Source: an uncultured Actinomycetota bacterium (GTDB lineage: Bacteria; Actinomycetota; Thermoleophilia; Solirubrobacterales; Solirubrobacteraceae). Taken from it: 64,000 nucleotides of DNA. Shown one piece after another: positions 1 through 64,000 of the stretch. The stretch spans positions 542,050 to 606,049 of the forward strand of contig CAVWWN010000023.1 of the NCBI GenBank assembly GCA_963758705.1. The letters are read 5' to 3'. Position 1 is the stretch's first letter; each line of letters begins with the position of its first letter. The position numbers and the translations under genes were made by a program. The notes under the pieces were generated by a model. That model was not told where the DNA came from and did no database searches. It saw nothing but the letters and a program-made list of their open reading frames with translations.

Positions 1-1534
1 CTGCGGCCATCTCCACCAGCGCCGGTACGTGCGCCGACGACAGGCCGACGGCGACCGGCACGGCGACGAGCGCCAGGCAGAACGCGGCGATCGTCGCCGG
101 GGCCACATCGTTCCACAGGTGGCGCAGCGCGTTCTCCGGCATCCGCGAGAGCATCACAACGTAGCTGACGACCAGGAACGCGGTGTGCACCACCGCCGCG
201 GCGATCGCCACCGCCGAGATCCCCAGCGGCGAGACGAACCACACTGCGGTGGCGTAGGCCACGAAGTGGGCCACGCCGAAGCCGAGCATCGCCCGCGAGC
301 GTCCGCCGGCAGCCAGAGCCACCCCGGCGGTGTCGATGACCAGCGTCGACGCCCCGCCGATGGCGAGGATCTGGGTGGGCACGATCACGGCGTCCCAGTC
401 TGGCCCGAGGAACCAGGGGATGAGGACCGGAGCGACGATGGCCAGCAGCGTCAGCAACGGGAACAGCATCATCGTCAGCAGCCGGGTCACCTCGCCCCGC
501 ATGTCGGCAAGCTCGGTCTCCGAGCTCGTCCGCGACAGGACCGGGAAGGCGACCGTGACCATCAGGTCCGACACCTTCTTCTGGTACTCGACGCCGAGGT
601 TATAGGCGCGGAAGTAGAGGCCGGCCGACAGCGTCCCCAGGCGTACGCCGACGATCGCGTAGTCACAGTTGCGGAAGCAGGTCCAGCTGATCGCGGCCAA
701 CGACGCCGGGCCACCAAACTCGAGCACCTCGCGCGCTTTGCGCCACAACAGCCGCGGCGCCGGCGGCGGGGCCCAGATCCAAGCGCCCACGGCGCCGACC
801 ACCGCACCGGCGAGCGTCCCGTAGACGATCGACTTGGCGCCGAAGCCGGCGACCGCCAAACCCACCGAGCCTCCGACGCGGAATGCCGTCGAGACCATGT
901 CCAGGATCGTGAGGCGGCGGAACTCGAGCTTACGGCGCAGCGTCGACGTCGGCACGATCGAGATCGCCGTGATGAGGCAGAACGGCGCGGTGAGCCGAAC
1001 CAGCGACGCGGTGGGGCCGCCGAAGATCGGCTCGGCAATGAACGTCGCCGCCAGCATCATCAGCCCGGCCAGGACGAGCCCGGTGATCAGCGCCAGCGCG
1101 TGGCCGGCCTGGATGTGCTCACGATCGGCGCCCTGGCGCTGCACCAGGGCGTTGCCAACGCCCTGGGACTGGATCCCGAGGGCCAGCTCCTGCGCGACGA
1201 CCGCCACGGCATAGGGGCCGAACTCGGCGGGCGGGATGAGCCGGGCCAGGACGACCATGGAGCCCAGCAGCGACAGCTCGGCCGTCACGCGGCCGATCGA
1301 GGTCCACCGCAAACCTCGCAGCGCCGCCGCGCGCAGCTCCTTGTTGGAGGACGGCTCGCCGTCCACCGCCGGCAGTTGGGTCTCATCCCCCTCCTGCGGA
1401 CGGTCGGCCTCCTGCGCAGCCACTGCATTCTTGGCCTCCTGCACCGCCACCGCATAATCGGCGGCCTGCACCGCGCCTCCCGCCTGGGCTGCCCGGCCGG
1501 CAGCCAGGTACTCGGCTTCGAGCTCGGCCAGCAT
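1..1534 (-). CDS. Wzx/MOP-family polysaccharide flippase; C-terminus runs off the left edge
   Basis: Absent from the ORF track because there is no stop in the window. My minus-strand translation from ATG (comp. 1532-1534) reads MLAELEAEYLAAGRAAQAGG...LRGLRWTSIGRVTAELSLLGSMVVLARLIPPAEFGPYAVAVVAQELALGIQSQGVGNALVQR... It stays open to position 1 with about 10 or more hydrophobic spans. The pattern fits a Wzx-type 'polysaccharide biosynthesis protein'. The overlapping + ORF 29..1702 is an Arg-rich antisense shadow. Confidence 0.7.
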   Translation of the reverse strand, partial: MLAELEAEYLAAGRAAQAGGAVQAADYAVAVQEAKNAVAAQEADRPQEGDETQLPAVDGEPSSNKELRAAALRGLRWTSIGRVTAELSLLGSMVVLARLIPPAEFGPYAVAVVAQELALGIQSQGVGNALVQRQGADREHIQAGHALALITGLVLAGLMMLAATFIAEPIFGGPTASLVRLTAPFCLITAISIVPTSTLRRKLEFRRLTILDMVSTAFRVGGSVGLAVAGFGAKSIVYGTLAGAVVGAVGAWIWAPPPAPRLLWRKAREVLEFGGPASLAAISWTCFRNCDYAIVGVRLGTLSAGLYFRAYNLGVEYQKKVSDLMVTVAFPVLSRTSSETELADMRGEVTRLLTMMLFPLLTLLAIVAPVLIPWFLGPDWDAVIVPTQILAIGGASTLVIDTAGVALAAGGRSRAMLGFGVAHFVAYATAVWFVSPLGISAVAIAAAVVHTAFLVVSYVVMLSRMPENALRHLWNDVAPATIAAFCLALVAVPVAVGLSSAHVPALVEMAA

Positions 1535-1617
1535 TCGGGGAGGGCGTGTGGTCACGGTGTCCCAGTCGATGTAAGACGCGTTCAACTCCGGCGGGACCGC
1601 CGTGCTCCGTTGCCGGC

Positions 1618-2532
1618 TCAAGGCGCCGAGGCTCCGAGACGCCGCGGATCGATGGCGCCGGTCATCCGGCGGCGCAGCTCGCGGCGGGTGAAGCGCCGGT
1701 AGTCGGCGTCCGGGACCCGCTCGGTGCGGCGCACCGCAGCACGCACGTACCCGTAGAGATACGCGACGCCCGAAAGGACCCGGGGTGGGGTCGCCGCCAG
1801 CCGGACCGCGCGCAGCGCGACCCACAGCGGCGTGTAGTGAGCGATGTAGGCACACTCGCCGACGCGGGCGCGACCGCGCAGGACGCCGTCGGCGCTGCTC
1901 AGCGGCCGCCGGTGGATCGACACCAGATCGGTGAAGCTATAGCTGCGAAAGCCCTTCATCCGGGCGTAGGTCTCGTCGATGGTGTCCCAGCCCAGCCGCT
2001 CCTGGACGCCGCCGATGGCCGCGAAGCACCGTCGGGTGTAGAGCTTGAGCGCCCCGTGGACGTGCGATCGCGGGATCTTGATCGGGCGCATCGAGCCGTC
2101 GGGCTGTGGCTCTTCCAGAACCCCGCCGGCGATGCCGAGCGTCGCGTCGGCGTCGAAGCGCTCGATCAGCGTGCGCAGGTAGTGCGGCGGCATCTCGATA
2201 TCGCCGTCCAGCTTCATGATGTGGCTGTACTCGCGCCAGGCATACCGGTCCAGCCCGGCGTTGAAGTTGCGCGGAGCCGCGGCGCGGGCGAGGCGGTCAC
2301 GGGCCCCGGAATGGGGCCGCGCGTGCTTGGCCTCGATCACCTCGAGGAAGGGCACCTCGGCTTCGAGGGAGCGCAGGATGGCCAGCGTGTCGTCGGTGGA
2401 GTCGTCGTCCATGACCAGCCACTTGCTCGGGATCAGCTCCTGGGCGGCCACCGCGCGGACCACGCGCTCGATGTGAGCCCCCTCGTTGCGCACGGGAGAC
2501 ACGATCAGGATCTTGGGGTTCGCTGAGTCCAC
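1618..2532 (-). CDS. Family-2 glycosyltransferase (GT-A fold)
   Basis: ORF 1618..2883 trimmed to the GTG at 2532 (residue V118 of the track ORF). A GGAGG lies just upstream, and the longer form would overlap asnB. Motifs: NPKILIVSPVRNEGAHIERVVRAVAAQ, LVMDDDSTDDT, MKLDGD. Confidence 0.8.
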   Translation of the reverse strand: MDSANPKILIVSPVRNEGAHIERVVRAVAAQELIPSKWLVMDDDSTDDTLAILRSLEAEVPFLEVIEAKHARPHSGARDRLARAAAPRNFNAGLDRYAWREYSHIMKLDGDIEMPPHYLRTLIERFDADATLGIAGGVLEEPQPDGSMRPIKIPRSHVHGALKLYTRRCFAAIGGVQERLGWDTIDETYARMKGFRSYSFTDLVSIHRRPLSSADGVLRGRARVGECAYIAHYTPLWVALRAVRLAATPPRVLSGVAYLYGYVRAAVRRTERVPDADYRRFTRRELRRRMTGAIDPRRLGASAP

Positions 2533-2549
2533 TCCGCGCCTCCTGAGAC

Positions 2550-4505
2550 TCAGGCCGCCGTCGCCAGTTCGGTTGCTTCGCCGGTCGCGGCGGCGCCCGA
2601 GCCACCGTCGGCGAACTCCCGATGCCATTGCTCGAGCATGAACAGGGCCCAGACCCGCTTGGAGTCCGTATCGAACCCGGACGCCTGGCGATCCACGATC
2701 GCGCGGACCGCGTCGGGATCGAAGTAGCCGCGGTCCACGGTGGCCGGGTCGAGCAGGACCTCGCGCACGTGCTCGCGGAGGTCGCCGCGGAACCAGTCGC
2801 CGACCGGGACCGAGAACCCCTGCTTGGGCCGGTCGAGGATCTCGTCGGGCAGCCAGCCGCGCAGCGCCTCGCGCATGATCCACTTCTTCTGACGGCCGTT
2901 GACCTTCATCTCTGCGGGGATGCGCGCCGCGAACTCCATCAGCTGGTGGTCGAGCAGCGGCGAGCGCGCCTCCAGCGCGTACGCCATCGTGGCGATGTCG
3001 ATCTTGGTGATCAGGTCGCCCGGGAGATAGGTGATGGCGTCAACCTCGAGCATCCGATCCACCACGTGGCTGCCGGACGCTGACCGCCAAGCGGAGTCGA
3101 TCACCTCGAGCGCGTCTGCGCCCTGCACCTGCGCCGCGAACTCACCGGTGTAGAGACGGCGGCGCTCGGCCCCGGTGAACAGCGACACGTAGCGCGCGTA
3201 GCGCGCCGCGGGGTCCAGCGGCAGTCCCGCCGCGAGCCGGCGCACCTTGTTGGCGATGCTCGTCTCACGGCCGGCGACGCCGCCGTTGTCGGCTCCACCG
3301 ACCGCTCGCAGCGCCCCGGCGGCGAGCGCTCGGCGCAGGCTCCCCGGGACCATGTCCATCCGTCCCGCCAACCGGTTGGCCACGTAGCGCGTGTAGCCGC
3401 CGAACGACTCGTCGCCGCCGTCGCCGTTGAGCGCGACGGTGACATGGCGCCGAGCGAGCTCGGAAAGCTGGAAGCACGGGATCGCCGAGGAGTCGGCGAA
3501 CGGCTCGCCGTAGTGGCGGACCATCTTGGGGACGATCTCGATCGCCTGAGGGGCGACGACGAACTCGTGATGGTCGGTGCCGAACAGTTGAGCGACCCGG
3601 CGGGCATGGGGAAGCTCGTCGTAGGCGGCGTTCTCAAAGCCGATGGAGAAGGTCTTGACCGGCCCGCCGCCGGCCTCGGCCATCGCCGCGACGACCGCGG
3701 AAGAGTCGATCCCGCCCGAGAGGAAGGCGCCGAGCGGCACGTCGCTGATCAGCCGGCGCCGGGTGGCAGCCCGGATGTGCTCGCGGATCGGCTCGTGGAG
3801 CTCGCGCGGGTCCGAGACCTCGAGCTTCGAGCTGTAGTCAAGGCTCCAGTAGCGCTCAATCGTCGCCTGGCCGTCACGCACCACCATGGTGTGCGCGGGC
3901 GGCAGCTTGCGCACCGCACGCAGGATGCTCCGAGGCGCGGGCACGTAGCCGTAGGCGAGATAGGCGTCGACGGCCTCGAGGTCGATGTCCCGCGGAATCT
4001 CGGGGTTCTTGAGCAGCGCCCCCATCTCCGACGCGAAGCTGAGCTCGCCGCGGTGCAGCGAGTAGAGCAGCGGCTTCTTGCCGATGCGGTCGCGCGCGAC
4101 GAGCAGCTGGCGACGCCGCGAGTCCCACAGTGCGAAGGCAAACATCCCGTGCAGGTGACGTACGCAGTCGACGCCGTGCTCCTCGTAGAGGTGGACGATG
4201 GTCTCGGTGTCCCCCAGGGTCGAGAACCGGTGGCCGCGCCGGGCGAGGTCGTGGCGCAGCTCCTGGAAGTTGTAGATCTCCCCGTTGAGGACCACGGCGA
4301 TCGTGCCGTCCTCGTTGTGGACGGGCTGGTCGCCGGTGACGAGGTCCACGACGCGCAGGCGCTGGATGCCGAGGCCGACCGGCCCGTCGACGAACATCCC
4401 CCGCGAGTCCGGCCCGCGGTGCTCGAGGCCGCGGCACATCCGCTCAACCAACTCCCGCGCCACGGGCGCGCCCGAGCTGTTGTATTTACCGACGATCCCG
4501 CACAT
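2550..4505 (-). CDS. asnB: Asparagine synthase (glutamine-hydrolysing), AsnB-type amidotransferase
   Basis: 651 aa. N-terminal MCGIVG gives the Ntn Cys2. LNGEIYNF and SGGIDSS (PP-loop) are present. Full-length and intact. Confidence 0.9.
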   Translation of the reverse strand: MCGIVGKYNSSGAPVARELVERMCRGLEHRGPDSRGMFVDGPVGLGIQRLRVVDLVTGDQPVHNEDGTIAVVLNGEIYNFQELRHDLARRGHRFSTLGDTETIVHLYEEHGVDCVRHLHGMFAFALWDSRRRQLLVARDRIGKKPLLYSLHRGELSFASEMGALLKNPEIPRDIDLEAVDAYLAYGYVPAPRSILRAVRKLPPAHTMVVRDGQATIERYWSLDYSSKLEVSDPRELHEPIREHIRAATRRRLISDVPLGAFLSGGIDSSAVVAAMAEAGGGPVKTFSIGFENAAYDELPHARRVAQLFGTDHHEFVVAPQAIEIVPKMVRHYGEPFADSSAIPCFQLSELARRHVTVALNGDGGDESFGGYTRYVANRLAGRMDMVPGSLRRALAAGALRAVGGADNGGVAGRETSIANKVRRLAAGLPLDPAARYARYVSLFTGAERRRLYTGEFAAQVQGADALEVIDSAWRSASGSHVVDRMLEVDAITYLPGDLITKIDIATMAYALEARSPLLDHQLMEFAARIPAEMKVNGRQKKWIMREALRGWLPDEILDRPKQGFSVPVGDWFRGDLREHVREVLLDPATVDRGYFDPDAVRAIVDRQASGFDTDSKRVWALFMLEQWHREFADGGSGAAATGEATELATAA

Positions 4506-4606
4506 TTCTCAGAAGGAACGGATTGAGCGCCGTGCTTTTCGCGCCGACGCGGAGGGGAATCCGGGCGTCGAAGGGGCGGTGCCGGGTCGGCGGGGTCCTG
4601 CCACCT

Positions 4607-5791
4607 CTAGGCGGCGTGAGCCAGGCTGGCCGAGGGGCCGGCGGCCCGCTCGTACGCCGCCACCAAGCTGCGCCCGGCACTGGCCCAGGTGAACCGCGGG
4701 GCAGCATCCAGGCAGGCGCCGCGCATACGGGCCAGACGTTCGGGGTGCTCGTGAAGCAACGTCATGTGCTCGGTCAGCGTCGCGACATCACCCACGCGGT
4801 GCACCAGAGCGTTGTCGTTGACCGCCACGGCGGCGCAGGCGTCTGATACGAGCGGCACGCAGCCACTGCCGACGGCCTCCATGCACGCCAGCGGCGACCC
4901 CTCCTCGATGCTCGGCAGCACGAACACATCGCTGTTGCGCATGAGCTCGGGGACGTCGTCGCGATGGCCGAGCACGCGCACGCTCGGGTGATCGAGCAGG
5001 TGCGCGATCCGCTCGCGGTAGGCCGGCAGGAACCCACCGGCGATGCTGAAGGTCCCGGTCTGTGACGCCGGAGAGTTCAGCCAGGCCTCGAGCGCGAAGT
5101 GCACGCCCTTGCGCACGGCGCAGACACCGACGAACAGCACCTGGAGCCCGTTCGGATCGCGCTGCCGCGCCGGTTCGGGGTGGTAGCGCTCGTGGTCGTA
5201 GCCGTACTGGTGGCGCAGGAGCCGTGAGTCCTCGAAGCCTTCCGCGCGAAACGTCGAGGCGACGAACTCCGACGGGCAGAGGAGATAGTCGGCGAGCCGG
5301 TACTCCTCCTCTTCCTTGGCCAGCCGCTCCGTGTTGTACGCATGCTCATGATCGGCCGGGAGCGTGACGCCGAGGCGTTCGCTCTCCCGCGCGACCACCT
5401 CGTAGGCAAACCGGGTGTGGGCGTTGGGCCGCTCGAGCACGGTGGGGATCCCCAGGCGCCGTGCGGCCAGCAGCGTCTCGCGTGCGGCGAGGGGCCAGGT
5501 GTGGACGACATCGAACCGGCCGGAATGCCGGCCCAGCCAGGCGGCCACGAGACGATCGTGGATGGCGAGGGTCCGGACGGTGCCGAACACTCGGTAGGGC
5601 AGCCGGACCGGTCCGCGCGACAGGGTCGCCCACGCCTTGACCTCCGGCGGGAGCTTCTTGTGCACCACCGCCGCGGCCACCGTCACATCCGCGCCCGCCG
5701 CAGCCGAGCCGGCGGCCTGATGCCATGCGGTCGTAGCGATCCGCTCAGCGCCGATCTTGTGAGGAAAGCTCTGCAGGACGCGCACGGTCAT
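4607..5791 (-). CDS. GT1/GT4-family glycosyltransferase (GT-B fold)
   Basis: 394 aa. C-terminal EGSPLACMEAVGSGCVPLVSD matches the E-x7-E-type GT4 motif. The ATG overlaps the stop of the upstream gene (ATGA). Confidence 0.8.
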   Translation of the reverse strand: MTVRVLQSFPHKIGAERIATTAWHQAAGSAAAGADVTVAAAVVHKKLPPEVKAWATLSRGPVRLPYRVFGTVRTLAIHDRLVAAWLGRHSGRFDVVHTWPLAARETLLAARRLGIPTVLERPNAHTRFAYEVVARESERLGVTLPADHEHAYNTERLAKEEEEYRLADYLLCPSEFVASTFRAEGFEDSRLLRHQYGYDHERYHPEPARQRDPNGLQVLFVGVCAVRKGVHFALEAWLNSPASQTGTFSIAGGFLPAYRERIAHLLDHPSVRVLGHRDDVPELMRNSDVFVLPSIEEGSPLACMEAVGSGCVPLVSDACAAVAVNDNALVHRVGDVATLTEHMTLLHEHPERLARMRGACLDAAPRFTWASAGRSLVAAYERAAGPSASLAHAA

Positions 5792-7251
5792 GCCAGGCGC
5801 TCCGCTCGGCGGGCGACACGCGCGACGCGCGCCGGAGCCTCCGGTGACGCGAGGACCACGAGCAGCCCGGCGAACGTCAGGAAGATGTAGGGCACGTGGG
5901 TGTAGGCCATCGAGTCAAACAGGAAGGACACCGTCAGGAACGAGACCGCGGCACACGCTGCGGCCAGCGCGGCCTTGCTGCGGTCGTCGGTCGAGCCCCG
6001 CACCAGCGGCACAGCGGTCCACACCACCGACACGATCATGGCGATGAAGGCGAACTCACCGACCACCCCGGTCTGGATGAGGTTGTCGAGCATCTGGTTG
6101 TCCAGGATTCGGTTCAGCAGCGAGTTGTAGCCACCGATCCCCTCGCCGAGAATGGGATGACTCATCACGATCGGGCGCACTGCGTCGTAGCCGTCGAGGC
6201 GGTGGACGGTGGTCCCCACCGCAGTGAGCTTGCCCCCGGTGAACTGCTGGATCACCGAGCCGATCGCTCCCGGGGCCAGGAAGTGTGAGGCGCCGACCAG
6301 GATGACCAGCAGCGGCACGAGTCGCAACAGGCGCCGCGGCCACATGACACCGAGCGCGACCAGGACGATCGCGGGAGCCACGATCGCCGTCTTCTTATAG
6401 GTCGCCAGACCGCCGGCCATGATGATGCACGCGGCTAGGCCGTAGAGGATCTGGTGGCGCAGGCGCGGCGACGTCATGAGCCCGATGAGCGCGATGGGCA
6501 GCGCCATCGAGAGCATGGCCGCGACCTCGAGTCCCACCGCGGTGGGGCCGAGAACCACGACGCGACCAATCTCGTCGACACCGCCGAGGGCGGGCGCATT
6601 GGTGACGAAGACCCCGGTGAAGATGGACTCCGAGAAGCCGTAGAAGGCGTTGTAGTGGAAGCGGTATTCCCAGATGACGCCAACGCCGCAGATCACGCCG
6701 AGGATGAGGATGTATTTGACGAACGCCCTCACCTCGCTGGGTCGGACCGAGCTGGCGATGACCCCGAACAGCGCGCACCAAGACGTCAACAGCAGCAACT
6801 GCTTGATCGCGATCTTGATCTCCAGCGCCTGGTTGAGCGCCTCCAGGTTGACGATGACGCTGAGGAAGCAGACGAGGAGGAACGCGGCGATCGCGATGTG
6901 GATGCCGCTCAGCGCCAGCCGCGGCGCGTTCCTCCCACCCACCGCCACTCCCATCCCCCATGCGAGCACGATGAACGGAAGCACAATGCGGTCCAGATGC
7001 AGGTCAAACGGCAGGTTCACCGTCAGCGAGATCGCGTCGACCGGGACCAGCCAGATCAGCGCGAGGAAGAACGCGATCAGCCACGGCAGCGGCCGCGTGG
7101 TATGCGGCCAGTCGTCGAGCAGCCGGGCCTGGGTCTTCGCCGCAGGGGGAGTCGGTCCTGAACGCGACGACGGCACGCGGCGTCCCGCAGTGTGGCCCGG
7201 CCCCCGGCGTGATTGCGTACGGGGCGCCGAGACTGTTGTCGACGAGCTCAC
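5788..7251 (-). CDS. O-antigen ligase/polymerase-like polytopic membrane protein (Wzy/WaaL family)
   Basis: 487 aa with about 10 or more TM spans, a large loop and a Pro/Arg-rich N-terminal tail. Start and stop are both coupled to neighbouring genes. The locus context is glycan assembly. Confidence 0.65.
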   Translation of the reverse strand: MSSSTTVSAPRTQSRRGPGHTAGRRVPSSRSGPTPPAAKTQARLLDDWPHTTRPLPWLIAFFLALIWLVPVDAISLTVNLPFDLHLDRIVLPFIVLAWGMGVAVGGRNAPRLALSGIHIAIAAFLLVCFLSVIVNLEALNQALEIKIAIKQLLLLTSWCALFGVIASSVRPSEVRAFVKYILILGVICGVGVIWEYRFHYNAFYGFSESIFTGVFVTNAPALGGVDEIGRVVVLGPTAVGLEVAAMLSMALPIALIGLMTSPRLRHQILYGLAACIIMAGGLATYKKTAIVAPAIVLVALGVMWPRRLLRLVPLLVILVGASHFLAPGAIGSVIQQFTGGKLTAVGTTVHRLDGYDAVRPIVMSHPILGEGIGGYNSLLNRILDNQMLDNLIQTGVVGEFAFIAMIVSVVWTAVPLVRGSTDDRSKAALAAACAAVSFLTVSFLFDSMAYTHVPYIFLTFAGLLVVLASPEAPARVARVARRAERLA

Positions 7252-8018
7252 CGAGCCGGCTCGATCTGTTTGCCGCCCAGCTTCCAGCCCACCCTGAACC
7301 TCGCCAGGAGCGCCGAGGCGAACAGGACCGACGCGAACGCGGTGCCGAACACCAGGAGCGCGATCTCCTTGCTCACGCCACCGTTGATGACCCCGCCGTA
7401 GGCGCTGCCCAGTTGGGTGAGGTCGACATGGGCCGCCGGATTGAGCCCCCGGTTGTTGTCCAGCGACGCGAGGTAGAGCTTCAGGCCCTTGACCGAGTCG
7501 TTGGCCAGGTCCACGGCAGCCGGGCCGCTCGGGGCCTGGGCGTAGATGTGGAGCACCGGCACGGTCGGATCGACCTGGAGCTGCAGCTTGTAATGATCGG
7601 CGGAGGCGAGGATGTCGGTCGCACTCGCCCCGCTGCCAGGCTCGGTGAGCGTCTGCGGCACGTTGGCCGTGACCGGCGACGTGGCCTGGATCCGTGACGA
7701 CGCGATGCCCATCAACTTGGCGATCTCGGCCTTGACGGGATCGGTGGCCATGAGGTTGCCGATCAGGGCCGCGCGCGCCTGTAGCGAGCCGAAGTCATCC
7801 GTACTGGCGTGGAGGTTGAGGATGTCCGACTGGGCCGTGTCGACCAGTAGCGTCGTCGACGCAGCGCCGATCTCCCAGTCACGCGAGTGCGCGCTCGGCG
7901 GGAGCAGCGACACCTGGTACACGCTGAGCACCGCCGCGGCAAGGCCGATGACCAGGGCCGCGACAAACCGTCCCCGCAACCTGAGCCGGGGCCGTGACTT
8001 GATGGAAAACCGCGCCAT
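7248..8018 (-). CDS. Bitopic membrane protein, possible polysaccharide co-polymerase/chain-length-determinant-like (paralog 1 of 3)
   Basis: 256 aa with an N-terminal TM (FVAALVIGLAAAVLSVY), an extracytoplasmic domain and a C-terminal TM (IALLVFGTAFASVLFASALLA). It shares the pattern LLPP...LLVDT...A..IAKLMGI with 8031..9128 and 11573..12289. Confidence 0.55.
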   Translation of the reverse strand: MARFSIKSRPRLRLRGRFVAALVIGLAAAVLSVYQVSLLPPSAHSRDWEIGAASTTLLVDTAQSDILNLHASTDDFGSLQARAALIGNLMATDPVKAEIAKLMGIASSRIQATSPVTANVPQTLTEPGSGASATDILASADHYKLQLQVDPTVPVLHIYAQAPSGPAAVDLANDSVKGLKLYLASLDNNRGLNPAAHVDLTQLGSAYGGVINGGVSKEIALLVFGTAFASVLFASALLARFRVGWKLGGKQIEPAR

Positions 8019-8030
8019 CTCAGTCGGGGG

Positions 8031-9128
8031 TCAGCGCCGCCCGAGCAGCCCGTTGAGCGCCCGCTTGCGCCCGTCACGCTCGGCCGTGACGTGGACCGTG
8101 GTGTCCACGACGGTCGGCGTCGGGTGGTACCGCGGGCCTTCGGCACTTCCGACCATCGCCGGCACGGCCTCACCCATGTGGGTCGGCTGATCGGGGACGA
8201 CCGCCTGCGGCGAGTCCGCGTCGTCGTCCGCGCCCTCGGCCGGGCTGTCAGTGATCGCGTGCAGCTGGAGGTCCCGCCGGCCCGAGGCCATAGCCGCGCC
8301 CGGGGTCAGCGCGAACACCGCGCGCAGGTCGTCGGCGTCGTCCTCGGCGACGCCGGGCTTGTCGTCGTGCACTTGGATCCGGCCGGCCGCCGCTTCGGCC
8401 TCCTCGTCGGACGCGCGCAGGCGGGTGCGGAGCCCGTCGACGAACAGGATCAGGTAGCAGCTGAGGCCGAGCAGGACGATCCCGGCGGCCGCGCCCAGGG
8501 CGCGGGAGGGCCCCGCTGTCGAGGTACCCGACTGACCTCCGAGCGCCTGGATCACAGGCTGGCGCGACGCGGGGATGTTCTGCGTTGCCGCAACCGTTTT
8601 GAGGTAGTTCTGGAGCGCACGCACGGCTCCGTCGGCCAGCTCGTTTGCCGCCGTCTCATTCGGGGCCTGAGCGGCGATCGACACCAGCGGCAGCGTCGAG
8701 TCGACACCGATCGTCAGGGTCGCCTGCTTCGCGGGCGGCACCGTCGCCGTCGCCAGAGGTGTCTGCACCGGCGCGGCTCCGGCGACCGCCGGCGGAATGA
8801 CGGAAAGGTTGTCGATCGGGATATTGGCCTCACGCGCGATCGCGACGCGGATCGGCTCGCTGGAGAACAGGTCGGCCAGAAGCTGGGCGTGGATGGAGAG
8901 CGAAGCGGCGCCCGACGGGTTGAGGTCAGCGACGATCGAGTCGGGGGTATCGACGAGAACGCGGTCGTTGGCAACACCGACGACGTAGCGCTTGCTCTGG
9001 AGTTGCGGCGGGAACCCCGGCTTGACGTGGTAGGTGAGGTTCACGGCCACCACTGCGGACAGCAGGACAGCGACGGCGAGGGCGATACGGTGGCGTCGCA
9101 GACGCCGCAGAGCGATGATCAGTTGCAT
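8031..9128 (-). CDS. Bitopic membrane protein, PCP/Wzz-like (paralog 2 of 3) with an acidic C-terminal tail
   Basis: 365 aa with the same N-TM/loop/C-TM layout: IALAVAVLLSAVVAVNL ... VLVDTPDS ... IAREANIPIDNLSV ... GIVLLGLSCYLILFV. An extra tail of about 120 aa rich in Asp/Ala follows. Confidence 0.55.
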   Translation of the reverse strand: MQLIIALRRLRRHRIALAVAVLLSAVVAVNLTYHVKPGFPPQLQSKRYVVGVANDRVLVDTPDSIVADLNPSGAASLSIHAQLLADLFSSEPIRVAIAREANIPIDNLSVIPPAVAGAAPVQTPLATATVPPAKQATLTIGVDSTLPLVSIAAQAPNETAANELADGAVRALQNYLKTVAATQNIPASRQPVIQALGGQSGTSTAGPSRALGAAAGIVLLGLSCYLILFVDGLRTRLRASDEEAEAAAGRIQVHDDKPGVAEDDADDLRAVFALTPGAAMASGRRDLQLHAITDSPAEGADDDADSPQAVVPDQPTHMGEAVPAMVGSAEGPRYHPTPTVVDTTVHVTAERDGRKRALNGLLGRR

Positions 9129-9219
9129 AGATGTGCGAGCGGAGGGTGGGGTACGGTCCGTCTCACTGAGAGCAACGCCCCGAAAGCCGCCGGGCTTTCG
9201 CAGCAGCTCGTGAGAGGTC

Positions 9220-10275
9220 TCAGAGGCCGGAGGTCATCGTCCGCAGCCGGCGCAGGTGATAAAGCGCGCGATGGGCGGCGCCGGTGACCACGAACGGCGG
9301 GAACCACATCGATCGTCGGGCCCCGATCGCCCTACGCAGACGAAAGCCATGCCATTCACGCAGGCGCGTCACGCTAGGACACACCTCGAACGCAAACTGC
9401 ACCAGCTCATCGACCGGAAGGGCGTTGGGACCCTCGGTGAGACCGCGGTCAACCGCGCGGCTCGCAGCCCACAGGGCTTGGCGGGCGAGCGCACGACCGA
9501 CCATTGCACGCAGCTCGTCGCGGTCTCGCAGGTCCCCGGGATCCGCGGCGAAGAGCGACGCGAACGCCTTGTAGCGCTCGCGCAGGTCGAGCATGGGGTC
9601 GCGGTCTGAGCGGAGCATGCTGTCGCTGTGCACGCGGTAGTAGGCCTGAGGGACGCCCTTGATGAAGGCGACGTCCGAAATCGCCGCGATCCGCAGCCAC
9701 ATGTTCAGGTCGCTGGTGTGAACACAGTCGGGGTCGTAGTGGCCGGCGGCGAGATGTACAGACGTCCGCACCACCACCTCGGGCGACGAGATGCAGTTGT
9801 GGGCCGACTCGCAACGGGTGCGCACCCAGCGCTCCCCGCTCCACACTTCCGTGCGGCGCCACCGGCCGCGGGGCGGAGGCGGCGGCCCCTCCCCTCGCAG
9901 GTAATGCGCCGGCCCGTAGACGAGACCGACGTTGGGGCGCTCCTCCATCACCTTGATGGCGCGTGCCAGCGAGCCCGGGACCAGGAAGTCGTCGGCGGAG
10001 AGCACCACGACGTAGTCGCTGTCCTGGGCCCACTCGAGCCCATGATTGATAGTGCCGATCAACCCTCGGTTCTGCCCATGGCGGCGGTACTCGATCCGGC
10101 TGTCGCCGTCCATGAGCCGCGCCGCAACCTCCGGCGTGTCGTCCGGTGAGCAGTCGTCGATGATCAGCACGCGCACCTGCACGCCGGGCTGATCCAGGGC
10201 GCTGGCGAGGCATCCTCCGAGCCACTTTGCGTAGTCGTAGCAGGGGACGATGACCTTGACGAGAGGCTCGCTCAT
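9220..10275 (-). CDS. Family-2 glycosyltransferase
   Basis: 351 aa. Motifs: VKVIVPCYDYAKWLGGCLASALDQ, LIIDDCSPDDT, VVVLSADDF (DxD). Confidence 0.85.
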   Translation of the reverse strand: MSEPLVKVIVPCYDYAKWLGGCLASALDQPGVQVRVLIIDDCSPDDTPEVAARLMDGDSRIEYRRHGQNRGLIGTINHGLEWAQDSDYVVVLSADDFLVPGSLARAIKVMEERPNVGLVYGPAHYLRGEGPPPPPRGRWRRTEVWSGERWVRTRCESAHNCISSPEVVVRTSVHLAAGHYDPDCVHTSDLNMWLRIAAISDVAFIKGVPQAYYRVHSDSMLRSDRDPMLDLRERYKAFASLFAADPGDLRDRDELRAMVGRALARQALWAASRAVDRGLTEGPNALPVDELVQFAFEVCPSVTRLREWHGFRLRRAIGARRSMWFPPFVVTGAAHRALYHLRRLRTMTSGL

Positions 10276-11576
10276 GCCGCCAGCGCACCCGCGCTACGCG
10301 CCAGCACCACGTTGCGCACGGCCTGCTCGAATTGGCGTCCCGCCTGCTCCCAGGTCGTCGACCGCACGCTCTCAGCGGCTGCGATGGCGCCGCGATTGCG
10401 CTCGTCGGCTGGACGGTCCACCAGTTTGCGCAGCGTGTCGGCCAGGTGAAACGGCGTCGCCGGGCTGTAGGCGATGTGCGAATTGTCGAGGACGAGGCGG
10501 TTGTGCTCGGCGTCGTTGACCACCGGGACGCAGCCCGCGCCGAGCATCTCGTGCGGGACCAACGACGAGTTGGTCGCCGACAGGCACAGCCCCGCGATAC
10601 ACCGGTTGTAGAGCGTGTTGAGCTCCGTGGCGTTGAGCAGGCCGTGATCGGTGACCCGGAACGAGGGCTTGCCCGCCGGCCGGCCGAAGAGGTGGATCTC
10701 GACGTCGGGGCACATCTCGGAGAACAGGTCCAGCGCCATCATCGCCAGCTCGTAGGCACGGCGCGGCGTGCCGGGGCGGCAGTAGTAGCAGATGCCGCTG
10801 CGACCGCTGCCCACGTCGTCGGGCCGCTGCAGCCGATAGTGATCCAGGTCGCAGCCGAAGTCGAAGTAGTCGGTGCTCATCCCGTACTCCCGGTGCAGCT
10901 TGCGCGCCAGCCACTTGCCCGCCGTCACGCCGTGGAACCCGAAGCTGTACGTGGCCTCGGCGAGCAGAGACTCGCTGCCGGCGGCGTAGAAGAGCGGCTC
11001 GAAGTCCTGAACGAAGTAGCACCGAGCCCCGGCGGCCGGCGAGGCCAGCGCGGGATAGGCCGTCTCCCAACTGGTGGCGAACACCGCATGGGCGTCCTCG
11101 ATGCCGTCGCGCAGGCTGCGCACCTGCGCGTTGATGTGAGGCCACCCGCTGCGGACGGTGGCGACGTGCTGCTCCATCGACCATCCGTGACGGTCGTACA
11201 GGTACATGACGCAGTTGTGCCCAGCCTTTTCCAGCGCGTCGACCATCCGGAACATCGTCTGGTGGCCCCCGACGCCGGGGTGCGGGGGGACAGCGATCCA
11301 GGCAACGGTCATCGGCTCAGAGGCGGTGTACGGGGCGGGACCAGGCAGCACCCAGCCGCCGGCTGCGATCTCGGCAGCGCGCACGAGGTCCTCGCGCGAG
11401 ACGGCGACCTGGCCGTAGCCCGAGGGCGTCAGCGTCACCGCGGCGCGGCTCAGCAGCCGCGCGGCCACGCCGGAGGCACCCTCGGAGCGCATCAGCCGCG
11501 CGGTCTGACGCAGCCTCTGCGCCGCCGATGCCTCCACCCCACCGCTGTTGGGACGATTGCGCTTCAAGGATCTCAC
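10272..11576 (-). CDS. Glycosyltransferase, WsaF-like/GT-B
   Basis: 434 aa. The YFVQDFEPLFYAAGSE block and the C-terminal GT-B half (LSATNSSLVPHEMLGAGCVPVVND) resemble WsaF-type rhamnosyltransferases as I remember them. GTGA overlap with the upstream gene. Confidence 0.65.
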   Translation of the reverse strand: MRSLKRNRPNSGGVEASAAQRLRQTARLMRSEGASGVAARLLSRAAVTLTPSGYGQVAVSREDLVRAAEIAAGGWVLPGPAPYTASEPMTVAWIAVPPHPGVGGHQTMFRMVDALEKAGHNCVMYLYDRHGWSMEQHVATVRSGWPHINAQVRSLRDGIEDAHAVFATSWETAYPALASPAAGARCYFVQDFEPLFYAAGSESLLAEATYSFGFHGVTAGKWLARKLHREYGMSTDYFDFGCDLDHYRLQRPDDVGSGRSGICYYCRPGTPRRAYELAMMALDLFSEMCPDVEIHLFGRPAGKPSFRVTDHGLLNATELNTLYNRCIAGLCLSATNSSLVPHEMLGAGCVPVVNDAEHNRLVLDNSHIAYSPATPFHLADTLRKLVDRPADERNRGAIAAAESVRSTTWEQAGRQFEQAVRNVVLARSAGALAA

Positions 11577-12289
11577 GACGATGCGACCTCCTGTGAACGC
11601 CGGCGCACCGGGCGCAGGCCCCGCATCCGGTCGATGGTGATGGTGAGCGCCATCCCGAGGGCGAACACCGCGATGAACATCTCGGCCTCGTGGCTGATGC
11701 TCCGTTTGGCGGCCGCGACCGCGCGGCCGCCGTGACCGAGTTGAACGACCGCCAGGCCGAAGCCGCCCGGCCGCTGGAGCTTGTTCTCCAGCGCGATGAC
11801 GGACATGTCCGCAAGCTTGCGCGCGGCCTGCTCGGTCGGCGCGTGTGCGTAGACGTCCAGCATCGGGATGTTGGGCCGGGGCGCCAGCGTCACCGAATAC
11901 GGGGCGATCCGTTCCGCGACGGGAAGCGCCGGCAGGATCGGATCCTGGGGATCGTCCACGGACAGCGCCGAGACCGGGATCCCCATCAGTCGCGCCAACT
12001 CGGCGCGGGCGTCGCGCCCGACCAGAACCGTGCCCGCGAGCATGGCGCCGTTGTCCAGGTCCGAGATGCTGTCCATGTCGAACGCGTTCTGAAGGACGCT
12101 CGTCTTACGGTCATCGATGAGGATCTGCGTATGAGCGCCCGCCCCCTCGGCCTTCTTGGTGATACCGGGCGGGAGCAGCTTGAGGTTGTAAGAGGCGGAT
12201 ATCACGACAAGTACGGCTACCAGCAGGCTTGCCACCAGGCCGATCTGCAGCACACGCGACGCGCGTAGGGTTGTCCCGAGCCGGGTCAT
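11573..12289 (-). CDS. Bitopic membrane protein, PCP/Wzz-like (paralog 3 of 3); first gene of the minus-strand operon
   Basis: Track ORF 11573..12298 starts at TTG; I prefer the ATG three codons in (MTRLGTT...). N-terminal TM QIGLVASLLVAVLVVISASY, then LLPPG...ILIDD...ELARLMGIPVSALSV, then a C-terminal TM. Confidence 0.55.
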   Translation of the reverse strand: MTRLGTTLRASRVLQIGLVASLLVAVLVVISASYNLKLLPPGITKKAEGAGAHTQILIDDRKTSVLQNAFDMDSISDLDNGAMLAGTVLVGRDARAELARLMGIPVSALSVDDPQDPILPALPVAERIAPYSVTLAPRPNIPMLDVYAHAPTEQAARKLADMSVIALENKLQRPGGFGLAVVQLGHGGRAVAAAKRSISHEAEMFIAVFALGMALTITIDRMRGLRPVRRRSQEVASS

Positions 12290-12374
12290 CTCTGCCAATC
12301 AACGGGGCGCGTCCGGCCCGGCTTTCGTCGAACGGGCCAGCAAGAGCGAGCCGTCTCCGCCCGTTTCTCCTCAG

Positions 12375-14015
12375 ATGAGCACACGCGCGCCCGCGATAGT
12401 CGACGTCTTTCCCGGCTCGGCGTTGGCCAGCCGGCCGCGCCTGTTCGCGGCGCTCGCGGAGGCGCTGCCGGTGACGTTTCGCGAGTCCTCGCCGCACCGC
12501 GATGACGCCGCCGGTCTCATCGTGCTGGCAGACGACGCCGACCTCGAGTGGGACCGGTCGCTGCGGCGTGGGAACATTCCGGTCCTCGTCGTCGGCGGCG
12601 ATCCGGCCGCCGCCACTTCGGAGCGCACGGAGATCACGCTGTCGGGCGCCGGGGAGCTTGATCCCACGCTGCGGGGAATCACCCTACGGGACCGCCCGGT
12701 GGGACGAAACACAGTATCTCAACCTCAGCCTGAGGATGAGATCGTGCTCGCATCCGCCGACTCTGGGCCGGTCTGGACGCTGTCAGCCGGGTCGGCGCCC
12801 GTCCACCGCGTCCGCTCGGTGCTCACGGAGCTCGACGCCGATCACGTCTTGTGGTCACTGCTATCGCGCCGGGCGATCGCCGCGGTCGCGGTGGTTCAGT
12901 TCCTGCGTTCCGTGACCCACGAGGACATGTCGCGACCCGTTCTCCGGGCGACGTTCATGTTCGACGATCCGAACCTTCGCTGGCGCAGCTATGGCTTCGT
13001 CCAGTACCAGCGGCTGGTGGCCCACGCCGACGAACACGGTTACCACGTGGCGATGGCAATGGTCCCGCTGGACGCCGGTCGCGTCCACTCGGCGACGGCC
13101 TCGCTGTTCGCATCGCGGCGGGACCGCCTGTCGGTGCTCATTCACGGCAACGACCACGTCCATCAGGAACTTTGGTCGCTCAGCGATCCCGACCGGGCGC
13201 TGTCAGTCGCCGCCCAGGCGCGGCGCCGGATCATCGGCTTTGAACGGCGCACCGGCGTCCCGGTCGACCGGGTGATGACCCCGCCGCATGGGCTCTGCTC
13301 GCGCGAAATGGCCCGGGCGCTCACCTCCGTTGGGTTCGAGGCGATCTGCGCCGAGCACCCCATGCCCTGGACCGACGAGCTCCCCGCCGATCGGCTGATG
13401 GCGGCATGGCGGCCCGCCGACTTCGTCGAGGGCTCCGTGGTCATCCCGCGTATGCCCCTCGGATCCTCGGACGCCAGCATCGCGCTGCGCGCCTTCCTCC
13501 GCCAGCCGCTTGTCATCTACGGCCATCACGGCGATCTCGCCGACGGGCTGGACCGCCTCGCCGCCGTCGCAACCCTCGTCAACGCGATGGGCGATGTGCG
13601 CTGGATGCCCATGGCCGACATCGCGCTGACCAATCGTGAGGTGACGATCAGCGGCGATACCGCGACCGTGCGGCCTCACTCCCGCCGCGTCCGCGTCGAT
13701 CTCCCGCCCGAGGTGACGGCCATCACCGTCGATCAGCCGGTGGACCTGGTCGCCGACAACCCGTTCGCAGGCTGGTCGAGCCGGGTCGGAGCCATCCATC
13801 CGTTCGGACAGCGAACTACCGTCTCGGCCCCGGGACAGCTCGAGGTCGTGCTGCACGGGAACTCCGGTATCGACCCCGAGTCGGTTGCGCCCCCGCCCTG
13901 GCGACCGTGGCCACGTCTGCGGCGCGGCGCGGCCGAGGCGCGCGACCGCGCGCTGCCCCTGGTCAGCGCGGCCAGATCGGCGGCCGTCACGCACGGGCGG
14001 GGCGCACCACGCTAG
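12375..14015 (+). CDS. Hypothetical protein, possibly with a polysaccharide-deacetylase-like (NodB/DUF2334-like) core
   Basis: 546 aa with high GC3, divergent from the glycan operon. The central segment ATFMFDDPNLRWRSYGF...HVAMAMVPLD...LIHGNDHVHQE recalls a metal-dependent deacetylase fold. This is a weak call made from memory only. Confidence 0.5.
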   Translation: MSTRAPAIVDVFPGSALASRPRLFAALAEALPVTFRESSPHRDDAAGLIVLADDADLEWDRSLRRGNIPVLVVGGDPAAATSERTEITLSGAGELDPTLRGITLRDRPVGRNTVSQPQPEDEIVLASADSGPVWTLSAGSAPVHRVRSVLTELDADHVLWSLLSRRAIAAVAVVQFLRSVTHEDMSRPVLRATFMFDDPNLRWRSYGFVQYQRLVAHADEHGYHVAMAMVPLDAGRVHSATASLFASRRDRLSVLIHGNDHVHQELWSLSDPDRALSVAAQARRRIIGFERRTGVPVDRVMTPPHGLCSREMARALTSVGFEAICAEHPMPWTDELPADRLMAAWRPADFVEGSVVIPRMPLGSSDASIALRAFLRQPLVIYGHHGDLADGLDRLAAVATLVNAMGDVRWMPMADIALTNREVTISGDTATVRPHSRRVRVDLPPEVTAITVDQPVDLVADNPFAGWSSRVGAIHPFGQRTTVSAPGQLEVVLHGNSGIDPESVAPPPWRPWPRLRRGAAEARDRALPLVSAARSAAVTHGRGAPR

Positions 14016-14025
14016 AGTCGACTCG

Positions 14026-15537
14026 ATGCCCAGGAAGGGGATCGCCGGTGAAGACAGAAGGCGCGCAGTGATCCGGAAGGCAACGAGTGCCGTCTCTCGG
14101 AAGCGAACCGCGTTGCTGCTGGTGGCCGTCACCGCCACCGCAGCGGGGATCGGAGTCGCCAGCGCGCGGACAGACCACGCGCCGATGCTCCTCGGTTCAC
14201 ACAGGGCCAATGACGCCGTCCGGGGCCAGCGCGCCGACCGCGCGGTGGCCTTCCGCTTCAAGGCGTCCCACGCCGGCCTGGCCGGAGCGATCTGGATCTA
14301 CCTGGCCCGCCCGACGCGGGCTAGCACCGTGCGAGCGGCCCTCTACTCCAGCGACTCCGGACACCCGCACACGCGTCTGACCTCCGGAGTCGTCCGCCAT
14401 TTCAAGGATCGTCGCTGGGTGCGCATTGCGCTCGGAGCGGCGCGCCTGCATTCCGGGGCGACGTACTGGCTCGCCCTCATGGGCTCCAGCGGCCGTCTTG
14501 CCTATCGAATCGGCGACAGCGGTGCATGTGGTGATCGCATTGCCAGCATCGGCGGCAAGGGCGCGCTCCCGCGGCGCTGGCCGACCACCGCCACCCGCTC
14601 CGGCTGCCGTCCGGCTGTCTATCTGAACGCGCTCCCCGCCGAGAGCGGGGCGCCGGGCGCCTCGCCGCCGCCACCGCCGATCTCCCCCCCGCCGAGCACG
14701 ACGACAACCACCACGACCACCACGCCGGCAAATCCGGGCACGCAGAAGAACTGCATCAACGTGCCGAGCGCCTGCGGGTATCCGGACCAGACGAACTCGG
14801 GCGTTCCGGCAGGGACCCCGCTCACCGCAAGGACGGGCAACATCGTGGTGAGCACTCCCGGCGCGACAATCTCGGGGATCTCGCTCACCGGCGGCGACAT
14901 CGAGGTCACCGCCAACAACGTGACGATCAAGAACGTGAGCGTCACCAACGGCGGCCAGGATTCGAGCGACATACACATCGACTCGGGCGTCACGGGCACC
15001 ACGATCCAGGACTCCACGCTGTCGGGCACGGGCTCGGGCATCGCCTATGCGGTCTCCAACGGCGGTGGATCCCCGAACACCGGGACGGGCCTCTACATGA
15101 CCAACTGCGGCGAGTGCTGGAACGGCAACGGAACGCTCCAGGACTCCTACGCACTGGTCAGCGCCAACATCTCCGGCGCGCATTACGAGGCGGTCTACGT
15201 CCCCGGCGGGACGACTACCCCGACCGTCCTGGAGCACGACACCCTGCTCAATCCGCACGATCAGACGGCCGGCATCTTCGGTGACGATCATGCCTGGGGC
15301 CCGATGCACAACGTCACCATCGACAGCAACCTGGTCGCCGATGGCGGCGACAACGGTGCGATCGTCACCGGGTGCAACGGGGACGGCAACACGGGCATGG
15401 TCGTCACCAATAACCGCCTGTCCTACACGTACGCCGCCTCGATGTCCGTGGGCAGTTCCAACGTGCCCGCCACGACGTGGAAGAACAACGTACGTGACGA
15501 CACGCTGAAGGTCGTCAACGCGACCTCGGTCTGCTGA
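14026..15537 (+). CDS. Secreted protein: N-terminal domain, Pro/Thr linker and right-handed parallel beta-helix domain
   Basis: Start moved to M48 of the track ORF, directly after the stop of the upstream gene. Signal-like N-terminus RKRTALLLVAVTATAAGIGVASA. Linker PPPPPISPPPSTTTTTTTTTP. Repeats of the type VTANNVTIKNVSVTNGG / IDSGVTGTTIQDSTLSG / VTIDSNLVADGG are typical of pectate-lyase-fold proteins. Confidence 0.65.
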   Translation: MPRKGIAGEDRRRAVIRKATSAVSRKRTALLLVAVTATAAGIGVASARTDHAPMLLGSHRANDAVRGQRADRAVAFRFKASHAGLAGAIWIYLARPTRASTVRAALYSSDSGHPHTRLTSGVVRHFKDRRWVRIALGAARLHSGATYWLALMGSSGRLAYRIGDSGACGDRIASIGGKGALPRRWPTTATRSGCRPAVYLNALPAESGAPGASPPPPPISPPPSTTTTTTTTTPANPGTQKNCINVPSACGYPDQTNSGVPAGTPLTARTGNIVVSTPGATISGISLTGGDIEVTANNVTIKNVSVTNGGQDSSDIHIDSGVTGTTIQDSTLSGTGSGIAYAVSNGGGSPNTGTGLYMTNCGECWNGNGTLQDSYALVSANISGAHYEAVYVPGGTTTPTVLEHDTLLNPHDQTAGIFGDDHAWGPMHNVTIDSNLVADGGDNGAIVTGCNGDGNTGMVVTNNRLSYTYAASMSVGSSNVPATTWKNNVRDDTLKVVNATSVC

Positions 15538-15577
15538 GCCGCACCCTCCCTCACGGCCGTAGTCGCCGCGGCACTCT

Positions 15578-15600
15578 CTCACCCTCAACTCGAGGGTGAG
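15578..15600. terminator. Candidate bidirectional hairpin terminator between convergent genes
   Basis: Perfect 9-bp stem ctcaccctc/gagggtgag with a 5-nt loop in the 85-nt gap between the stops at 15537 (+) and 15623 (-). There is no clear U-tract. Confidence 0.4.
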
Positions 15601-15622
15601 GATGGTGTGCGAATCCCCAGGC

Positions 15623-16666
15623 TCAGCGGGATGAGGCAGTAGCCGGAGCGGGCTCCGGCGTGGCGGCGTCAGCCGCGGCCTTCTTGGCGGGCCCCACCGG
15701 AGGTCCGATCCACTGTGCCGAGGGCGGCGGGGCGCAGAACGGCGCCGCGTCCCGGCCCAGGATCGCGCCGAGGGCCCGGCCGGCGGCGCGGCGGCGTGCC
15801 TCGCCCTTGTCCGGGCCGCGCCCGGGCATATAGGCCCGCAGGCTGTGACGGACGGCGATCGCCGAGAGATAGAGCGTGCGGTGCGCCGGTGAGAAGTGCT
15901 TGAAGGCGTACTGACGCCGCGCGAAGGCGTCCTGAGCCGCCATGCGCGGGTCGCGCCCCGCCTTGCCGGCGTGATGGATGATCGTCATCAGCGGCAGGTG
16001 GCGGACCGTCCAGCCGGCACGGCGCATCCGCAGGCACAGGTCGGGTTCCTCGCACTGCAGGAAGAAGCGCTCGTCCATCGTGCCGGCGCTGTTTAGGGCC
16101 TCGCGGCGAGCGATCATGAAGGCGCCGACGGTCCAGTCACATTCCTGCTCGTGGTCGTAGAGGTCCATGTCGATGATCCGCTCCCCCGCCCAGGCGGGCT
16201 GGCTGGGCCACTGCTCGCACCGCATCGCCTCCCCGAACGCGCGCAGCGCGTTGGGGAAGCGGCGCATCGAGGGATACAGCGACCCGTCGCCCATGATCTG
16301 GCGGACACCGGCCAAGCCGACGCCGGGACGCGCGTCCATGGCATCGACGAGCTCGCCGAACGTCCCGTCCACGATCTCGGTGTCGGGGTTGAGGAATAGG
16401 CCGTACCGTGCGTTGGCATGCTCCCAGCCGCGGTTGTTGGCGTAGCCGAAGCCGCCGTTGTGGGAGGTGACGACCCGCGCCTGCGGAAACTCGGTCTCCA
16501 CGAACTCGCGTGTGCCGTCGGTCGAGTGGTTGTCGACCACGATCACGTCCAGCTTGGCGGTGCCCGCGCGCGCGAACACCGTCGAGAGGCACGGGCCCAG
16601 CCAGTGCCTCTCGTTGGTGGAGATGATGATGATTGCCAGGTCGCGCCTGGCCTCGTCGGTCACCAT
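15623..16666 (-). CDS. Family-2 glycosyltransferase
   Basis: 347 aa. Motifs: LAIIIISTNERHWLGPCLSTV, VIVVDNHSTDGT, GGFGYANNRG, FLNPDTE. Confidence 0.85.
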   Translation of the reverse strand: MVTDEARRDLAIIIISTNERHWLGPCLSTVFARAGTAKLDVIVVDNHSTDGTREFVETEFPQARVVTSHNGGFGYANNRGWEHANARYGLFLNPDTEIVDGTFGELVDAMDARPGVGLAGVRQIMGDGSLYPSMRRFPNALRAFGEAMRCEQWPSQPAWAGERIIDMDLYDHEQECDWTVGAFMIARREALNSAGTMDERFFLQCEEPDLCLRMRRAGWTVRHLPLMTIIHHAGKAGRDPRMAAQDAFARRQYAFKHFSPAHRTLYLSAIAVRHSLRAYMPGRGPDKGEARRRAAGRALGAILGRDAAPFCAPPPSAQWIGPPVGPAKKAAADAATPEPAPATASSR

Positions 16667-16735
16667 CGTCGCGTCCCTTCCCCTCAGACTCGGGCGACCG
16701 CCGGCCCCAGCCGGAACGGCAGGTGGTCGGCGATG

Positions 16736-17269
16736 TCAGCTCAGATGGGGCGCCGTCGCGTCGCGGTTGGACGGGATCAGCTCCTCCGGAGGCAGCGGCC
16801 ACTCGATCCCCACGTCGGGGTCGTTGTAGGCGATCCCGCGCTCGGTCTCATCGGCGTAGTAGTTGCTCTGCTTGTACATGACGTCCGCGTACGTCGCTGA
16901 TCACGCAGAAGCCGTGAGCGAAGCCGACCGGGCAGTACGCCATGTGCATGTTCTCCTCGGTGAGCTCGAAGCCCTCCCACTGGCCGAACGTGGGCGAGCC
17001 GACACGCAGGTCGACGACGACGTCGTAGATCGCGCCCGGCGGCGCAGCGCACGAGCTTGGCCGCGCCCGTGCCGATCTGGAAGTGCATGCCGCGCACGAT
17101 CCCGTGGCTGGAACGCGAGTGGTTGTCCTGCACCATCTCCTCGGGGATGCCCAGCTCGGTGAAGGCCGCGCGCCGGTAGGTCTCGCAGAAGAACCCGCGC
17201 TCGTCGCCGAGCATGCGCGGGGCGATCAGCATCGGTCCGTCCAGGCGTGTCTGAAGAAGTCTCCATCAT
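16736..17269 (-). CDS. rmlC: dTDP-4-dehydrorhamnose 3,5-epimerase, broken by 3 frameshifts in this sequence
   Basis: Joining three frames gives MMETS(F)QTRLDGPMLIAPRMLGDERGFFCETY...VQDNHSRSSHGIVRGMHFQ...AKLVRCAAG / AIYDVVVDLRVGSPTFGQWEGFELTEENMHMAYCPVGFAHGFCVISD / ADVMYKQSNYYADETERGIAYNDPDVGIEWP...APHLS*. Breaks lie near 17250, 17035 and 16895. A GAGGAA SD precedes the ATG. Confidence 0.8.
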
Positions 17270-17279
17270 CGTTCCTCGT

Positions 17280-18162
17280 CTAGTTGGTCAGCGCCGCCTG
17301 CACGGCGAGCCCCGCACGATCCATGTAATCAGTGAGCGCCTCGTCCCAGGGACGCAGCGCAGGCAGGCCCAGCGCATCCGCGCGCGGACGGGCCAGGACA
17401 CCGTTCAGCGGGCGGTCGGCGCCACCCGGCGCGATGGTGGTCGAGACGGGCTCGACCGGCACATCGAGACCGGCGCGCTGCATGATCGCCTCGGTGAACT
17501 CGATGCCACGAGCAGGCGCCCGACGACGTGAGATGGACGAGCCCCTCGGCGCCGGCCTCGACGGCCGCGAGGATCGCCGCGGCCAGGTCGGCGGTGAAGG
17601 TCGGCTGCAGCCGCTGGTCGGCGACCATCCGCAGCTGGGCGGGCCGGGACCGCTTGCACGTGCGCGGGCGATCATCCGCTGCACGAAGTTGCCGCCCTTG
17701 CTGGCGCTCCCGTGCATGCCGTACAGGCCGCCCGTGCGCACGACCAGCGCGCGCGACGCGTAGGCGAGCGCGGCGTATTCGCCGGCGAGCTTGGTCAGCG
17801 CGTAGACCGAGCGCGGCGTCGGGAGGTCGTCCTCGGCGTAGGGCGCCGGCACGGCGCCCGTCGAAGACGTAGTTGGTCGAGATGTGGACCAAGCCGCGGG
17901 CTGCGCGAGCGCCAGCTCGCGCACCGCCTCCACGTTGACCTCGCCACGAGCCGCTCGGCGCTCGGCCTCGCACACGTCGACGTTGTGGAACGCGGCGCAG
18001 TTGAAGACCACCTCGGGGTCGACCTCGTCGAACGCCCGCTCCAGCGCGTCGGCGTCGGAGATGTCGAGCTCTGCGTGGCTGTACGACGCGCGCTCGTCGC
18101 CGAGCAGCGCCTGCGAGGTCGGAGGCGAGCTGGCCCCCGCCTCCGGTGATCAGCGCCCTCAT
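17280..18162 (-). CDS. rmlD: dTDP-4-dehydrorhamnose reductase, broken by at least 5 frameshifts in this sequence
   Basis: The reading alternates between two frames: MRALITGGGGQLASDL / LLGDERASYSHAELDISDADALERAFDEVDPEVVFNCAAFHNVD / GLVHISTNYVFDG / PYAEDDLPTPRSVYALTKLAGEYAAL...GGNFVQRMI / LRMVADQRLQPTFTADLAAAIL...LVHLTSSGACSW / EFTEAIMQRAGLDV... ATGA overlap with the upstream epimerase. Confidence 0.8.
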
Positions 18163-19383
18163 AGAACCGTTGCGAACGAGTCGACGACCGGCTTGACCTC
18201 GTGCAGCAGCTCCAGCCAGCGGATGTTGTAGCGACGCGCGGGTCGGTGAGGAGCACGCGGTCGTCCGGAGTCGATCTTGCGCCAGCAGGTCGGTGACCGC
18301 CTCGAGCACCGACCGGCGCGGGATGAAGCCCAGCGTCGTCGAGAGCTTGGCGTTGGCGCACTCGTAGTTGCGGGTCGAGCTCGAGCGCGGGCACCTCCTC
18401 GAGCGCGGACCTCGCGACCGGTGAGCTGCACCGAGCCGGCGACGATCATCGCGAGCTCGCGGATCTGGTAGTTGGAGTGCACGACGTTGAAGATCTCGCC
18501 GCGCACCTTCTCGGCCGGCGCCTCGTAGGCGGCGATCATCGCGTCGGCGCAGTCGCGGATGTCCACCAGCGGACGCCACATCCAGCCGCCGCCGTGGAGC
18601 TTGAGGGCGCCGCCGAGCAGGGCGTCCTTGACGAACGTGTTGACCACGAGGTCAAAGCGCATGCGCGGGCTCCAGCCGTAGACGGTGCCGTTGCGCAGGA
18701 TGACCGGGCACAGGCCCTCGTCGGCCAGCTCGAGCAGCTGCTTCCTCGCCGTAGCGCTTGGAGGTGGCATAGGCGGCGCGCGGCTGGACGTCGGCGATCC
18801 TCGCCGTGCATTCCCGGGGGCAGGCCGTCATACAGCGAGCACGAGGACGCGAACACGTAGCGCTCGATCCCGCGCGTCGACGCACTCCTGCCCGAGCGTG
18901 CTCGGTGGCGATCGCGTTCATCTGCCAGTTCGCCTCGGGGTTGAACTCCGCCGTCGGGTCGTTGCTGAGGCCCGACAGGTTGATGACGCCGTCGACGCCG
19001 TCGAAGGCGGACGACGGGATGTCGCGAACGTCCGCGACAACGAGCTCGATGCGATCCCGCACCGCGGCCAGAGAGTCCTCGCCGAAGTACAGGCGATCCA
19101 GTACGCGGACCCGGTAGCCGCGGTCCAGAAGACGCGGGACCAGGACCGATCCGATGTATCCGGCCCCCCCGGCGACCAGGATGAGCTGGTCCGGGTTGGG
19201 AGCCTTCGCCGCCAAGCCGTTGCAGCGCTCTTCGGTCAGCGAAGGGTTCGTGATGTGGTGGCCGTTCAGTGCGGCCTTGCCGTTGGCCTGATGGCCGTTG
19301 GTCGACGCTTGACCGTTGGTCGCGTCACCGTCTGCGGCCGAATGGCCGTTGCTGCCGTTGAGGTGCTGCCCGAAGTCGTTCAT
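18159..19383 (-). CDS. NAD-dependent epimerase/dehydratase (extended SDR), broken by at least 5 frameshifts; carries an Asn/Gly/His-rich N-terminal extension
   Basis: Segments in three frames: LILVAGGAGYIGSVLVPRLLDRGYRVRVLD...NLSGLSNDP / FASSCSLYDG / AAYATSKRYGEE / LCPVILRNGTVYGWSPRMRFDLVVNTFV...WRPLVDIRDCADA / NYECANAKLSTTLGFIPRRSVLEAV / YNIRWLELLHE. The start is uncertain: ATG at 19383, or an internal TTG near 19213. Confidence 0.7.
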
Positions 19384-19514
19384 ACGCCCAAGCAACGCCG
19401 CCACCAATCCCGTACTTGCGCCCCCCTTCTCCACGCCGGATTCCGAGCCCGCCTCGGCCCTCGCGTGTCAGTTGACGCGCGCGCGGTGCGTTGATCGGCA
19501 GGAGGCTAACCGAC

Positions 19515-20762
19515 ATGAACAACACACCTACAGACACAGAGCCCGTCCGCGAGCGCATCACCATGCTGGTGGAGAACAACCCCTATCCCCAGGACGTGCG
19601 TGTGCGCTCGGAGGCGCAGTCGCTGGCCAAGTCCGGGCACCACGTCACTGTCGTCGCGCCGCGTGACCGGGGCCAGTCGCGCCGCGAGACGGTCAACGGG
19701 GTCCGCGTGATCCGCTTCCGTCTCTACGACGGGAGCACCCGTGGAGCGCCTGGCTTCATCGTTGAGTACCTGATCGCCTTCATATCCCTCCATCTGGCCG
19801 CCACCCGCGCGCTGATCGAGGGGGCCACGGTCCTCCACATGCACAACCCGCCGGACATCTTCTTCCCCGCGGCGCTCCTCTACCGGCTGTGCGGGCGCAA
19901 GGTGATCTTCGATCACCACGACCTGTTCCCGGAGACGATCTCCGTCAAATTCGGCTCCGAGAGGACCGCCGCCGTGGCGCGCGTCTGCCAGAGGCTGACC
20001 TTCGCCTCGTCCAATCACGTGATCGCCACCAATGCCTCGTACGCGCAGGTCGCCCTGGACGCCGGCCGCAAGCCGGCTACGGCGGTGACGGTCGTACGCA
20101 ACGGCCCGCCCCCGGAGTGGTCGCGGATGCCGGCCAACAACCGGACGGGCGTCCTGGATGAGGTGCACCTGGTCTACCTTGGCGCGATCTCCTCGCAGGA
20201 CGGCGTCGACGGCCTCGTTCCGGTCATGGAGCGGCTGTGTGGCGGCGAGCTGCCCGGCGGCGCGCGACTGACGATCGTCGGCGACGGCGACGAACGGCCG
20301 CCGCTGGAGCAGGCGTTTGCCGCGCTCGGCCTGGGCGACCGGGTCACCTTCACCGGACGCGTCGCGGCCACGCGCGTCCCCGAACTGCTCCAGGGCGCCG
20401 ATATCTGCGTGGACACCGCGCCGGCCACTGACGTCAACGAGCGCTCGACGATGACCAAGATCGCCGAGTACATGGCGCTGGGCAAGCCGGTGGTGGCCTA
20501 CGACCTTCTGGAGACCCGGCGGACCGCCGGAGACACCGCCGTGCTCGCGCCGCGCGGGGACGCGGACGCCTTCGCGGACGCGATCGTTGCGCTGGCCCGG
20601 GATCCGGAGCGGCGTGAGCGGCTTGGCGAGCGAGCTCGTCTGCGCGCCTCGGCCCACCTGACGTGGGATCAGTCAGCGTTGAACCTTGCCGCCGCCTACG
20701 CCGCCCTGCGCAGCAACGGCGGATCGCCCGAGCTCGTCGCGGCCGGCAACGTCCAGGGCTGA
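19515..20762 (+). CDS. GT1/GT4-family glycosyltransferase
   Basis: Start set at the ATG at 19515 with GGAGG 9 nt upstream. The protein begins MNNTPTDTEPVRERITMLVENNPYPQDVRVRSEAQSLAKSGHHVTVVAP. The C-terminal half is GT-B-like (ERSTMTKIAEYMALGKPVVAYD). Confidence 0.85.
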   Translation: MNNTPTDTEPVRERITMLVENNPYPQDVRVRSEAQSLAKSGHHVTVVAPRDRGQSRRETVNGVRVIRFRLYDGSTRGAPGFIVEYLIAFISLHLAATRALIEGATVLHMHNPPDIFFPAALLYRLCGRKVIFDHHDLFPETISVKFGSERTAAVARVCQRLTFASSNHVIATNASYAQVALDAGRKPATAVTVVRNGPPPEWSRMPANNRTGVLDEVHLVYLGAISSQDGVDGLVPVMERLCGGELPGGARLTIVGDGDERPPLEQAFAALGLGDRVTFTGRVAATRVPELLQGADICVDTAPATDVNERSTMTKIAEYMALGKPVVAYDLLETRRTAGDTAVLAPRGDADAFADAIVALARDPERRERLGERARLRASAHLTWDQSALNLAAAYAALRSNGGSPELVAAGNVQG

Positions 20763-20777
20763 CGCCCCAACGCGCGC

Positions 20778-21848
20778 TCAGCAGAGCCCGACTTCGTTGC
20801 CCTCGCCCACGTTCAGGCGTAGGGCACGAGGCAGCGAGAAGTCACGGAACACGCGAGCGTTCCGGCCCACGACGCTCGCCGACAGACGGGTGCCGACGTG
20901 GGTGAGGGTGGCGCCGGCGCCGATGATCGAGCGCTCCACCTCGGCGCCCTCAATCCACGCCCCAGTACCGATCGACGTGTAGGGCCCGATGTAGGCGTCG
21001 CGGATCTGCGCCCCCGGCCCGACCACGATCGGGCCGATCAGGACGCTGTTGCACACCGACGCCGTCGCGTCGATCAAGACGCGCCCTTCGATCTGGTTGC
21101 CGTCTCCCGCCGCTCGGCCGAGGTCGCCGATGACCCCGTCGAGGACAATCTGGTTGAGCTCCAGAAGCTCGGTGGCGTCACCGCGGTAGGCGCGCCACAC
21201 CCGCGCCAGGCGGGCGCAGATGCGACCGTTCTGGGCGGCAATCCGGCGCGCCATCTCGGTGGGCAGCTCCGGCTCGGCCCGCGGGCCGGCGGCGACGTGG
21301 CGGAGCGTGCCGGGGCCGAACCCCCACACCCCGGCGACTCCGAGCGCCGAGCCCGACGCGTCGAGATCCTCGAGGTCGAGCATGCGGCGGGTCACCGGGC
21401 TCAGTTGCTGGTCGGGGGCCGGCGAGCGGTGCACGGTCACGACGGCGTCGGCGCCCTCGTAGAGCGCCTGAGCCATCGGCATCAGCGGCTCGGCCAGCAG
21501 CCCGCCGGCGACGTGGACGATGCACGGGTCGGTGTCGACCGCCGGGGCCGCGAGAGTGAGCGCCGATGAGAGCTCCAGCGGCGCCGGGCTCTCGACGAAT
21601 TCGAACTCCAGGTCCGAGCTCTCGTGCGGGGCCAGGCATTCGCGCACGGCGCCGGCGCTGCGCGTCGACGACGCGACCACCACGTTGCGTACGCCCACGG
21701 CCTCCAGCGCGTCAAGGACATGATGCGCGATCGGACGATTGGCGACGTGCTCGGCCGCCGGCACGCGGCCGGTCCAGGTGGACCGGCCGACGGTGGCGTC
21801 CTCGACGACCAAGACTCCCCGCAGATCCATATACGACAAACGGGGCAT
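20778..21848 (-). CDS. RmlA-like sugar nucleotidyltransferase homolog with a C-terminal left-handed beta-helix; P-loop degenerate
   Basis: About 356 aa. The hexapeptide-repeat C-terminus is IEGRVLIDATASVCNSVLIGPIVVGPGAQIRDAYIGPYTSIGTGAWIEGAEVERSIIGAGA. The N-terminus reads VLVVEDATVGRSTWTG where GGxGTRL is expected. The start could be the ATG at 21848 or at 21830. Confidence 0.65.
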   Translation of the reverse strand: MPRLSYMDLRGVLVVEDATVGRSTWTGRVPAAEHVANRPIAHHVLDALEAVGVRNVVVASSTRSAGAVRECLAPHESSDLEFEFVESPAPLELSSALTLAAPAVDTDPCIVHVAGGLLAEPLMPMAQALYEGADAVVTVHRSPAPDQQLSPVTRRMLDLEDLDASGSALGVAGVWGFGPGTLRHVAAGPRAEPELPTEMARRIAAQNGRICARLARVWRAYRGDATELLELNQIVLDGVIGDLGRAAGDGNQIEGRVLIDATASVCNSVLIGPIVVGPGAQIRDAYIGPYTSIGTGAWIEGAEVERSIIGAGATLTHVGTRLSASVVGRNARVFRDFSLPRALRLNVGEGNEVGLC

Positions 21849-22021
21849 GGGCCGTACTACTGACGCCGATCCGACACCCGATGTGACGTGAGGGTGGACG
21901 CTCGAGCGCAAGCCGAGAAACCGTCCGCTTGCGGGCGGACAAACCGTCCGCGCGAGTACCGGGCATGCCGAGCCGTTTTCTCAGACGTGGACAAGGATGC
22001 GCAACCAAGGAGTGTTCTCGC

Positions 22022-23281
22022 ATGACCGTCGGAGTGATCGGGCTCGGCTACGTCGGGCTGCCGCTAGCCGTTGCCTTTGCCGAAGCCGGCGAGGACGTCG
22101 TTGCCGTTGACCTGGACGAGCGCAAGATCGCGGCCATCGAGGCCGGCACGTCCTACATCGAGGACATCTCGTCCGAGCGCCTTCAGGCGGTCCTGCCCAA
22201 GATCGAGGCGTGGACGCACTTCGCGCCGCTCGCCCGCGCCGATGCGGTCTTCATCTGCGTACCCACGCCGCTGACGCCCAACCGAGAGCCCGACCTGGAG
22301 CCGCTCATCTCGGCCGGCCGGGCCCTGGGCCACGTGGTCCAGCGCGGCCAGCTCGTGGTGCTGGAGTCGACCACCTACCCCGGGACCACGCGCGAGCGCC
22401 TGCTCCCGCTCATCGAGCGCCGTGGCCTGAAGGCCGGCGACGGCCTGAACGTCGCGTTCTCACCGGAGCGCGTCGATCCCGGGCGCACCGACTTCACCAT
22501 GCGCAACACGCCCAAGGTCGTGGGCGGCATCACCGAGGAGTGCACGGAGCGCGCCGCCGAGATGTACTCGCGCATCTGCGATCGCGTCGTGCCGGTGTCG
22601 AGCCCCGAGGTCGCCGAGATGACCAAGCTGCTGGAGAACATCTTCCGCTCGGTCAACATCGCGCTCGTCAACGAGCTCTCGATGCTCTCTGACCGCATGG
22701 GCGTTGACATCTGGGAGGTCGTGGACGCGGCCTCGACCAAGCCGTACGGATTCATGCGCTTCGAGCCCGGTCCTGGCATGGGTGGCCACTGCCTCCCCGT
22801 CGACCCGTTCTACCTCACGTGGCGTGCCCGGGAGTTCCACATGTCGACGGAGTTCATCGAGCTCGCCGGCAAGATCAACCAGCAGATGCCCTACTACTGC
22901 GCCGAGCGGGTCGAGCATGCGCTCAACGACGCGCGCAAGTCCGTGAACGGGTCACGCGTCCTCATCCTCGGCGCCAGCTACAAGGGCGGCGTCGGCGACA
23001 TCCGTGAGTCACCCGCGCTGCGGATCATGGAGGTGCTGGGCGACCGGGGCGCAGTCATCGCCTACAACGACCCCTACGTGCCCGAACTGCGCAACCTGGG
23101 TCTGCGCAGCGTCTCGCTGGACAACATCGCCGGCTACGACGCCGTCGTGCTGGTCACGGCGCATCCGGGCATCGACTACGCCGCGGTGCTCGAGCAGTCC
23201 AACGTGCTCGTGGATCTGCGGGGGATCACCCGCAAGCTCCAGCAGTCCGAGCGCGAGCCGGCGCTCGTGGCGACCGCGTAA
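22022..23281 (+). CDS. Nucleotide-sugar dehydrogenase (UDP-glucose/GDP-mannose/UDP-ManNAc dehydrogenase family)
   Basis: Start at the ATG at 22022, with AAGGAG about 10 nt upstream. MTVGVIGLGYVGLPLAVAFA is a Rossmann motif. GPGMGGHCLPVDP holds the catalytic Cys. Intact. Confidence 0.9.
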   Translation: MTVGVIGLGYVGLPLAVAFAEAGEDVVAVDLDERKIAAIEAGTSYIEDISSERLQAVLPKIEAWTHFAPLARADAVFICVPTPLTPNREPDLEPLISAGRALGHVVQRGQLVVLESTTYPGTTRERLLPLIERRGLKAGDGLNVAFSPERVDPGRTDFTMRNTPKVVGGITEECTERAAEMYSRICDRVVPVSSPEVAEMTKLLENIFRSVNIALVNELSMLSDRMGVDIWEVVDAASTKPYGFMRFEPGPGMGGHCLPVDPFYLTWRAREFHMSTEFIELAGKINQQMPYYCAERVEHALNDARKSVNGSRVLILGASYKGGVGDIRESPALRIMEVLGDRGAVIAYNDPYVPELRNLGLRSVSLDNIAGYDAVVLVTAHPGIDYAAVLEQSNVLVDLRGITRKLQQSEREPALVATA

Positions 23282-23299
23282 GCGGGGCCCGCCTTTCCC

Positions 23300-23653
23300 T
23301 CAATTACGGTGTGCGTGCGCCCGGCCGTGTTGGTCGGGCAGCACGAACCCGTAGCCGATGCGCGCCTCGCCCGGCGGGACCGACAGCGTGCGCAGGTCGG
23401 TGAGCGCGTCGCGGAGAACTCCGATCCGGGTCTTGAACTCGGTGACCGCCGCTGCATCGGCCTCCGAGCCGCCCCGGGCGCGTGCCTGCACGCGTGACAG
23501 CTCCGCTTCGAGCCCGATGAGGGCGGCGAACCCCGCCTCGAGGGCACGCTCGACCTCGTGAGGATCGGTGCGCTGGGCCGCACGGATGCGCGTCGACATG
23601 CTGAGAAGCACGTCGAGCTCTGCGGTTCGCGGGTGGCCGAAATCGTCGGACAT
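23300..23653 (-). CDS. Hypothetical small helical protein
   Basis: 117 aa with high GC3 and an ATG start, directly downstream of the kinase gene. I recognise no motif. Confidence 0.45.
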   Translation of the reverse strand: MSDDFGHPRTAELDVLLSMSTRIRAAQRTDPHEVERALEAGFAALIGLEAELSRVQARARGGSEADAAAVTEFKTRIGVLRDALTDLRTLSVPPGEARIGYGFVLPDQHGRAHAHRN

Positions 23654-23756
23654 GGGGCGGCGTCATCGTCGCTCAATCGACCAGTATTCACAATGAGCCG
23701 GATGGACCGGCGATGCGTTCACCGCGGCAACACGTGGGATACATCCCGCGGCCTAC

Positions 23757-25193
23757 TTACTGCTTGCCGATGACCTCGATCTCCGCTCCGCCGGACTCAG
23801 GGGTGCGGGTGACCAGGCGCCCGCCGACGGACTTGGCGCGAGCGCGCATGGTGCGCATCCCCAGCCCGGTCCCGGCGGTGTCCTTGCCGGCGAGGCCGAA
23901 GCCGCAGCCATCGTCGGAGACCCGCAGGAGCAGATCGTCGCGGCGCGAGCCGAGCCGCACGGTGACGTTGCGCGCACCGCCGTGGCGGACGGCGTTCGCA
24001 ATCGCCTCGCGGGCGATGCGGACCAGCTCGGTCCGCTCGTGCTCGGTGCGCTCGTGCTCGGTGCGCTCGGTGCCGGCGGTGTCGTCCACCAGGACCTTGA
24101 CGTTGACCTTGAAGCGCGAGGAGAGCTCGCCGGCCACCGCGCGCAACGCGGCCTCGGTGCTCGACGCGTGCGAGGCCTCGAGGTCGACGATCTGGCCCCG
24201 GGACGCCGCCAGGGCGCGCGTGGCGGCGATCGCCAGCGGGTGGTCGGCGCCGAACTCCCGCGCCAGCCGCTCGGAGTGCGCCGCGATGAAGGCGAGATCC
24301 TGGGCGAGGCCGTCGTGGAGGTCACGGGCGATCCGCAGCCGCTCCGCACTCACCGCGTCGCGGGCGACCTGGACCTGGGAGCGGCGGTACATCCCGACCG
24401 CCGTGGCCAGCAGCAGCCCGTAGCCGGCGACGCGCAGGGCATCTGACGGCGTGACCCAGTCGGGAGGGGCGACGCCGAGGCCGAGCTTGCCCAGCTGTGC
24501 GCCGGCGATGCACATGGCCGCGGCAGCGAGCAGGCCGGCGGCGCGGTCCCCGTCACGGTGGCGCATGGCGAAGCCGAATGCGGAGACGATCAGGACGACG
24601 CAGCAGGTCACCGACACCGACGTGGCCAGCGGTGCGTAGGCACCCGCCGGGCCATGCTCGCGCACGGGGCCGGCGATGAGGTCGACGAGCTCGCCCAGGG
24701 CCACCCAGTAGAACGCGGCCGGGACGGCGATCGCGGCGAGGCGGCGGCCCGCCTGGACTTGGCGGTCGCCCGGCGCGAATGCCACCGCGAGGAAGATGCC
24801 GGCGATCAGGATCGTCAGCGCCATTCGGGCGCCGGCGCCGTAGATACCGGTCTGGTAGTGGTAGGCCGGCAGGGCGTTGAAGATGAAGTCCGTCAGGGCG
24901 ACGGTGGCGAGCGCCGCCAGCAGCAGCAGATCGCGCAGCAGTCGTGTCTGGCGGAAGTGGGCCAGCAGCAGCACGGCGCTGACCAGGGCCGATAGCGTGA
25001 TGCCGGTCTCGATCGCAGAGCGCAGAGCCGCATCCGTGGCGTGTAGCTGCCAAAGCTGTTCGGCCCCATATCCAACGAAACCCACCGTCGCGACCGCGCA
25101 CGCGGCAGCGACGACCCACAGGGCCAGCTTTGGCCGTTCGACGCTATATGAGCGCGCCCCCGCGCCCATGCGTCCGACCGCAATTCGAGTCAC
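23757..25193 (-). CDS. Sensor histidine kinase, NarL/DesK type (HisKA_3 + HATPase_c) with a polytopic N-terminal domain
   Basis: About 7 TM spans are followed by ERLRIARDLHDGLAQDLAF (H-box), REAIANAVRHGGA (N-box) and GTGLGMRTMRARA (G-box). No response regulator is adjacent. Confidence 0.85.
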   Translation of the reverse strand: MTRIAVGRMGAGARSYSVERPKLALWVVAAACAVATVGFVGYGAEQLWQLHATDAALRSAIETGITLSALVSAVLLLAHFRQTRLLRDLLLLAALATVALTDFIFNALPAYHYQTGIYGAGARMALTILIAGIFLAVAFAPGDRQVQAGRRLAAIAVPAAFYWVALGELVDLIAGPVREHGPAGAYAPLATSVSVTCCVVLIVSAFGFAMRHRDGDRAAGLLAAAAMCIAGAQLGKLGLGVAPPDWVTPSDALRVAGYGLLLATAVGMYRRSQVQVARDAVSAERLRIARDLHDGLAQDLAFIAAHSERLAREFGADHPLAIAATRALAASRGQIVDLEASHASSTEAALRAVAGELSSRFKVNVKVLVDDTAGTERTEHERTEHERTELVRIAREAIANAVRHGGARNVTVRLGSRRDDLLLRVSDDGCGFGLAGKDTAGTGLGMRTMRARAKSVGGRLVTRTPESGGAEIEVIGKQ

Positions 25194-25463
25194 TCAGTAA
25201 ACCCCCGGAGATGCTCAAAGGAAGGAATATTCAGTTGTGTCCAGAAGTTGGATCGTTTCCCCGTTCGAAACCAACCTCTACAAACTTTACCAAGTCAGCG
25301 GCGAACTTGGAAGAAATGCGGTACAACGCGCCGCGATCATCACGGGATGATCACCGGAGCGCCTCAGCGGGGTTACCGCGGGGCCTCGGCAGGGGATTGT
25401 GGCGGGCGGCGTGGCCTGGTGTCGGCATCGGCATAGGGCGGCGCCGCCTCCGCCGCGCCCGGA

Positions 25464-25856
25464 TCAGGGCAGGCGGCGGCGGTGGCCCCGCCGGCGATCC
25501 AGGGGCCGTAGGCGACCGCCCTGGTGCTCCCCAGGAGCGCCGGGATCGCGTGGCGGCCCCTCGGCCCGCTGCCCTTCGCCCCTCTGCCCGTCGGCCCGCT
25601 GCCCCTCGGCCCGCCCCGCGTCTCCCCGCTGCCCCTCGGCCCGCTCCCCCAGGTCCCGCTGCGCCGCGCGCTCGCGGTCCTCGGTGAGCCCGACCTCGTA
25701 GAAGATGAGGCTGACAACGCCCACGAGCCCGATCCCCACCAGCACCGTGGCCGCGGTCCCGCCGGCGGTGCCGGGGATGAGCGCCCCGCAGGCCACGCCC
25801 ACGAGCGCCACCGTGATGGAGGCGCCGTAGCGGAGGGTCCGGGTGCGACGGCTCAC
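25464..25856 (-). CDS. Small membrane protein with a repetitive Gly/Gln/Arg/Ala/Glu tail (hypothetical)
   Basis: 130 aa with two hydrophobic spans (ITVALVGVACGALIPG, VLVGIGLVGVVSLIFY). The tail reads RAEGQRGDAGRAEGQRADGQRGEGQRAEG and is encoded by imperfect tandem repeats. GTG start. Confidence 0.35.
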   Translation of the reverse strand: MSRRTRTLRYGASITVALVGVACGALIPGTAGGTAATVLVGIGLVGVVSLIFYEVGLTEDRERAAQRDLGERAEGQRGDAGRAEGQRADGQRGEGQRAEGPPRDPGAPGEHQGGRLRPLDRRRGHRRRLP

Positions 25857-26086
25857 GTGCTCAGACTCGCGTACGGGTCATAGGTGCCGAAGGACCTCAG
25901 GTTGCCCTCCGGGTCAAGCTGCGGCCTCGGGGGCTCCAACCAGCCGGCGAACTGCGCCCGCGAGTGCTGGTAGCCCAGCGGCTCGCGGTCCAACAGCAGT
26001 CCGGAGAGCCCGACATCCGGGGTGCGACGCGCTCGCGTCCAGTCACCGAGCTCGTGCTCGTAACTGGTGACGCGGGCGCGGAGCAC
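25853..26086 (-). CDS. Hypothetical 77-aa ORF 16 nt downstream of rpoC
   Basis: High GC3. The stop overlaps the start of the next ORF. No motif is recognised; it could be a fragment of a regulator N-terminus. Confidence 0.3.
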   Translation of the reverse strand: MLRARVTSYEHELGDWTRARRTPDVGLSGLLLDREPLGYQHSRAQFAGWLEPPRPQLDPEGNLRSFGTYDPYASLST

Positions 26087-26102
26087 CCCGGTGTCGGTCA
26101 GG

Positions 26103-30230
<4,128 letters not shown>

Positions 30231-30305
30231 AATGATTCCTTGGGGTTGAAATCTGTTCGGGGGGTACGGCGGTGAGGGACCCCGTGACGGGGTCCGCACC
30301 GGCCG

Positions 30306-33976
<3,671 letters not shown>

Positions 33977-34261
33977 GACGGCGACTCCTCGGGCGGTCGA
34001 GAGGGAGGAAACTGGGCGCAACCTGAGCTTTAACGGCTCAAGAAAGCGCGACCAGCAAAGATAGCACACGGCATCGGTGCCCTGTGAAGGACCGCTCAGC
34101 TCTCACGGACCCCGCCCTCGGCTGCCGCGTATGTGGCGCGGCACCGCATGGTTTGGGCGGCTACGACTATTGGCTGACCCGGCGCAGTGTAGGGGGTAAT
34201 CGCCGATGCGGCAAGCATGCCGGTCAGACGCCCAGCAGCTGGACCGGCCCACCGACACGAG

Positions 34262-34287
34262 AAGCGCCGGCGCGATGGCCGGCGCTT
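34262..34287 (-). terminator. Candidate hairpin terminator downstream of the FHA gene, upstream of rpoB
   Basis: 10-bp perfect stem aagcgccggc/gccggcgctt with a 6-nt loop. On the minus strand it is followed only by the weak tract UCUCGUGU. Confidence 0.35.
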
Positions 34288-34375
34288 TCAGGGGGTGAAT
34301 GAGGCCTATCTCCACGATGATGAGTCCATTGGACCGTCTCCTTGGTGGCCGTAGGCGGGTTCGGGGCGCTCTACG

Positions 34376-34844
34376 TCAGGCCGCCGGGGTCAGGCGGCTC
34401 GCGGGCTCGGCGCGCGCGCGGCGCGCCAGGGGGATGCGACGCAGCGGCTGGGCCTTGCGACGCGGGGTGATCTCGGTGAAGCGGAACACCGCGCGGCCGA
34501 AGCGCAGCACGTCGCCGTCGGTCAGGTGATGCGACGGTGACGCGGCGTCCGTTGACGAACGTGCCGTTGTAGCTGCGGTCGTCGAGGAGGCGCGCGCCGT
34601 CGCCGCGGACGGCGAGGATGGCGTGGCGGCGGGAGACCTGCGAGTCCTCGAGGCGCACGTCGGCGACGAGGCCGCGCCCGATGTGGGTGATCGGCCGCTC
34701 CAGCGCGATCAGCTTGGTCTCGCCGTCGTGCTCGAGGGACAGGTAGCGGCCGGCGGGAGCGCCGGCCGCGGGGATCAGGCGCTCGCGGGTGCGATTGTCC
34801 AGCAGGGCGTAGGGGTCGACGATGAACGGGAGGCTGGAGTCCAT
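34376..34844 (-). CDS. FHA-domain protein, 1 frameshift near the 3' end in this sequence
   Basis: The FHA core reads ITHIGRGLVADVRLEDSQVSRRHAILAVRGDGARLLDDRSYNGTFVNGRRV. After the break near 34532 the natural continuation HHLTDGDVLRFGRAVFRFTEI...LTPAA* lies in another frame, with its stop at 34376. Confidence 0.75.
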
Positions 34845-35064
34845 CCCGTCGGTGGGGGGATCGTGCCGGGCTGAGTCATGCGAGAGCCCGGTCGGGGAGC
34901 TGGGCTTGAATGGTCATGACCACAGATCACCATGGCCAGCGAACATCAAAGTCAGAGCCGCCGAAGAACTTCCGAAGCGCTCTTACACACGCACAACGCG
35001 CCCCGTGCGGGGCACGGAGCGCGCTGTGTGACGACTGGACTGCGCGCGGGGCGCGGAGGCGGGA

Positions 35065-35446
35065 CTACTTGAGGTCGACGGAGCCGCCGGCCTCCTCGAG
35101 GTCGGCCTTGAGCTTCTCGGCCTCGGCCTTGTCGATGCCCTCCTTGACGGGCTTGGGGGCCTCGTCCACGAGTGCCTTGGCCTCCTTGAGGCCCAGGCCG
35201 GTGGCGGCGCGGACGACCTTGATCACCTGGATCTTCTTGTCGCCGGCAGCGGTGAGGATGACGTCGAACGTCGACTGCTCCTCGACCTCCTCGGCGGCGC
35301 CGTCACCGCCGCCGCGCCGCGGGGGCCGCTGCGGCGACCGCCGTGGCGGAGACGCCGAACGTCTCCTCGAGCGCCTTGATGCGCTCGGAAAGCTCCAGCA
35401 CGGAGATCGTCTTGAGCTCCTCGATCCATTCCTCTGTCGTGGCCAT
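35065..35446 (-). CDS. rplL: 50S ribosomal protein L7/L12, 1 frameshift in the Ala/Gly hinge
   Basis: N-terminus [44 protein letters not shown]. After the break near 35318: [88 protein letters not shown] lies 9 nt upstream of the ATG. Confidence 0.9.
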
Positions 35447-35455
35447 GATTCCTCC

Positions 35456-36323
35456 TTAGTCGTCGGACGGTGCCGCGTCCGACGCGGCTTCGGTTTCAGT
35501 GTCTTCAGATGCTTCGGGCTCGGGCTCCGCGGCGGGGGCCTCGGCCTCGGCCTCGGGCTCCGCGGCGGGGGCCTCAGCCTCGGCCTCGGGCTCCGCGGCC
35601 GGTGCCTCAGCCTCAGCCTCGGGCTCCGCGGCCGGTGCCTCAGCCTCAGCCTCGGGCTCCGCGGCCGGCGCCTCAGCCTCGGCCTCGGCGGCGGGGGCCT
35701 CAGCCTCGGCCTCGGGCTCAGCGGCGGGGCCTCAGCCTCAGCGCGGGCTCCGGCAGCGGCCTCGGGCTCGGCGGCCGCGGCAGGCGCGGCGCCTCGCCGC
35801 TGACCAGGCCCGGTCGATCTCCACGATGGCCTGCAGCTGGATGGCGATCCCTGCGATGAGCGCGTTGAGCCCACGCGCCAGCCCGGTCAGCGGCGCGGCG
35901 ACCGTGCCCACGAGCTGGGCGTAGAGCACCTCGCGGGAGGGCAGGCGGGCGATGGAGCGCACGTCGTCGGCGCTGAGCACCGACCCGTTGAGCACCCCGC
36001 CCTTGAACTCCAGCAGGTTGAGCTGGCGCGCGGTGTCGTTGAGCGCCTTGGCCGCCATGGCCGCATCGCCCTTGACGAATGCCAGCGCCGTGGGCCCGAC
36101 CAGCATCGGCTTGAGCGTGTCCATCCCCGCCTGGTCGGCCGCCCGCTCCGAGAGCGAGTTCTTGACCACGCGGAAGCGGGCGTCGGCGGCGCGCAGCTTG
36201 GTGCGCAACTCGGCGACCTGATCCACCGAGATCCCGCGGTAGTCGACCGCGAAGATCGCGTCGGCCTCCTGCAACTGGCCGGCGATCTCGTCGACGACGG
36301 CTGCTCTTCTGGTCTCTGTTCAT
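35456..36323 (-). CDS. rplJ: 50S ribosomal protein L10 with a long acidic Ala/Glu/Pro repeat tail; at least 3 frameshifts in this sequence
   Basis: MNRDQK, a break near 36305, then [51 protein letters not shown]...[16 protein letters not shown]. The tail is ...[22 protein letters not shown]...[17 protein letters not shown], with breaks near 35820 and 35725. TAA at 35456-35458. Confidence 0.85.
35519..35742 (-). repeat. About 7 tandem copies of a 33-nt (11-codon) unit inside the rplJ 3' region
   Basis: Plus-strand unit ctcgggctccgcggcgggggcctcggcctcggc, with variants (ccggtgcc, ccggcgcc) plus one 27-nt and one 32-nt copy. On the minus strand it encodes (P)[10 protein letters not shown] repeats. 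Confidence 0.8.
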
Positions 36324-36337
36324 ACCTTGCTCTCTCT

Positions 36338-36368
36338 CAAAACAAAACGCCCGCTGATCGGCGGGCGT
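36338..36368 (-). terminator. Intrinsic-terminator-like hairpin plus U-tract in the rplJ leader (candidate L10-leader attenuator)
   Basis: Minus-strand reading: acgcccgc-cgatca-gcgggcgt-UUUUGUUUUG, an 8-bp perfect stem. It ends about 15 nt before the rplJ ATG (36323) and lies about 150 nt after the rplA stop. A T-run like this is conspicuous in a genome of about 70% G+C. Confidence 0.55.
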
Positions 36369-36513
36369 CGTCGGAGGGCGTGGTGCAGAGCGCCGGCCGG
36401 CTTCGAGTGACTCCGCCTGCCCCGGGCTTACGCGCACTGGCGGCCGGAGGTCTGAGGCTTTCGTCTCGTGGGGTTGCTGACTTTCAGTCTAGGACACGCA
36501 CCGATCGCCGCGA

Positions 36514-37233
36514 TCAGGCGGCGACCGGCTCCTCCACGATGTCGCGGGTCCGCGACGGGTCGACCTTGACGCCCGGGCCCATGGTGCTGGCAAACGTGAC
36601 CGAGCGGATGTAGCGGCCCTTGGCCGCCGCGGGCTTGGCCCGGATCAGCTCGTCGATGACGGCCGCGTAGTTCTCCAGCAGCATCCGCTCCTCGAAGTCC
36701 TTCTTGCCGATCACGAGGTGCACGATCGCGGTCCGGTCGGTGCGGTACTCGACCTTGCCGGACTTGGACTCGCTGACCGCCTTGGCCACGTCCACCGTGA
36801 CCGTGCCCACCTTGGGGTTGGGCATCTTGCCGGCGGGGCCGAGGATGCGGCCCAGGCGGCCGACGATCGGCATCATGTCCGGCGTGGCGATGGCGACGTC
36901 GAAGTCGTCGAAGCCCTCCTGGATCTGCTTGGCGAGATCCTCGCCGCCGACGATGTCGGCGCCGGCCTCCTCGGCCTCGCGCGCCTTGTCGCCCTGGGCG
37001 AAGACGGCGATCTTGACGTCCTTGCCCAGGCCGTTGGGCAGAGCGATCGTCCCGCGCAACTGCTCGTCGGCGTGCCGGACGTTGAGCCCGGTGCGGACGT
37101 GCACCTCCACGGACTCGTCGAACTTCGCGGTGCTCAGCTGCTTGACCAGCGCGATCGCCTCCGAGGGGGTGTACTCCCGGCCGCGGTCGAAGCGCTGCTT
37201 GGCGTCGAGATATGCCTTTCCGTGCTTGGCCAT
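36514..37233 (-). CDS. rplA: 50S ribosomal protein L1
   Basis: 239 aa, [33 protein letters not shown]... Intact. Confidence 0.95.
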
Positions 37234-37252
37234 CGTTCGTTCTCCTGGGTCG

Positions 37253-37675
37253 TCAGACGACGTCCACGCCCATCGAGCGGGCCGTGCCGGCGATGATCTT
37301 CGCCGCTGCGTCGATGTCGTTGGCGTTGAGGTCGGACATCTTCTTCTCGGCGATCGCCCGCAGCTGGTCCTGGGTGATCTTCGCCACCTTGTCGCGATGG
37401 GGCTCGGCCGAGCCCTTCTCCAGCGACAGGGCCTGCTTGATCAGAACCGCCGCGGGCGGGCTCTTGGTCACAAACGTGAACGAGCGGTCCTCGTAGACGG
37501 TGATCACGACGGGGATCACGGTGCCGGTGTCGGCCTGCGTCTGGGCGTTGAACGCCTTGACGAACTCCATGATGTTGACGCCGTGCTGGCCGAGCGCGGG
37601 GCCGACCGGCGGCGCCGGGCTGGCCTGGCCGCCCATCGCCTGGAGCTTGATCTGAGTTAGGACCTTCTTGGCCAT
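37253..37675 (-). CDS. rplK: 50S ribosomal protein L11
   Basis: 140 aa, [43 protein letters not shown]... Intact. Confidence 0.95.
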
Positions 37676-37698
37676 TGCCGCTTCTCGCTTCTCTCTCG

Positions 37699-38220
37699 CT
37701 AGATCTTCTTGACCTGGTCGAAGCCCACCTCGACCGGAGTCTCACGACCGAAGATAGACACCAGGACCTTGAGCTTCTGGGCGTCCTCGTTGACCTCCGA
37801 GATCTCGCCGCTGAAGTCCGACAGCGGGCCGGACACGACCTTGACGGACTCGCCGATCGAGAACTGGGCCCGGCTGCGCGGCCGCTCGGCCGGCTCCATG
37901 TGCAGCAGGCGGTCGACCTCGGCCTGGGTCAGCGGTACCGGCTCGTTGGAGGCTCCGACGAACCCGGTGACCCCCGGTGTGCCCTTGACCAGCGACCACG
38001 AGTCCTCGTTGAGGTCCATCTGCACGAGCACGTACCCGGGCATGGTGCGCTTCTCGACCGTCACCTTCTGGTTGTCCTTCATCTCGGAGACGGACTCAGT
38101 GGGGACGATGATCTGGCGCACGGCGCGCTGCTGGTTGAGCGAGACGACGCGGTGCTCGAGGTTGTGCTTGACCTTGTTTTCGTGGCCCGAATAGGTGTTG
38201 ACGACGTACCAGCGGAACAT
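37699..38220 (-). CDS. nusG: Transcription termination/antitermination factor NusG
   Basis: Start moved to internal M30 ([17 protein letters not shown]...). NGN and KOW domains are present ([21 protein letters not shown]). Confidence 0.92.
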
Positions 38221-38245
38221 GTTTCTCTCAGAGTGACTAAAGCGT

Positions 38246-38834
38246 TTAGGGGAGGATGAGCTTGACGACCTTCGTCGCAACGAAGTCGGCAACGCCCAGG
38301 AACGCACCAGCGACGATGACGAACCCGATCACAACTCCGGTGGCCTGCATCACCTGCCGGCGGTCAGGCCACTGTACTCGCTGGAGTTCGCGCCAGCTTC
38401 CCTGAAGGAAGTGGACGACACGGGTGGGAAGGTGCTCGCGCGGCGCCGACACTGCGGTCGATGCGCCGTGACGTCCGCCACCCGGACCCACCGTCCTCCG
38501 GACCGAGATCGTCGTCATCCTCATCGTAGCCACCCCCGCCGCCATCGCCGGCAGGCTGCTCATCGCCGGGTTCGGCCTCGGCCGGCTCCTCGCCGGCGGC
38601 CTCCTCGCGCGATGCCTCGGCCTCCGGCTCCCCCGCCGCCAGCTCCGCGTCGGTGTACTCGGGGCGGCCGACCGCCAGCTGGGCCTCGGCGAGCTCCACG
38701 TCAGGGGCGGCGTGCTCGAGCGGATCCGGGGTGTCGTCGGAGCGGTTGCCGCGGGCCGTCGCCACGCCAGGCTGCGCGGCGGGGCCGGGCCGGCGCTCCC
38801 GCCCGGCGCTACGGCGTTTACGGTTGCGAGCCAC
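38246..38834 (-). CDS. secE: Preprotein translocase subunit SecE with a long acidic N-terminal extension; 1 frameshift
   Basis: The N-terminal frame reads [17 protein letters not shown]...[35 protein letters not shown]. After the break near 38485: [79 protein letters not shown]. Confidence 0.75.
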
Positions 38835-38852
38835 GGGCAGTCCGGCGCGCTC

Positions 38853-39017
38853 TCAGCGCGTTTCGCGATGAGGGGTGTGGCACCTGCACCAGCGGCAGTA
38901 CTTGCGCAGCTGCAGTCGCTCCGGATTGTTCCGCTTGCTCTTGTTGGTCTGATAGTTCCGGCGCTTGCACTCCTCGCACGCGAGGGTTGCGGCGATCCGG
39001 ACGTCTCCACGGGCCAT
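38853..39017 (-). CDS. rpmG: 50S ribosomal protein L33
   Basis: Internal M29 of the track ORF gives [54 protein letters not shown] (54 aa, the CxxC...CxxC zinc form). Confidence 0.9.
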
Positions 39018-39184
39018 TTTGCGCTTCTTTGCTGGTAGGGATAAGCCGCCGCGGGCGTGAGAAGAAACGCCGCCCGGCGCCGTGCGGAGTGTAGCGCCCA
39101 CTCTCGGGCCGGGCGCTCCTGAGCAGGTGAGATTGCACTATTCAGGAACAATGCGCTGATGCGCACACCGATCGCCGCCGGCGC

Positions 39185-39910
39185 ATGATCCGGCTGATCG
39201 GGCTGGTGGTCTCGATCGGGATCGCTGACTCGCTGAACCCGACCACGATCGCCCCTGCCCTCTATCTCGCTGCCGGAGACCACGCTCGGCGGCAGGTCGC
39301 CGAGTTCACGGCCGCGGTCTTCGGCGTCTATTTCCTCGGCGGCCTGGTCATCGCGTTGGGGCCGGGCGAGCTGCTGCTGGCGATCGTGCCCCGTCCCGGG
39401 CGCCACCTCGGCTACGTGCTGGAGATCGTGGCCGGCGGCGCGATGCTCGCCGCCGCCGCGGTGCTGTGGGGATACCGAGCCCGGCTGGCGCAGGCCGAGG
39501 CTCCTGAGATCAACCCCAAGGGCCGCTCGAGCGCGATCCTCGGCGCCACCATCACCGCGGTCGAGCTGCCCACGGCGTTCCCGTATTTCGCGGCGATCGC
39601 CACGCTCGTGGGGGCGAACCTGAACGTGATCCGCATCGTGATCCTGCTGCTCATCTTCAACGTCTGCTTCATCCTTCCCCTCCTGGGCATCCTCGCCGTG
39701 CTCACCTTCGCCGGGCCCAACGCCCAGCTCGTGCTCACCCGGGGACGGGAGTGGCTGGAGGCGCGGTGGCCGACCGTGCTGGCGATCCTGGCCCTCGTGG
39801 CGGGCCTGATCGTGACCCTGCTGGGCGTCACCGGCCTGGCCAGCGCCCACCACAACGACTTCGGCACGTTCTCCCGCAGGCTGCGCAAGGTCTTCCACCT
39901 GCACCAGTGA
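39185..39910 (+). CDS. GAP-family (Sap/DUF2910-like) membrane protein
   Basis: 241 aa with 6 TM spans. N-terminal IGIADSLNPTTIAPALYLA and TAVELPTAFPYFAAIA recall the mycobacterial Sap/GAP family, from memory. Confidence 0.6.
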   Translation: MIRLIGLVVSIGIADSLNPTTIAPALYLAAGDHARRQVAEFTAAVFGVYFLGGLVIALGPGELLLAIVPRPGRHLGYVLEIVAGGAMLAAAAVLWGYRARLAQAEAPEINPKGRSSAILGATITAVELPTAFPYFAAIATLVGANLNVIRIVILLLIFNVCFILPLLGILAVLTFAGPNAQLVLTRGREWLEARWPTVLAILALVAGLIVTLLGVTGLASAHHNDFGTFSRRLRKVFHLHQ

Positions 39911-39982
39911 GCGCTCCGGCCTGAACGCGAACCTGGGTGCGGGAGGTTTCGCCGCGCCCGAGACGAGGCATATTCTCCTGCG

Positions 39983-40573
39983 GTGGCAGCGGTGACCCCG
40001 GAGAACAGGACGTTCGACCCCGCCGAGCTGCTGGGGCTGCTCGACGGGCGCTACGCCGACGTCCGAGAGGAGCTCCGGACGGTGATGAGCCGGCCCGAGT
40101 TCGCTCCGGTCGTGGCCCTCCCCACTCCCGAATACCGCGCGCGGGTCAACGCGGCCCGCGCCCATATGGCCACGGTGCTGCTGGAGGCGTTCCAGCGCGC
40201 GGTCACCGACTGCGAGGACGAGGATCTGCGCTCCGTGCTCAAGCTCCTCTGCGACCTCTACGCGCTGGCGGACCTGGAGTCAGACCGGGCCTTCTTCCTG
40301 GAGCACGGGCGCCTGTCGGGGCCGCGGTGCAAGGCGATCACCCGCGAGGTCAACCGGCTGTGCAACGAGGCTCGGCTGTGCGCGGGCGCGCTGGTCGACG
40401 CCTTCGGCATCCCCGACGAGATGCTCGCTGCCCCGATCGCGCTGGGCGACCCGGACCGGCGCGGGACTGAGCGCCGGTGCCCGCCGCGAAATCAGTGCTC
40501 GACGTCAGCCGGCTCACCGAGCTGCAGGAGCTGCTGGGCACCGACCGCGAGGCAATCGTCGGGACCCTCGTGA
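39983..40573 (+). pseudogene. Relic of an acyl-CoA oxidase/dehydrogenase: N-terminal about 55 aa fused in frame to the C-terminal about 100 aa (large internal deletion)
   Basis: The N-terminal FDPAELLGLLDGRYADVREELRTVMSRPEF...TPEYRARV runs directly into the C-terminal-type block LLEAFQRAVTDCEDEDLRSVLKLLCDLYALADLESDRAFFLEHGRLSGPRCKAITREVNRLCNEARLCAGALVDAFGIPDEMLAAPIA. The catalytic core of about 450-500 aa is absent. Confidence 0.5.
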
Positions 40574-40835
40574 CCGAGCTGACCTCCGCGGTGGAGCGGA
40601 TCAACGAGGGCCTGGCCTGCGGCGATCTGGTCGAGGTGGCGGCGGCGGCTCATGCGGCCCGCAACAGCGCGCTGATGATCGACGCCCAGCCGGTGCTCCA
40701 GGTGCTCAAGCAGCTGGAGACCTGTGCGCGCAACGAGCAGACCCGACGAGGCCGCGGCGGCCGCGCGCCCGCCTGCGCCGGGCCTGGCCGCGGTTGCGGC
40801 GCGAGCTCGAGCAGGCTGCGGAGGTTCGCCAGTAG
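40477..40835 (+). CDS. Hpt-like (histidine phosphotransfer) four-helix protein; at least 1 frameshift near the 3' end
   Basis: [69 protein letters not shown] contains a putative H-x-x-(K/R)-x-S Hpt motif. A plausible C-terminus ...[21 protein letters not shown] lies in another frame, with its stop at 40833-40835. Confidence 0.4.
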
Positions 40836-40853
40836 CGCTCTGGGGGCGGTGCT

Positions 40854-41161
40854 CCGTGGGGGGTCTGCCCTGGGTATGGGGCGCACGTCAACGGCGGGCT
40901 TGGGAAAAGGGGATTGGGCGTTGGCTGGCGGCCTGTCCCGGGCTGCGTGAGGGTGCAAAAGTCGACAAACAGGGAATGCTCGGTCCTGGTTTTCCGGCGA
41001 AATGCGCGCTGGTGCGCATTCGGCGAAAATCGGGCGGCGCAATCCGGGTTTGTCGACTTTTGCACCCTACCACGGCCGGATGGGCTCGCCGCCCACCTCG
41101 CGTCCACCCTCCTAAGCCCGCCGTTGACGTTCGCCCCATACCCAGGGCAGACGCCCGACGA
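40854..41161. repeat. About 300-bp nested inverted repeat (MITE-like or giant hairpin) between convergent genes
   Basis: Outer arms 40863-40901 and 41114-41152 match 38/39 (gtctgccctgggtatggggcg[c/a]acgtcaacggcgggctt). Inner arms gggtgcaaaagtcgacaaac (40951-40970 and 41049-41068) match 20/20. A central sub-palindrome is ggcgaaatgcgcgc-tggt-gcgcattcggcg. No plausible ORF lies inside. Confidence 0.7.
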
Positions 41162-41172
41162 GCCGAGAGCCG

Positions 41173-42002
<830 letters not shown>

Positions 42003-42032
42003 CGACGAGCTGAGGCCCGGCTCGCGAGGGGG

Positions 42033-42532
42033 CTACGCGCTGCCCAGCCCCACTCCGGCGGCGACGATCAGCGCGCCGCCGAGCGCCACCTGCAGCAGGC
42101 TGGTCCGCAGCGAGACCGCGAGGAACCGCTTGCGGATCAGCGAGATCGCGACCAGCTCGATCGCCACCACGATGCCGGCGACGACCAGCGCGGTATGGAC
42201 GTCCCGGATGAGGAACGGCAGCGAGTGGAACACGCCGCCGAAGGCGGTCATCGACCCGGTCACGACCCCGCGGGCGACCGCGGAGCCGCGGCCGGTCTCG
42301 CTGCCGTCATCGGACAGCGCCTCGGAGAAGCCCATGCTGATGCCCGGCCCCGACGCGCCGTGGCGAGTCCGACGAACAGCGCCGCGTGCGAGCCCGACAG
42401 CAGGGCGGCGGCGAAGATCGGCGCCAGCGTCGAGAGCGTCCCGTCGATCAGCCCCACCAGCCCCGGCTGCACGTAGCGCAGCACGAGCGTGCGCTCGTCG
42501 ATGTTGCGCAACTGGCTCAGGCTCTCGACCAC
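42033..42532 (-). CDS. VIT1/CCC1-family (iron/manganese transporter-like) membrane protein, 1 frameshift
   Basis: (V)[58 protein letters not shown] / ...[45 protein letters not shown]...[14 protein letters not shown]... Break near 42355. Confidence 0.6.
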
Positions 42533-42539
42533 GCATGCG

Positions 42540-42563
42540 AATTATAACAACTGTGTTAGAATT
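42540..42563. promoter_or_regulatory. AT-rich palindromic operator candidate (Fur-family box) in the divergent VIT1/Fur promoter region
   Basis: AATTATAACA-actg-TGTTAGAATT, with half-sites matching 9/10. It sits in a 59-nt gap between divergent start codons and is the only AT-rich stretch locally. Confidence 0.45.
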
Positions 42564-42591
42564 AGGTCTCCCTTAAAGTCGACTGCGACGC

Positions 42592-43053
42592 ATGCCCGGC
42601 CACACCGCCACCCCCCCGCCCGCGTCCGACCGACCTCGTCGAGCTCCTGCACCGGCGTGGCCAGCGGGCCACCCCGCAGCGGCTCGTGATCCTGCGCGAG
42701 CTGCGCCGGCGCGGCCGCCACGCCACCGCCGACGAGATCCGCGAGCGCGGTCCGGCACGAGCTGCCCGGGACCTCGACGCCGACGGTCTACGCCGCGCTC
42801 GAGCTGCTGGTGGATCTCGGCCTCGTGCGCCGGATCGACGCCGGCGCGGGCGCCACGCTCTACGACGCGCGCACCGAGCCCCACCAGCACACCGTGTGCC
42901 GGCGGTGCGGCCGCGTGGACGATCTCGACGGCGAGCTGGACACCGGCCGTGCTCGAGCAGGCCTCGGCGCGGGCCGGCTTCAGCGCGCGGGCCGTGGAGG
43001 TCGTCATCTCCGGGCTGTGCGCGGACTGCGCCGCCGCGGCTGCCGCGGCCTGA
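42592..43053 (+). CDS. Fur-family metalloregulator (Fur/Zur/PerR type), 3 frameshifts
   Basis: MPGHTATPP / PTDLVELLHRRGQRATPQRLVILRELRRRGRHATADEIRER / HELPGTSTPTVYAALELLVDLGLVRRIDAGAGATLYDARTEPHQHTVCRRCGRVDDLDGELDT / AVLEQASARAGFSARAVEVVISGLCADCAAAAAAA*. The first break falls in a run of 7 C (about 42612-42618). The CxxC...CxxC motifs are present. Confidence 0.7.
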   Translation: MPGHTATPPPASDRPRRAPAPAWPAGHPAAARDPARAAPARPPRHRRRDPRARSGTSCPGPRRRRSTPRSSCWWISASCAGSTPARAPRSTTRAPSPTSTPCAGGAAAWTISTASWTPAVLEQASARAGFSARAVEVVISGLCADCAAAAAAA

Positions 43054-43120
43054 CGCTCAGCCGGCGGTGCCGCCACCTGACGCTCAGCCGGCCGGTCGCC
43101 GTGAGCGCGGCTCAGGGCGC

Positions 43121-44006
43121 TCAGGAGGCGGCGACGGCCCGGGAGCGCTGGCGCTCCGGGCTGATCCGCACCACGTTCCAGGCCAGCCCCACCTTCTGCA
43201 TCCCGGCGATGATCACGCCCGAGGGATCGACCTCCCACCAGCGCAGGCCGTGGTAGGCCGAGCGCGGGAAGGCGTGGTGGTTGTGGTGCCAGGACTCACC
43301 GAGCGACAGCACCGCCAGCCAGCCCACGTTGGTCGAGTGGTCGTCGATGTCGAAGCGGCGGCTCCCGAAGAAGTGGCAGACCGAGTTCACCGACCACGTC
43401 ACGTGGTGCACGAAGAAGATCCGGACCAGGCCGCCCCACACGAGGCCCTGGAGGGCCCCCGCCACGCGTGAAGTCGTGCAGCGCCCAGCCGGCGACGGTG
43501 GGGATGAGCAGTGAGAGCACGCGCGAGCTGCGGGAACCGGCGGCCGATCATCCGCATCGCCGGATCCTCGTAGAGCTCGGCGGCGTACTTCTTCCAGTCG
43601 GCCTGGCCCTGGGTCTCCATCAGCCAGCCGACATGGGCGTGCCAGAGGCCGGAGAGGCCGCTGCCGTGACCGACGTGCGGGCTGTGGGGATCGCCTTCGC
43701 GGTCGGTGTGGGCGTGGTGCTTGCGGTGGTCGGCCACCCAGTCCATGACCGAGCCCTGGACCGAGAGCGAGCCGAGCACGGCGAACGTCCGCTCCACCCA
43801 CGGGTAGCTGGCGAAGGCGCGGTGGGTGAGCAGCCGATGAAAGCCGACGGTGATCCCGACCGCGGTGAGCATGTACATGACCACGAGCACGATGAGGTCG
43901 GACTGAGGTCGACCGCGCGGTTCCACAGCATCACGATCGCCACAAGCGTCCCCACGAACGGGACCACCACTCCGGCAAGGTTCGCTGTGCGCTCGACTCG
44001 GGTCAC
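43121..44006 (-). CDS. Membrane acyl-CoA/acyl-lipid desaturase (stearoyl-CoA 9-desaturase-like), 3 frameshifts
   Basis: All three histidine boxes are present: GFHRLLTHRAF, DHRKHHAHTD, ESWHHNHHAF. The pieces join as ...MLWNRAVD / SDLIVLVVMYMLTAVGITV...EDPAMRMIGRRF / LVLSLLIPTVAGWALHDFTRGG / ALQGLVWGGLVRIFFVHHVTWSVNSVCHFFG... Confidence 0.8.
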
Positions 44007-44086
44007 CTGGAACCTAGGTTCTCATGTGCAACCACGCATTTCTTGCGTGATTGGGTGGCCCGACCGGGCTGGAATTTAGAGATTAT

Positions 44087-44440
44087 CTACGATTCTTGGG
44101 CCCGAAGACCAGCCGCCGCGGCAGCGGCACCGGGGACAGGCGGTCGATCGCCTCGCCCGACGAGCAGCCGCGGCTGGAGCGTGGCCAGCAGACCCGCGAG
44201 CTCGGCGCGCTCGTCGTCGGTCAAACGACTGCGCCGGCCGCGCCCCACCCGCACGAGGGCGAGGAGCCGCCGTCGCTCGGGCGGGCTCAGCTGGGACAGA
44301 TGGTCACGGGCCAGCAGGGTCAGCTCGGCCGCGGCGAGCAGCTTGACCACGGGGATGTGCCGCAGCCCAGGCACCCGTTCGGACGCCTTGCCGAGGCCCA
44401 TGTTCAAAAGCCGGGAGGGCACCCGTTCGAGTCTAGGCAT
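44087..44440 (-). CDS. Hypothetical protein
   Basis: Internal M94 of track ORF 44087..44719 gives MPRLERVPSRLLNMGLGKASERVPGLRHIPVVKLLAAAELTLLARDHLSQLSPPERRRLLALVR... High GC3; no motif recognised. Confidence 0.4.
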   Translation of the reverse strand: MPRLERVPSRLLNMGLGKASERVPGLRHIPVVKLLAAAELTLLARDHLSQLSPPERRRLLALVRVGRGRRSRLTDDERAELAGLLATLQPRLLVGRGDRPPVPGAAAAAAGLRAQES

Positions 44441-44494
44441 GCGCCCGGGAACGGGCGACCGATGATTTCGCGGCGTGGGATCGTTAGACCCCGA

Positions 44495-45293
44495 ATGAAC
44501 GAACCACTCCTTCACAACAAGAGCACGATCATCTACGGCGCCGGGGGCGGGATCGGGTCCGGCGTCGCCCTGGAGTTCGCCCGGCAGGGGGCGCGGCTGT
44601 TCCTGGCCGGGCGCACGCGCGCGCCGCTGGAGCGCATCGCCGATCAGGTGGCGGCGCTCGGGGCGGGCGCCGAGGTCGCCGTCGTCGACGCGCTGGACGA
44701 GCAGGCGGTCGAGCGCCATGCCGACGGCGTGGTGGTGGCGGCCGGAGGCATCGACGTGTCCATCAACGTCATCTCCCGCGGCGACGTCCAGGGGACCCCG
44801 CTGATCGAGATGTCCTCCGAGGACCTGCTGGCACCGGTGGTCGCCGGGCTGCGGACCAACTTCCTCACCGCGCGCGCCGCGGCCCGGCGCATGGTGCGCC
44901 GGAGCTCGGGGGTGATCCTCACCGTCACCAGCGGGTCAAGTCATGCGGCGCAGCCCCTGATGGGCGGCACCGGGCCGGCTGACGCCGCCATCGAGTCGAT
45001 GCTGCGCTACCTCGCTGCCGAGATCGGCCCCCAGGGCGTCCGGGTGCTGGGGCTGTGGACCGCCGGCGTGCCGGAAACCTTCGATCGGGCGCACGACACC
45101 AACGAGGCGCGCCGCGCCCTGGGCCTGACCGGGCGAGCAGATCGAGGCCATGATCGGCCCACGGACGATGCTCGGCCGGGCGCCGCGGCTGGACCAGGTG
45201 GCCCAGTCGATCGCGTTCCTGGCCTCCGATCGCGCCGACGGCATCACCGCGACGACGCTCAACGTCACCTGCGGCCTCGTCCCCGGTCCCTGA
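44495..45293 (+). CDS. Short-chain dehydrogenase/reductase, 1 frameshift
   Basis: MNEPLLHNKSTIIYGAGGGIGSGVALEFARQGARLFLAGR...ILTVTSGSS...ESMLRYLAAEIGPQGVRV... Break near 45130, then EQIEAMIGPRTMLGRAPRLDQVAQSIAFLASDRADGITATTLNVTCGLVPGP*. The TGA lies 1 nt before the sigma-factor ATG. Confidence 0.7.
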
Positions 45294-45294
45294 C

Positions 45295-46293
45295 ATGGGC
45301 GCCGGAGATTTCGAGACCCGGGCGCAACGCCATCGCCGCGAGCTGCACGTGCACTGCTACCGGATGCTTGGGTCCTTCGACGAGGCCGAGGATGCCGTCC
45401 AGGAGACGCTGCTGCGCGCGTGGCGCGGGCGATCCCAGGTCGACTCGGACTCCGGCTTCCGGCCGTGGCTGTACCGGATCGCCACCAACTACTGCCTCGA
45501 CGTGCTGCGCCGGCGCAAGCGCCGCCCGCAGACGGTGACCTCCTTTGCCGAGGTCCCCTGGCTTCAGCCGTATCCGGATCGTCTGCTGGACGAGCTTCCG
45601 GCCGGGCCCGGCGACGAGCCCGACGTGGTCGCCGTGGCCCGCGAGACGATCGAGCTGGCGTTCATCGCCGTCGTGCAGGAGCTGCCGCCGCGCCAGCGCG
45701 CGGCGGTACTGCTGTGTGACGTGATGGGCTGGTCGCCGCGGGAGACCTCAGAGCTGCTCGAGACGAGCCTGCCCGCCACCAACAGCGCGCTGCAGCGGGC
45801 CCGGGCCAAGCTCGCCGAGCGGCGCCCCGCCGGGGGCACCGAGGTGGGCGCGACGACCGCGGCCGGCAACCTTGACCCGCGCGAGCGCGAGCTGGTTCAG
45901 GCGCTCATCGACATCCATGAGGGCGCCGACGCCGACCGCGCCGCCACGCTGCTCGCGGAGGACGTTCGCGTCACCATGCCTCCCAACCCGTGGCTGTACG
46001 AGGGCCGCGAGGCGGTGCTCACACTGCTCGAGTTCGGAACGGGCTACAACGGCCCGGGCGAGTGGTGGCTCGTGCCCACCGCCGCCAACCGGCAGCCAGC
46101 CACCGCCAGCTATCTCCGGGACTGGGACGACACCGTCTTCCGCGCCTTCAAGCTCGACGTGTTCGACATCCGCGATGGCCTGGTCGCCGAGATCACGACG
46201 TTCGGCAGCGGCCAGTTCGAGGCGTTCGGGCTGCCCCCGACGCGGGAGGGCCCGCGCGCGCGGCCACAGATGGGCGAGCCGAGGCAGGCCTAG
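45295..46293 (+). CDS. ECF-type sigma-70 factor with a fused C-terminal NTF2/SnoaL-like domain (SigJ/ECF41-like architecture)
   Basis: 332 aa, intact. Region 2: HRRELHVHCYRMLGSFDEAEDAVQETLLRAWR...WLYRIATNYCLDVLRRR. Region 4: PPRQRAAVLLCDVMGWSPRETSELLETSLPATNSALQRARAKL. An extra domain of about 130 aa follows. Confidence 0.85.
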   Translation: MGAGDFETRAQRHRRELHVHCYRMLGSFDEAEDAVQETLLRAWRGRSQVDSDSGFRPWLYRIATNYCLDVLRRRKRRPQTVTSFAEVPWLQPYPDRLLDELPAGPGDEPDVVAVARETIELAFIAVVQELPPRQRAAVLLCDVMGWSPRETSELLETSLPATNSALQRARAKLAERRPAGGTEVGATTAAGNLDPRERELVQALIDIHEGADADRAATLLAEDVRVTMPPNPWLYEGREAVLTLLEFGTGYNGPGEWWLVPTAANRQPATASYLRDWDDTVFRAFKLDVFDIRDGLVAEITTFGSGQFEAFGLPPTREGPRARPQMGEPRQA

Positions 46294-46616
46294 CGGCGGA
46301 TGATCTTGACCCGGCCCTGACGGCCCGGGTTGAGCCCCAGCTTGACGATCGCGTCGCCGACGGCGACCTCGTCGATCCACACGCGCTCGTTCTCGTTGAG
46401 CGCGGCCAGCGCACTCACCTGCTGCATCACGGTGGCCAGGCGAGCGATCTCATCGCAGCTGCCCTCCAGCGGCTCGATGCCGCGCTCGGTGACGAACGTC
46501 ACGGCGATGCCGTCCGCCGTCTCCCTGGCTCCAATCAGCTCGAGGCTCAAGGCCCCTCCATTTCCGAGACGTCCTGTCCCAAGATCAGACAACTGTAGTG
46601 GAGCAACGGGCGACAT
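46290..46616 (-). CDS. Hypothetical 108-aa protein
   Basis: Internal M102 of the track ORF gives MSPVAPLQLSDLGTGRLGNGGALSLELIGARETADGIAVTFVTERGIEPLEGSCDEIARLATVMQQV... High GC3. Its stop overlaps the sigma-factor stop (CTAG). Confidence 0.4.
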   Translation of the reverse strand: MSPVAPLQLSDLGTGRLGNGGALSLELIGARETADGIAVTFVTERGIEPLEGSCDEIARLATVMQQVSALAALNENERVWIDEVAVGDAIVKLGLNPGRQGRVKIIRR

Positions 46617-46756
46617 CGGCGCAGACGTCCGCGCTACGTGCGGATAGCTATGAGGGCAAGGCGGTGGAGATGAACTCGGGCTGGTCGAGCACCCGCAGCC
46701 ACCTTCCGTCGGGCTGGCGGCGGACCACCTGGGCGCGCGCCCGCCGGATGGGCGCC

Positions 46757-47764
46757 TCAGGCCGCGTCCAGCTCCAGGAGCTCCTGGAAGAAGATGAGCG
46801 ACGCGCGCCCGATTCGGCGCGCCACGTCCTGCTCGCCGGGGCCGACGGGGACGACGGGCAGCCACACGACCCCTGCGCGCGTGATGTTGACGTCCAGCTC
46901 CGCCTGCACCCGGGCGCACGCCCGCTCCCAGCCCGGCGCCGCGCCCGCCTTGCGCAGCGCCGCGCCGTGGTCTGAGACCGACACCCGGCGCTCGCGAGAC
47001 AGGACCCAGACCCGGACCGGGTCCGCGGGCCCGTATTCAAGGCCCGTATCGACGATCGACTCGGCCCGGGCGGGCTCGGACGTCTCGCCCAGGACCCCGG
47101 CGGCCGCGTCGAGCAGGGCCGCGATCAGGGGATGCACGGCACCGCTCGTGCTGCTGCCCACCTGCGGCTGAAACGCGGTGGCGATGAAGAACGGATGGCT
47201 GGGGAGCTCGATGCCCTCAACGCCCGCGTCGGGGGCGTGGGCGGAGATGACCACGCCGGCGCCGGCGAGCACCGGCTCGTACGCGCCGGCCAGCCCATAG
47301 CCGCAGTGGTGGTGACCCTCGAACGGCTCGTCGCCGCAGATGGCGGCCAGGCGGGTTCCCGATACGGGCGTGACGGTCCGGCGCTCGCCGTACAGAGTGC
47401 ACGCCAGCGGCGCCACCACCAGGGCGTCACCGTCGGGCTCCAGCTCGGCGCTCGTCGCGCCGCTCACCCCCGCCAGCGACCGAGCCAGCTCGACGCAGGC
47501 GTACTGGAACCCGCCGCAGGTACCGAGGAACGGCGTCCCGGTGTCCAGGCAGTGGTGGATCGCTGCCCGTGCCGCGTCATCGTCGCGGTACGGGGTGCCC
47601 GGCAGCAGCCAGATGCCGTCCACGCGGTCAAGTTCCCGCGCCTGCGCGCTGCCGGTGGCGACCCAGCCGCAGTCCACTTCGCCGGCCAGGAGCGCCAAGG
47701 TGGCGTCGATCTCACGGTGGGTGAGCTGATCGGGATCTCGGTCCCCGAGCGCGATGATCCTCAT
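46757..47764 (-). CDS. Class-I glutamine amidotransferase-like protein (CTP-synthase C-terminal-domain type) with an extra C-terminal domain
   Basis: 335 aa. PFLGTCGGFQYACVELARSL holds the nucleophile Cys; GHHHCGYGL and HPFFIATAFQPQ are also present. An unassigned C-terminal region of about 110 aa follows. ATGA coupling to the upstream ORF. Confidence 0.6.
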   Translation of the reverse strand: MRIIALGDRDPDQLTHREIDATLALLAGEVDCGWVATGSAQARELDRVDGIWLLPGTPYRDDDAARAAIHHCLDTGTPFLGTCGGFQYACVELARSLAGVSGATSAELEPDGDALVVAPLACTLYGERRTVTPVSGTRLAAICGDEPFEGHHHCGYGLAGAYEPVLAGAGVVISAHAPDAGVEGIELPSHPFFIATAFQPQVGSSTSGAVHPLIAALLDAAAGVLGETSEPARAESIVDTGLEYGPADPVRVWVLSRERRVSVSDHGAALRKAGAAPGWERACARVQAELDVNITRAGVVWLPVVPVGPGEQDVARRIGRASLIFFQELLELDAA

Positions 47765-48333
47765 GCGGGGTCGCCCCGCCGAGCGCGCTGGCGCTCGTGG
47801 TAGCCGTCGGCGACCGCATACAGCCGGGCCGGCGCGGGCTCACCCGGCGCGGCGCGCTTGTTGGGCGTCGTGTCGGGCGGCCGCATCCCCCGCGGGATGA
47901 GGTCACCGTGCGCCAGCGCCGCCGCCTTGAGCCGGCGGGCGGGCACGGCCGGGACCTCCAGCGCGCGGGCCGCCGCCTGAATCCGGCGGCGCTTGGCGCC
48001 CCATGAGAATGGCAGCGCCAGGGCCACGACCATCGCATGCTGCGCGCGCATGCCGTGGGCGTGGAGCTCGATCTGACCCCAGAGCGCGACCGCCCCACCG
48101 ACAAGGTCCGGGGTCAGCGCCGACGCGCCCCGCGGGGTGGGCGAGTACCACGCGTAGATGCCGCAGGTGCACCCGTTGGCCGGCGCCTGATGGGCGTGCG
48201 CGGGGCAGTGCGCGGTGTGCACGCCGCGATGCCAGCGCTCGCTGACGCGAAACGACCACAGCTCGTCCCCGCACAGCCGCCACTGGCGAAAGCCGATGAC
48301 GGCCGTGATGAGGTCGGGTGCCGAGGCCTCCAT
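47761..48333 (-). CDS. Hypothetical Cys/His-rich protein
   Basis: Internal M123 gives MEASAPDLITAVIGFRQWRLCGDELWSFRVSERWHRGVHTAHCPAHAHQAPANGCTCGIYAWYSP...WGQIELHAHGMRAQHAMVVAL. It is translationally coupled to the GATase-like gene. Confidence 0.5.
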   Translation of the reverse strand: MEASAPDLITAVIGFRQWRLCGDELWSFRVSERWHRGVHTAHCPAHAHQAPANGCTCGIYAWYSPTPRGASALTPDLVGGAVALWGQIELHAHGMRAQHAMVVALALPFSWGAKRRRIQAAARALEVPAVPARRLKAAALAHGDLIPRGMRPPDTTPNKRAAPGEPAPARLYAVADGYHERQRARRGDPA

Positions 48334-48343
48334 CCGCCGCCGG

Positions 48344-48559
48344 TCAGCCCGCGGGCTCGCGCGGGCGCTCCGGCTCGCCCGGGCGTTCGGCCGGGCGCGC
48401 GGGATCGGGCGGGTCCACCCGCTGCGGGGTGACGGGCACCTGGATCGGCTCGACCGTGATCGTCTTGGATGGCCCGTCCAGTGAGCTGCGCGGGCGCTCG
48501 GCGGGCGGCGAAGGTGACTCACGTGGATCCGAATGCTCCATGACCGGTGCCCACGGCAA
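48344..48559 (-). CDS. Possible small Pro-rich ORF at the head of the 48.5-46.3 kb operon
   Basis: 71 aa with acceptable GC3. The stop lies 10 nt before the next start. Low-complexity Pro/Glu/Arg sequence; weak call. Confidence 0.3.
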   Translation of the reverse strand: MPWAPVMEHSDPRESPSPPAERPRSSLDGPSKTITVEPIQVPVTPQRVDPPDPARPAERPGEPERPREPAG

Positions 48560-48628
48560 TCGTACCGCCGCCGTTGCCCCGGGCTCGCCGGTTGGCGCGT
48601 ACGCCGCCCACCAGCCCGCGCGCCTGAC

Positions 48629-48973
48629 CTACCGCGGGTCGAGCACGAAGACGCTGATGTCCCGCGCGGTGCGGGTGCGGTAGTCGTCAAAGCCCGCATA
48701 CTGCTCGTTCATCCGCCGCCACAGGTCCGCGCGCTCCTCCCCCTCGGCCACACGCGCGCTCACCCGGCGCCGGTCCGCACCCACCTCCACCTCGGCGTCG
48801 GGATGGGCCTTGAGGTTGAGCGCCCACGCCGGGGCGCGCTCGTTCCCGGCGTTGGAACCGATGATGACGATGCGCTCGCCGTCGGCGAGGTAGACGACGG
48901 GCGCGGGACGGGTCGCAAGTCCGGCGCGCGACGCACACCGGTGAGATGTGGCTGTGCGCCGGCCCGCCCGCAC
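48629..48973 (-). CDS. Deazaflavin (F420)-dependent nitroreductase-family (DUF385-like) protein, C-terminal about 100 aa; the N-terminus continues upstream in other frames (frameshifted)
   Basis: GLATRPAPVVYLADGERIVIIGSNAGNERAPAWALNLKAHPDAEVEVGADRRRVSARVAEGEERADLWRRMNEQYAGFDDYRTRTARDISVFVLDPR. Upstream, HLTGVRRA sits in a different frame, so there is at least 1 break near 48925-48945. The true start was not resolved (somewhere up to about 49208). Confidence 0.5.
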   Translation of the reverse strand: MRAGRRTATSHRCASRAGLATRPAPVVYLADGERIVIIGSNAGNERAPAWALNLKAHPDAEVEVGADRRRVSARVAEGEERADLWRRMNEQYAGFDDYRTRTARDISVFVLDPR

Positions 48974-49365
48974 GGGCCGGCAGCCAGCCTCAGGTGAGCG
49001 CCGGGGTGCCGCTCGTCGTGTCGGCAGCCTGCGTGCCGGTCATACGCCGCCCCCGCGACGTAACACCGCTCGGGTCCACAACCCTGTCCTCGCGAACGAG
49101 CAGCGGCCGCCCGTCATCGGCGCGCTTGGAGAGCACCCAGCGGCGATGTATGACCTCCGTCTCCGGCATGGCTCCGGGCAACGATCGGTCCACGTCGTCA
49201 AGACTCATCCGTGAACCTCACATCATGGGTTTGGGGGTCTCGCGGGCCAGCTTTGAGGGCGCCCGCGACCCAGGCAAGGTAATGGGTGGCAGGCCGAAAG
49301 CCATGATTGTGGTGAATCTGTACACGGTCCCCTCGAAGACCTGCAACAAATCACACAAGCTCCGG

Positions 49366-49472
49366 ATTCAGGCGGGTTTGAGTGGACTCCCGCCCCGCCA
49401 TATTCAGGCGGGGCGGTGGCGCGTGATTCAGGCGGGGCCGTGCGGAGATTCAGGCGGGGCCGTGGCGCGTGA
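49366..49472. repeat. Direct repeats of attcaggcgggg(c)cgtg: 3 tandem units of about 22-24 nt plus 1 spaced copy, spanning the stop codon of the globin gene
   Basis: Copies start near 49366, 49402, 49426 and 49448. The last copy encodes the final residues and TGA of the globin. A ggcggg...cccgcc hairpin lies between copies 1 and 2. Confidence 0.6.
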
Positions 49473-49893
49473 TCGTGAGGGTGGGCAGCTCGTCGTCGAC
49501 CGTCGCCGCATCCAGCATGCGCAGCCGCGCGTGGAAGGCCCGCGCGACGCGGTCAGCGTGGGTTTTGGCGAGCTCGGCCCGCTCGCCGGCGAAGAGCTCG
49601 TCGACGGTCGTGTGCCACAGCCACAGCCAACGCTCGAAGTGGCCCGCCCGCAGCCGGACCTGCGCATTGATGACCGCATGCGGGCGAAAGGCGCCGCCGC
49701 CGTAGGACTGGGCGCCGAGCAGGATCGTCTCCCAGAATGATGCGATCCGCGGGACGTGAGCCTCCAGGTCGAGCTTGGCCACGTCGACGAAGATGAAGCC
49801 GATCACGGGGTCGGTGAGCGCCCGGCCGTAGAAGGCGCGGACGAGCTGCTCACAGTCCTCGCGGCTCGTGATGTCGTGGCGGGGCGCTGCCAT
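49450..49893 (-). CDS. Group III truncated hemoglobin (trHb-like globin)
   Basis: 147 aa: DITSREDCEQLVRAFYGRALTDPVIGFIF...HVPRIASFWETILLGAQSYGGGAFRPHAVIN...GHFERWLWLWHTTVDELF. Confidence 0.7.
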   Translation of the reverse strand: MAAPRHDITSREDCEQLVRAFYGRALTDPVIGFIFVDVAKLDLEAHVPRIASFWETILLGAQSYGGGAFRPHAVINAQVRLRAGHFERWLWLWHTTVDELFAGERAELAKTHADRVARAFHARLRMLDAATVDDELPTLTITRHGPA

Positions 49894-49914
49894 CGTCCAT
49901 GGAGGATATGGCCG

Positions 49915-50274
49915 TCAGAGCACGCGCGGCTCGGCGGTCATCTCGCCTCCGGTGTCGCCCGTGTTGACGGTCCCATCGGGCTCGATGAGGAGCACCTCGG
50001 CGCCCTCGGCGGAGTCCGGGCAGTGCTCCACACCTCGTGGCACCACGAAGATCTCGCCCGGCTCGAGCTCGACGTCGCGGTCACGCAGGTGGATGGTCAG
50101 CCGCCCGCTGAGCACCTGGAAGAAGTCGTCGGTCTCGTCGTGCTTGTGCCACACGAACGGCCCCTTGACCTTGACGATCTGCAGCTTGTAGTCGTTGAGA
50201 TGGCCAACGATGCCGGGCTGATACGGGGCATCGAGCAACGCGAGCTTGGCCGCCAGGTTGATCTTGTCGCTCAT
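49915..50274 (-). CDS. Cupin-domain protein
   Basis: 119 aa: FVWHKHDETDDFFQVLSGRLTIHLRDRDVELEPGEIFVVPRGVEHCP. GGAGGA precedes the ATG. Confidence 0.8.
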   Translation of the reverse strand: MSDKINLAAKLALLDAPYQPGIVGHLNDYKLQIVKVKGPFVWHKHDETDDFFQVLSGRLTIHLRDRDVELEPGEIFVVPRGVEHCPDSAEGAEVLLIEPDGTVNTGDTGGEMTAEPRVL

Positions 50275-50295
50275 CGCATCCTCCTTGTCGCGCGC

Positions 50296-51209
50296 CTAGC
50301 GCTCGTGTCCGGCGAGGTCGAAGTCGGCGAGCCCGGCCGGATCGGAGATCCCGAGCTTGCGCCTCGCCCGCTCGGCAAAGCCTCCCGGATGCACGCGGAC
50401 GACGCGAGCGGCGTCGGGCCGGGCCAGGATCTCCACGCGGGCGCCCGGCTCGGCATGGCCCAGCAATTGGCCGTCGCGCTCGATCGAGACCGGTGCGCTG
50501 CGTACGGAGGATCTCGATCCCGAGGCTCTCGCCCTCGGCCAGCACGACCGCGCGGTTGAAGAGGCCGGCCGGCGCGTCGGGCATGACGATCATGCCGTGG
50601 GCACGGGGCGAGACGAGTGGCCCTCCCGCGGCAAACGCGTACGCCGTCGATCCCTGCGGCGTGGCCGTGATCACGCCGTCGCTGGCGTAGCGCACGAGCA
50701 GCTCGCCGTCGATGGACAGCGCCAGCGCCGCCTGGCCGCGGCCCGGGACCCGGGTGAGCACGATGTCGTTGTAGGCGACCTGGGCCTCGATGCCGTCCCG
50801 GGCGGCGAGCGCGAGCCCGCTGCGGCGCTCGATCGAGTACGCCCCGCGCGCCAGCGCGGCGAGGGCGCCCTCGAGGTGCACGCCGTCGATCTCGGTGAGG
50901 TAGCCCAGCGTGCCCCAGGTTGACGCCCAGCACCGGGACGCCGTGGGGACCGGCGACGCGGAGCGCGCCGAGCATGGTGCCGTCCCCGCCGAGCGCCAGG
51001 ACGACGTCGCAGCCCTCGGCCAGCGACGCCTCGGGGCGGTGAGCGACCCCGTCGGGCAGGCGGAGGTCGCCCTCGGGGCCGGTGAGGGCGACGCCATGCG
51101 TCGCCGCCCACGCGTGGATCTGCCGTAGCGGGGCGTCCAGCTCGCGCTCGGGGCGCAGGGCCAGCCCGAGGTTGCGCACCGGGATCGGCATGTCGGCGAT
51201 GGAGAGCAT
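50296..51209 (-). CDS. nadK: NAD(+) kinase, 2 frameshifts
   Basis: MLSIADMPIPVRNLGLALRPEREL...CDVVLALGGDGTMLGALRVAGPHGVPVLGVNLG / LGYLTEIDGVHLEGALAALARGAYSIERR...NDIVLTR...ASDGVITATPQGSTAYAFAAGGPLVSP / ...ERDGQLLGHAEPGARVEI...DFDLAGHER*. Breaks lie near 50905 and 50505. Confidence 0.8.
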
Positions 51210-51327
51210 GCTCTCCCGATTCTGGCGTGCCCGGCGGTCTCGCTCGTGTCGCGGCGCGGAAATCGCGGCCACTAGCATCGAGCGGCAGCCCGGGGACGAG
51301 GCTGCCCGTCCCACGGCCACCGAGCCG

Positions 51328-51840
51328 ATGACCGAGCCACTCGAGCTGACCTACGCCCTCCACCTGCTGCCGCGGGGCCGGATCTCGTTCCGGCGCTGGC
51401 GCTGGGAGCTGTGGCACGAGGCGCAGCTGCTGGCCGCCGGATGGCGGCTCAATCCGCTGCACGCCCAGCGGGCGCTGGGCGCCCATGCGTTCCGATACGT
51501 GCACCGCCTCCACGGCGTGCACCCGCTCCCCTCCCCCGCCGCGGCCCCCGCCGAACGGCTCTGGGGCGGCGGGTCGGCCGCGTTTCGCTGGGGCGACCTG
51601 CGCGTGGTGCTGACCCCACGCGCCACGTTGGACGCGTCCTGCGGCCCCGCGCTCCGGCGGGGCGCTGCGGCGCGGCTGCGGGTCAGTAGCCGCGGGGGTG
51701 GCGGGCGACGAACCCGCCGGCCGGTGACACCCGTTGCGTGGACCAGCGATCGTGTCCGTTGGACGAGCTCTGCGCCGCGGTGTCGAACCACAGCCCCGCG
51801 ATATTGGCGTAGACGTGGCCGGCGTTGGCATACAGCGTGA
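51328..51840 (+). CDS. Hypothetical protein (3' end uncertain)
   Basis: ATG-initiated part of track ORF 51082..51840: MTEPLELTYALHLLPRGRISFRRWRWELWHEAQLLAAGWRLNPLHAQRALGAHAFRYVHRL... GC3 is high. The last 160 nt or so overlap the convergent peptidase gene, so the real stop is probably earlier and masked by a frameshift. Confidence 0.3.
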   Translation: MTEPLELTYALHLLPRGRISFRRWRWELWHEAQLLAAGWRLNPLHAQRALGAHAFRYVHRLHGVHPLPSPAAAPAERLWGGGSAAFRWGDLRVVLTPRATLDASCGPALRRGAAARLRVSSRGGGGRRTRRPVTPVAWTSDRVRWTSSAPRCRTTAPRYWRRRGRRWHTA

Positions 51841-52523
51841 TCCACTGGCCGGCACCCGGCGGCGCCGTAGCTCTCCATCTGGCCCGAATCCTCGGTCTGG
51901 GAGAGCAGCCCGCCGCCGTGCAGCGCGAAGCCCACGGAGCCCGAGCAGTCGTAGCCCGAGGAGTTCCAGCTGCCGTGGCCGCCGGCGTACTCATACGGGC
52001 GTCGTGGCGATCGAGTTGGCCGCGGCGATCACCCGCTTGACGGCATCGGGCGCATCGGCGGGCGCGACCGCGAGGCCGTTGACGAGCGTCGCCTTGTCGC
52101 CGGGGGCGGTCACGGCGGGAGCCGACGCCGCTCTGGCGGCCGCCTGCGTGCCGTTGCTCACCCACGACTGCAGGGTCTGCGCGGTGTGGATCCCGACGGT
52201 GCCGCTCGGCGGGGTCAGGTTCGCGGAGACCTGGAAGCGCTGGACCGACGCCTTTGTTCCCGGGCCGAACTGTCCGTCGGTGGACGTGGTGATCCCCACC
52301 TGGGTGAGCCAGGCTGCAGCGTGCGCACGTCGCCGCCGTGGTCGCCCATCCGCAGGACGCGGTGAAACGGCGTCGTGGCGGCGGCGGCCTGAGACACCGC
52401 CGGCGCGAGCGCGACGGTCAGCGCCACCGGCGCGGCGATGGCCCACACCACGCGTGTCGACCGGGCTCTGCCCCTCGCGACGACGGCAACGGCAGAGCAG
52501 ATTCTGGATTCGGACACGCGCAA
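51683..52523 (-). CDS. Secreted cell-wall protein: signal peptide, PG_binding_1 domain and NlpC/P60-like domain; 3 frameshifts
   Basis: ...[24 protein letters not shown]...[14 protein letters not shown] / [27 protein letters not shown]...[15 protein letters not shown] / [31 protein letters not shown]...ESYGA / [26 protein letters not shown]... Confidence 0.6.
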
Positions 52524-52785
52524 CCCCGCAATTGGTCGACATTCAGCTGACTTGCCTGATGCCTACGGGGTTAGCTGACGGGCTCGCGCTTGCTCACACC
52601 AAGCGCTACCAGCGGATCACCGCCGGACTCGCCCCAAACAGATTGGGTTCCCCGCTCCCTGAGCGCGGCAGCTCAGGGACTCGGCAACTGCACACAACAG
52701 CTCCAGCGCCTCGAAGTTTCGCCGATCCGGCAGACAATCGCGTCCACCTTCGCGCCCCGGGCGGATCGCCCTAGAGTCTCGGCCG

Positions 52786-53670
52786 ATGCTGATCGCCACT
52801 CATGACGGTTCCTTTCACGCCGACGAGGTGTTCGCCGTCGCGGCGCTCGGGCTGCTCGGCGAGCCCATCGAGGTGCTGCGCACGCGTGACCGGGACGCCC
52901 TGGCGCGCGCCGATGTGCGCGTCGACGTCGGCTTTCGCCACGACCCGTCGACCGGGGACTTCGACCACCACCAGCGCGACTTCGACGGCGTCCGGCCCAA
53001 CGGGATCCGCTACGCGTCATTCGGGCTGATCTGGCGAGAGTTCGGCGCCCGCGTGTGCGAGGGCGACAGGAGGTCGCCGACGCCGTCGACGCGAGTCTGG
53101 TCCAGGGGGTCGATGCCAACGACACCGGTCAGCAGCTCAGCGAGTCGCTGGTCGACGGCGTGTACCCGCTCACCGTCAACGGGGTCGTCGGAGGCTTCAA
53201 CGCGCGCTGGGATGAGACCCTCACGCCCGAGCAGGAGCGCCTGCGCTTCGACGAGGCGGTCGACCTCGCCCGCGGCATCCTCGCCCGTGAGGTGCTGTCC
53301 GCCGCCTCCGGCCGGCGCTCGGCGCGCATCGTCCAGGAGGCGATCGCCGCCGCCACCGACCCGCGCCTCATCGAGCTGCCCGTCAACGCCCCGTGGAAGC
53401 AGGTCCTGGTGCCGGCGGCGCCCGACGCCCTGTTACATCGTCTACCCCAAGCGCCAGGGCTTCGGCCTGGAGGCGGTACCGCGGGAGCTGGGGTCCTTCG
53501 AGAACCGCCGCGACCTCCCGGCCGCCTGGGGCGGCCTGGAGGGCGACGACCTGGTGGCGGCCACGGGCGTGCCCGACGCGCTCTTCTGCCACTCCAAGCG
53601 ATTCCTGGTCGTCGCCTCGTCGCACGATGGGATCGAGCAGCTCGCTCGCCTGGCCCTCGCCGGGGACTGA
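52786..53670 (+). CDS. MYG1/UPF0160-family metal-dependent hydrolase, 2 frameshifts
   Basis: MLIATHDGSFHADEVFAVAALGLL...DVGFRHDPSTGDFDHHQRDF...YASFGLIWREFG / QEVADAVDASLVQGVDANDTGQ...LIELPVNAPWKQVLVPAAPDAL / YIVYPKRQGFGLEAVPRE...ALFCHSKRFLVVASSHDG... Breaks lie near 53060 and 53430. Confidence 0.75.
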   Translation: MLIATHDGSFHADEVFAVAALGLLGEPIEVLRTRDRDALARADVRVDVGFRHDPSTGDFDHHQRDFDGVRPNGIRYASFGLIWREFGARVCEGDRRSPTPSTRVWSRGSMPTTPVSSSASRWSTACTRSPSTGSSEASTRAGMRPSRPSRSACASTRRSTSPAASSPVRCCPPPPAGARRASSRRRSPPPPTRASSSCPSTPRGSRSWCRRRPTPCYIVYPKRQGFGLEAVPRELGSFENRRDLPAAWGGLEGDDLVAATGVPDALFCHSKRFLVVASSHDGIEQLARLALAGD

Positions 53671-53700
53671 CGAGAAGCTCGCGGAGCCTGGGCCCGGCCG

Positions 53701-54186
53701 ATGCCCCGGATCGCCACCATCGGCGTGTATGAGTTCGACGCGACGAGCTTCGTCGCCGCCCTCGACGAGGCCGGCGTCACCAAGGTCTTCGACATCCGCC
53801 AGCGCCGCGGCGTGCGCGGCTCCCAATACGCGTGGGCCAACGCCCAGCGCCTCCAGAGGCTGTTGAGCGAGGCCCGGATCGGCTACGAGTACCACCCAGA
53901 GCTCGCCCCGGACACCGAGTTGCGCCACCTCCAGTACCGCGATGACGACCGCCAGGGCGTCGGCAAGCGCTCCCGCGTCAGGCTCGCTCCCGACTACATC
54001 CGCGAGTACACCGAGGAGATCCTCGACCTCGTCCCGCTCGAGCCGCTCGTCCGGCAGCTACCGGTTCACGGCGTGGGTGCCCTGCTGTGCGTCGAGGCCA
54101 CGGCTCAGGCCTGCCACCGCTCGCTGGTCGCCGCTCGCCTGGCCGAGCGCTTCGGGTACGACGTCACCCACATCGAGCCCCGCTGA
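53701..54186 (+). CDS. DUF488-family protein
   Basis: 161 aa, intact: IATIGVYEFDATSFVAALDEAGVTKVFDIRQRRGVRGSQYAWAN...LLCVEATAQACHRSLVAARL. Confidence 0.7.
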   Translation: MPRIATIGVYEFDATSFVAALDEAGVTKVFDIRQRRGVRGSQYAWANAQRLQRLLSEARIGYEYHPELAPDTELRHLQYRDDDRQGVGKRSRVRLAPDYIREYTEEILDLVPLEPLVRQLPVHGVGALLCVEATAQACHRSLVAARLAERFGYDVTHIEPR

Positions 54187-54236
54187 CACCGCCGGCTACG
54201 CGACCCGCAAATGGACCGCCGGTAAGATCAGTTTCG

Positions 54237-55643
54237 ATGACCGTCGAGTGGGCCGGTCTGGGACCGGAGCTGCTGGTGCGCCTCGATCGCGAGGGCGACG
54301 AGCCACTCACCGCGCAGCTCGAGGGCGCGCTGCGCGACGCCATCCGCACCGGGCGCCTCGGATCCGACGAGCGGCTCCCGTCCTCCCGGGCGCTGGCCCG
54401 GGAGCTGGGCGTCTCCCGTGGGCTCGTCCAGGAGTGCTACGCGCAGCTGCACGCCGAGGGCTTCCTCACCACCCGCACCGGATCGGGCACGCGGGTGTCG
54501 GCCGGAGCCCAGCAGGCGCCCGCGCCGGTGACGGTCGCTCGGGCGCCGGTCCGTGGCCCGGCGATCGACTTCCGCCCCGGCCAGCCCGACCTCGCGAGCT
54601 TCCCGCGCCAGGACTGGATGTGGGCGATGCGCGAGGTGAGCCGCACGGCGCCGGCCGACGCGCTCGGGTACGGCGACCCGCGCGGTGACCGCGTGCTGCG
54701 CGCGGTGCTCGCGGGCTATCTGCGCCGCGTCCGCGGGGCGGTCACCGACCCCGATCGGATCATCGTCTGCGCCGGCTTCGCGCAGGGGAGCAACCTCGTG
54801 CTGTGGACGCTGGCGCGCCGGGGGGCCCGGCGGGTGGCGTTCGAGGATCCCGGGGATATCGACCCGGCGCAAAGCCGCCGCCTCTGGGGGCTCGACGGCG
54901 TCCCGGTCAGGGTCGACGAGCACGGCGTCGACGTGAGCGCGCTCGCCCAGACCGGCGCCGGTGCCGTCGTGCTGACGCCGGCCCACCAGTCGCCGACCGG
55001 CGTCGTCCTGGCGCCGGACCGGCGCCAGGCGCTCGCGCGCTGGGCCCAGGCCGAGCAGGCCACCATCCTCGAGGACGACTATGACGCCGAGTTCCGCTAC
55101 GACCGCGAGCCCGTGGGAGCCCTCCAGGGGCTCGCCCCCGCGCACGTGGCATTGCTCGGCACCGTCTCCAAATCGCTGGCCCCGGCCATTCGCCTGGGGT
55201 GGATCGTGTGCCCGCCGGCCCTGGTCGAGGACATCGCCGAGGCCAAGGAGCTCGACGACCGCGGATCGCCGGGGCTGGACCAGCTGGCGCTCGCCACGCT
55301 CATCCGCTCGGGTCGCTACGACCGTCATCTACGCGCGATGCGCGCCCGCTACGCGGGCAAACGCGCGGCGCTCATCGACGCGCTGGCCACCCATGCGCCG
55401 GAGGTCGAGCTGCGGGGCCTGGCCGCCGGCTTTCACGCCGTCGCCCGCCTGCCCGAGGGCAGCGACGAGCACGCCATCGCCGACGCCGCCCGCCTGCGCG
55501 GAGTGGGCCTGTACCCGATGAGCGACCTGCGCTGGAGCAGCGAGGCGCGTCCGCCGGAGCTGGTCATCGGCTTTGGCGACCTGAGCGAGCAGGCGATCCG
55601 GCGTGGCATCGAGACCGTGGCCGACCTGTTGCGCGGCGCCTGA
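54237..55643 (+). CDS. MocR/PdxR-type regulator (GntR wHTH fused to a PLP aminotransferase-like domain)
   Basis: Start at internal M51 of the track ORF. The wHTH reads LTAQLEGALRDAIRTGRLGSDERLPSSRALARELGVSRGLVQECYAQLHAEGFL. An AAT-fold domain follows, with TVSKSLAPAIRLGW supplying the PLP-binding Lys. Confidence 0.85.
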   Translation: MTVEWAGLGPELLVRLDREGDEPLTAQLEGALRDAIRTGRLGSDERLPSSRALARELGVSRGLVQECYAQLHAEGFLTTRTGSGTRVSAGAQQAPAPVTVARAPVRGPAIDFRPGQPDLASFPRQDWMWAMREVSRTAPADALGYGDPRGDRVLRAVLAGYLRRVRGAVTDPDRIIVCAGFAQGSNLVLWTLARRGARRVAFEDPGDIDPAQSRRLWGLDGVPVRVDEHGVDVSALAQTGAGAVVLTPAHQSPTGVVLAPDRRQALARWAQAEQATILEDDYDAEFRYDREPVGALQGLAPAHVALLGTVSKSLAPAIRLGWIVCPPALVEDIAEAKELDDRGSPGLDQLALATLIRSGRYDRHLRAMRARYAGKRAALIDALATHAPEVELRGLAAGFHAVARLPEGSDEHAIADAARLRGVGLYPMSDLRWSSEARPPELVIGFGDLSEQAIRRGIETVADLLRGA

Positions 55644-55753
55644 GCCGGGGCGGGCCGCGCACGTCCCGCCCGGGGGGCCGCGCAAAGTGGACCACTCACC
55701 AAGCCTCGAAATGGACCTTATCGCCGGTCCGATTCGGGCGTACGTTGCTGCCC

Positions 55754-56977
55754 ATGACCACGCAACGTACCTCTCGCCTCCTCGCCGGCCCCGACGGTCG
55801 GGCGCTCCTGGCCAGCTCCATCCTGGCCCGACTGCCGTTGGCGATGCTGAGCATCGCGATCCTCGTCCACGTTCACCGGCTGACGGCGTCCTTCGCCGTC
55901 GCTGGGCTCGCCTGCAGCGCCTACGCGATCTGCAGCGCGCTCGCCTCGCCGGTGCTCGGGCGGCTGGTCGATCGCCGCGGGCAGACCCGGGTGCTGCTCG
56001 TCGGCGCGACGCTGAGCGCGCTGGCGCTCATCGTCACCGGCCTCATGCCGGCCGACAGCCCACCCGTGCTGCTGATCGCCCTGGCCGGGGGCGCCGGACT
56101 GGCCACGCCCCCGCTGGAGGCGTGCGTGCGGACGCTGCTGCCGGCGATCGTCTCCGGGCCGTCCGAGCTCCCGGCGCTGTTCGCGCTCGAGTCCACGCTG
56201 CTGGAGGTGACGTTCGTGCTCGGCCCCCCGTTGGCCCTCGGGCTCGGTGCGGTCTGGTCCACGGGCGGCGCCCTGATCGTATGCGGGGTGATCATGATCG
56301 CCGGCACCATCGCCTTCGCGACCCGCCGTGTGTCCCGGACGTGGCGCCCGGACGCCGCCGCGCCCCGTTCCCGCGCGGGGTCGCTGCGCGTCGCCGCAAT
56401 CCGCGTCCTGGTGATGGCGGATCTGGGCACCGGCGTGGTGTTCGGGGCCACCGAGGTCGGAGTCACCGCCAGCGCAACGCACATCGCCGGCGCCACCGCG
56501 GCCGCTCCGCTGCTGGGCCTGTGGGGCGCCGGATCGTTGGTCGGCGGGTTCGTCGTCACACGCCTGGGCACGCGGTTTGAAAGCGCGCGGCACCTCCCGG
56601 CCCTGCTCGGAGCGCTCGCCGTCACGCACGGGGCACTGCTGGCCGGCACCGGCAGCCTGCCGCTGATGGGGGCGATCCTCCTGCTCGCCGGCGCGACCAT
56701 CGCCCCGACAACAGCCGGCATCTACGCCATGGTCGATCGCTTCGCTCCCGCCGGCACCCATACCGAGGCCTTCTCCTGGCTCTTCACCTCGTCCTCAGCG
56801 GGCGCCGCCGCCGGCGCGGGCATCGCGGGTGTGCTGGCCCAGGGCGTGGGCCCCGGCGCGGTGTTCGCCTTCGCCGGGGTGACCGGCGGCCTGGCCACGC
56901 TGGTCACGATCCTGGGCGCGCACCACCTGAGGCCGCAGTCCCCGGTCGCCGTCTCCGGAGCGTCCGCCGTCGTCTGA
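55754..56977 (+). CDS. MFS transporter
   Basis: Start at the internal ATG (MTTQRTSRLLAGPDGRALLASSILARLPLAML...). About 12 TM spans. A GRLVDRRGQTR motif-A-like loop lies between TM2 and TM3. Confidence 0.8.
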   Translation: MTTQRTSRLLAGPDGRALLASSILARLPLAMLSIAILVHVHRLTASFAVAGLACSAYAICSALASPVLGRLVDRRGQTRVLLVGATLSALALIVTGLMPADSPPVLLIALAGGAGLATPPLEACVRTLLPAIVSGPSELPALFALESTLLEVTFVLGPPLALGLGAVWSTGGALIVCGVIMIAGTIAFATRRVSRTWRPDAAAPRSRAGSLRVAAIRVLVMADLGTGVVFGATEVGVTASATHIAGATAAAPLLGLWGAGSLVGGFVVTRLGTRFESARHLPALLGALAVTHGALLAGTGSLPLMGAILLLAGATIAPTTAGIYAMVDRFAPAGTHTEAFSWLFTSSSAGAAAGAGIAGVLAQGVGPGAVFAFAGVTGGLATLVTILGAHHLRPQSPVAVSGASAVV

Positions 56978-57091
56978 CACCGGGAGCGCGGTCCACCTCC
57001 GGCAGGAGCCCAGACATGCCGACGGGCGGTACGCACGACCGCGTAGATGGCGATCGGCGCACCACCCGTCTGGATGTTGTTGCCGGTCCGA

Positions 57092-57604
57092 TCAGCCGAC
57101 GAGAAGCTCCACCCCGGCGGCAACTATGAGCCCGCCGCCGGCGAGCCCGAGGCTCAGCACGCGACTGCGCTGGAGCGCCGGGACCGTGCGCGCAACCGCT
57201 GCGGCGATGGCGAGCCCGGCGCCGGCCAGCAGTGCGCTGGACAGCGCCTGCTCTCCGGCCTGCCCCCACACGTTCGTTGTCCAACTGTGGTCGATGACGC
57301 CGAAGGTGATGTTATCGATGCTCAGCGCCACCGGCAGGACCCACACCCAGCGGGTGCCGGCGGTCTGGCGCGACATCATGGCCAGAGCGATCCAGTACAG
57401 GCCGAGCGCGACAAAAACCCCGGTCGCGGCGACGGTGGAGACGCCGCCAGGCATGCTCCAGTGCAACGCCGTGCCGAGCAGGAATCCCCCGGCATCGGCG
57501 ATGCCGAAGGAGACGGCAAACGGCACGCGCGCCCTGGGGCTGATCACCGTACCAACCGCCAAACAGGCGATGAAGCTGTCGATTCCGAGTAGCAGAAAGC
57601 CCAT
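57092..57604 (-). CDS. MntP-like (DUF204 x2) putative manganese efflux membrane protein
   Basis: 170 aa with two repeats, each carrying S-x-D motifs (LGIDSFIACLAVG and ALSIDNITFGV). Confidence 0.55.
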   Translation of the reverse strand: MGFLLLGIDSFIACLAVGTVISPRARVPFAVSFGIADAGGFLLGTALHWSMPGGVSTVAATGVFVALGLYWIALAMMSRQTAGTRWVWVLPVALSIDNITFGVIDHSWTTNVWGQAGEQALSSALLAGAGLAIAAAVARTVPALQRSRVLSLGLAGGGLIVAAGVELLVG

Positions 57605-57777
57605 GTCACCCTCCTATCGATGTCTGCCGCGACCGGTGTCTCTGGGTTCGCGGCTTCTGTGCCCGACCGGTCCGGCGATCGCTCACGGGGTCGAGCGCGT
57701 TCATCGAGCCGACCGGCCCATGTCTGCCAAGAGTTGGGGACATGGGCCGATCGCTCGCGAATGTTCCGAGGCCGGGA

Positions 57778-59478
57778 CTACTCCGGCAGCGCGAACGCGA
57801 ACAGCGCGGCGCCACCCGCCTGCGCGAGCGCGCCGGGGTAGAACCCTTCGGTCCAGGCGCCGTATCCAACCGGCACGGCGATGTACTGCCGCCCATCGAC
57901 GCTGTAGGTGCTCGGGCTCGAGTGATGGCCGCTGCCGCACGTGAACTCCCAGAGGAGCTCACCGCTGGTGTCGTTGAACGCCCAGTACTTGCCCGCGGGG
58001 CCACCAGCGAGCACGAGGCCGCCGGCGGTGGCCAGCACCGACGCGGTCATCGGGTGCTCCTGGGTGAAGCGCCACTTCTCCTGGCCCGTGGCCGGGTCGA
58101 ACGCCGAGACGTAGCCGGACACATCCTCTGTGTCCACCGCGACGCCCGCGCCCCAGTACGGGATGCTCTCCTTGAACTCCCGCCGCCGCCGTGTGGCGGT
58201 CGCACCCACATCCTGCACCGGGCAGTAGAAGAGCCCCGTCTTCTGGCTGTACGCGGCGTGGGTCCATTCCTTGGCGCCAGCCGGGCCGGGCCAGAAGTGG
58301 ACCGGCTCCCCCTCCTTCTCGGGGTACAGCCTCGGCGTCACCTTGCCGTTGGAGTCGATCTCGCCCCAGGTGATGCGGTCGACGAACGGCACGACCCGGA
58401 TCAGGCTGCAGTCAGTGCGATCCAGGATAAAGAAGTACCCGTTCTTGTCGAAGTGTCCGGAGCACTTGCGTCCGTCCATCTCGAACAGGATGTTCTCCAT
58501 CGTCGAGTCGTAGTCCCACAAGTCGTGTGGGGTGTACTGATAGTGCGACTTGATCTTGCCGGTGTCGGGATCCACCGCCACCACGGAGTCCGTGTAGAGG
58601 TTGTCGCCCTCACGCACCTCCCCGTCGAAATCGGGACATGGGTTGCCCGTATTGAAGTACAGGAGGTTGAGTTCCGGGTCGTAGGTCGGCGTGATCCAGC
58701 AGTTCGCGCCGCCGCGCGCCCAGGCCTCGCCGTCCGAGGGCCAGGTCTCGGACCCCGGCTCCCCGGGAGCGGGGACCATGTAGCACCGCCACACGCGCTC
58801 TCCGGTCTCGAGTTTGAACGCGTCGGCGTGGCCGCGCACCCCGAACTCTCCACCCGAGCTTCCGACGATGACCATGTCCTTGACGATGAGCGGGGCGACG
58901 GTCGCGCTCTCGCCGGCCCGTACGTCCCCGAACGGCTGATCCCAGACGAGCGCACCGGTCTTGGCGTCAAGCGCGGTCACGTGGGCATTGAGGGTGGCCA
59001 TGAAGACCTTCCCGTCAGCCACGGCGCAGCCCCGGTTGACGTTGCCGCAGCACAGCGACACGTCGTACGGGGACGCACGGTGATAGCGCCACAGCTCCGC
59101 TCCGGTCTTGGCGTCAAGCGCCCACATCCAGCCATCCCAGCCGGTCACGTACATGACGCCGTCGACGACGAGCGGAGACGCCTCGAACGAATAGGTCGAG
59201 GCACCCGAGTGCATTCCCACCGAGCCGCACTGGAACACCCACGCGGGCCTCAGATCCTTGACGTTCGAGGTATTGATCTGGTCGAGCAGGCTGTAGCGCT
59301 GCCCGTCGTAGGCCCCGTAGTAGCTGAGCCAGTTGTGGGGCTCCGCTTCGCGGGCCTTGAGGATTCGGTCGTAGTTGACGCCTTTCGCGACGTCCGGCGC
59401 AGCGCCGACGTAGCCGGGGCTCAGATTCCGGAAGTCGACAGCCTCACCTGCGTCGACGTAATCAGTCTCAGTTGCCAT
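57778..59478 (-). CDS. PQQ-dependent dehydrogenase, methanol/ethanol family (XoxF-like, DYD lanthanide signature), with no recognisable signal peptide
   Basis: Start at the internal ATG at 59478, with AAAGGAG 7 nt upstream. The vicinal Cys pair sits in VSLCCGNVNRG. TPHDLWDYDS is present. An eight-blade propeller pattern with W-docking motifs is visible. The N-terminus MATETDYVDAGEAVDFRNLSPGYVG has no hydrophobic h-region. Confidence 0.9.
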   Translation of the reverse strand: MATETDYVDAGEAVDFRNLSPGYVGAAPDVAKGVNYDRILKAREAEPHNWLSYYGAYDGQRYSLLDQINTSNVKDLRPAWVFQCGSVGMHSGASTYSFEASPLVVDGVMYVTGWDGWMWALDAKTGAELWRYHRASPYDVSLCCGNVNRGCAVADGKVFMATLNAHVTALDAKTGALVWDQPFGDVRAGESATVAPLIVKDMVIVGSSGGEFGVRGHADAFKLETGERVWRCYMVPAPGEPGSETWPSDGEAWARGGANCWITPTYDPELNLLYFNTGNPCPDFDGEVREGDNLYTDSVVAVDPDTGKIKSHYQYTPHDLWDYDSTMENILFEMDGRKCSGHFDKNGYFFILDRTDCSLIRVVPFVDRITWGEIDSNGKVTPRLYPEKEGEPVHFWPGPAGAKEWTHAAYSQKTGLFYCPVQDVGATATRRRREFKESIPYWGAGVAVDTEDVSGYVSAFDPATGQEKWRFTQEHPMTASVLATAGGLVLAGGPAGKYWAFNDTSGELLWEFTCGSGHHSSPSTYSVDGRQYIAVPVGYGAWTEGFYPGALAQAGGAALFAFALPE

Positions 59479-59491
59479 CAACTGCTCCTTT

Positions 59492-59944
59492 CTACGGCCG
59501 CGGCTGGGGCGGGCGGTCGAGCTTGGCTTCGTCCGGGACTTCACCACTGACGACGATCGTGCCGGTCAGGCCCCGACCCTCGTCGTTGCCGGTCCGGGAG
59601 CCATACCAGTAGTAGCCCGGGCCGTCGAGCGAGAGGGTCGCCCTCCCCTTCGAGAAGTTCACCAGCCAGATGAACTTGGAATCGCCGTTGCTCGGCAGCA
59701 CCGCGCAGTGCGAGTTGTTGTCGTCGTTGATGATCTCGAGTTCCAGTTCGCCCGCATGAGGGAGGACCAGGACGCCGGGGTCGAAAACCAGCTCGTCCAA
59801 CGGGATTCGGACAGTGGCGTGCATCTTGCCGTCGGATCCCTCCTCGGCCATCCCGACGTTTCCGCGGCCGAGCACTCGTCCGAGTGTCACGCCGTTCTGT
59901 TTTGCCAGCCCCTGAATCACGCTCTCGTCGACTGTGGCGGTCAC
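59492..59944 (-). CDS. Small beta-sandwich (cupredoxin-like?) protein co-transcribed upstream of the PQQ dehydrogenase (PQQ-associated family)
   Basis: 150 aa with a GTG start after GGAGGGAGAG; the stop lies 13 nt before the dehydrogenase ATG. ...LVLPHAGELELEIINDDNNSHCAVLPSNGDSKFIWLVNFSKGRATLSLDGPGYYWYGSRTGNDEGRGLTGTIVVSG. It resembles what I recall as the MSMEG_3727-type PQQ-associated protein; this is unverified. Confidence 0.5.
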   Translation of the reverse strand: MTATVDESVIQGLAKQNGVTLGRVLGRGNVGMAEEGSDGKMHATVRIPLDELVFDPGVLVLPHAGELELEIINDDNNSHCAVLPSNGDSKFIWLVNFSKGRATLSLDGPGYYWYGSRTGNDEGRGLTGTIVVSGEVPDEAKLDRPPQPRP

Positions 59945-60139
59945 GGCGAGTCTCTCCCTCCATCCGGAAAATGGGCGGAACGAACCTAACAGGGGCAGGG
60001 CGATGTCACAACCGAGCCATCGAGAGAAGACCGACCGGACAGGGTGTGAACCTGACCAACCGGGTAGGTACCGACACTGGCCGGTCAGTCACCCACAGTG
60101 ACCGATCGGTCAGACATCACGATCACCTGAAAATCAGTG

Positions 60140-61210
60140 TCACCCGAGAGTGATCGTAGCGGCGTCAGTGACCCGCAGATGCTCGAGGGCGGTCCCGCTG
60201 GACTCGCGGACCCTCAGCGTCTCGGCCAGGCCGGCGTGGCGGCCGCCCGCCAGCCCATCGGCGAGGAGCGCGCCCCCGTGCGCGGCCGAGCTAGCGCGGC
60301 CGGGCACGAGCGACACCACCGGAGCAACGTCAGCCAACGAACCGGCCAGGCGGGTGACGAGCGCGGGTAGGCGGGCCAACCGGCCCGAGACAACGATCTC
60401 ACGCGGGGCCGGCACGCTGACGAGCATTGCGCGCACCGCCTTGGCGGCGGCCTCCAGCAGCGCCGTCCAGCCCTCGGCGAGGTCCGCCGAGTTCCACAAC
60501 GCGCTCAGGTCGGTCATGTCAAGGGTCCCCCCCGGGTCCAGGGCCCCGCCGCTGTACAGCGTGTCCTTGCCCAGCACAGGGGCGAGCAGGTAGGCGACCT
60601 CGCCGTCCAGTGCGCCCACGGCACGCGCGCCGAGAGGTCCCGACGATCCGCCCATGCCGTCGACGATCTGTCCCTCGTCGATCGCGAGCGCGGCGGTGAA
60701 CGCGCCTCCGAGCTCGATTAGGACCATCGAGCTCTGACGAGGGGAGATCCCCAGTCGCGACGATTGATCGGCGATCGCGTAGGCCGCGGCACACACCTTG
60801 TCCGCGGTCCCCATGTCGATCCGGTTGTACTTCCGGTGAGGCGGCACCGAGGGCAGGTGGATGACGCCGGGACCGAAGACGACGGGCAGTCCGCTGCCGA
60901 TGAGGGCCCGCAGCAGCGAGCGCAGCCCGCGGACGCCGGCGTCGGCATGGGCCTCGTCGGGGCGCACCAGCACCATCTCGGCCAGCTCGCGCTCCCCGGT
61001 GTCGGCTGCGGCCACGAGCGGCAGCCCATAGCCACTCGGACCGTAGACGAGGTCATAGGGGCCGTGGACGGTGAGCGCCTCCAGCAGCGGCCGGCTGTCT
61101 GCGCTGAGCGTTCCGGCGTGGAACACCTGCTCGACGACCGGTTCGCCGTCCTCGAGCACGCACAGGTCGAATGAGACCGTACCGGGGTCGACGCCAGCTA
61201 CCCGGGGCAT
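60140..61210 (-). CDS. ASKHA-fold (acetate/sugar kinase/Hsp70/actin-like) protein, DUF1464-like
   Basis: 356 aa. N-terminal VAGVDPGTVSFDLCVL is a phosphate-1 DxGxT motif. IDMGTADK and LIELGGAFTA look like phosphate-2/adenosine-type motifs. Confidence 0.55.
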   Translation of the reverse strand: MPRVAGVDPGTVSFDLCVLEDGEPVVEQVFHAGTLSADSRPLLEALTVHGPYDLVYGPSGYGLPLVAAADTGERELAEMVLVRPDEAHADAGVRGLRSLLRALIGSGLPVVFGPGVIHLPSVPPHRKYNRIDMGTADKVCAAAYAIADQSSRLGISPRQSSMVLIELGGAFTAALAIDEGQIVDGMGGSSGPLGARAVGALDGEVAYLLAPVLGKDTLYSGGALDPGGTLDMTDLSALWNSADLAEGWTALLEAAAKAVRAMLVSVPAPREIVVSGRLARLPALVTRLAGSLADVAPVVSLVPGRASSAAHGGALLADGLAGGRHAGLAETLRVRESSGTALEHLRVTDAATITLG

Positions 61211-61221
61211 ATCATTGGACC

Positions 61222-61599
61222 ATGAGCAAAGAGCGGACCTACACCGAGGCTGAGATCCCCGCCAAGCTGTCGGAGCTCGGCCTGGATGAGTGGTATTACG
61301 AGGGTGACTGGATCCGGCGCAAGTACAACACCGACGGCTGGCCCACCACCCTGATGGCCGTCAACGCCGTCGGCTACCTGTGCGAGGCCGCCGGCCATCA
61401 CGCCGACCTCAACGTCACCTGGGGCAAGCTCTGGGTCAAGCTGGCCACGCACTCGGCCGGCGGGATCACCGACAAGGACTTCACCCTGGCTCGCAAGATC
61501 GAGGACACCGTGCTGTGGCGGCCGGATGCCGACGGCCCGCTGGACGGACCGATGGGCAAGTTCGTGTTCTCGAAGTCGCGCCTGGGCGCCGGGGCCTGA
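61222..61599 (+). CDS. Pterin-4a-carbinolamine dehydratase (PCD/DCoH family)
   Basis: Start at internal M18. WIRRKYNTDGWPTTLMAVNAVGYLCEAAGHHADLNVTWGKLWVKLATHSAGGITDKDFTLARKIE carries the HH(P/A)D signature and the TH-x-x-GG-(L/I)-T block. Confidence 0.8.
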   Translation: MSKERTYTEAEIPAKLSELGLDEWYYEGDWIRRKYNTDGWPTTLMAVNAVGYLCEAAGHHADLNVTWGKLWVKLATHSAGGITDKDFTLARKIEDTVLWRPDADGPLDGPMGKFVFSKSRLGAGA

Positions 61600-61606
61600 C
61601 CAGGAC

Positions 61607-62467
61607 TCACAGGGTCTCCAGGGCGACGTCGTAGACGCCGCCGAGGTCGAGCACCGTCCCCTTGGCCTCGAACATCCGCTGCACGCAGCGTTTTTGCAGC
61701 TTCATCTTCGGACCGCCCACCGCCAGCGCGCCGAGCTTGAGCACACCGTCCTCCTCGGTGAGGTCATCGCCCCGGTCGACGGCCTCGACGCCCACCGGCT
61801 CGGCCGCCGAGTAGTCGATCACCACCCGCACGTCGCTCTGCGCCCAGCCGTCGTGCCGGAGGATCTGGATGCCGGCCGGCCCGGCGGCGAAGATCGCCAC
61901 GTGCCCGGCCAATGCCGCATCGAGAGCGTCGCTGGACGCGGGCTCGGTCACGTCGAAACCCGCCTCCTGCGCGACCGCGATACCCGAGGCCCGGCGATGG
62001 CGGCCCTTCATCACGTCGGGCGGGAACGTCAGGACGGTCACCTCGGCGCCCTCACGCCGCAGGAGCTCGGCGGTACGCAGTCCGACCGGCCCCACCCCAA
62101 TGACCGCGGTACGGCTGCCCTCGAGCGTCACCGCGCCGCGGACACGGGCCACGGCGGCAGCCGCGGTCGTATTCGAGCCGTCGGAGTCGAGCATGATCGA
62201 CGGTGTGAACGGCTCGAAGAACAGCTCCTGGGCCGCAGCGAACACCGCCTCGCCGTCGCGCACCTTCGACCCGCCGATCCAGAACGCGGTGTTGGCCAGC
62301 CCATCAGGACCGCGCGGGAAGATCGCGCCCTGGACGACGCCGGCCAGGTTCTCGGCGGTGATCTGCCCGTAGCCGAGGACGACGTCCACACCGGCGTCGT
62401 ACGCCGCGATCGCGTCAAACGCGCTCGGATGCTGGTCGGTGTCGAGCTGAAGCAGGATCTTCTTCAT
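61607..62467 (-). CDS. NAD(P)-dependent methylene-tetrahydromethanopterin dehydrogenase (MtdA/MtdB family)
   Basis: 286 aa. MKKILLQLDTDQHPSAFDAIAAYDAGVD...IMLDSDGSNTTAAAAVA...IGVGPVGLRTAELL...GGPKMKLQKRCVQRMFE is collinear with Methylobacterium extorquens MtdA as I remember it (LLFQFDTD...PSVFD, MLDSNGSNTTAAA, GGLKLKLH). Confidence 0.85.
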   Translation of the reverse strand: MKKILLQLDTDQHPSAFDAIAAYDAGVDVVLGYGQITAENLAGVVQGAIFPRGPDGLANTAFWIGGSKVRDGEAVFAAAQELFFEPFTPSIMLDSDGSNTTAAAAVARVRGAVTLEGSRTAVIGVGPVGLRTAELLRREGAEVTVLTFPPDVMKGRHRRASGIAVAQEAGFDVTEPASSDALDAALAGHVAIFAAGPAGIQILRHDGWAQSDVRVVIDYSAAEPVGVEAVDRGDDLTEEDGVLKLGALAVGGPKMKLQKRCVQRMFEAKGTVLDLGGVYDVALETL

Positions 62468-63807
62468 CGGATGTCCTCCCGTCGAGGTTCGGGAAAGCTG
62501 AGCAGGCCCCAGTCCAGCGGGCCCTCCTGGCGGTAGCTCTTATGCAGGCCGCGGGCGATCGTGGCCTTCATCAGCTCCTTGCCGAGGTAGAAGGCGTGCG
62601 CGGGGTCGCTCACCCCGAGCTGCTCGAACACCGCGTACATGTTGGCCTCGCGGATGAACCGCTCGCCGTTGAACGCGTAGAGCCAATCGGCATCGGCGAA
62701 CAGGCGGTAGTTGGCGTCGGCGATCTGCGCCTGCATTGCCCGTAGCTCATCCTCCGAGGGCGCATGCATCGACTCGTCCCTGGTCGTGACCAGGCCGGAG
62801 TCGATGTGCTTGGGGGGCCGCGCCTCGCGCTGGGCCACGTGCATGATCTGCGCCGCCAGGACCGTCTCGCGGACCGCCCCGCGGGCCCACCCGATCACCT
62901 CGGTGGTCAGGACCGCGGTGATGCCCACCTCCTGGCAGAAGCCGATCAGCACCGCCGTGACCCCGGTCGAATCGGCCTCCGTCAGCTCCGTGAGGTTGCC
63001 GATGCCCATCAGCATGCCGGCGTCGGGATGGCGGCGACGGACCTCGACGTAGCGGGCCAGCGACGCGGCGAAGCCCGAGTTGATGGGAGCCAAGATGGAG
63101 TCGAGCAGATAGGGCCGGTCCAGTTGGTCCATGCGGGCGGCCATCCGGTCCAGGCTGTCGAGGTCCTCGGGATCGTCGGTGATCAGGACCGGGGTCGCGC
63201 GCAGGTCGGCGACCATGTCGATCGTCCGCGGGGTGAGGCTGAGCACGTAGTCCACGCCGGCCGCATCCGCCATTCGGATGTGCTCGGGGTCAAGGGTGTC
63301 GATACTCACCGCCAGCCCACGCTCGCGCAGCGCCGCAATCGTCCGCGGCCCCTCGGCCAGCCACGAGCGATCGAGCGAGAGACCGAGGTCGATCACGTCG
63401 GCCCCCTCCGCGCGATAGGCCTCGGCCCGGTCGATCACCTGTTCATGCGAGAGCGTCTGGACGTCGTTGATCTCGGCGAACACGCGCACATCTCGGGGTC
63501 CGAGCTCGGCCCGCACCGCCGCCCGGCCGTACCACTCCGGCAGCGAGCGGACGTCCGCCGGGCCCTTGCGCACCGGCAAGCCGGTGGCCTGCTCCAGCGT
63601 GTCCACATCGCCTTCACACAGGCCCGGGATCACGATGTTGTCGACTCCCGATGGCACCTCCAGCCGCCGCGCGATCCAGCGCGTCGTCATCAGCGCGGCG
63701 ACGCTGATGTTCATCACGGCGATCTCGTGGCCGATATCCAGCGTGGAGACGACGCTGCGAAGGGCCGGCTCGGCCAGACGACCGGTGACGAACAGGGTGT
63801 CAGCCAA
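62464..63807 (-). CDS. Dihydropteroate-synthase-like pterin-binding protein (N-terminal extra domain + Pterin_bind), methanopterin-biosynthesis type
   Basis: Start trimmed to the TTG at 63807, overlapping the stop of the upstream SDR. ...AEGADVIDLGLS...LAVSIDTLDPEHI...VDYVLSL...YLLDSILAPINSGF...GMLMGIGNLTELTEADSTGV...VLTTE matches a DHPS TIM-barrel pattern. ATGA coupling to the mtd gene. Confidence 0.7.
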   Translation of the reverse strand: MADTLFVTGRLAEPALRSVVSTLDIGHEIAVMNISVAALMTTRWIARRLEVPSGVDNIVIPGLCEGDVDTLEQATGLPVRKGPADVRSLPEWYGRAAVRAELGPRDVRVFAEINDVQTLSHEQVIDRAEAYRAEGADVIDLGLSLDRSWLAEGPRTIAALRERGLAVSIDTLDPEHIRMADAAGVDYVLSLTPRTIDMVADLRATPVLITDDPEDLDSLDRMAARMDQLDRPYLLDSILAPINSGFAASLARYVEVRRRHPDAGMLMGIGNLTELTEADSTGVTAVLIGFCQEVGITAVLTTEVIGWARGAVRETVLAAQIMHVAQREARPPKHIDSGLVTTRDESMHAPSEDELRAMQAQIADANYRLFADADWLYAFNGERFIREANMYAVFEQLGVSDPAHAFYLGKELMKATIARGLHKSYRQEGPLDWGLLSFPEPRREDIR

Positions 63808-64000
63808 CGGTGCCGCCGTTGACGTTAACCGCCTGACCCGTGACGAAGGCGGCGGCCGGCGACGCCAGCCACACCGCCGCACCCGCGACGTCCTCCGGCC
63901 GGCCCCAACGCCCCAGCGGCGTGCCCGCGGCGACCCCGTCGTAGAAGGCGCGGTCCACGCCTGCGCCGAATGCCGTCTCGATCCAACCGGGACACAGGAC
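63800..64000 (-). CDS. SDR-family oxidoreductase, C-terminal part only (the gene continues beyond the right edge)
   Basis: My translation of the minus strand gives VLCPGWIETAFGAGVDRAFYDGVAAGTPLGRWGRPEDVAGAAVWLASPAAAFVTGQAVNVNGGTVG*, a typical classical-SDR C-terminus. Confidence 0.6.
   Translation of the reverse strand, partial: VLCPGWIETAFGAGVDRAFYDGVAAGTPLGRWGRPEDVAGAAVWLASPAAAFVTGQAVNVNGGTVG

What the first reader, a model, noticed from the sequence alone, without database searches (positions are those of the whole stretch)
57778..59478. XoxF-type PQQ dehydrogenase with the lanthanide (D-Y-D) signature but no export signal
- **Seen:** the protein has the vicinal Cys pair (SLCCGNVNRG) of PQQ methanol/ethanol dehydrogenases and the motif TPHDLWDYDS.
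- **Established:** in lanthanide-dependent XoxF/ExaF/PedH enzymes an extra Asp two residues after the catalytic Asp coordinates the Ln3+ ion (Asp301 in Methylacidiphilum fumariolicum XoxF numbering). Ca-dependent MxaF has Ala there.
- **Seen:** the best-supported start is ATG 59478, with AAAGGAG 7 nt upstream. It gives MATETDYVDAGEAVDFRN..., which has no hydrophobic core and no twin-Arg motif. The longer track ORF only adds a basic, non-hydrophobic stretch.
- **Inference:** PQQ dehydrogenases are normally periplasmic, so a signal-less one in an actinobacterium-like, presumably monoderm, genome is unusual. No pqqA-E genes are in the window.
Basis: partly seen in the sequence, partly recalled or inferred. 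Interest (0 to 1): 0.75.

Follow-up and report, generated by a model that had tools for sequence, protein, structure and literature searches.

The report
Signal-less lanthanide-type PQQ alcohol dehydrogenase
A soil actinobacterium (Solirubrobacterales) encodes a PQQ alcohol dehydrogenase with every residue needed to bind PQQ and a lanthanide but no export signal; it sits beside a copper-less cupredoxin partner and formaldehyde-handling genes, which suggests that an enzyme known only outside the cytoplasm works inside the cell here.

Summary
**Observation:** confirmed. Window 57778-59478 (-) encodes a 566-aa PQQ methanol/ethanol-family dehydrogenase (TIGR03075, 602 bits). It has the vicinal Cys pair, the metal ligands Glu211 and Asn279, the catalytic Asp322, and Asp324, which aligns with the lanthanide-binding Asp of PedH.

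**No export signal.**
- No hydrophobic N-terminal segment exists.
- An in-frame stop lies 29 codons upstream.
- The same signal-less N-terminus recurs in 80 Solirubrobacterales species and a Streptomyces plasmid.

**Not a XoxF.** The protein belongs to a separate Actinomycetota clade. The closest characterised enzyme is PedH.

**Sister clade.** In Gemmatimonadota both the dehydrogenase and its upstream partner carry lipoprotein signals. The partner there is a cupredoxin with full blue-copper ligands (His, Cys, His, Met).

**Partner in the window clade.** It has no signal, and three of the four copper ligands are replaced by invariant Ser, Asp and Leu.

**Neighbours.**
- An MntP-like membrane protein follows the dehydrogenase.
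- Tetrahydromethanopterin (H4MPT) genes precede it in the window. With Fae they precede it in 73 of 80 relatives.
- pqqABCDE is absent from the window but adjacent to the gene in some relatives.

**Best reading:** a cytoplasmic, probably lanthanide-dependent, probably methanol-oxidising quinoprotein. Location, metal, substrate and electron acceptor are all inferred, not shown.

The parts
57778..59478 (-). PQQ-dependent alcohol dehydrogenase, 566 aa, of the signal-less Actinomycetota clade that by inference includes MSMEG_3726
   Evidence: TIGR03075 scores 601.6 bits against a cutoff of 480. Pfam PQQ E 8e-83. AF2 model has pLDDT 74 and its best Foldseek match is PedH 6zcv, TM 0.83. 222 of 566 positions are invariant in 81 clade members.
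59047..59052 (-). Codons of the vicinal Cys143-Cys144 pair
   Evidence: Aligns with the CC of PedH, ExaA and ADH-IIB. Invariant in 81 clade sequences.
58507..58515 (-). Asp322-Tyr323-Asp324: catalytic Asp plus the lanthanide-type Asp at +2
   Evidence: Aligns with D-F-D of lanthanide-dependent PedH. Ca-dependent enzymes have D-F-T, D-Y-T or D-F-S. Invariant in the clade. The role of this Asp is shown by mutagenesis in bioRxiv 10.1101/2020.02.25.964783.
58846..58848 (-). Glu211 (GGEFG), metal ligand
   Evidence: Aligned with GGEFG of PedH. Invariant in the clade.
58642..58644 (-). Asn279 (TGNP), metal ligand
   Evidence: Aligned with TGNP of PedH. Invariant in the clade.
59485..59491 (-). Ribosome-binding site AAAGGAG of the dehydrogenase gene
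   Evidence: Read directly from the sequence: 6 nt before ATG 59478 and immediately after the TAG stop at 59492-59494.
59492..59944 (-). MSMEG_3727-family PQQ-associated protein, 150 aa: a cupredoxin-fold partner without export signal and without the blue-copper ligand set
   Evidence: TIGR04339 scores 247 bits against a cutoff of 75; PF23509 E 4e-73. AF2 model pLDDT 73.5; Foldseek hits are CupA, CuA domains, Cupredoxin_1 and auracyanin at probability 1.0. It lies upstream of the dehydrogenase in 80 of 80 loci. The copper-ligand columns are H/S/D/L in 82 of 82 sequences, against H/C/H/M in the Gemmatimonadota homologue. Start GTG 59944 has GGAGGGAG about 9 nt upstream.
57092..57604 (-). 170-aa polytopic membrane protein, a distant MntP-like candidate metal transporter
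   Evidence: No Pfam hit of its own. BLASTP E 9e-6 to the protein at the same position in most relatives; that protein is Pfam Mntp PF02659, E 4e-20. One or the other type follows the dehydrogenase in most of the 80 loci (about 70). An MntP-like gene also lies by the Streptomyces cassette.
60140..61210 (-). DUF1464 protein (part of the H4MPT-linked gene set)
   Evidence: PF07318 E 3e-77. Present at this position in 73 of 80 loci.
61222..61599 (+). Pterin-4a-carbinolamine dehydratase, divergently oriented
   Evidence: 94% identical to the L001 protein that hits PF01329 at E 7e-23.
61607..62467 (-). Methylene-tetrahydromethanopterin dehydrogenase (MtdB-like)
   Evidence: Pfam Mpt_N E 2e-25. Present in 73 of 80 loci.
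62464..63981 (-). Dihydropteroate-synthase-like protein (H4MPT biosynthesis type)
   Evidence: DUF6513 E 7e-20, with weaker sub-threshold Pterin_bind and DUF4346 hits. TIGR00284 E 1e-47 but 162.8 bits, below its cutoff of 256.65. Coordinates.
63803..64000 (-). C-terminal end of a short-chain dehydrogenase, cut by the window edge. In the 98%-identical locus L001 the next genes are Fae, a CitG-like protein and an ATP-grasp protein.
   Evidence: tblastn 91% identity to the L001 SDR. L001 annotation.

Best explanation
**What it is.** The gene encodes a catalytically competent, lanthanide-type PQQ alcohol dehydrogenase. It belongs to an Actinomycetota-specific clade that has lost its export signal and most likely works in the cytoplasm.

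**Proposed mechanism (inferred).**
- PQQ is made in the cytoplasm by PqqABCDE and loaded there, together with a metal held by Glu211, Asn279, Asp322 and Asp324.
- The enzyme oxidises a small alcohol. In Solirubrobacterales this is most likely methanol.
- The aldehyde is released directly next to cytoplasmic Fae and the H4MPT pathway, whose genes lie beside the dehydrogenase. No formaldehyde has to cross the membrane.

**The partner.** The upstream MSMEG_3727-family protein descends from a periplasmic blue-copper cupredoxin that serves the exported sister enzymes in Gemmatimonadota.
- It has kept its ADH-associated C-terminal tail (EVP.EAKLDRP.QPRP).
- It has exchanged Cys/His/Met copper ligands for invariant Ser/Asp/Leu and gained invariant His63, Cys80 and Glu122.
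- It therefore probably remains a bound subunit, with a changed metal site or a chaperone role.

**The membrane protein.** The MntP-like protein downstream is a candidate for metal supply or homeostasis.

**Shown:** sequence features, their conservation, synteny, and the paired loss of signals and copper ligands.

**Inferred:** cytoplasmic location, lanthanide use, methanol as substrate, and the roles of the partner and the transporter.
For: **Family and active site.**
- TIGR03075 scores above its cutoff.
- CC, E211, N279, D322 and D324 align with PedH and are invariant in 81 clade members.

**No signal.**
- Hydropathy of the N-terminus stays low and an in-frame stop closes the frame upstream.
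- All 80 Solirubrobacterales loci, a Pseudonocardiaceae protein and a Streptomyces plasmid gene share the signal-less N-terminus.
- 108 of 123 non-clade representatives carry a hydrophobic N-terminus.

**Sister clade (59% identity).**
- Its dehydrogenases have lipoboxes (LVAGC, TVAAC, ALGC).
- Its partner has a lipobox plus a hydrophobic N-terminus in 103 of 120 sequences and C..H..M ligands in 117 of 120. The window-type partner has 0 of 120 signals and S..D..L in 94 of 95 matched sequences.
- The window N-terminus is homologous to the mature N-terminus of the sister enzymes.

**Partner fold.** Cupredoxin.

**Synteny.**
- The partner precedes the dehydrogenase in 80 of 80 loci.
- Fae, MtdB and the H4MPT genes are present in 70-73 of 80.
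- pqqABCDE lies next to the gene in L077, L079, L080 and the Streptomyces plasmid.
- M. smegmatis holds its only PQQ alcohol dehydrogenase inside the pqq cassette (PMC3023750).

**Role of the Asp.** Shown by mutagenesis.

**Ecology.** 13C-methanol labelling recovered Solirubrobacteraceae genomes that were dismissed as cross-feeders because no methanol dehydrogenase was recognised in them (PMC10994693).
Against: - Every characterised member of this family is extracytoplasmic.
- The vicinal Cys pair, a disulfide in solved enzymes, is invariant here although the cytoplasm is reducing.
- No cytoplasmic electron acceptor for PQQH2 is known, and the partner lacks the copper ligands.
- Lanthanide import into a monoderm cytoplasm has not been described, and no known lanthanide-uptake gene is in the window.
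- pqq genes were not found in this window, and the rest of the genome could not be searched.
- Signal absence rests on hydropathy and comparison, not on SignalP or experiment.
- The methanol assignment rests only on gene neighbourhood. In Streptomyces and M. smegmatis the module has no H4MPT genes.
- M. smegmatis did not need PQQ for growth on ethanol under the conditions tested (PMC6529628).
- Both AF2 models are of moderate confidence (pLDDT 73-74).
Confidence: 0.6

Rival explanations
1. The enzyme is exported after all, by a route that needs no N-terminal signal. It could ride on an unidentified signal-bearing partner through Tat, or use another actinobacterial secretion system. It would then act on the outer face of the membrane like all known quinoproteins.
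For: All characterised relatives are extracytoplasmic. The Cys-Cys pair typical of an oxidising compartment is invariant. A conserved N-terminal motif (M-A-T-x-x-Y-V-D-A-G-x-A-V) of unknown role exists.
Against: - The only universally linked protein, the partner, also lacks a signal and has lost its copper ligands.
- No signal-bearing protein is conserved in the operon.
- The N-terminal motif does not fit the YxxxD/E type VII signal.
- The N-terminus is simply the mature end of the exported sister enzyme with the signal removed.
Confidence: 0.15
2. The enzyme is cytoplasmic and PQQ-dependent but uses another metal, such as Mg2+, Ca2+ or Mn2+. The Asp at +2 would then be inherited from a lanthanide-using ancestor.
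For: D-x-D is the majority, probably ancestral, state in the family: 118 of 136 representatives. The conserved neighbour is MntP-like, a family named for manganese transport. XoxF1 made without lanthanum binds Ca2+. Free lanthanide in a monoderm cytoplasm is undocumented.
Against: Asp324 is invariant in 81 species. In XoxF1 and ExaF the Asp is needed for lanthanide binding and activity, and Ca-loaded XoxF1 is nearly inactive. Known Ca-dependent enzymes have Ala, Ser or Thr at this position.
Confidence: 0.2
3. The protein is not a working dehydrogenase. It would be a cofactor-free or regulatory relic, like the 'empty quinoproteins' or the sensing role described for XoxF.
For: TIGR04528 (acido-empty-quinoprotein) gives a 400-bit hit. 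No pqq genes are in the window. No phenotype is known for the M. smegmatis cassette.
Against: The 400 bits are below that model's cutoff of 650, while TIGR03075 is above its own. All metal and catalytic residues are invariant. pqqABCDE is physically linked in relatives.
Confidence: 0.04
4. The missing signal is an artefact of a wrong start codon or an indel in the assembly.
For: The window carries at least one apparent frameshift elsewhere: rpoB is split into two overlapping ORFs.
Against: An in-frame stop lies 29 codons upstream, and a strong ribosome-binding site sits directly after the upstream gene's stop. 80 independent genomes and a finished Streptomyces plasmid show the same architecture, with no hydrophobic stretch in any upstream in-frame extension.
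Confidence: 0.01

Closest known systems
PedH of Pseudomonas putida KT2440 (lanthanide-dependent PQQ ethanol dehydrogenase, PDB 6ZCV/6ZCW) and ExaF
   Same: - Best sequence match (365 bits) and best structural match (TM 0.83).
- Eight-bladed propeller fold.
- Vicinal Cys pair, Glu/Asn/Asp metal ligands, and the extra Asp (D-F-D against D-Y-D).
   Different: - PedH is periplasmic, has a signal peptide and passes electrons to a cytochrome c.
- The window protein has no signal and no cytochrome c neighbour. It has a cupredoxin-derived partner instead.
- Foldseek sequence identity is only 36%.
- The neighbour-joining tree puts it in another clade.
XoxF methanol dehydrogenases (clades 1-5; PDB 4MAE, 6DAM, 6OC5, 7O6Z)
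   Same: Same family (TIGR03075), the same D-Y-D signature and vicinal Cys pair. The gene is linked to formaldehyde and H4MPT genes, as in methylotrophs.
   Different: - Lower similarity (262-295 bits).
- Does not group with XoxF5 in the tree.
- No xoxG or xoxJ neighbours.
- No export signal.
MSMEG_3721-3727 PQQ cassette of Mycolicibacterium smegmatis (TIGR04339 partner family, Haft 2011)
   Same: The window partner is a clear TIGR04339 member (247 bits). The same pairing of partner and dehydrogenase, plus pqqABCDE, is seen in a Streptomyces plasmid and three Solirubrobacterales-order loci.
   Different: - In the window the pqq genes are not adjacent; H4MPT genes are.
- The M. smegmatis proteins themselves could not be fetched here, so their membership of the same dehydrogenase clade is inferred from the family model and the literature.
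- The cassette is uncharacterised experimentally.
Gemmatimonadota PQQ dehydrogenase plus PF23509 cupredoxin (soil 'XoxF-like' enzymes)
   Same: Nearest relatives outside Actinomycetota (59% identity). Same gene order, partner then dehydrogenase then a small membrane protein. Same D-x-D and CC motifs.
   Different: - Both proteins are lipoproteins there.
- The partner keeps the His/Cys/His/Met copper ligands.
- The membrane protein is DUF2231 rather than MntP-like.
- A TonB-dependent receptor is adjacent.
Azurin and amicyanin as acceptors for quinoprotein dehydrogenases
   Same: This is a precedent for a cupredoxin taking electrons from a quinoprotein. It comes from my own knowledge of azurin with ADH-IIB and amicyanin with methylamine dehydrogenase, and was not tested here.
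   Different: The window partner lacks the copper site, so the analogy holds for the Gemmatimonadota form. For the window form it holds only by descent.

Membership tests
[quoted passage not shown] | Profile score above the curated cutoff | tested here: met
   601.6 bits against a cutoff of 480.05, covering residues 33-541.
[quoted passage not shown] | Eight-bladed beta-propeller fold | tested here: met
   AF2 model (pLDDT 74, pTM 0.82) matches PedH, XoxF, ExaA and MxaF at TM 0.78-0.83.
[quoted passage not shown] | Vicinal Cys pair, catalytic Asp, and Glu/Asn metal ligands | tested here: met
   C143, C144, E211, N279 and D322 align with PedH, ExaA and ADH-IIB. They are invariant in 81 clade members.
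[quoted passage not shown] | Extracytoplasmic location via an N-terminal signal peptide | tested here: not met
   No hydrophobic N-terminal segment and an in-frame stop upstream. The same holds in 80 loci. 108 of 123 other representatives have such a segment. Hydropathy only; SignalP was not run.
Lanthanide-dependent PQQ alcohol dehydrogenases (XoxF, ExaF, PedH) | Additional Asp two residues after the catalytic Asp | tested here: met
   D324 aligns with the second Asp of PedH's DFD. Ca-dependent enzymes show T, T or S. Functional meaning.
Lanthanide-dependent PQQ alcohol dehydrogenases (XoxF, ExaF, PedH) | Activity and metal content dependent on Ln3+ | not testable with these tools
   Needs purified enzyme, ICP-MS and assays with La3+ against Ca2+.
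XoxF methanol dehydrogenase (clades XoxF1-5) | Groups with XoxF references rather than with other PQQ alcohol dehydrogenases | tested here: not met
   Bit scores: PedH 365, ADH-IIB 316, ExaA 297, XoxF 262-295, MxaF 246. In the neighbour-joining tree the clade sits with Gemmatimonadota sequences, apart from XoxF5 (distance 0.66). XoxF1-4 references were not in the tree.
XoxF methanol dehydrogenase (clades XoxF1-5) | Neighbouring xoxG (cytochrome cL) and xoxJ | tested here: not met
   The neighbours are an MSMEG_3727-family protein, DUF1464, MtdB and an MntP-like protein. A bona fide XoxF5 locus (L083) is flanked by cytochrome c genes.
Actinobacterial PQQ module (MSMEG_3726/3727 type) | TIGR04339 / PF23509 protein immediately upstream of the dehydrogenase | tested here: met
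   247 bits against a cutoff of 75. Upstream in 80 of 80 loci.
Actinobacterial PQQ module (MSMEG_3726/3727 type) | pqqABCDE in the same cassette | tested here: not met
   Not in the window. Present 2 kb downstream in L077, L079, L080 and the Streptomyces plasmid. The rest of this genome was not searchable.
Type-1 copper cupredoxin (for the partner, 59492-59944) | Cupredoxin beta-sandwich fold | tested here: met
   Foldseek probability 1.0 to CupA, CuA domains, Cupredoxin_1 and auracyanin; TM normalised to target up to 0.75. The model has moderate confidence (pLDDT 73.5).
Type-1 copper cupredoxin (for the partner, 59492-59944) | His, Cys, His, Met copper ligands | tested here: not met
   The columns are H79, S116, D121, L126 in 82 of 82 clade sequences. 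The Gemmatimonadota homologue has H, C, H, M.
MntP (PF02659) metal transporter (for 57092-57604) | Profile match above threshold | tested here: inconclusive
   The window protein has no Pfam hit even at E up to 5. It matches the positional counterpart, which is a Pfam Mntp member (E 4e-20), at BLASTP E 9e-6 with shared LxxDxF and LSxDN motifs.
Acido-empty-quinoprotein group A (TIGR04528) | Profile score above cutoff | tested here: not met
   400 bits against a cutoff of 650.

The most novel reading that the evidence does not exclude
Actinomycetota run a fully cytoplasmic lanthanide/PQQ alcohol-oxidation system.
- Lanthanide is brought into or managed in the cytoplasm by the MntP-like transporter.
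- It is handed to the dehydrogenase by, or electrons leave through, a cupredoxin whose soft copper site has been rebuilt into a hard-ligand (Ser/Asp/Glu/His) site.
- In Solirubrobacterales, among the most abundant soil bacteria, this makes them primary methanol oxidisers that marker-gene surveys (xoxF/mxaF) have missed.
Probability: 0.3. Interest if true: 0.9.

Novelty: new variant of a known kind. Interest (0 to 1): 0.7.

Why it matters
**Where quinoproteins work.** PQQ alcohol dehydrogenases and all known lanthanide enzymes are treated as periplasmic. One recent soil study states that XoxF is therefore not expected in Gram-positive genomes (PMC10875860). A conserved, signal-less, lanthanide-type enzyme across Actinomycetota would overturn that expectation. 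Its partner has lost export signal and copper site in step with it.

**New questions it opens.**
- How do PQQH2 electrons reach the respiratory chain from the cytoplasm?
- How does a monoderm cell import and insert a lanthanide?

**Ecology.** The link to Fae and H4MPT genes in 73 of 80 Solirubrobacterales species suggests an overlooked methanol sink in soils. It would also explain why 13C-methanol labelling recovers Solirubrobacteraceae.

**Testability.** The same module occurs in the genetically tractable M. smegmatis and in Streptomyces, so the predictions can be tested directly.

Tried and rejected
**1. Hidden signal peptide upstream: rejected.** An in-frame stop lies 29 codons up, the extension overlaps the upstream gene, and no hydrophobic stretch occurs in any of the 80 loci.

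**2. Tat hitchhiking on the partner: rejected.** The partner has no signal in 120 of 120 database members. Hydrophobic stretches do appear in stop-to-start translations upstream of some partner genes. In the window that stretch lies upstream of the GTG start and its ribosome-binding site. For the other loci I assumed the same without checking for an upstream start codon.

**3. Type VII YxxxD/E motif in the N-terminus: rejected.** The sequence YVDAGE does not fit the motif.

**4. pqq genes in the window: none.** tblastn with PqqB, PqqC and PqqE of L080 found nothing. Pfam annotation of the rest of the window shows only an exopolysaccharide cluster, nusG-rplKAJ-rpoBC, regulators and similar genes.

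**6. Pfam identity for the 170-aa membrane protein: no hit** at E up to 5. Only the pairwise link to MntP-like proteins exists.

**7. Fetching MSMEG_3726/3727 themselves: not achievable with the tools.** The Streptomyces plasmid served as the cultured-organism example.

**8. Literature.** Nine searches found no paper describing a signal-less or cytoplasmic PQQ alcohol dehydrogenase in Actinobacteria, or methylotrophy genes in Solirubrobacterales. Huang et al. 2019 and Keltjens et al. 2014 are not in the searchable library, so prior mention there cannot be excluded.

**9. Full XoxF1-5/MxaF phylogeny: only partly done.** I had sequences for PedH, ExaA, ADH-IIB and one XoxF5.
Full report

Window 57778..59478 (-) is an intact 566-codon ORF in a 70% G+C sequence, with the third-position G+C bias of real genes.
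- SLCCGNVNRG is residues 141-150 (59029-59058). TPHDLWDYDS is residues 316-325 (58504-58533).
- The start ATG 59478 sits 6 nt after AAAGGAG and 13 nt after the TAG stop of the upstream gene.
- The frame is closed by a stop 29 codons further up. The only longer start (GTG 59547) adds a basic stretch that overlaps the upstream gene.
- Neither N-terminus has a hydrophobic core. The maximum Kyte-Doolittle mean is 1.04 over 8 residues and 0.28 over 19.
- SignalP was not available, so this rests on hydropathy and comparison.

**2. What family is it?**
[quoted passage not shown] Pfam PQQ gives E 8e-83.
- Against solved structures the best sequence match is the lanthanide-dependent ethanol dehydrogenase PedH (365 bits). 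Next come ADH-IIB (316), qhEDH (307), ExaA (297), XoxF (262-295) and MxaF (246).
- An AF2 model (pLDDT 74) matches PedH best by structure (TM 0.83).
- In the HMMER alignments the Cys pair, Glu211 (GGEFG), Asn279 (TGNP) and Asp322 line up with PedH. Asp324 lines up with the second Asp of PedH's D-F-D. The Ca-dependent enzymes have Thr, Thr and Ser there.
- That Asp is required for lanthanide binding and activity in XoxF1 and ExaF (bioRxiv 10.1101/2020.02.25.964783).
- The lanthanide signature is therefore present and correctly aligned. It is not rare: 118 of 136 non-clade cluster representatives have D-x-D.

**3. It is not a XoxF but a separate, signal-less Actinomycetota clade.**
- The closest 120 database proteins are 74-96% identical and almost all 561-566 aa. 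Where named, they come from Solirubrobacterales, Baekduia or Pseudonocardiaceae.
- The seven fetched for inspection all begin MAT..YVDAG.AV or MTDYVDAG, with no signal.
- A scan of species-representative genomes gave 80 loci, all Solirubrobacterales or unclassified Actinomycetota.
- A tblastn of plasmids found a 72%-identical, equally signal-less copy on a 1.56-Mb linear Streptomyces plasmid.
- Across these 81 sequences C143, C144, E211, N279, D322, Y323 and D324 are invariant. No in-frame upstream extension contains a hydrophobic segment.
- In a search of 1.84 billion cluster representatives the clade is isolated. The next full-length relative is 59% identical (P0242), and everything else is 45% or less.
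- Of 123 non-clade representatives with an N-terminal region, 108 have a strongly hydrophobic N-terminus. Most of the other 15 are borderline signals or truncated gene calls.
- A neighbour-joining tree groups the window protein with the Solirubrobacter, Pseudonocardiaceae and Streptomyces sequences. Its sister is a Gemmatimonadota group. All of these lie apart from PedH, ExaA, ADH-IIB and an annotated XoxF5.

**4. The sister clade shows what changed.**
- P0242 and two Gemmatimonadaceae genes (L084, L085) have lipoprotein signals: LVAGC, TVAAC and ALGC.
- The window N-terminus (..VDFRNLSPGYVGAAPDVAKGVNYDRIL) is homologous to the mature N-terminus of these proteins (..FPFTALDASKVGVAPAVARNVTFDRIR). 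The signal was simply removed.

**5. The partner protein.**
- The gene just upstream (59492-59944) is a clear member of TIGR04339 / PF23509, the 'MSMEG_3727 family PQQ-associated protein' (247 bits against a cutoff of 75).
- It precedes the dehydrogenase in 80 of 80 loci.
- Its AF2 model (pLDDT 73.5) is a cupredoxin sandwich. Foldseek matches CupA, CuA domains, Cupredoxin_1 and auracyanin at probability 1.0.
- The Gemmatimonadota homologue (L081) has a lipobox (LLASC) and a textbook blue-copper ligand set: His in EVLHIAF, and Cys, His and Met in GCPVANHAGRGM.
- In the window protein and all 82 clade sequences these four columns are His79, Ser116, Asp121 and Leu126. His63, Cys80 and Glu122 are newly invariant.
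- In database samples of 120 each:

| Partner type | Signal | Copper-ligand loop |
|---|---|---|
| Gemmatimonadota type | 103 with lipobox plus hydrophobic N-terminus | 117 with C..H..M |
| Window type | 0 | 94 of 95 matched with S..D..L |

- Both types keep the C-terminal tail EVP.EAKLDRP..PRP, which suggests that the contact with the dehydrogenase is kept.
- The paired loss of export signals on both proteins, together with loss of a copper site, is the strongest sequence argument for a move into the cytoplasm. The argument assumes that cupredoxins acquire their copper outside the cytoplasm, which comes from my own knowledge and was not tested here.

**6. Other neighbours.**
- *Downstream.* The window has a 170-aa polytopic membrane protein (57092-57604) with no Pfam hit. 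It is distantly similar (E 9e-6) to the protein at the same position in most relatives, which is a Pfam Mntp member (E 4e-20). One or the other type follows the dehydrogenase in most of the 80 loci (about 70). An MntP-like gene also flanks the Streptomyces cassette. In Gemmatimonadaceae this position holds a DUF2231 protein, and a TonB-dependent receptor is adjacent.
- *Upstream.* The window carries DUF1464, a divergent pterin-4a-carbinolamine dehydratase, an MtdB-like methylene-H4MPT dehydrogenase, a dihydropteroate-synthase-like protein, and the end of a short-chain dehydrogenase cut by the window edge. In the 98%-identical locus L001 the series continues with Fae (E 8e-70), a CitG-like protein and an ATP-grasp protein. 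The whole series is conserved in 70-73 of 80 loci.
- *pqq genes.* None are in the window. In L077, L079, L080 and the Streptomyces plasmid, pqqB, pqqC and pqqE lie about 2 kb downstream. In L080 a PqqA-like peptide (MTWVKPKFEFVELCSEVTSYLHHR) is also read.
- *M. smegmatis.* Haft (PMC3023750) noted that its only PQQ alcohol dehydrogenase, MSMEG_3726, lies in the pqq cassette. That cassette remains uncharacterised and is not needed for growth on ethanol (PMC6529628).

**7. How it most likely works.**

*Shown:*
- an intact active site of the lanthanide type;
- no export signal in a whole clade;
- a co-evolved, copper-less cupredoxin partner;
- linkage to PQQ synthesis or to Fae and H4MPT genes, and to an MntP-like membrane protein.

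*Inferred:*
- The enzyme folds and receives PQQ and its metal in the cytoplasm.
- It oxidises a small alcohol, methanol in Solirubrobacterales.
- It hands formaldehyde directly to Fae and H4MPT.
- The partner stays bound as an altered redox or metal-handling subunit.
- The MntP-like protein manages the metal.

*Weak points:*
- the invariant Cys-Cys pair;
- the unknown electron acceptor;
- the unknown route of lanthanide into a monoderm cell;
- the unverified pqq genes of this genome.

*Rivals:*
- non-classical export (0.15);
- another metal despite the Asp (0.2, compatible with a cytoplasmic location);
- a non-catalytic relic (0.04);
- an assembly artefact (0.01).

**8. Comparison and novelty.**
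- Both proteins are already covered by curated family models, and the M. smegmatis cassette has been noted bioinformatically.
- I found nothing in the searchable literature describing four things: the signal-less state of the clade, its lanthanide signature, the degenerate copper site of the partner, or the link to H4MPT genes in Solirubrobacterales.
- A 2024 study states that XoxF is periplasmic and so 'not surprising[ly]' absent from Gram-positive genomes (PMC10875860).
- A 13C-methanol study treated labelled Solirubrobacteraceae genomes as cross-feeders for lack of a recognised methanol dehydrogenase (PMC10994693).
- Two key reviews and surveys are outside the library, so prior mention cannot be excluded.
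- I rate this a new variant of a known kind.

**9. Verdict.** The label 'XoxF-type' should be dropped. Interest 0.7.

Noticed in passing
window 30306-33867 (-): rpoB is split into two overlapping ORFs in different frames. 31924..33867 carries Rpb2 domains 1, 2, 3 and 45. 30306..32240 carries domains 6 and 7. This implies one frameshift between about 31924 and 32240, probably an assembly indel, so the window is not error-free.
   Followed up: no
window 57092-57604 (-); L069:11785-12324; L082:16999-17589: A small MntP-like membrane protein follows the dehydrogenase in most of the 80 Solirubrobacterales loci (about 70) and flanks the Streptomyces cassette. In Gemmatimonadaceae the same position holds a DUF2231 protein. 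It is a candidate metal (lanthanide?) transporter or homeostasis factor.
   Followed up: partly
L084:13616-15778 and L085:7441-9762: In Gemmatimonadaceae the exported dehydrogenase-cupredoxin pair lies next to a TonB-dependent receptor, a possible lanthanide uptake receptor. L084 carries two tandem PF23509 cupredoxin genes.
   Followed up: no
L068 and L069 (same genome bin, SMAG_U1425): One genome holds two copies of the partner-dehydrogenase-MntP module. One copy has the Fae/H4MPT gene series. The other sits next to a thiamine-pyrophosphate enzyme and other unrelated genes.
   Followed up: no
L082:8813-11053 and 7377-8771 (Streptomyces plasmid NZ_CP109439): By eye, the Streptomyces cassette is preceded by a catalase-peroxidase-like gene and a large regulator. 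The regulator resembles genes next to the cassette in L069 and L080; the L080 one has a LytTR domain. The plasmid record has almost no annotation, so the cassette is unannotated there.
   Followed up: no
proteins P0276, P0326, P0370: A few other family representatives (35-42% identity to the window protein) also lack a hydrophobic N-terminus. They may be miscalled starts or further signal-less lineages.
   Followed up: no
window 1-23300: A large exopolysaccharide or glycan gene cluster: a Polysacc_synt_3 flippase, asparagine synthase, several GT1/GT2/GT4 glycosyltransferases and UDP-glucose dehydrogenase.
   Followed up: no
window 48629-49039 (-): A member of the F420H2-dependent quinone reductase family, typical of Actinomycetota and consistent with the taxonomic assignment.
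   Followed up: no
window 53946-56977: A MocR/PdxR-like regulator and an MFS transporter lie just downstream of the module on the opposite strand. This pairing is not conserved in relatives: an MFS gene is at this position in only a few loci.
   Followed up: partly
literature: PMC10994693: 13C-methanol stable-isotope probing of soil recovered labelled Solirubrobacteraceae and Thermoleophilia genomes. They were interpreted as cross-feeders because no methanol dehydrogenase was recognised. The operon described here offers another reading.
   Followed up: partly

Follow-up and report, generated by a model that had tools for sequence, protein, structure and literature searches.

Among the gene sets that most resemble the locus described here are the tetrahydromethanopterin (H4MPT)/methylofuran islands of Proteobacteria, known from Methylorubrum extorquens and similar systems and from plasmid pTB101 of Aquabacterium olei. 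A soil contig of Gemmatimonadetes carries xoxF beside genes for H4MPT biosynthesis and oxidation (Butterfield et al. 2016, PMC5103831). PQQ clusters that combine an MSMEG_3727-family protein with a PQQ dehydrogenase of the methanol/ethanol family are present in Mycobacterium smegmatis (MSMEG_3721-3727) and on a Streptomyces plasmid. H4MPT-dependent formaldehyde oxidation is a route uncharacterised so far in Actinomycetota, and earlier papers mention such genes only in passing: one line refers to H4MPT-linked genes in 'Actinomycetes' (Chistoserdova 2016, PMC5020050), another to H4MPT-linked genes (mch, fwdAB) in the Thermoleophilia MAG 'MENDH-Thermo', which was described as missing H4MPT biosynthesis (McDaniel et al. 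2020, PMC7438021).

We analysed a stretch of 64,000 nucleotides, referred to as the window, from a Solirubrobacterales bacterium (class Thermoleophilia, Actinomycetota; Gram-positive, monoderm). The genes of Table 1 between 57.8 and 64.0 kb very probably form the left end, on the side of the window, of a chromosomal C1 island that is conserved in soil Solirubrobacterales. Judged from its gene content, there is good reason to think that this island couples a lanthanide-type PQQ alcohol dehydrogenase (PQQ-ADH) with an archaeal-like H4MPT formaldehyde-oxidation pathway. A preliminary description of the sequence had considered the host unusual; it does belong to Actinomycetota, but H4MPT genes had already been mentioned for Actinomycetes and Thermoleophilia. 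Compared with those mentions, the biosynthesis genes, the link to PQQ and the conservation across many species are now documented.

Conservation of the island and comparison with known systems

Relatives of the Mtd gene were found in at least 145 species representatives, and the length of the island in relatives is about 25-35 kb. Gene order was identical in 80 fetched loci, as far as each contig reaches; in a comparison of 83 sequences (the window and 81 distinct loci), 71-83 retained it. Since this order recurs in the genomes of other species, it is not a chance arrangement.

With the proteobacterial islands the Solirubrobacterales island shares Mtd, Mch, Fae, FhcABCD and the DUF6513 DHPS-like protein, as well as CitG-like, RimK/MptN-like, ATP-grasp, MptG, DUF447 and MfnB proteins, at pairwise protein identities of 27-52%. 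Its Mtd, however, belongs neither to the MtdA clade nor to the MtdB clade, and its Fhc subunit B is FwdB-like and retains a 4-Cys motif, while FhcB of M. extorquens has lost that domain. The preliminary description had recommended a search for dmrA, but neither a DmrA-type nor a flavoprotein-type (AfpA/DmrB) reductase was found in the island. A. olei has a flavoprotein next to its DHPS-like gene; in the Solirubrobacterales island this place is taken by an atypical SDR. PCD and DUF1464 are extra conserved members, and the host is a monoderm actinobacterium.

As on the Gemmatimonadetes contig, a PQQ dehydrogenase of the methanol/ethanol family is linked to genes for H4MPT biosynthesis and formaldehyde oxidation in an uncultured soil lineage (PMC5103831). 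The phylum is a different one, and that paper places the Gemmatimonadetes enzyme with proteobacterial XoxF, whereas the Solirubrobacterales enzyme lacks a signal peptide and forms a pair with an MSMEG_3727-family protein. The latter pairing is shared with the clusters of M. smegmatis and Streptomyces, where, as in Solirubrobacterales, an MntP-type membrane protein and genes for pqq biosynthesis are also linked; the two proteins of the pair are 69% and 76% identical to their Streptomyces counterparts. Neither H4MPT genes nor DUF1464 were present within 14 kb of the Streptomyces locus, so that DUF1464 does not adjoin the pair there. Among these actinobacterial PQQ clusters, the unit is fused to an H4MPT island only in the Solirubrobacterales arrangement.

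Genes within the window

The genes between 57.8 and 64.0 kb lie on the minus strand, with PCD as the sole gene on the opposite strand.

Table 1. Features of the window, in order from the window edge.
Feature	Position	Strand	Length	Matches and remarks
SDR, C-terminal 66 codons	63800-64000	-		gene cut by window edge; stop TGA at 63802-63800
DHPS-like pterin-binding protein	62464-63807	-	447 aa from probable TTG start	Pfam DUF6513, Pterin_bind, PterinBD-DUF4346
Mtd, NAD(P)-dependent methylene-H4MPT dehydrogenase homolog (MtdA/B/C family)	61607-62467	-	286 aa	Pfam Mpt_N, 89 bits
PCD/DCoH, pterin-4a-carbinolamine dehydratase	61222-61599	+	125 aa	Pfam Pterin_4a, 82 bits; NF002017, 80.4 (cut-off 80)
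DUF1464 protein	60140-61210	-	356 aa	Pfam DUF1464, 260 bits
MSMEG_3727-family 'PQQ-associated' protein	59492-59944	-	150 aa	TIGR04339, 247 bits; PF23509, 244 bits
PQQ-dependent alcohol dehydrogenase, lanthanide-type	57778-59478	-	566 aa from MATETDY	TIGR03075, 601 bits (cut-off 480)
Membrane protein	57092-57604	-	170 aa	directly downstream of PQQ-ADH

Every gene named in the preliminary description is present at the position given there, and both overlaps it reported were confirmed: the SDR stop overlaps the DHPS-like gene at its probable TTG start (TTGGCTGA at 63807-63800), and the DHPS-like stop overlaps the Mtd start (ATGA at 62467-62464). In relatives, SDR stands second in an operon with the order fae-SDR-mptH-mtd. 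Full-length SDR orthologs are FabG-like (NF004198, 156 bits; match to Pfam adh_short_C2). All of the approximately 78 relatives have F/H-AAVK in place of the YxxxK motif and W at the position of the catalytic Ser; as judged from the alignment, catalytic Ser and Tyr are both missing. The suggestion of a FolM/PTR1-like pterin reductase had to be abandoned, as no specific similarity to these enzymes was found. The SDR is a candidate dihydromethanopterin reductase.

The DHPS-like protein scored 16 bits with the FolP model TIGR01496 (cut-off 162.6), which agrees with the earlier view that it is not a canonical FolP. Its score with TIGR00284 was also under the cut-off (163 bits versus 256.65). With the DUF6513 protein of the A. 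olei H4MPT island it shares 39% identity across the full length (E 4e-96). By sequence, it is an ortholog of the DUF6513 protein of the proteobacterial island and a candidate MptH-type enzyme of methanopterin biosynthesis. Mtd matched the MtdA structures 1LU9/6TGE of M. extorquens over its full length (187 bits, E 3e-54), with 40% identity to MtdA and 31-32% to MtdB-type proteins. In a neighbour-joining tree it forms a deep branch of its own outside both clades. Together with the Mpt_N domain, these data support the proposed membership in the H4MPT dehydrogenase family (MtdA/B/C) and not in a non-H4MPT family.

PCD is convergent with mtd and divergent from DUF1464 (gap of 11 bp), and a promoter-like site upstream of it ends 7 nt before the ATG. 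Its position is conserved in 82 of the 83 compared sequences, and the enzyme could salvage oxidised pterin. DUF1464, equally conserved (82/83), is the first gene of the run DUF1464/MSMEG_3727/PQQ-ADH. Its product has a weak butyrate kinase match. Although AlphaFold gave a model of low quality (pLDDT 53), the top Foldseek matches in the PDB are all ASKHA kinases, and the product is putatively an ASKHA-type (acetate/butyrate-kinase-like) ATPase or kinase. Like the SDR, both would serve as conserved accessory genes.

The preliminary description had missed the gene for the MSMEG_3727-family protein, which sits between DUF1464 and PQQ-ADH. The protein has no signal peptide and is the presumed partner of the dehydrogenase; no variation occurs among 77 sequences at Met43, His65, His81 and Cys82 (numbered along the aligned stretch of the window). 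PQQ-ADH itself had been regarded as a XoxF-like lanthanide methanol dehydrogenase. Its WDYD motif supports the lanthanide part of this assignment: the lanthanide-diagnostic Asp stands where three aligned Ca-type enzymes have S or T, and the motif is retained in 74 of 76 relatives. The XoxF part did not hold, since the best PDB match was to PedH-type ethanol dehydrogenases (6ZCV/6ZCW, 365 bits), compared to 295 bits for XoxF (4MAE) and 246 for MxaF. With these scores, we place the enzyme outside both characterised clades (PedH and XoxF). It has in common with PedH/ExaF and XoxF the eight-bladed PQQ propeller, the vicinal Cys-Cys and the Asp two residues past the catalytic Asp. Unlike them, it has no signal peptide, and neither xoxG (cytochrome cL) nor xoxJ was found near its gene. 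A hydrophobic segment is absent from all 71 N-termini of relatives, which suggests a cytoplasmic location. GC content falls to 0.656 across the PQQ-ADH region. The membrane protein downstream had no Pfam match, while in many relatives and on the Streptomyces plasmid a PF02659 MntP-family protein is found at this position; its association with PQQ-ADH is uncertain.

The island beyond the window edge

The genes fae, mch and fhc had been predicted past the right edge. Evidence for them comes from relatives and supports the prediction for the window only by proxy. Three loci collinear with the window, L003, L091 and L092, match its DNA with about 93% identity over 8-13 kb. Past the window end, L091 and L092 continue with fae, CitG-like, ATP-grasp and fhcB-A-D and end inside a gene at the fhcC position; in L003, tblastn matched fae, CitG-like, ATP-grasp, fhcB-A-D and fhcC, and the locus extends to mch. 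Curated models applied to L006 and L002 recognised Fae (TIGR03126, 252 bits, cut-off 118), FhcD (TIGR03119, 372 bits, cut-off 293), FhcA (TIGR03121, 655 bits, cut-off 393), FhcC (TIGR03122, 216 bits, cut-off 131) and Mch (TIGR03120, 255 bits, cut-off 229), while FhcB stayed under its cut-off (194 versus 328).

A search for mptG, ATP-grasp and other biosynthesis genes, also recommended earlier, was successful further along the island: more distant relatives carry genes for H4MPT, methanofuran and PQQ biosynthesis, namely MptN-like, MfnB/E/F-like, MptG-like (beta-RFAP-synthase-family), DUF447, folE and pqqB/C. TIGR03123 scored 314 (cut-off 244) and PqqB 367 (cut-off 245), and the MptG family was just under its cut-off (110.5 versus 113.5).

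Proposed pathway and alternative explanations

In the proposed pathway, a cytoplasmic lanthanide-type PQQ-ADH, presumably together with its MSMEG_3727-family partner, would convert methanol or a comparable alcohol into its aldehyde. Fae would condense formaldehyde with H4MPT, the window Mtd would convert methylene-H4MPT to methenyl-H4MPT with NAD(P)+, and Mch would open the ring to give formyl-H4MPT. An FhcABCD-type complex would then load the formyl group onto a methanofuran-type cofactor, with formate as the released product. The DHPS-like protein may form the pterin-arylamine bond of methanopterin.

Biopterin or folate metabolism is the usual setting of PCD and of SDR-type pterin reductases. 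Mtd, DHPS-like protein, SDR and PCD might act on folate or another pterin; Mtd would then be a methylene-H4F dehydrogenase, and the DHPS-like protein would stand in for FolP. The entry name of PDB 6TGE describes M. extorquens MtdA, with 40% identity the nearest relative that has been characterised, as bifunctional with H4F. We consider action on folate or another pterin very improbable, as collinear relatives group these genes in one operon with fae, beside mch and fhcABCD, and relatives carry MptG-like, MptN-like and MfnB/E/F-like genes specific to H4MPT and methanofuran. The DHPS-like protein also failed the FolP model and is orthologous to the H4MPT-island protein. Equally hard to credit is a pathway that is reductive or ends in CO2, with subunit B as a working formylmethanofuran dehydrogenase (Fwd-like) instead of a scaffold. 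Subunit B of relatives does give a full-length alignment to archaeal FwdB (5T5I_B, 128 bits), and the N-terminal CxxCxxxC...C motif, of the domain lost in M. extorquens FhcB, is kept in 73 of 73 loci. At the positions of FwdB catalytic Cys118-His119, however, Cys-His occurs in 0 of 69 sequences; neither an FwdD-type gene nor a molybdopterin Pfam domain is present in the island of relatives, nor did mer, mtr or F420-linked genes turn up in it.

For oxidation of methanol via H4MPT, MAGs of Solirubrobacteraceae and Thermoleophilia recovered from 13C-methanol-labelled soil DNA are suggestive only, because cross-feeding is possible. It is conceivable, though rather unlikely, that the host is no methylotroph: the H4MPT module would serve general formaldehyde detoxification or dissimilation, as in non-methylotrophic Burkholderia, and the adjacent PQQ enzyme would be a PedH-like lanthanide dehydrogenase for ethanol or multicarbon alcohols and not a dedicated methanol dehydrogenase. 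The higher score to PedH than to XoxF would fit this, as would two features of the window: the lower GC content over PQQ-ADH and the lack of any recognised gene of the serine cycle, RuMP or CBB. On the Streptomyces plasmid, a transposase-flanked PQQ-ADH/MSMEG_3727/pqqBCDE unit occurs without any H4MPT genes, so that coupling to the pathway may be merely positional. Coupling of PQQ-ADH to H4MPT-dependent oxidation is favoured, on the other hand, by its position next to H4MPT genes in 78 of the 83 compared sequences and by pqqB/C, which close the same island at its far end in L084. Moreover, there are known methanol oxidisers, bona fide or proposed, in which PQQ-ADH genes are linked to H4MPT genes (PMC5103831).

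Gene layout at the right end of the window and its conservation

The open reading frame list and family scans recovered all genes that the preliminary description had named at the right end of the window; with the exception of PCD they lie on the minus strand throughout. One member was missing from that description, a gene of the MSMEG_3727 family. The reported overlaps are real: TTGGCTGA links the SDR stop codon to the probable TTG start of the gene for the DHPS-like protein (a DUF6513 pterin-binding protein), and in ATGA the stop codon of the DHPS-like gene meets the start codon of the Mtd gene. The starts of PCD and DUF1464 are 11 bp apart on opposite strands (window 61188-61222), and the spacing is equal in the homologous locus L002. 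Only 7 nt separate the ATG of PCD from the end of a predicted promoter, a sigma-70-like site (TCGACG-16-TATCAT), which suggests a leaderless PCD transcript. An Rfam search of window 56.5-64 kb gave no RNA family match.

Predicted genes at the right end of the window
Feature	Position	Strand	Evidence
SDR C-terminal fragment	63800-64000	-	translation and stop codon
DHPS-like protein	62464-63807	-	DUF6513, Pterin_bind, DUF4346; TIGR00284 163 bits
Mtd-family dehydrogenase	61607-62467	-	Mpt_N 89 bits
PCD/DCoH	61222-61599	+	Pterin_4a 82 bits
DUF1464	60140-61210	-	260 bits
MSMEG_3727-family 'PQQ-associated' gene, between DUF1464 and PQQ dehydrogenase	59492-59944	-	TIGR04339 247 bits
PQQ methanol/ethanol-family dehydrogenase	57778-59478	-	TIGR03075 601 bits (cut-off 480)

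The window is chromosomal. Between 26 and 38 kb lie rpoB, rpoC and the gene for ribosomal protein L1, and the first 23 kb encode cell-envelope glycosyltransferases. rpoB itself (30306-33642, minus strand) is split into two overlapping open reading frames by a 1-nt frameshift near 31950-31960, the frame switching after ...VGAAVDGG. This is probably a consensus indel of the long-read assembly, and other open reading frame boundaries in the window should therefore be treated with caution.

Soil metagenomes contain a great number of Mtd homologs (82-88% identity), and the few that are named come from Solirubrobacterales MAGs. When one genome was scanned for each GTDB species, 145 stretches with relatives of the Mtd gene came up; the best 80 of them are all from MAGs labelled Solirubrobacterales, Solirubrobacteraceae, uncultured Actinomycetota or Actinomycetes. 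The actinobacterial host that had been proposed is thus confirmed, and belongs to the order Solirubrobacterales (class Thermoleophilia, phylum Actinomycetota). To survey synteny, 16 genes from one relative were compared by tblastn with all fetched loci (83 sequences, comprising 81 distinct loci and the window). The family assignments and the synteny were directly observed: the order mch-fhcC-fhcD-fhcA-fhcB-ATPgrasp-citG; fae-SDR-DHPSlike-mtd; PCD; DUF1464-MSMEG_3727-PQQ-ADH is retained in 71-83 of these 83, wherever the contig reaches far enough.

H4MPT genes within the window and probably beyond it

The Mtd protein had been assigned to MtdA/B. Its membership in the MtdA/B/C family stands (the Mpt_N cut-off is 27 bits), but it falls into neither the MtdA clade nor the MtdB clade. 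It aligns end to end with MtdA of M. extorquens (1LU9, E 3.6e-54) with an identity of 40%, and is 31-32% identical to plasmid-borne proteins annotated as 'NAD(P)-dependent methylene-H4MPT dehydrogenase' (MtdB-type); MtdA and the MtdB-type protein of Aquabacterium olei are 33% identical to each other. Among 983 clusters of the family (at 50% identity) the nearest neighbour is the environmental cluster P0242 (51% identity), with which the window protein forms its own deep branch in a neighbour-joining tree computed without bootstrap support and without a verified MtdC reference. A cluster look-up of the nearest Mtd representatives yielded hardly any names.

As the preliminary description had expected, canonical FolP was ruled out as the identity of the DHPS-like protein, by a TIGR01496 score of 16 bits against a cut-off of 162.6. 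Its TIGR00284 score is below the cut-off of 257, and a PDB search returned DHPS and Sul3 matches of just 16-18 bits. The protein is the ortholog of the DUF6513 protein in the H4MPT island of A. olei (plasmid pTB101), with 39% identity over the full length (E 4e-96).

All statements on genes to the right of window position 64000 are inferred from relatives, with the loci L003, L091 and L092 as stand-ins. Their sequences run collinear with window 51-64 kb (nucleotide identity about 93%), including the left flank with its membrane protein, MFS, GntR-aminotransferase and DUF488 genes. In L091 and L092 fae precedes the SDR gene, and the opposite strand carries a CitG-like gene, an ATP-grasp gene and fhcB-A-D; both loci end inside a gene at the fhcC position. 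L003 gave tblastn matches to the fae, CitG-like, ATP-grasp and fhc genes, and also reaches mch. The prediction that fae, mch and fhcA-D lie beyond the right edge is borne out in these and other relatives to different degrees. Fae of the near relative L006 (93% DNA identity) scores 252 with TIGR03126 (cut-off 118), and fae was detected in 79 of the 82 other sequences, duplicates counted, as well as in L091 and L092. For mch, a 220-aa fragment in L002 scores 255 with TIGR03120 (cut-off 229), and 73 loci have a match. FhcA, FhcC and FhcD of L006 exceed the curated cut-offs, but FhcB, with a full-length match of 194, stays below its cut-off of 328.

In the more distant loci L083 and L084, mch is followed by a RimK/MptN-like ligase, a HisA/HisF-family protein, an MfnF-like protein (TIGR03123, 'probable H4MPT-linked C1 transfer pathway protein', 314 against a cut-off of 244), an MfnE-like kinase and an MfnB-like synthase. 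An MptG-like (beta-RFAP-synthase-family) protein of L084 scores 110.5 with TIGR00144 (cut-off 113.5). Further on, DUF447 and FolE are followed by PqqB (367 against 245) and a PqqC-family protein. Taken together, the gene content of L003/L091/L092, L006 and L083/L084 predicts that the flagged genes are the end of a 25-35 kb island which unites the PQQ dehydrogenase and the full H4MPT/methanofuran formaldehyde oxidation pathway with genes to make both cofactors and PQQ.

Subunit B of the formyltransferase complex (L006 4162-5412, minus strand, and orthologs) can be aligned with archaeal FwdB from end to end and resembles it more than proteobacterial FhcB; no FhcB chain was among its PDB matches (E up to 0.01). 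The four-cysteine Fe-S motif CxxCxxxC...C is kept in 73/73 loci. None of 69 sequences has Cys-His at the positions of FwdB Cys118-His119, and the island of the relatives has no FwdD gene. Due to both features an active Fwd dehydrogenase is unlikely. As steps from Fwd to Fhc, Hemmann et al. (2019) described that the Fe-S domain and the catalytic cysteine were lost, and the actinobacterial subunit B may, by its sequence, be an intermediate between the two.

The SDR gene is seen whole in relatives only. Its orthologs match FabG models best (156 bits), with normal TGxxxGIG and NNAG motifs. In all of about 78 sequences (e.g., L002 7862-8623) the Tyr of YxxxK is replaced by Phe, or His in a few (FAAVK), and the catalytic Ser by Trp (NIGWDH), so that Lys alone is kept of the catalytic triad. 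The idea of a FolM/PTR1-like pterin reductase did not hold: the pteridine reductase model NF006598 gave 108 against a cut-off of 288, and no specific PTR1/FolM signal was seen. The atypical sequence is nevertheless compatible with a pterin substrate. In the A. olei island the position beside the DHPS-like gene is taken by a flavoprotein instead of an SDR, and the island gene lists contain no Pfam match to a DHFR-type or flavoprotein-type (DmrA, DmrB/AfpA) reductase. By its position the SDR is thus a candidate dihydromethanopterin reductase.

The start codon of the SDR gene, compared in 72 loci (e.g., L006 7886-8668; L092 6630-7411), is TTG in 54, GTG in 4 and CTG in 11, the latter including all loci most closely related to the window. 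No canonical start exists upstream of the Rossmann motif in 10 of the 11 loci with CTG, and gene callers therefore shorten the protein to 177 aa. Since the frame stays open, a CTG start or coupled translation is likely.

The PCD/DCoH identity was verified (NF002017 80.4, cut-off 80; Pfam 81.8, cut-off 26), and the sequence contains the pattern His-His...His...Asp, which we take to be the PCD motif. For DUF1464, weak evidence from sequence and fold suggests an ASKHA-like protein: the AlphaFold model has a pLDDT of 53, and Foldseek matches with TM-scores of 0.3-0.4 indicate the general ASKHA fold at most. A PDB sequence search with DUF1464 and the MSMEG_3727-family protein yielded nothing useful.

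The PQQ dehydrogenase and the MSMEG_3727-family protein

The PQQ dehydrogenase had been described as XoxF-like. It indeed has the propeller of the PQQ methanol/ethanol family with the extra lanthanide Asp, but is not closest to XoxF, lacks signs of secretion and has no xoxG/xoxJ neighbours. Among solved structures it matches the PedH-type quinoprotein ethanol dehydrogenase (365 bits) and type II quinohaemoprotein alcohol dehydrogenases best; the scores of XoxF (295 bits) and MxaF (246 bits) are lower. In the motif WDYD an Asp follows two residues after the catalytic Asp, as in the PedH-type structure (WDFD), and the alignment places Ser or Thr at this position in the Ca-dependent enzymes 1FLG, 1KV9 and 1KB0. 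An Asp at this position is established in the literature as diagnostic for lanthanide dependence. WDYD is kept in 74 of 76 relatives.

The N-terminus of the enzyme reads MATETDYVDAGEAVDF..., and a hydrophobic segment was found here in none of 71 relatives. The longest possible open reading frame adds just 23 residues, which are hydrophilic. The neighbourhoods compared contain neither a cytochrome c gene (xoxG, cytochrome cL) nor a gene for a solute-binding protein (XoxJ-type). Directly downstream of the dehydrogenase gene, at window 57092-57604 (minus strand), a small membrane protein without Pfam match is encoded; the corresponding protein belongs to the MntP family in many relatives (L001 14951-15514) and in Streptomyces (L090 19450-20040). 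If the PQQ enzyme is cytoplasmic and lanthanide-dependent, this membrane protein could be a candidate metal transporter.

No signal peptide was found in the MSMEG_3727-family protein either. Met43, His65, His81 and Cys82 (counted from the beginning of the aligned window stretch, two codons ahead of the first residue of the open reading frame) are invariant across 77 sequences and could form a metal site, although the protein has neither a CxxCH motif nor the classical blue-copper ligand order. A single-sequence AlphaFold prediction without alignment reached a pLDDT of 40.

A pair of MSMEG_3727 and PQQ-ADH genes (69% and 76% identical) is also present on the linear plasmid NZ_CP109439.1 of Streptomyces sp. 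NBC_01483 (L090 14004-20040), where it is followed by pqqB-C-D-E and an MntP-family gene, near transposases; this locus differs from the island in having no H4MPT genes. DUF1464 is absent beside this copy, and tblastn of DUF1464 against plasmids gave no match. A comparable cluster, MSMEG_3721-3727, was reported for M. smegmatis. As the unit occurs in Streptomyces without H4MPT genes and has this counterpart in M. smegmatis, it appears to be a separable actinobacterial module that was joined to the H4MPT island in Solirubrobacterales. The GC content over the PQQ-ADH gene (window 58001-60000) is 0.656, compared to about 0.70-0.74 nearby. This dip and the plasmid copy near transposases hint at horizontal spread of the MSMEG_3727/PQQ-ADH unit among Actinomycetota.

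Proposed route, its physiological role and the host

The preliminary description had suggested that a lanthanide-type PQQ dehydrogenase is combined with H4MPT-linked C1 oxidation in an unusual host. Our data support this view, for the part to the right of position 64000 by way of the relatives. In the proposed route the PQQ enzyme would oxidise an alcohol, probably methanol, to formaldehyde, which Fae would attach to H4MPT. Mtd would then oxidise methylene-H4MPT to methenyl-H4MPT, Mch would open the ring to yield formyl-H4MPT, and the Fhc-type complex would release formate. We infer the substrates, cofactors, flux direction, cellular location and functional coupling of this pathway from the gene families and their arrangement. 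By these assignments the pathway is of a known kind, and the actinobacterial version differs, in the features tested, in its signal-less lanthanide-type PQQ enzyme with the MSMEG_3727-family partner and no xoxG/xoxJ, in the deep-branching Mtd, the FwdB-like subunit B, the atypical SDR, and the conserved PCD and DUF1464.

How these genes serve the cell can be read in different ways. Methanol might be oxidised wholly in the cytoplasm of Solirubrobacterales by the signal-less lanthanide/PQQ dehydrogenase with the MSMEG_3727-family protein as electron partner; formaldehyde would then enter the H4MPT/methanofuran pathway with its Fwd-Fhc intermediate complex, the atypical SDR would be a new, non-homologous dihydromethanopterin reductase, and DUF1464 and PCD would serve cofactor maintenance. 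We consider this combination rather unlikely. In the main rival to the route proposed above, the module would serve to detoxify or dissimilate formaldehyde of any source, with the PQQ enzyme acting as a general alcohol dehydrogenase. This rival differs from that route in physiology, not in biochemistry. In the Gram-positive methylotrophs known so far, methanol is oxidised by NAD- or mycofactocin-linked dehydrogenases, and formaldehyde is handled by mycothiol- or RuMP-based routes. If the cytoplasmic oxidation of methanol were true, it would represent a new mode of Gram-positive methylotrophy and would imply lanthanide import into the cytoplasm. A PQQ enzyme without a periplasm raises questions on its working mode, its electron acceptor and its lanthanide supply.

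Solirubrobacterales rank among the most abundant Actinomycetota of soils. With the conserved island in at least 145 of their species, a very abundant soil lineage would have to be counted among the sinks for plant-derived methanol and formaldehyde, and surveys based on xoxF would probably overlook this lineage. As a possible intermediate from Fwd to Fhc, the FwdB-like subunit B also bears on the debate on the origin of bacterial H4MPT pathways.

'Actinomycetes' were listed among the phyla with H4MPT/methanofuran genes on the basis of unpublished genomes (Chistoserdova 2016, PMC5020050), and mch and fwdAB were reported for one Thermoleophilia MAG, for which H4MPT synthesis was judged incomplete (McDaniel et al. 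2020, PMC7438021). In Gemmatimonadetes xoxF adjoins H4MPT genes (Butterfield et al. 2016, PMC5103831). Solirubrobacteraceae and Thermoleophilia MAGs were obtained in a 13C-methanol SIP study, which, however, did not class these as methylotrophs. Mch and Mtd homologs are already named in public MAG records; a full-text literature search of incomplete coverage, which does not prove absence, retrieved no description of the Solirubrobacterales island. About 9 kb from the island, the window also encodes a protein of the F420H2-dependent quinone reductase family (48629-48973, minus strand; PF04075 93 bits), which indicates that the host organism uses F420.
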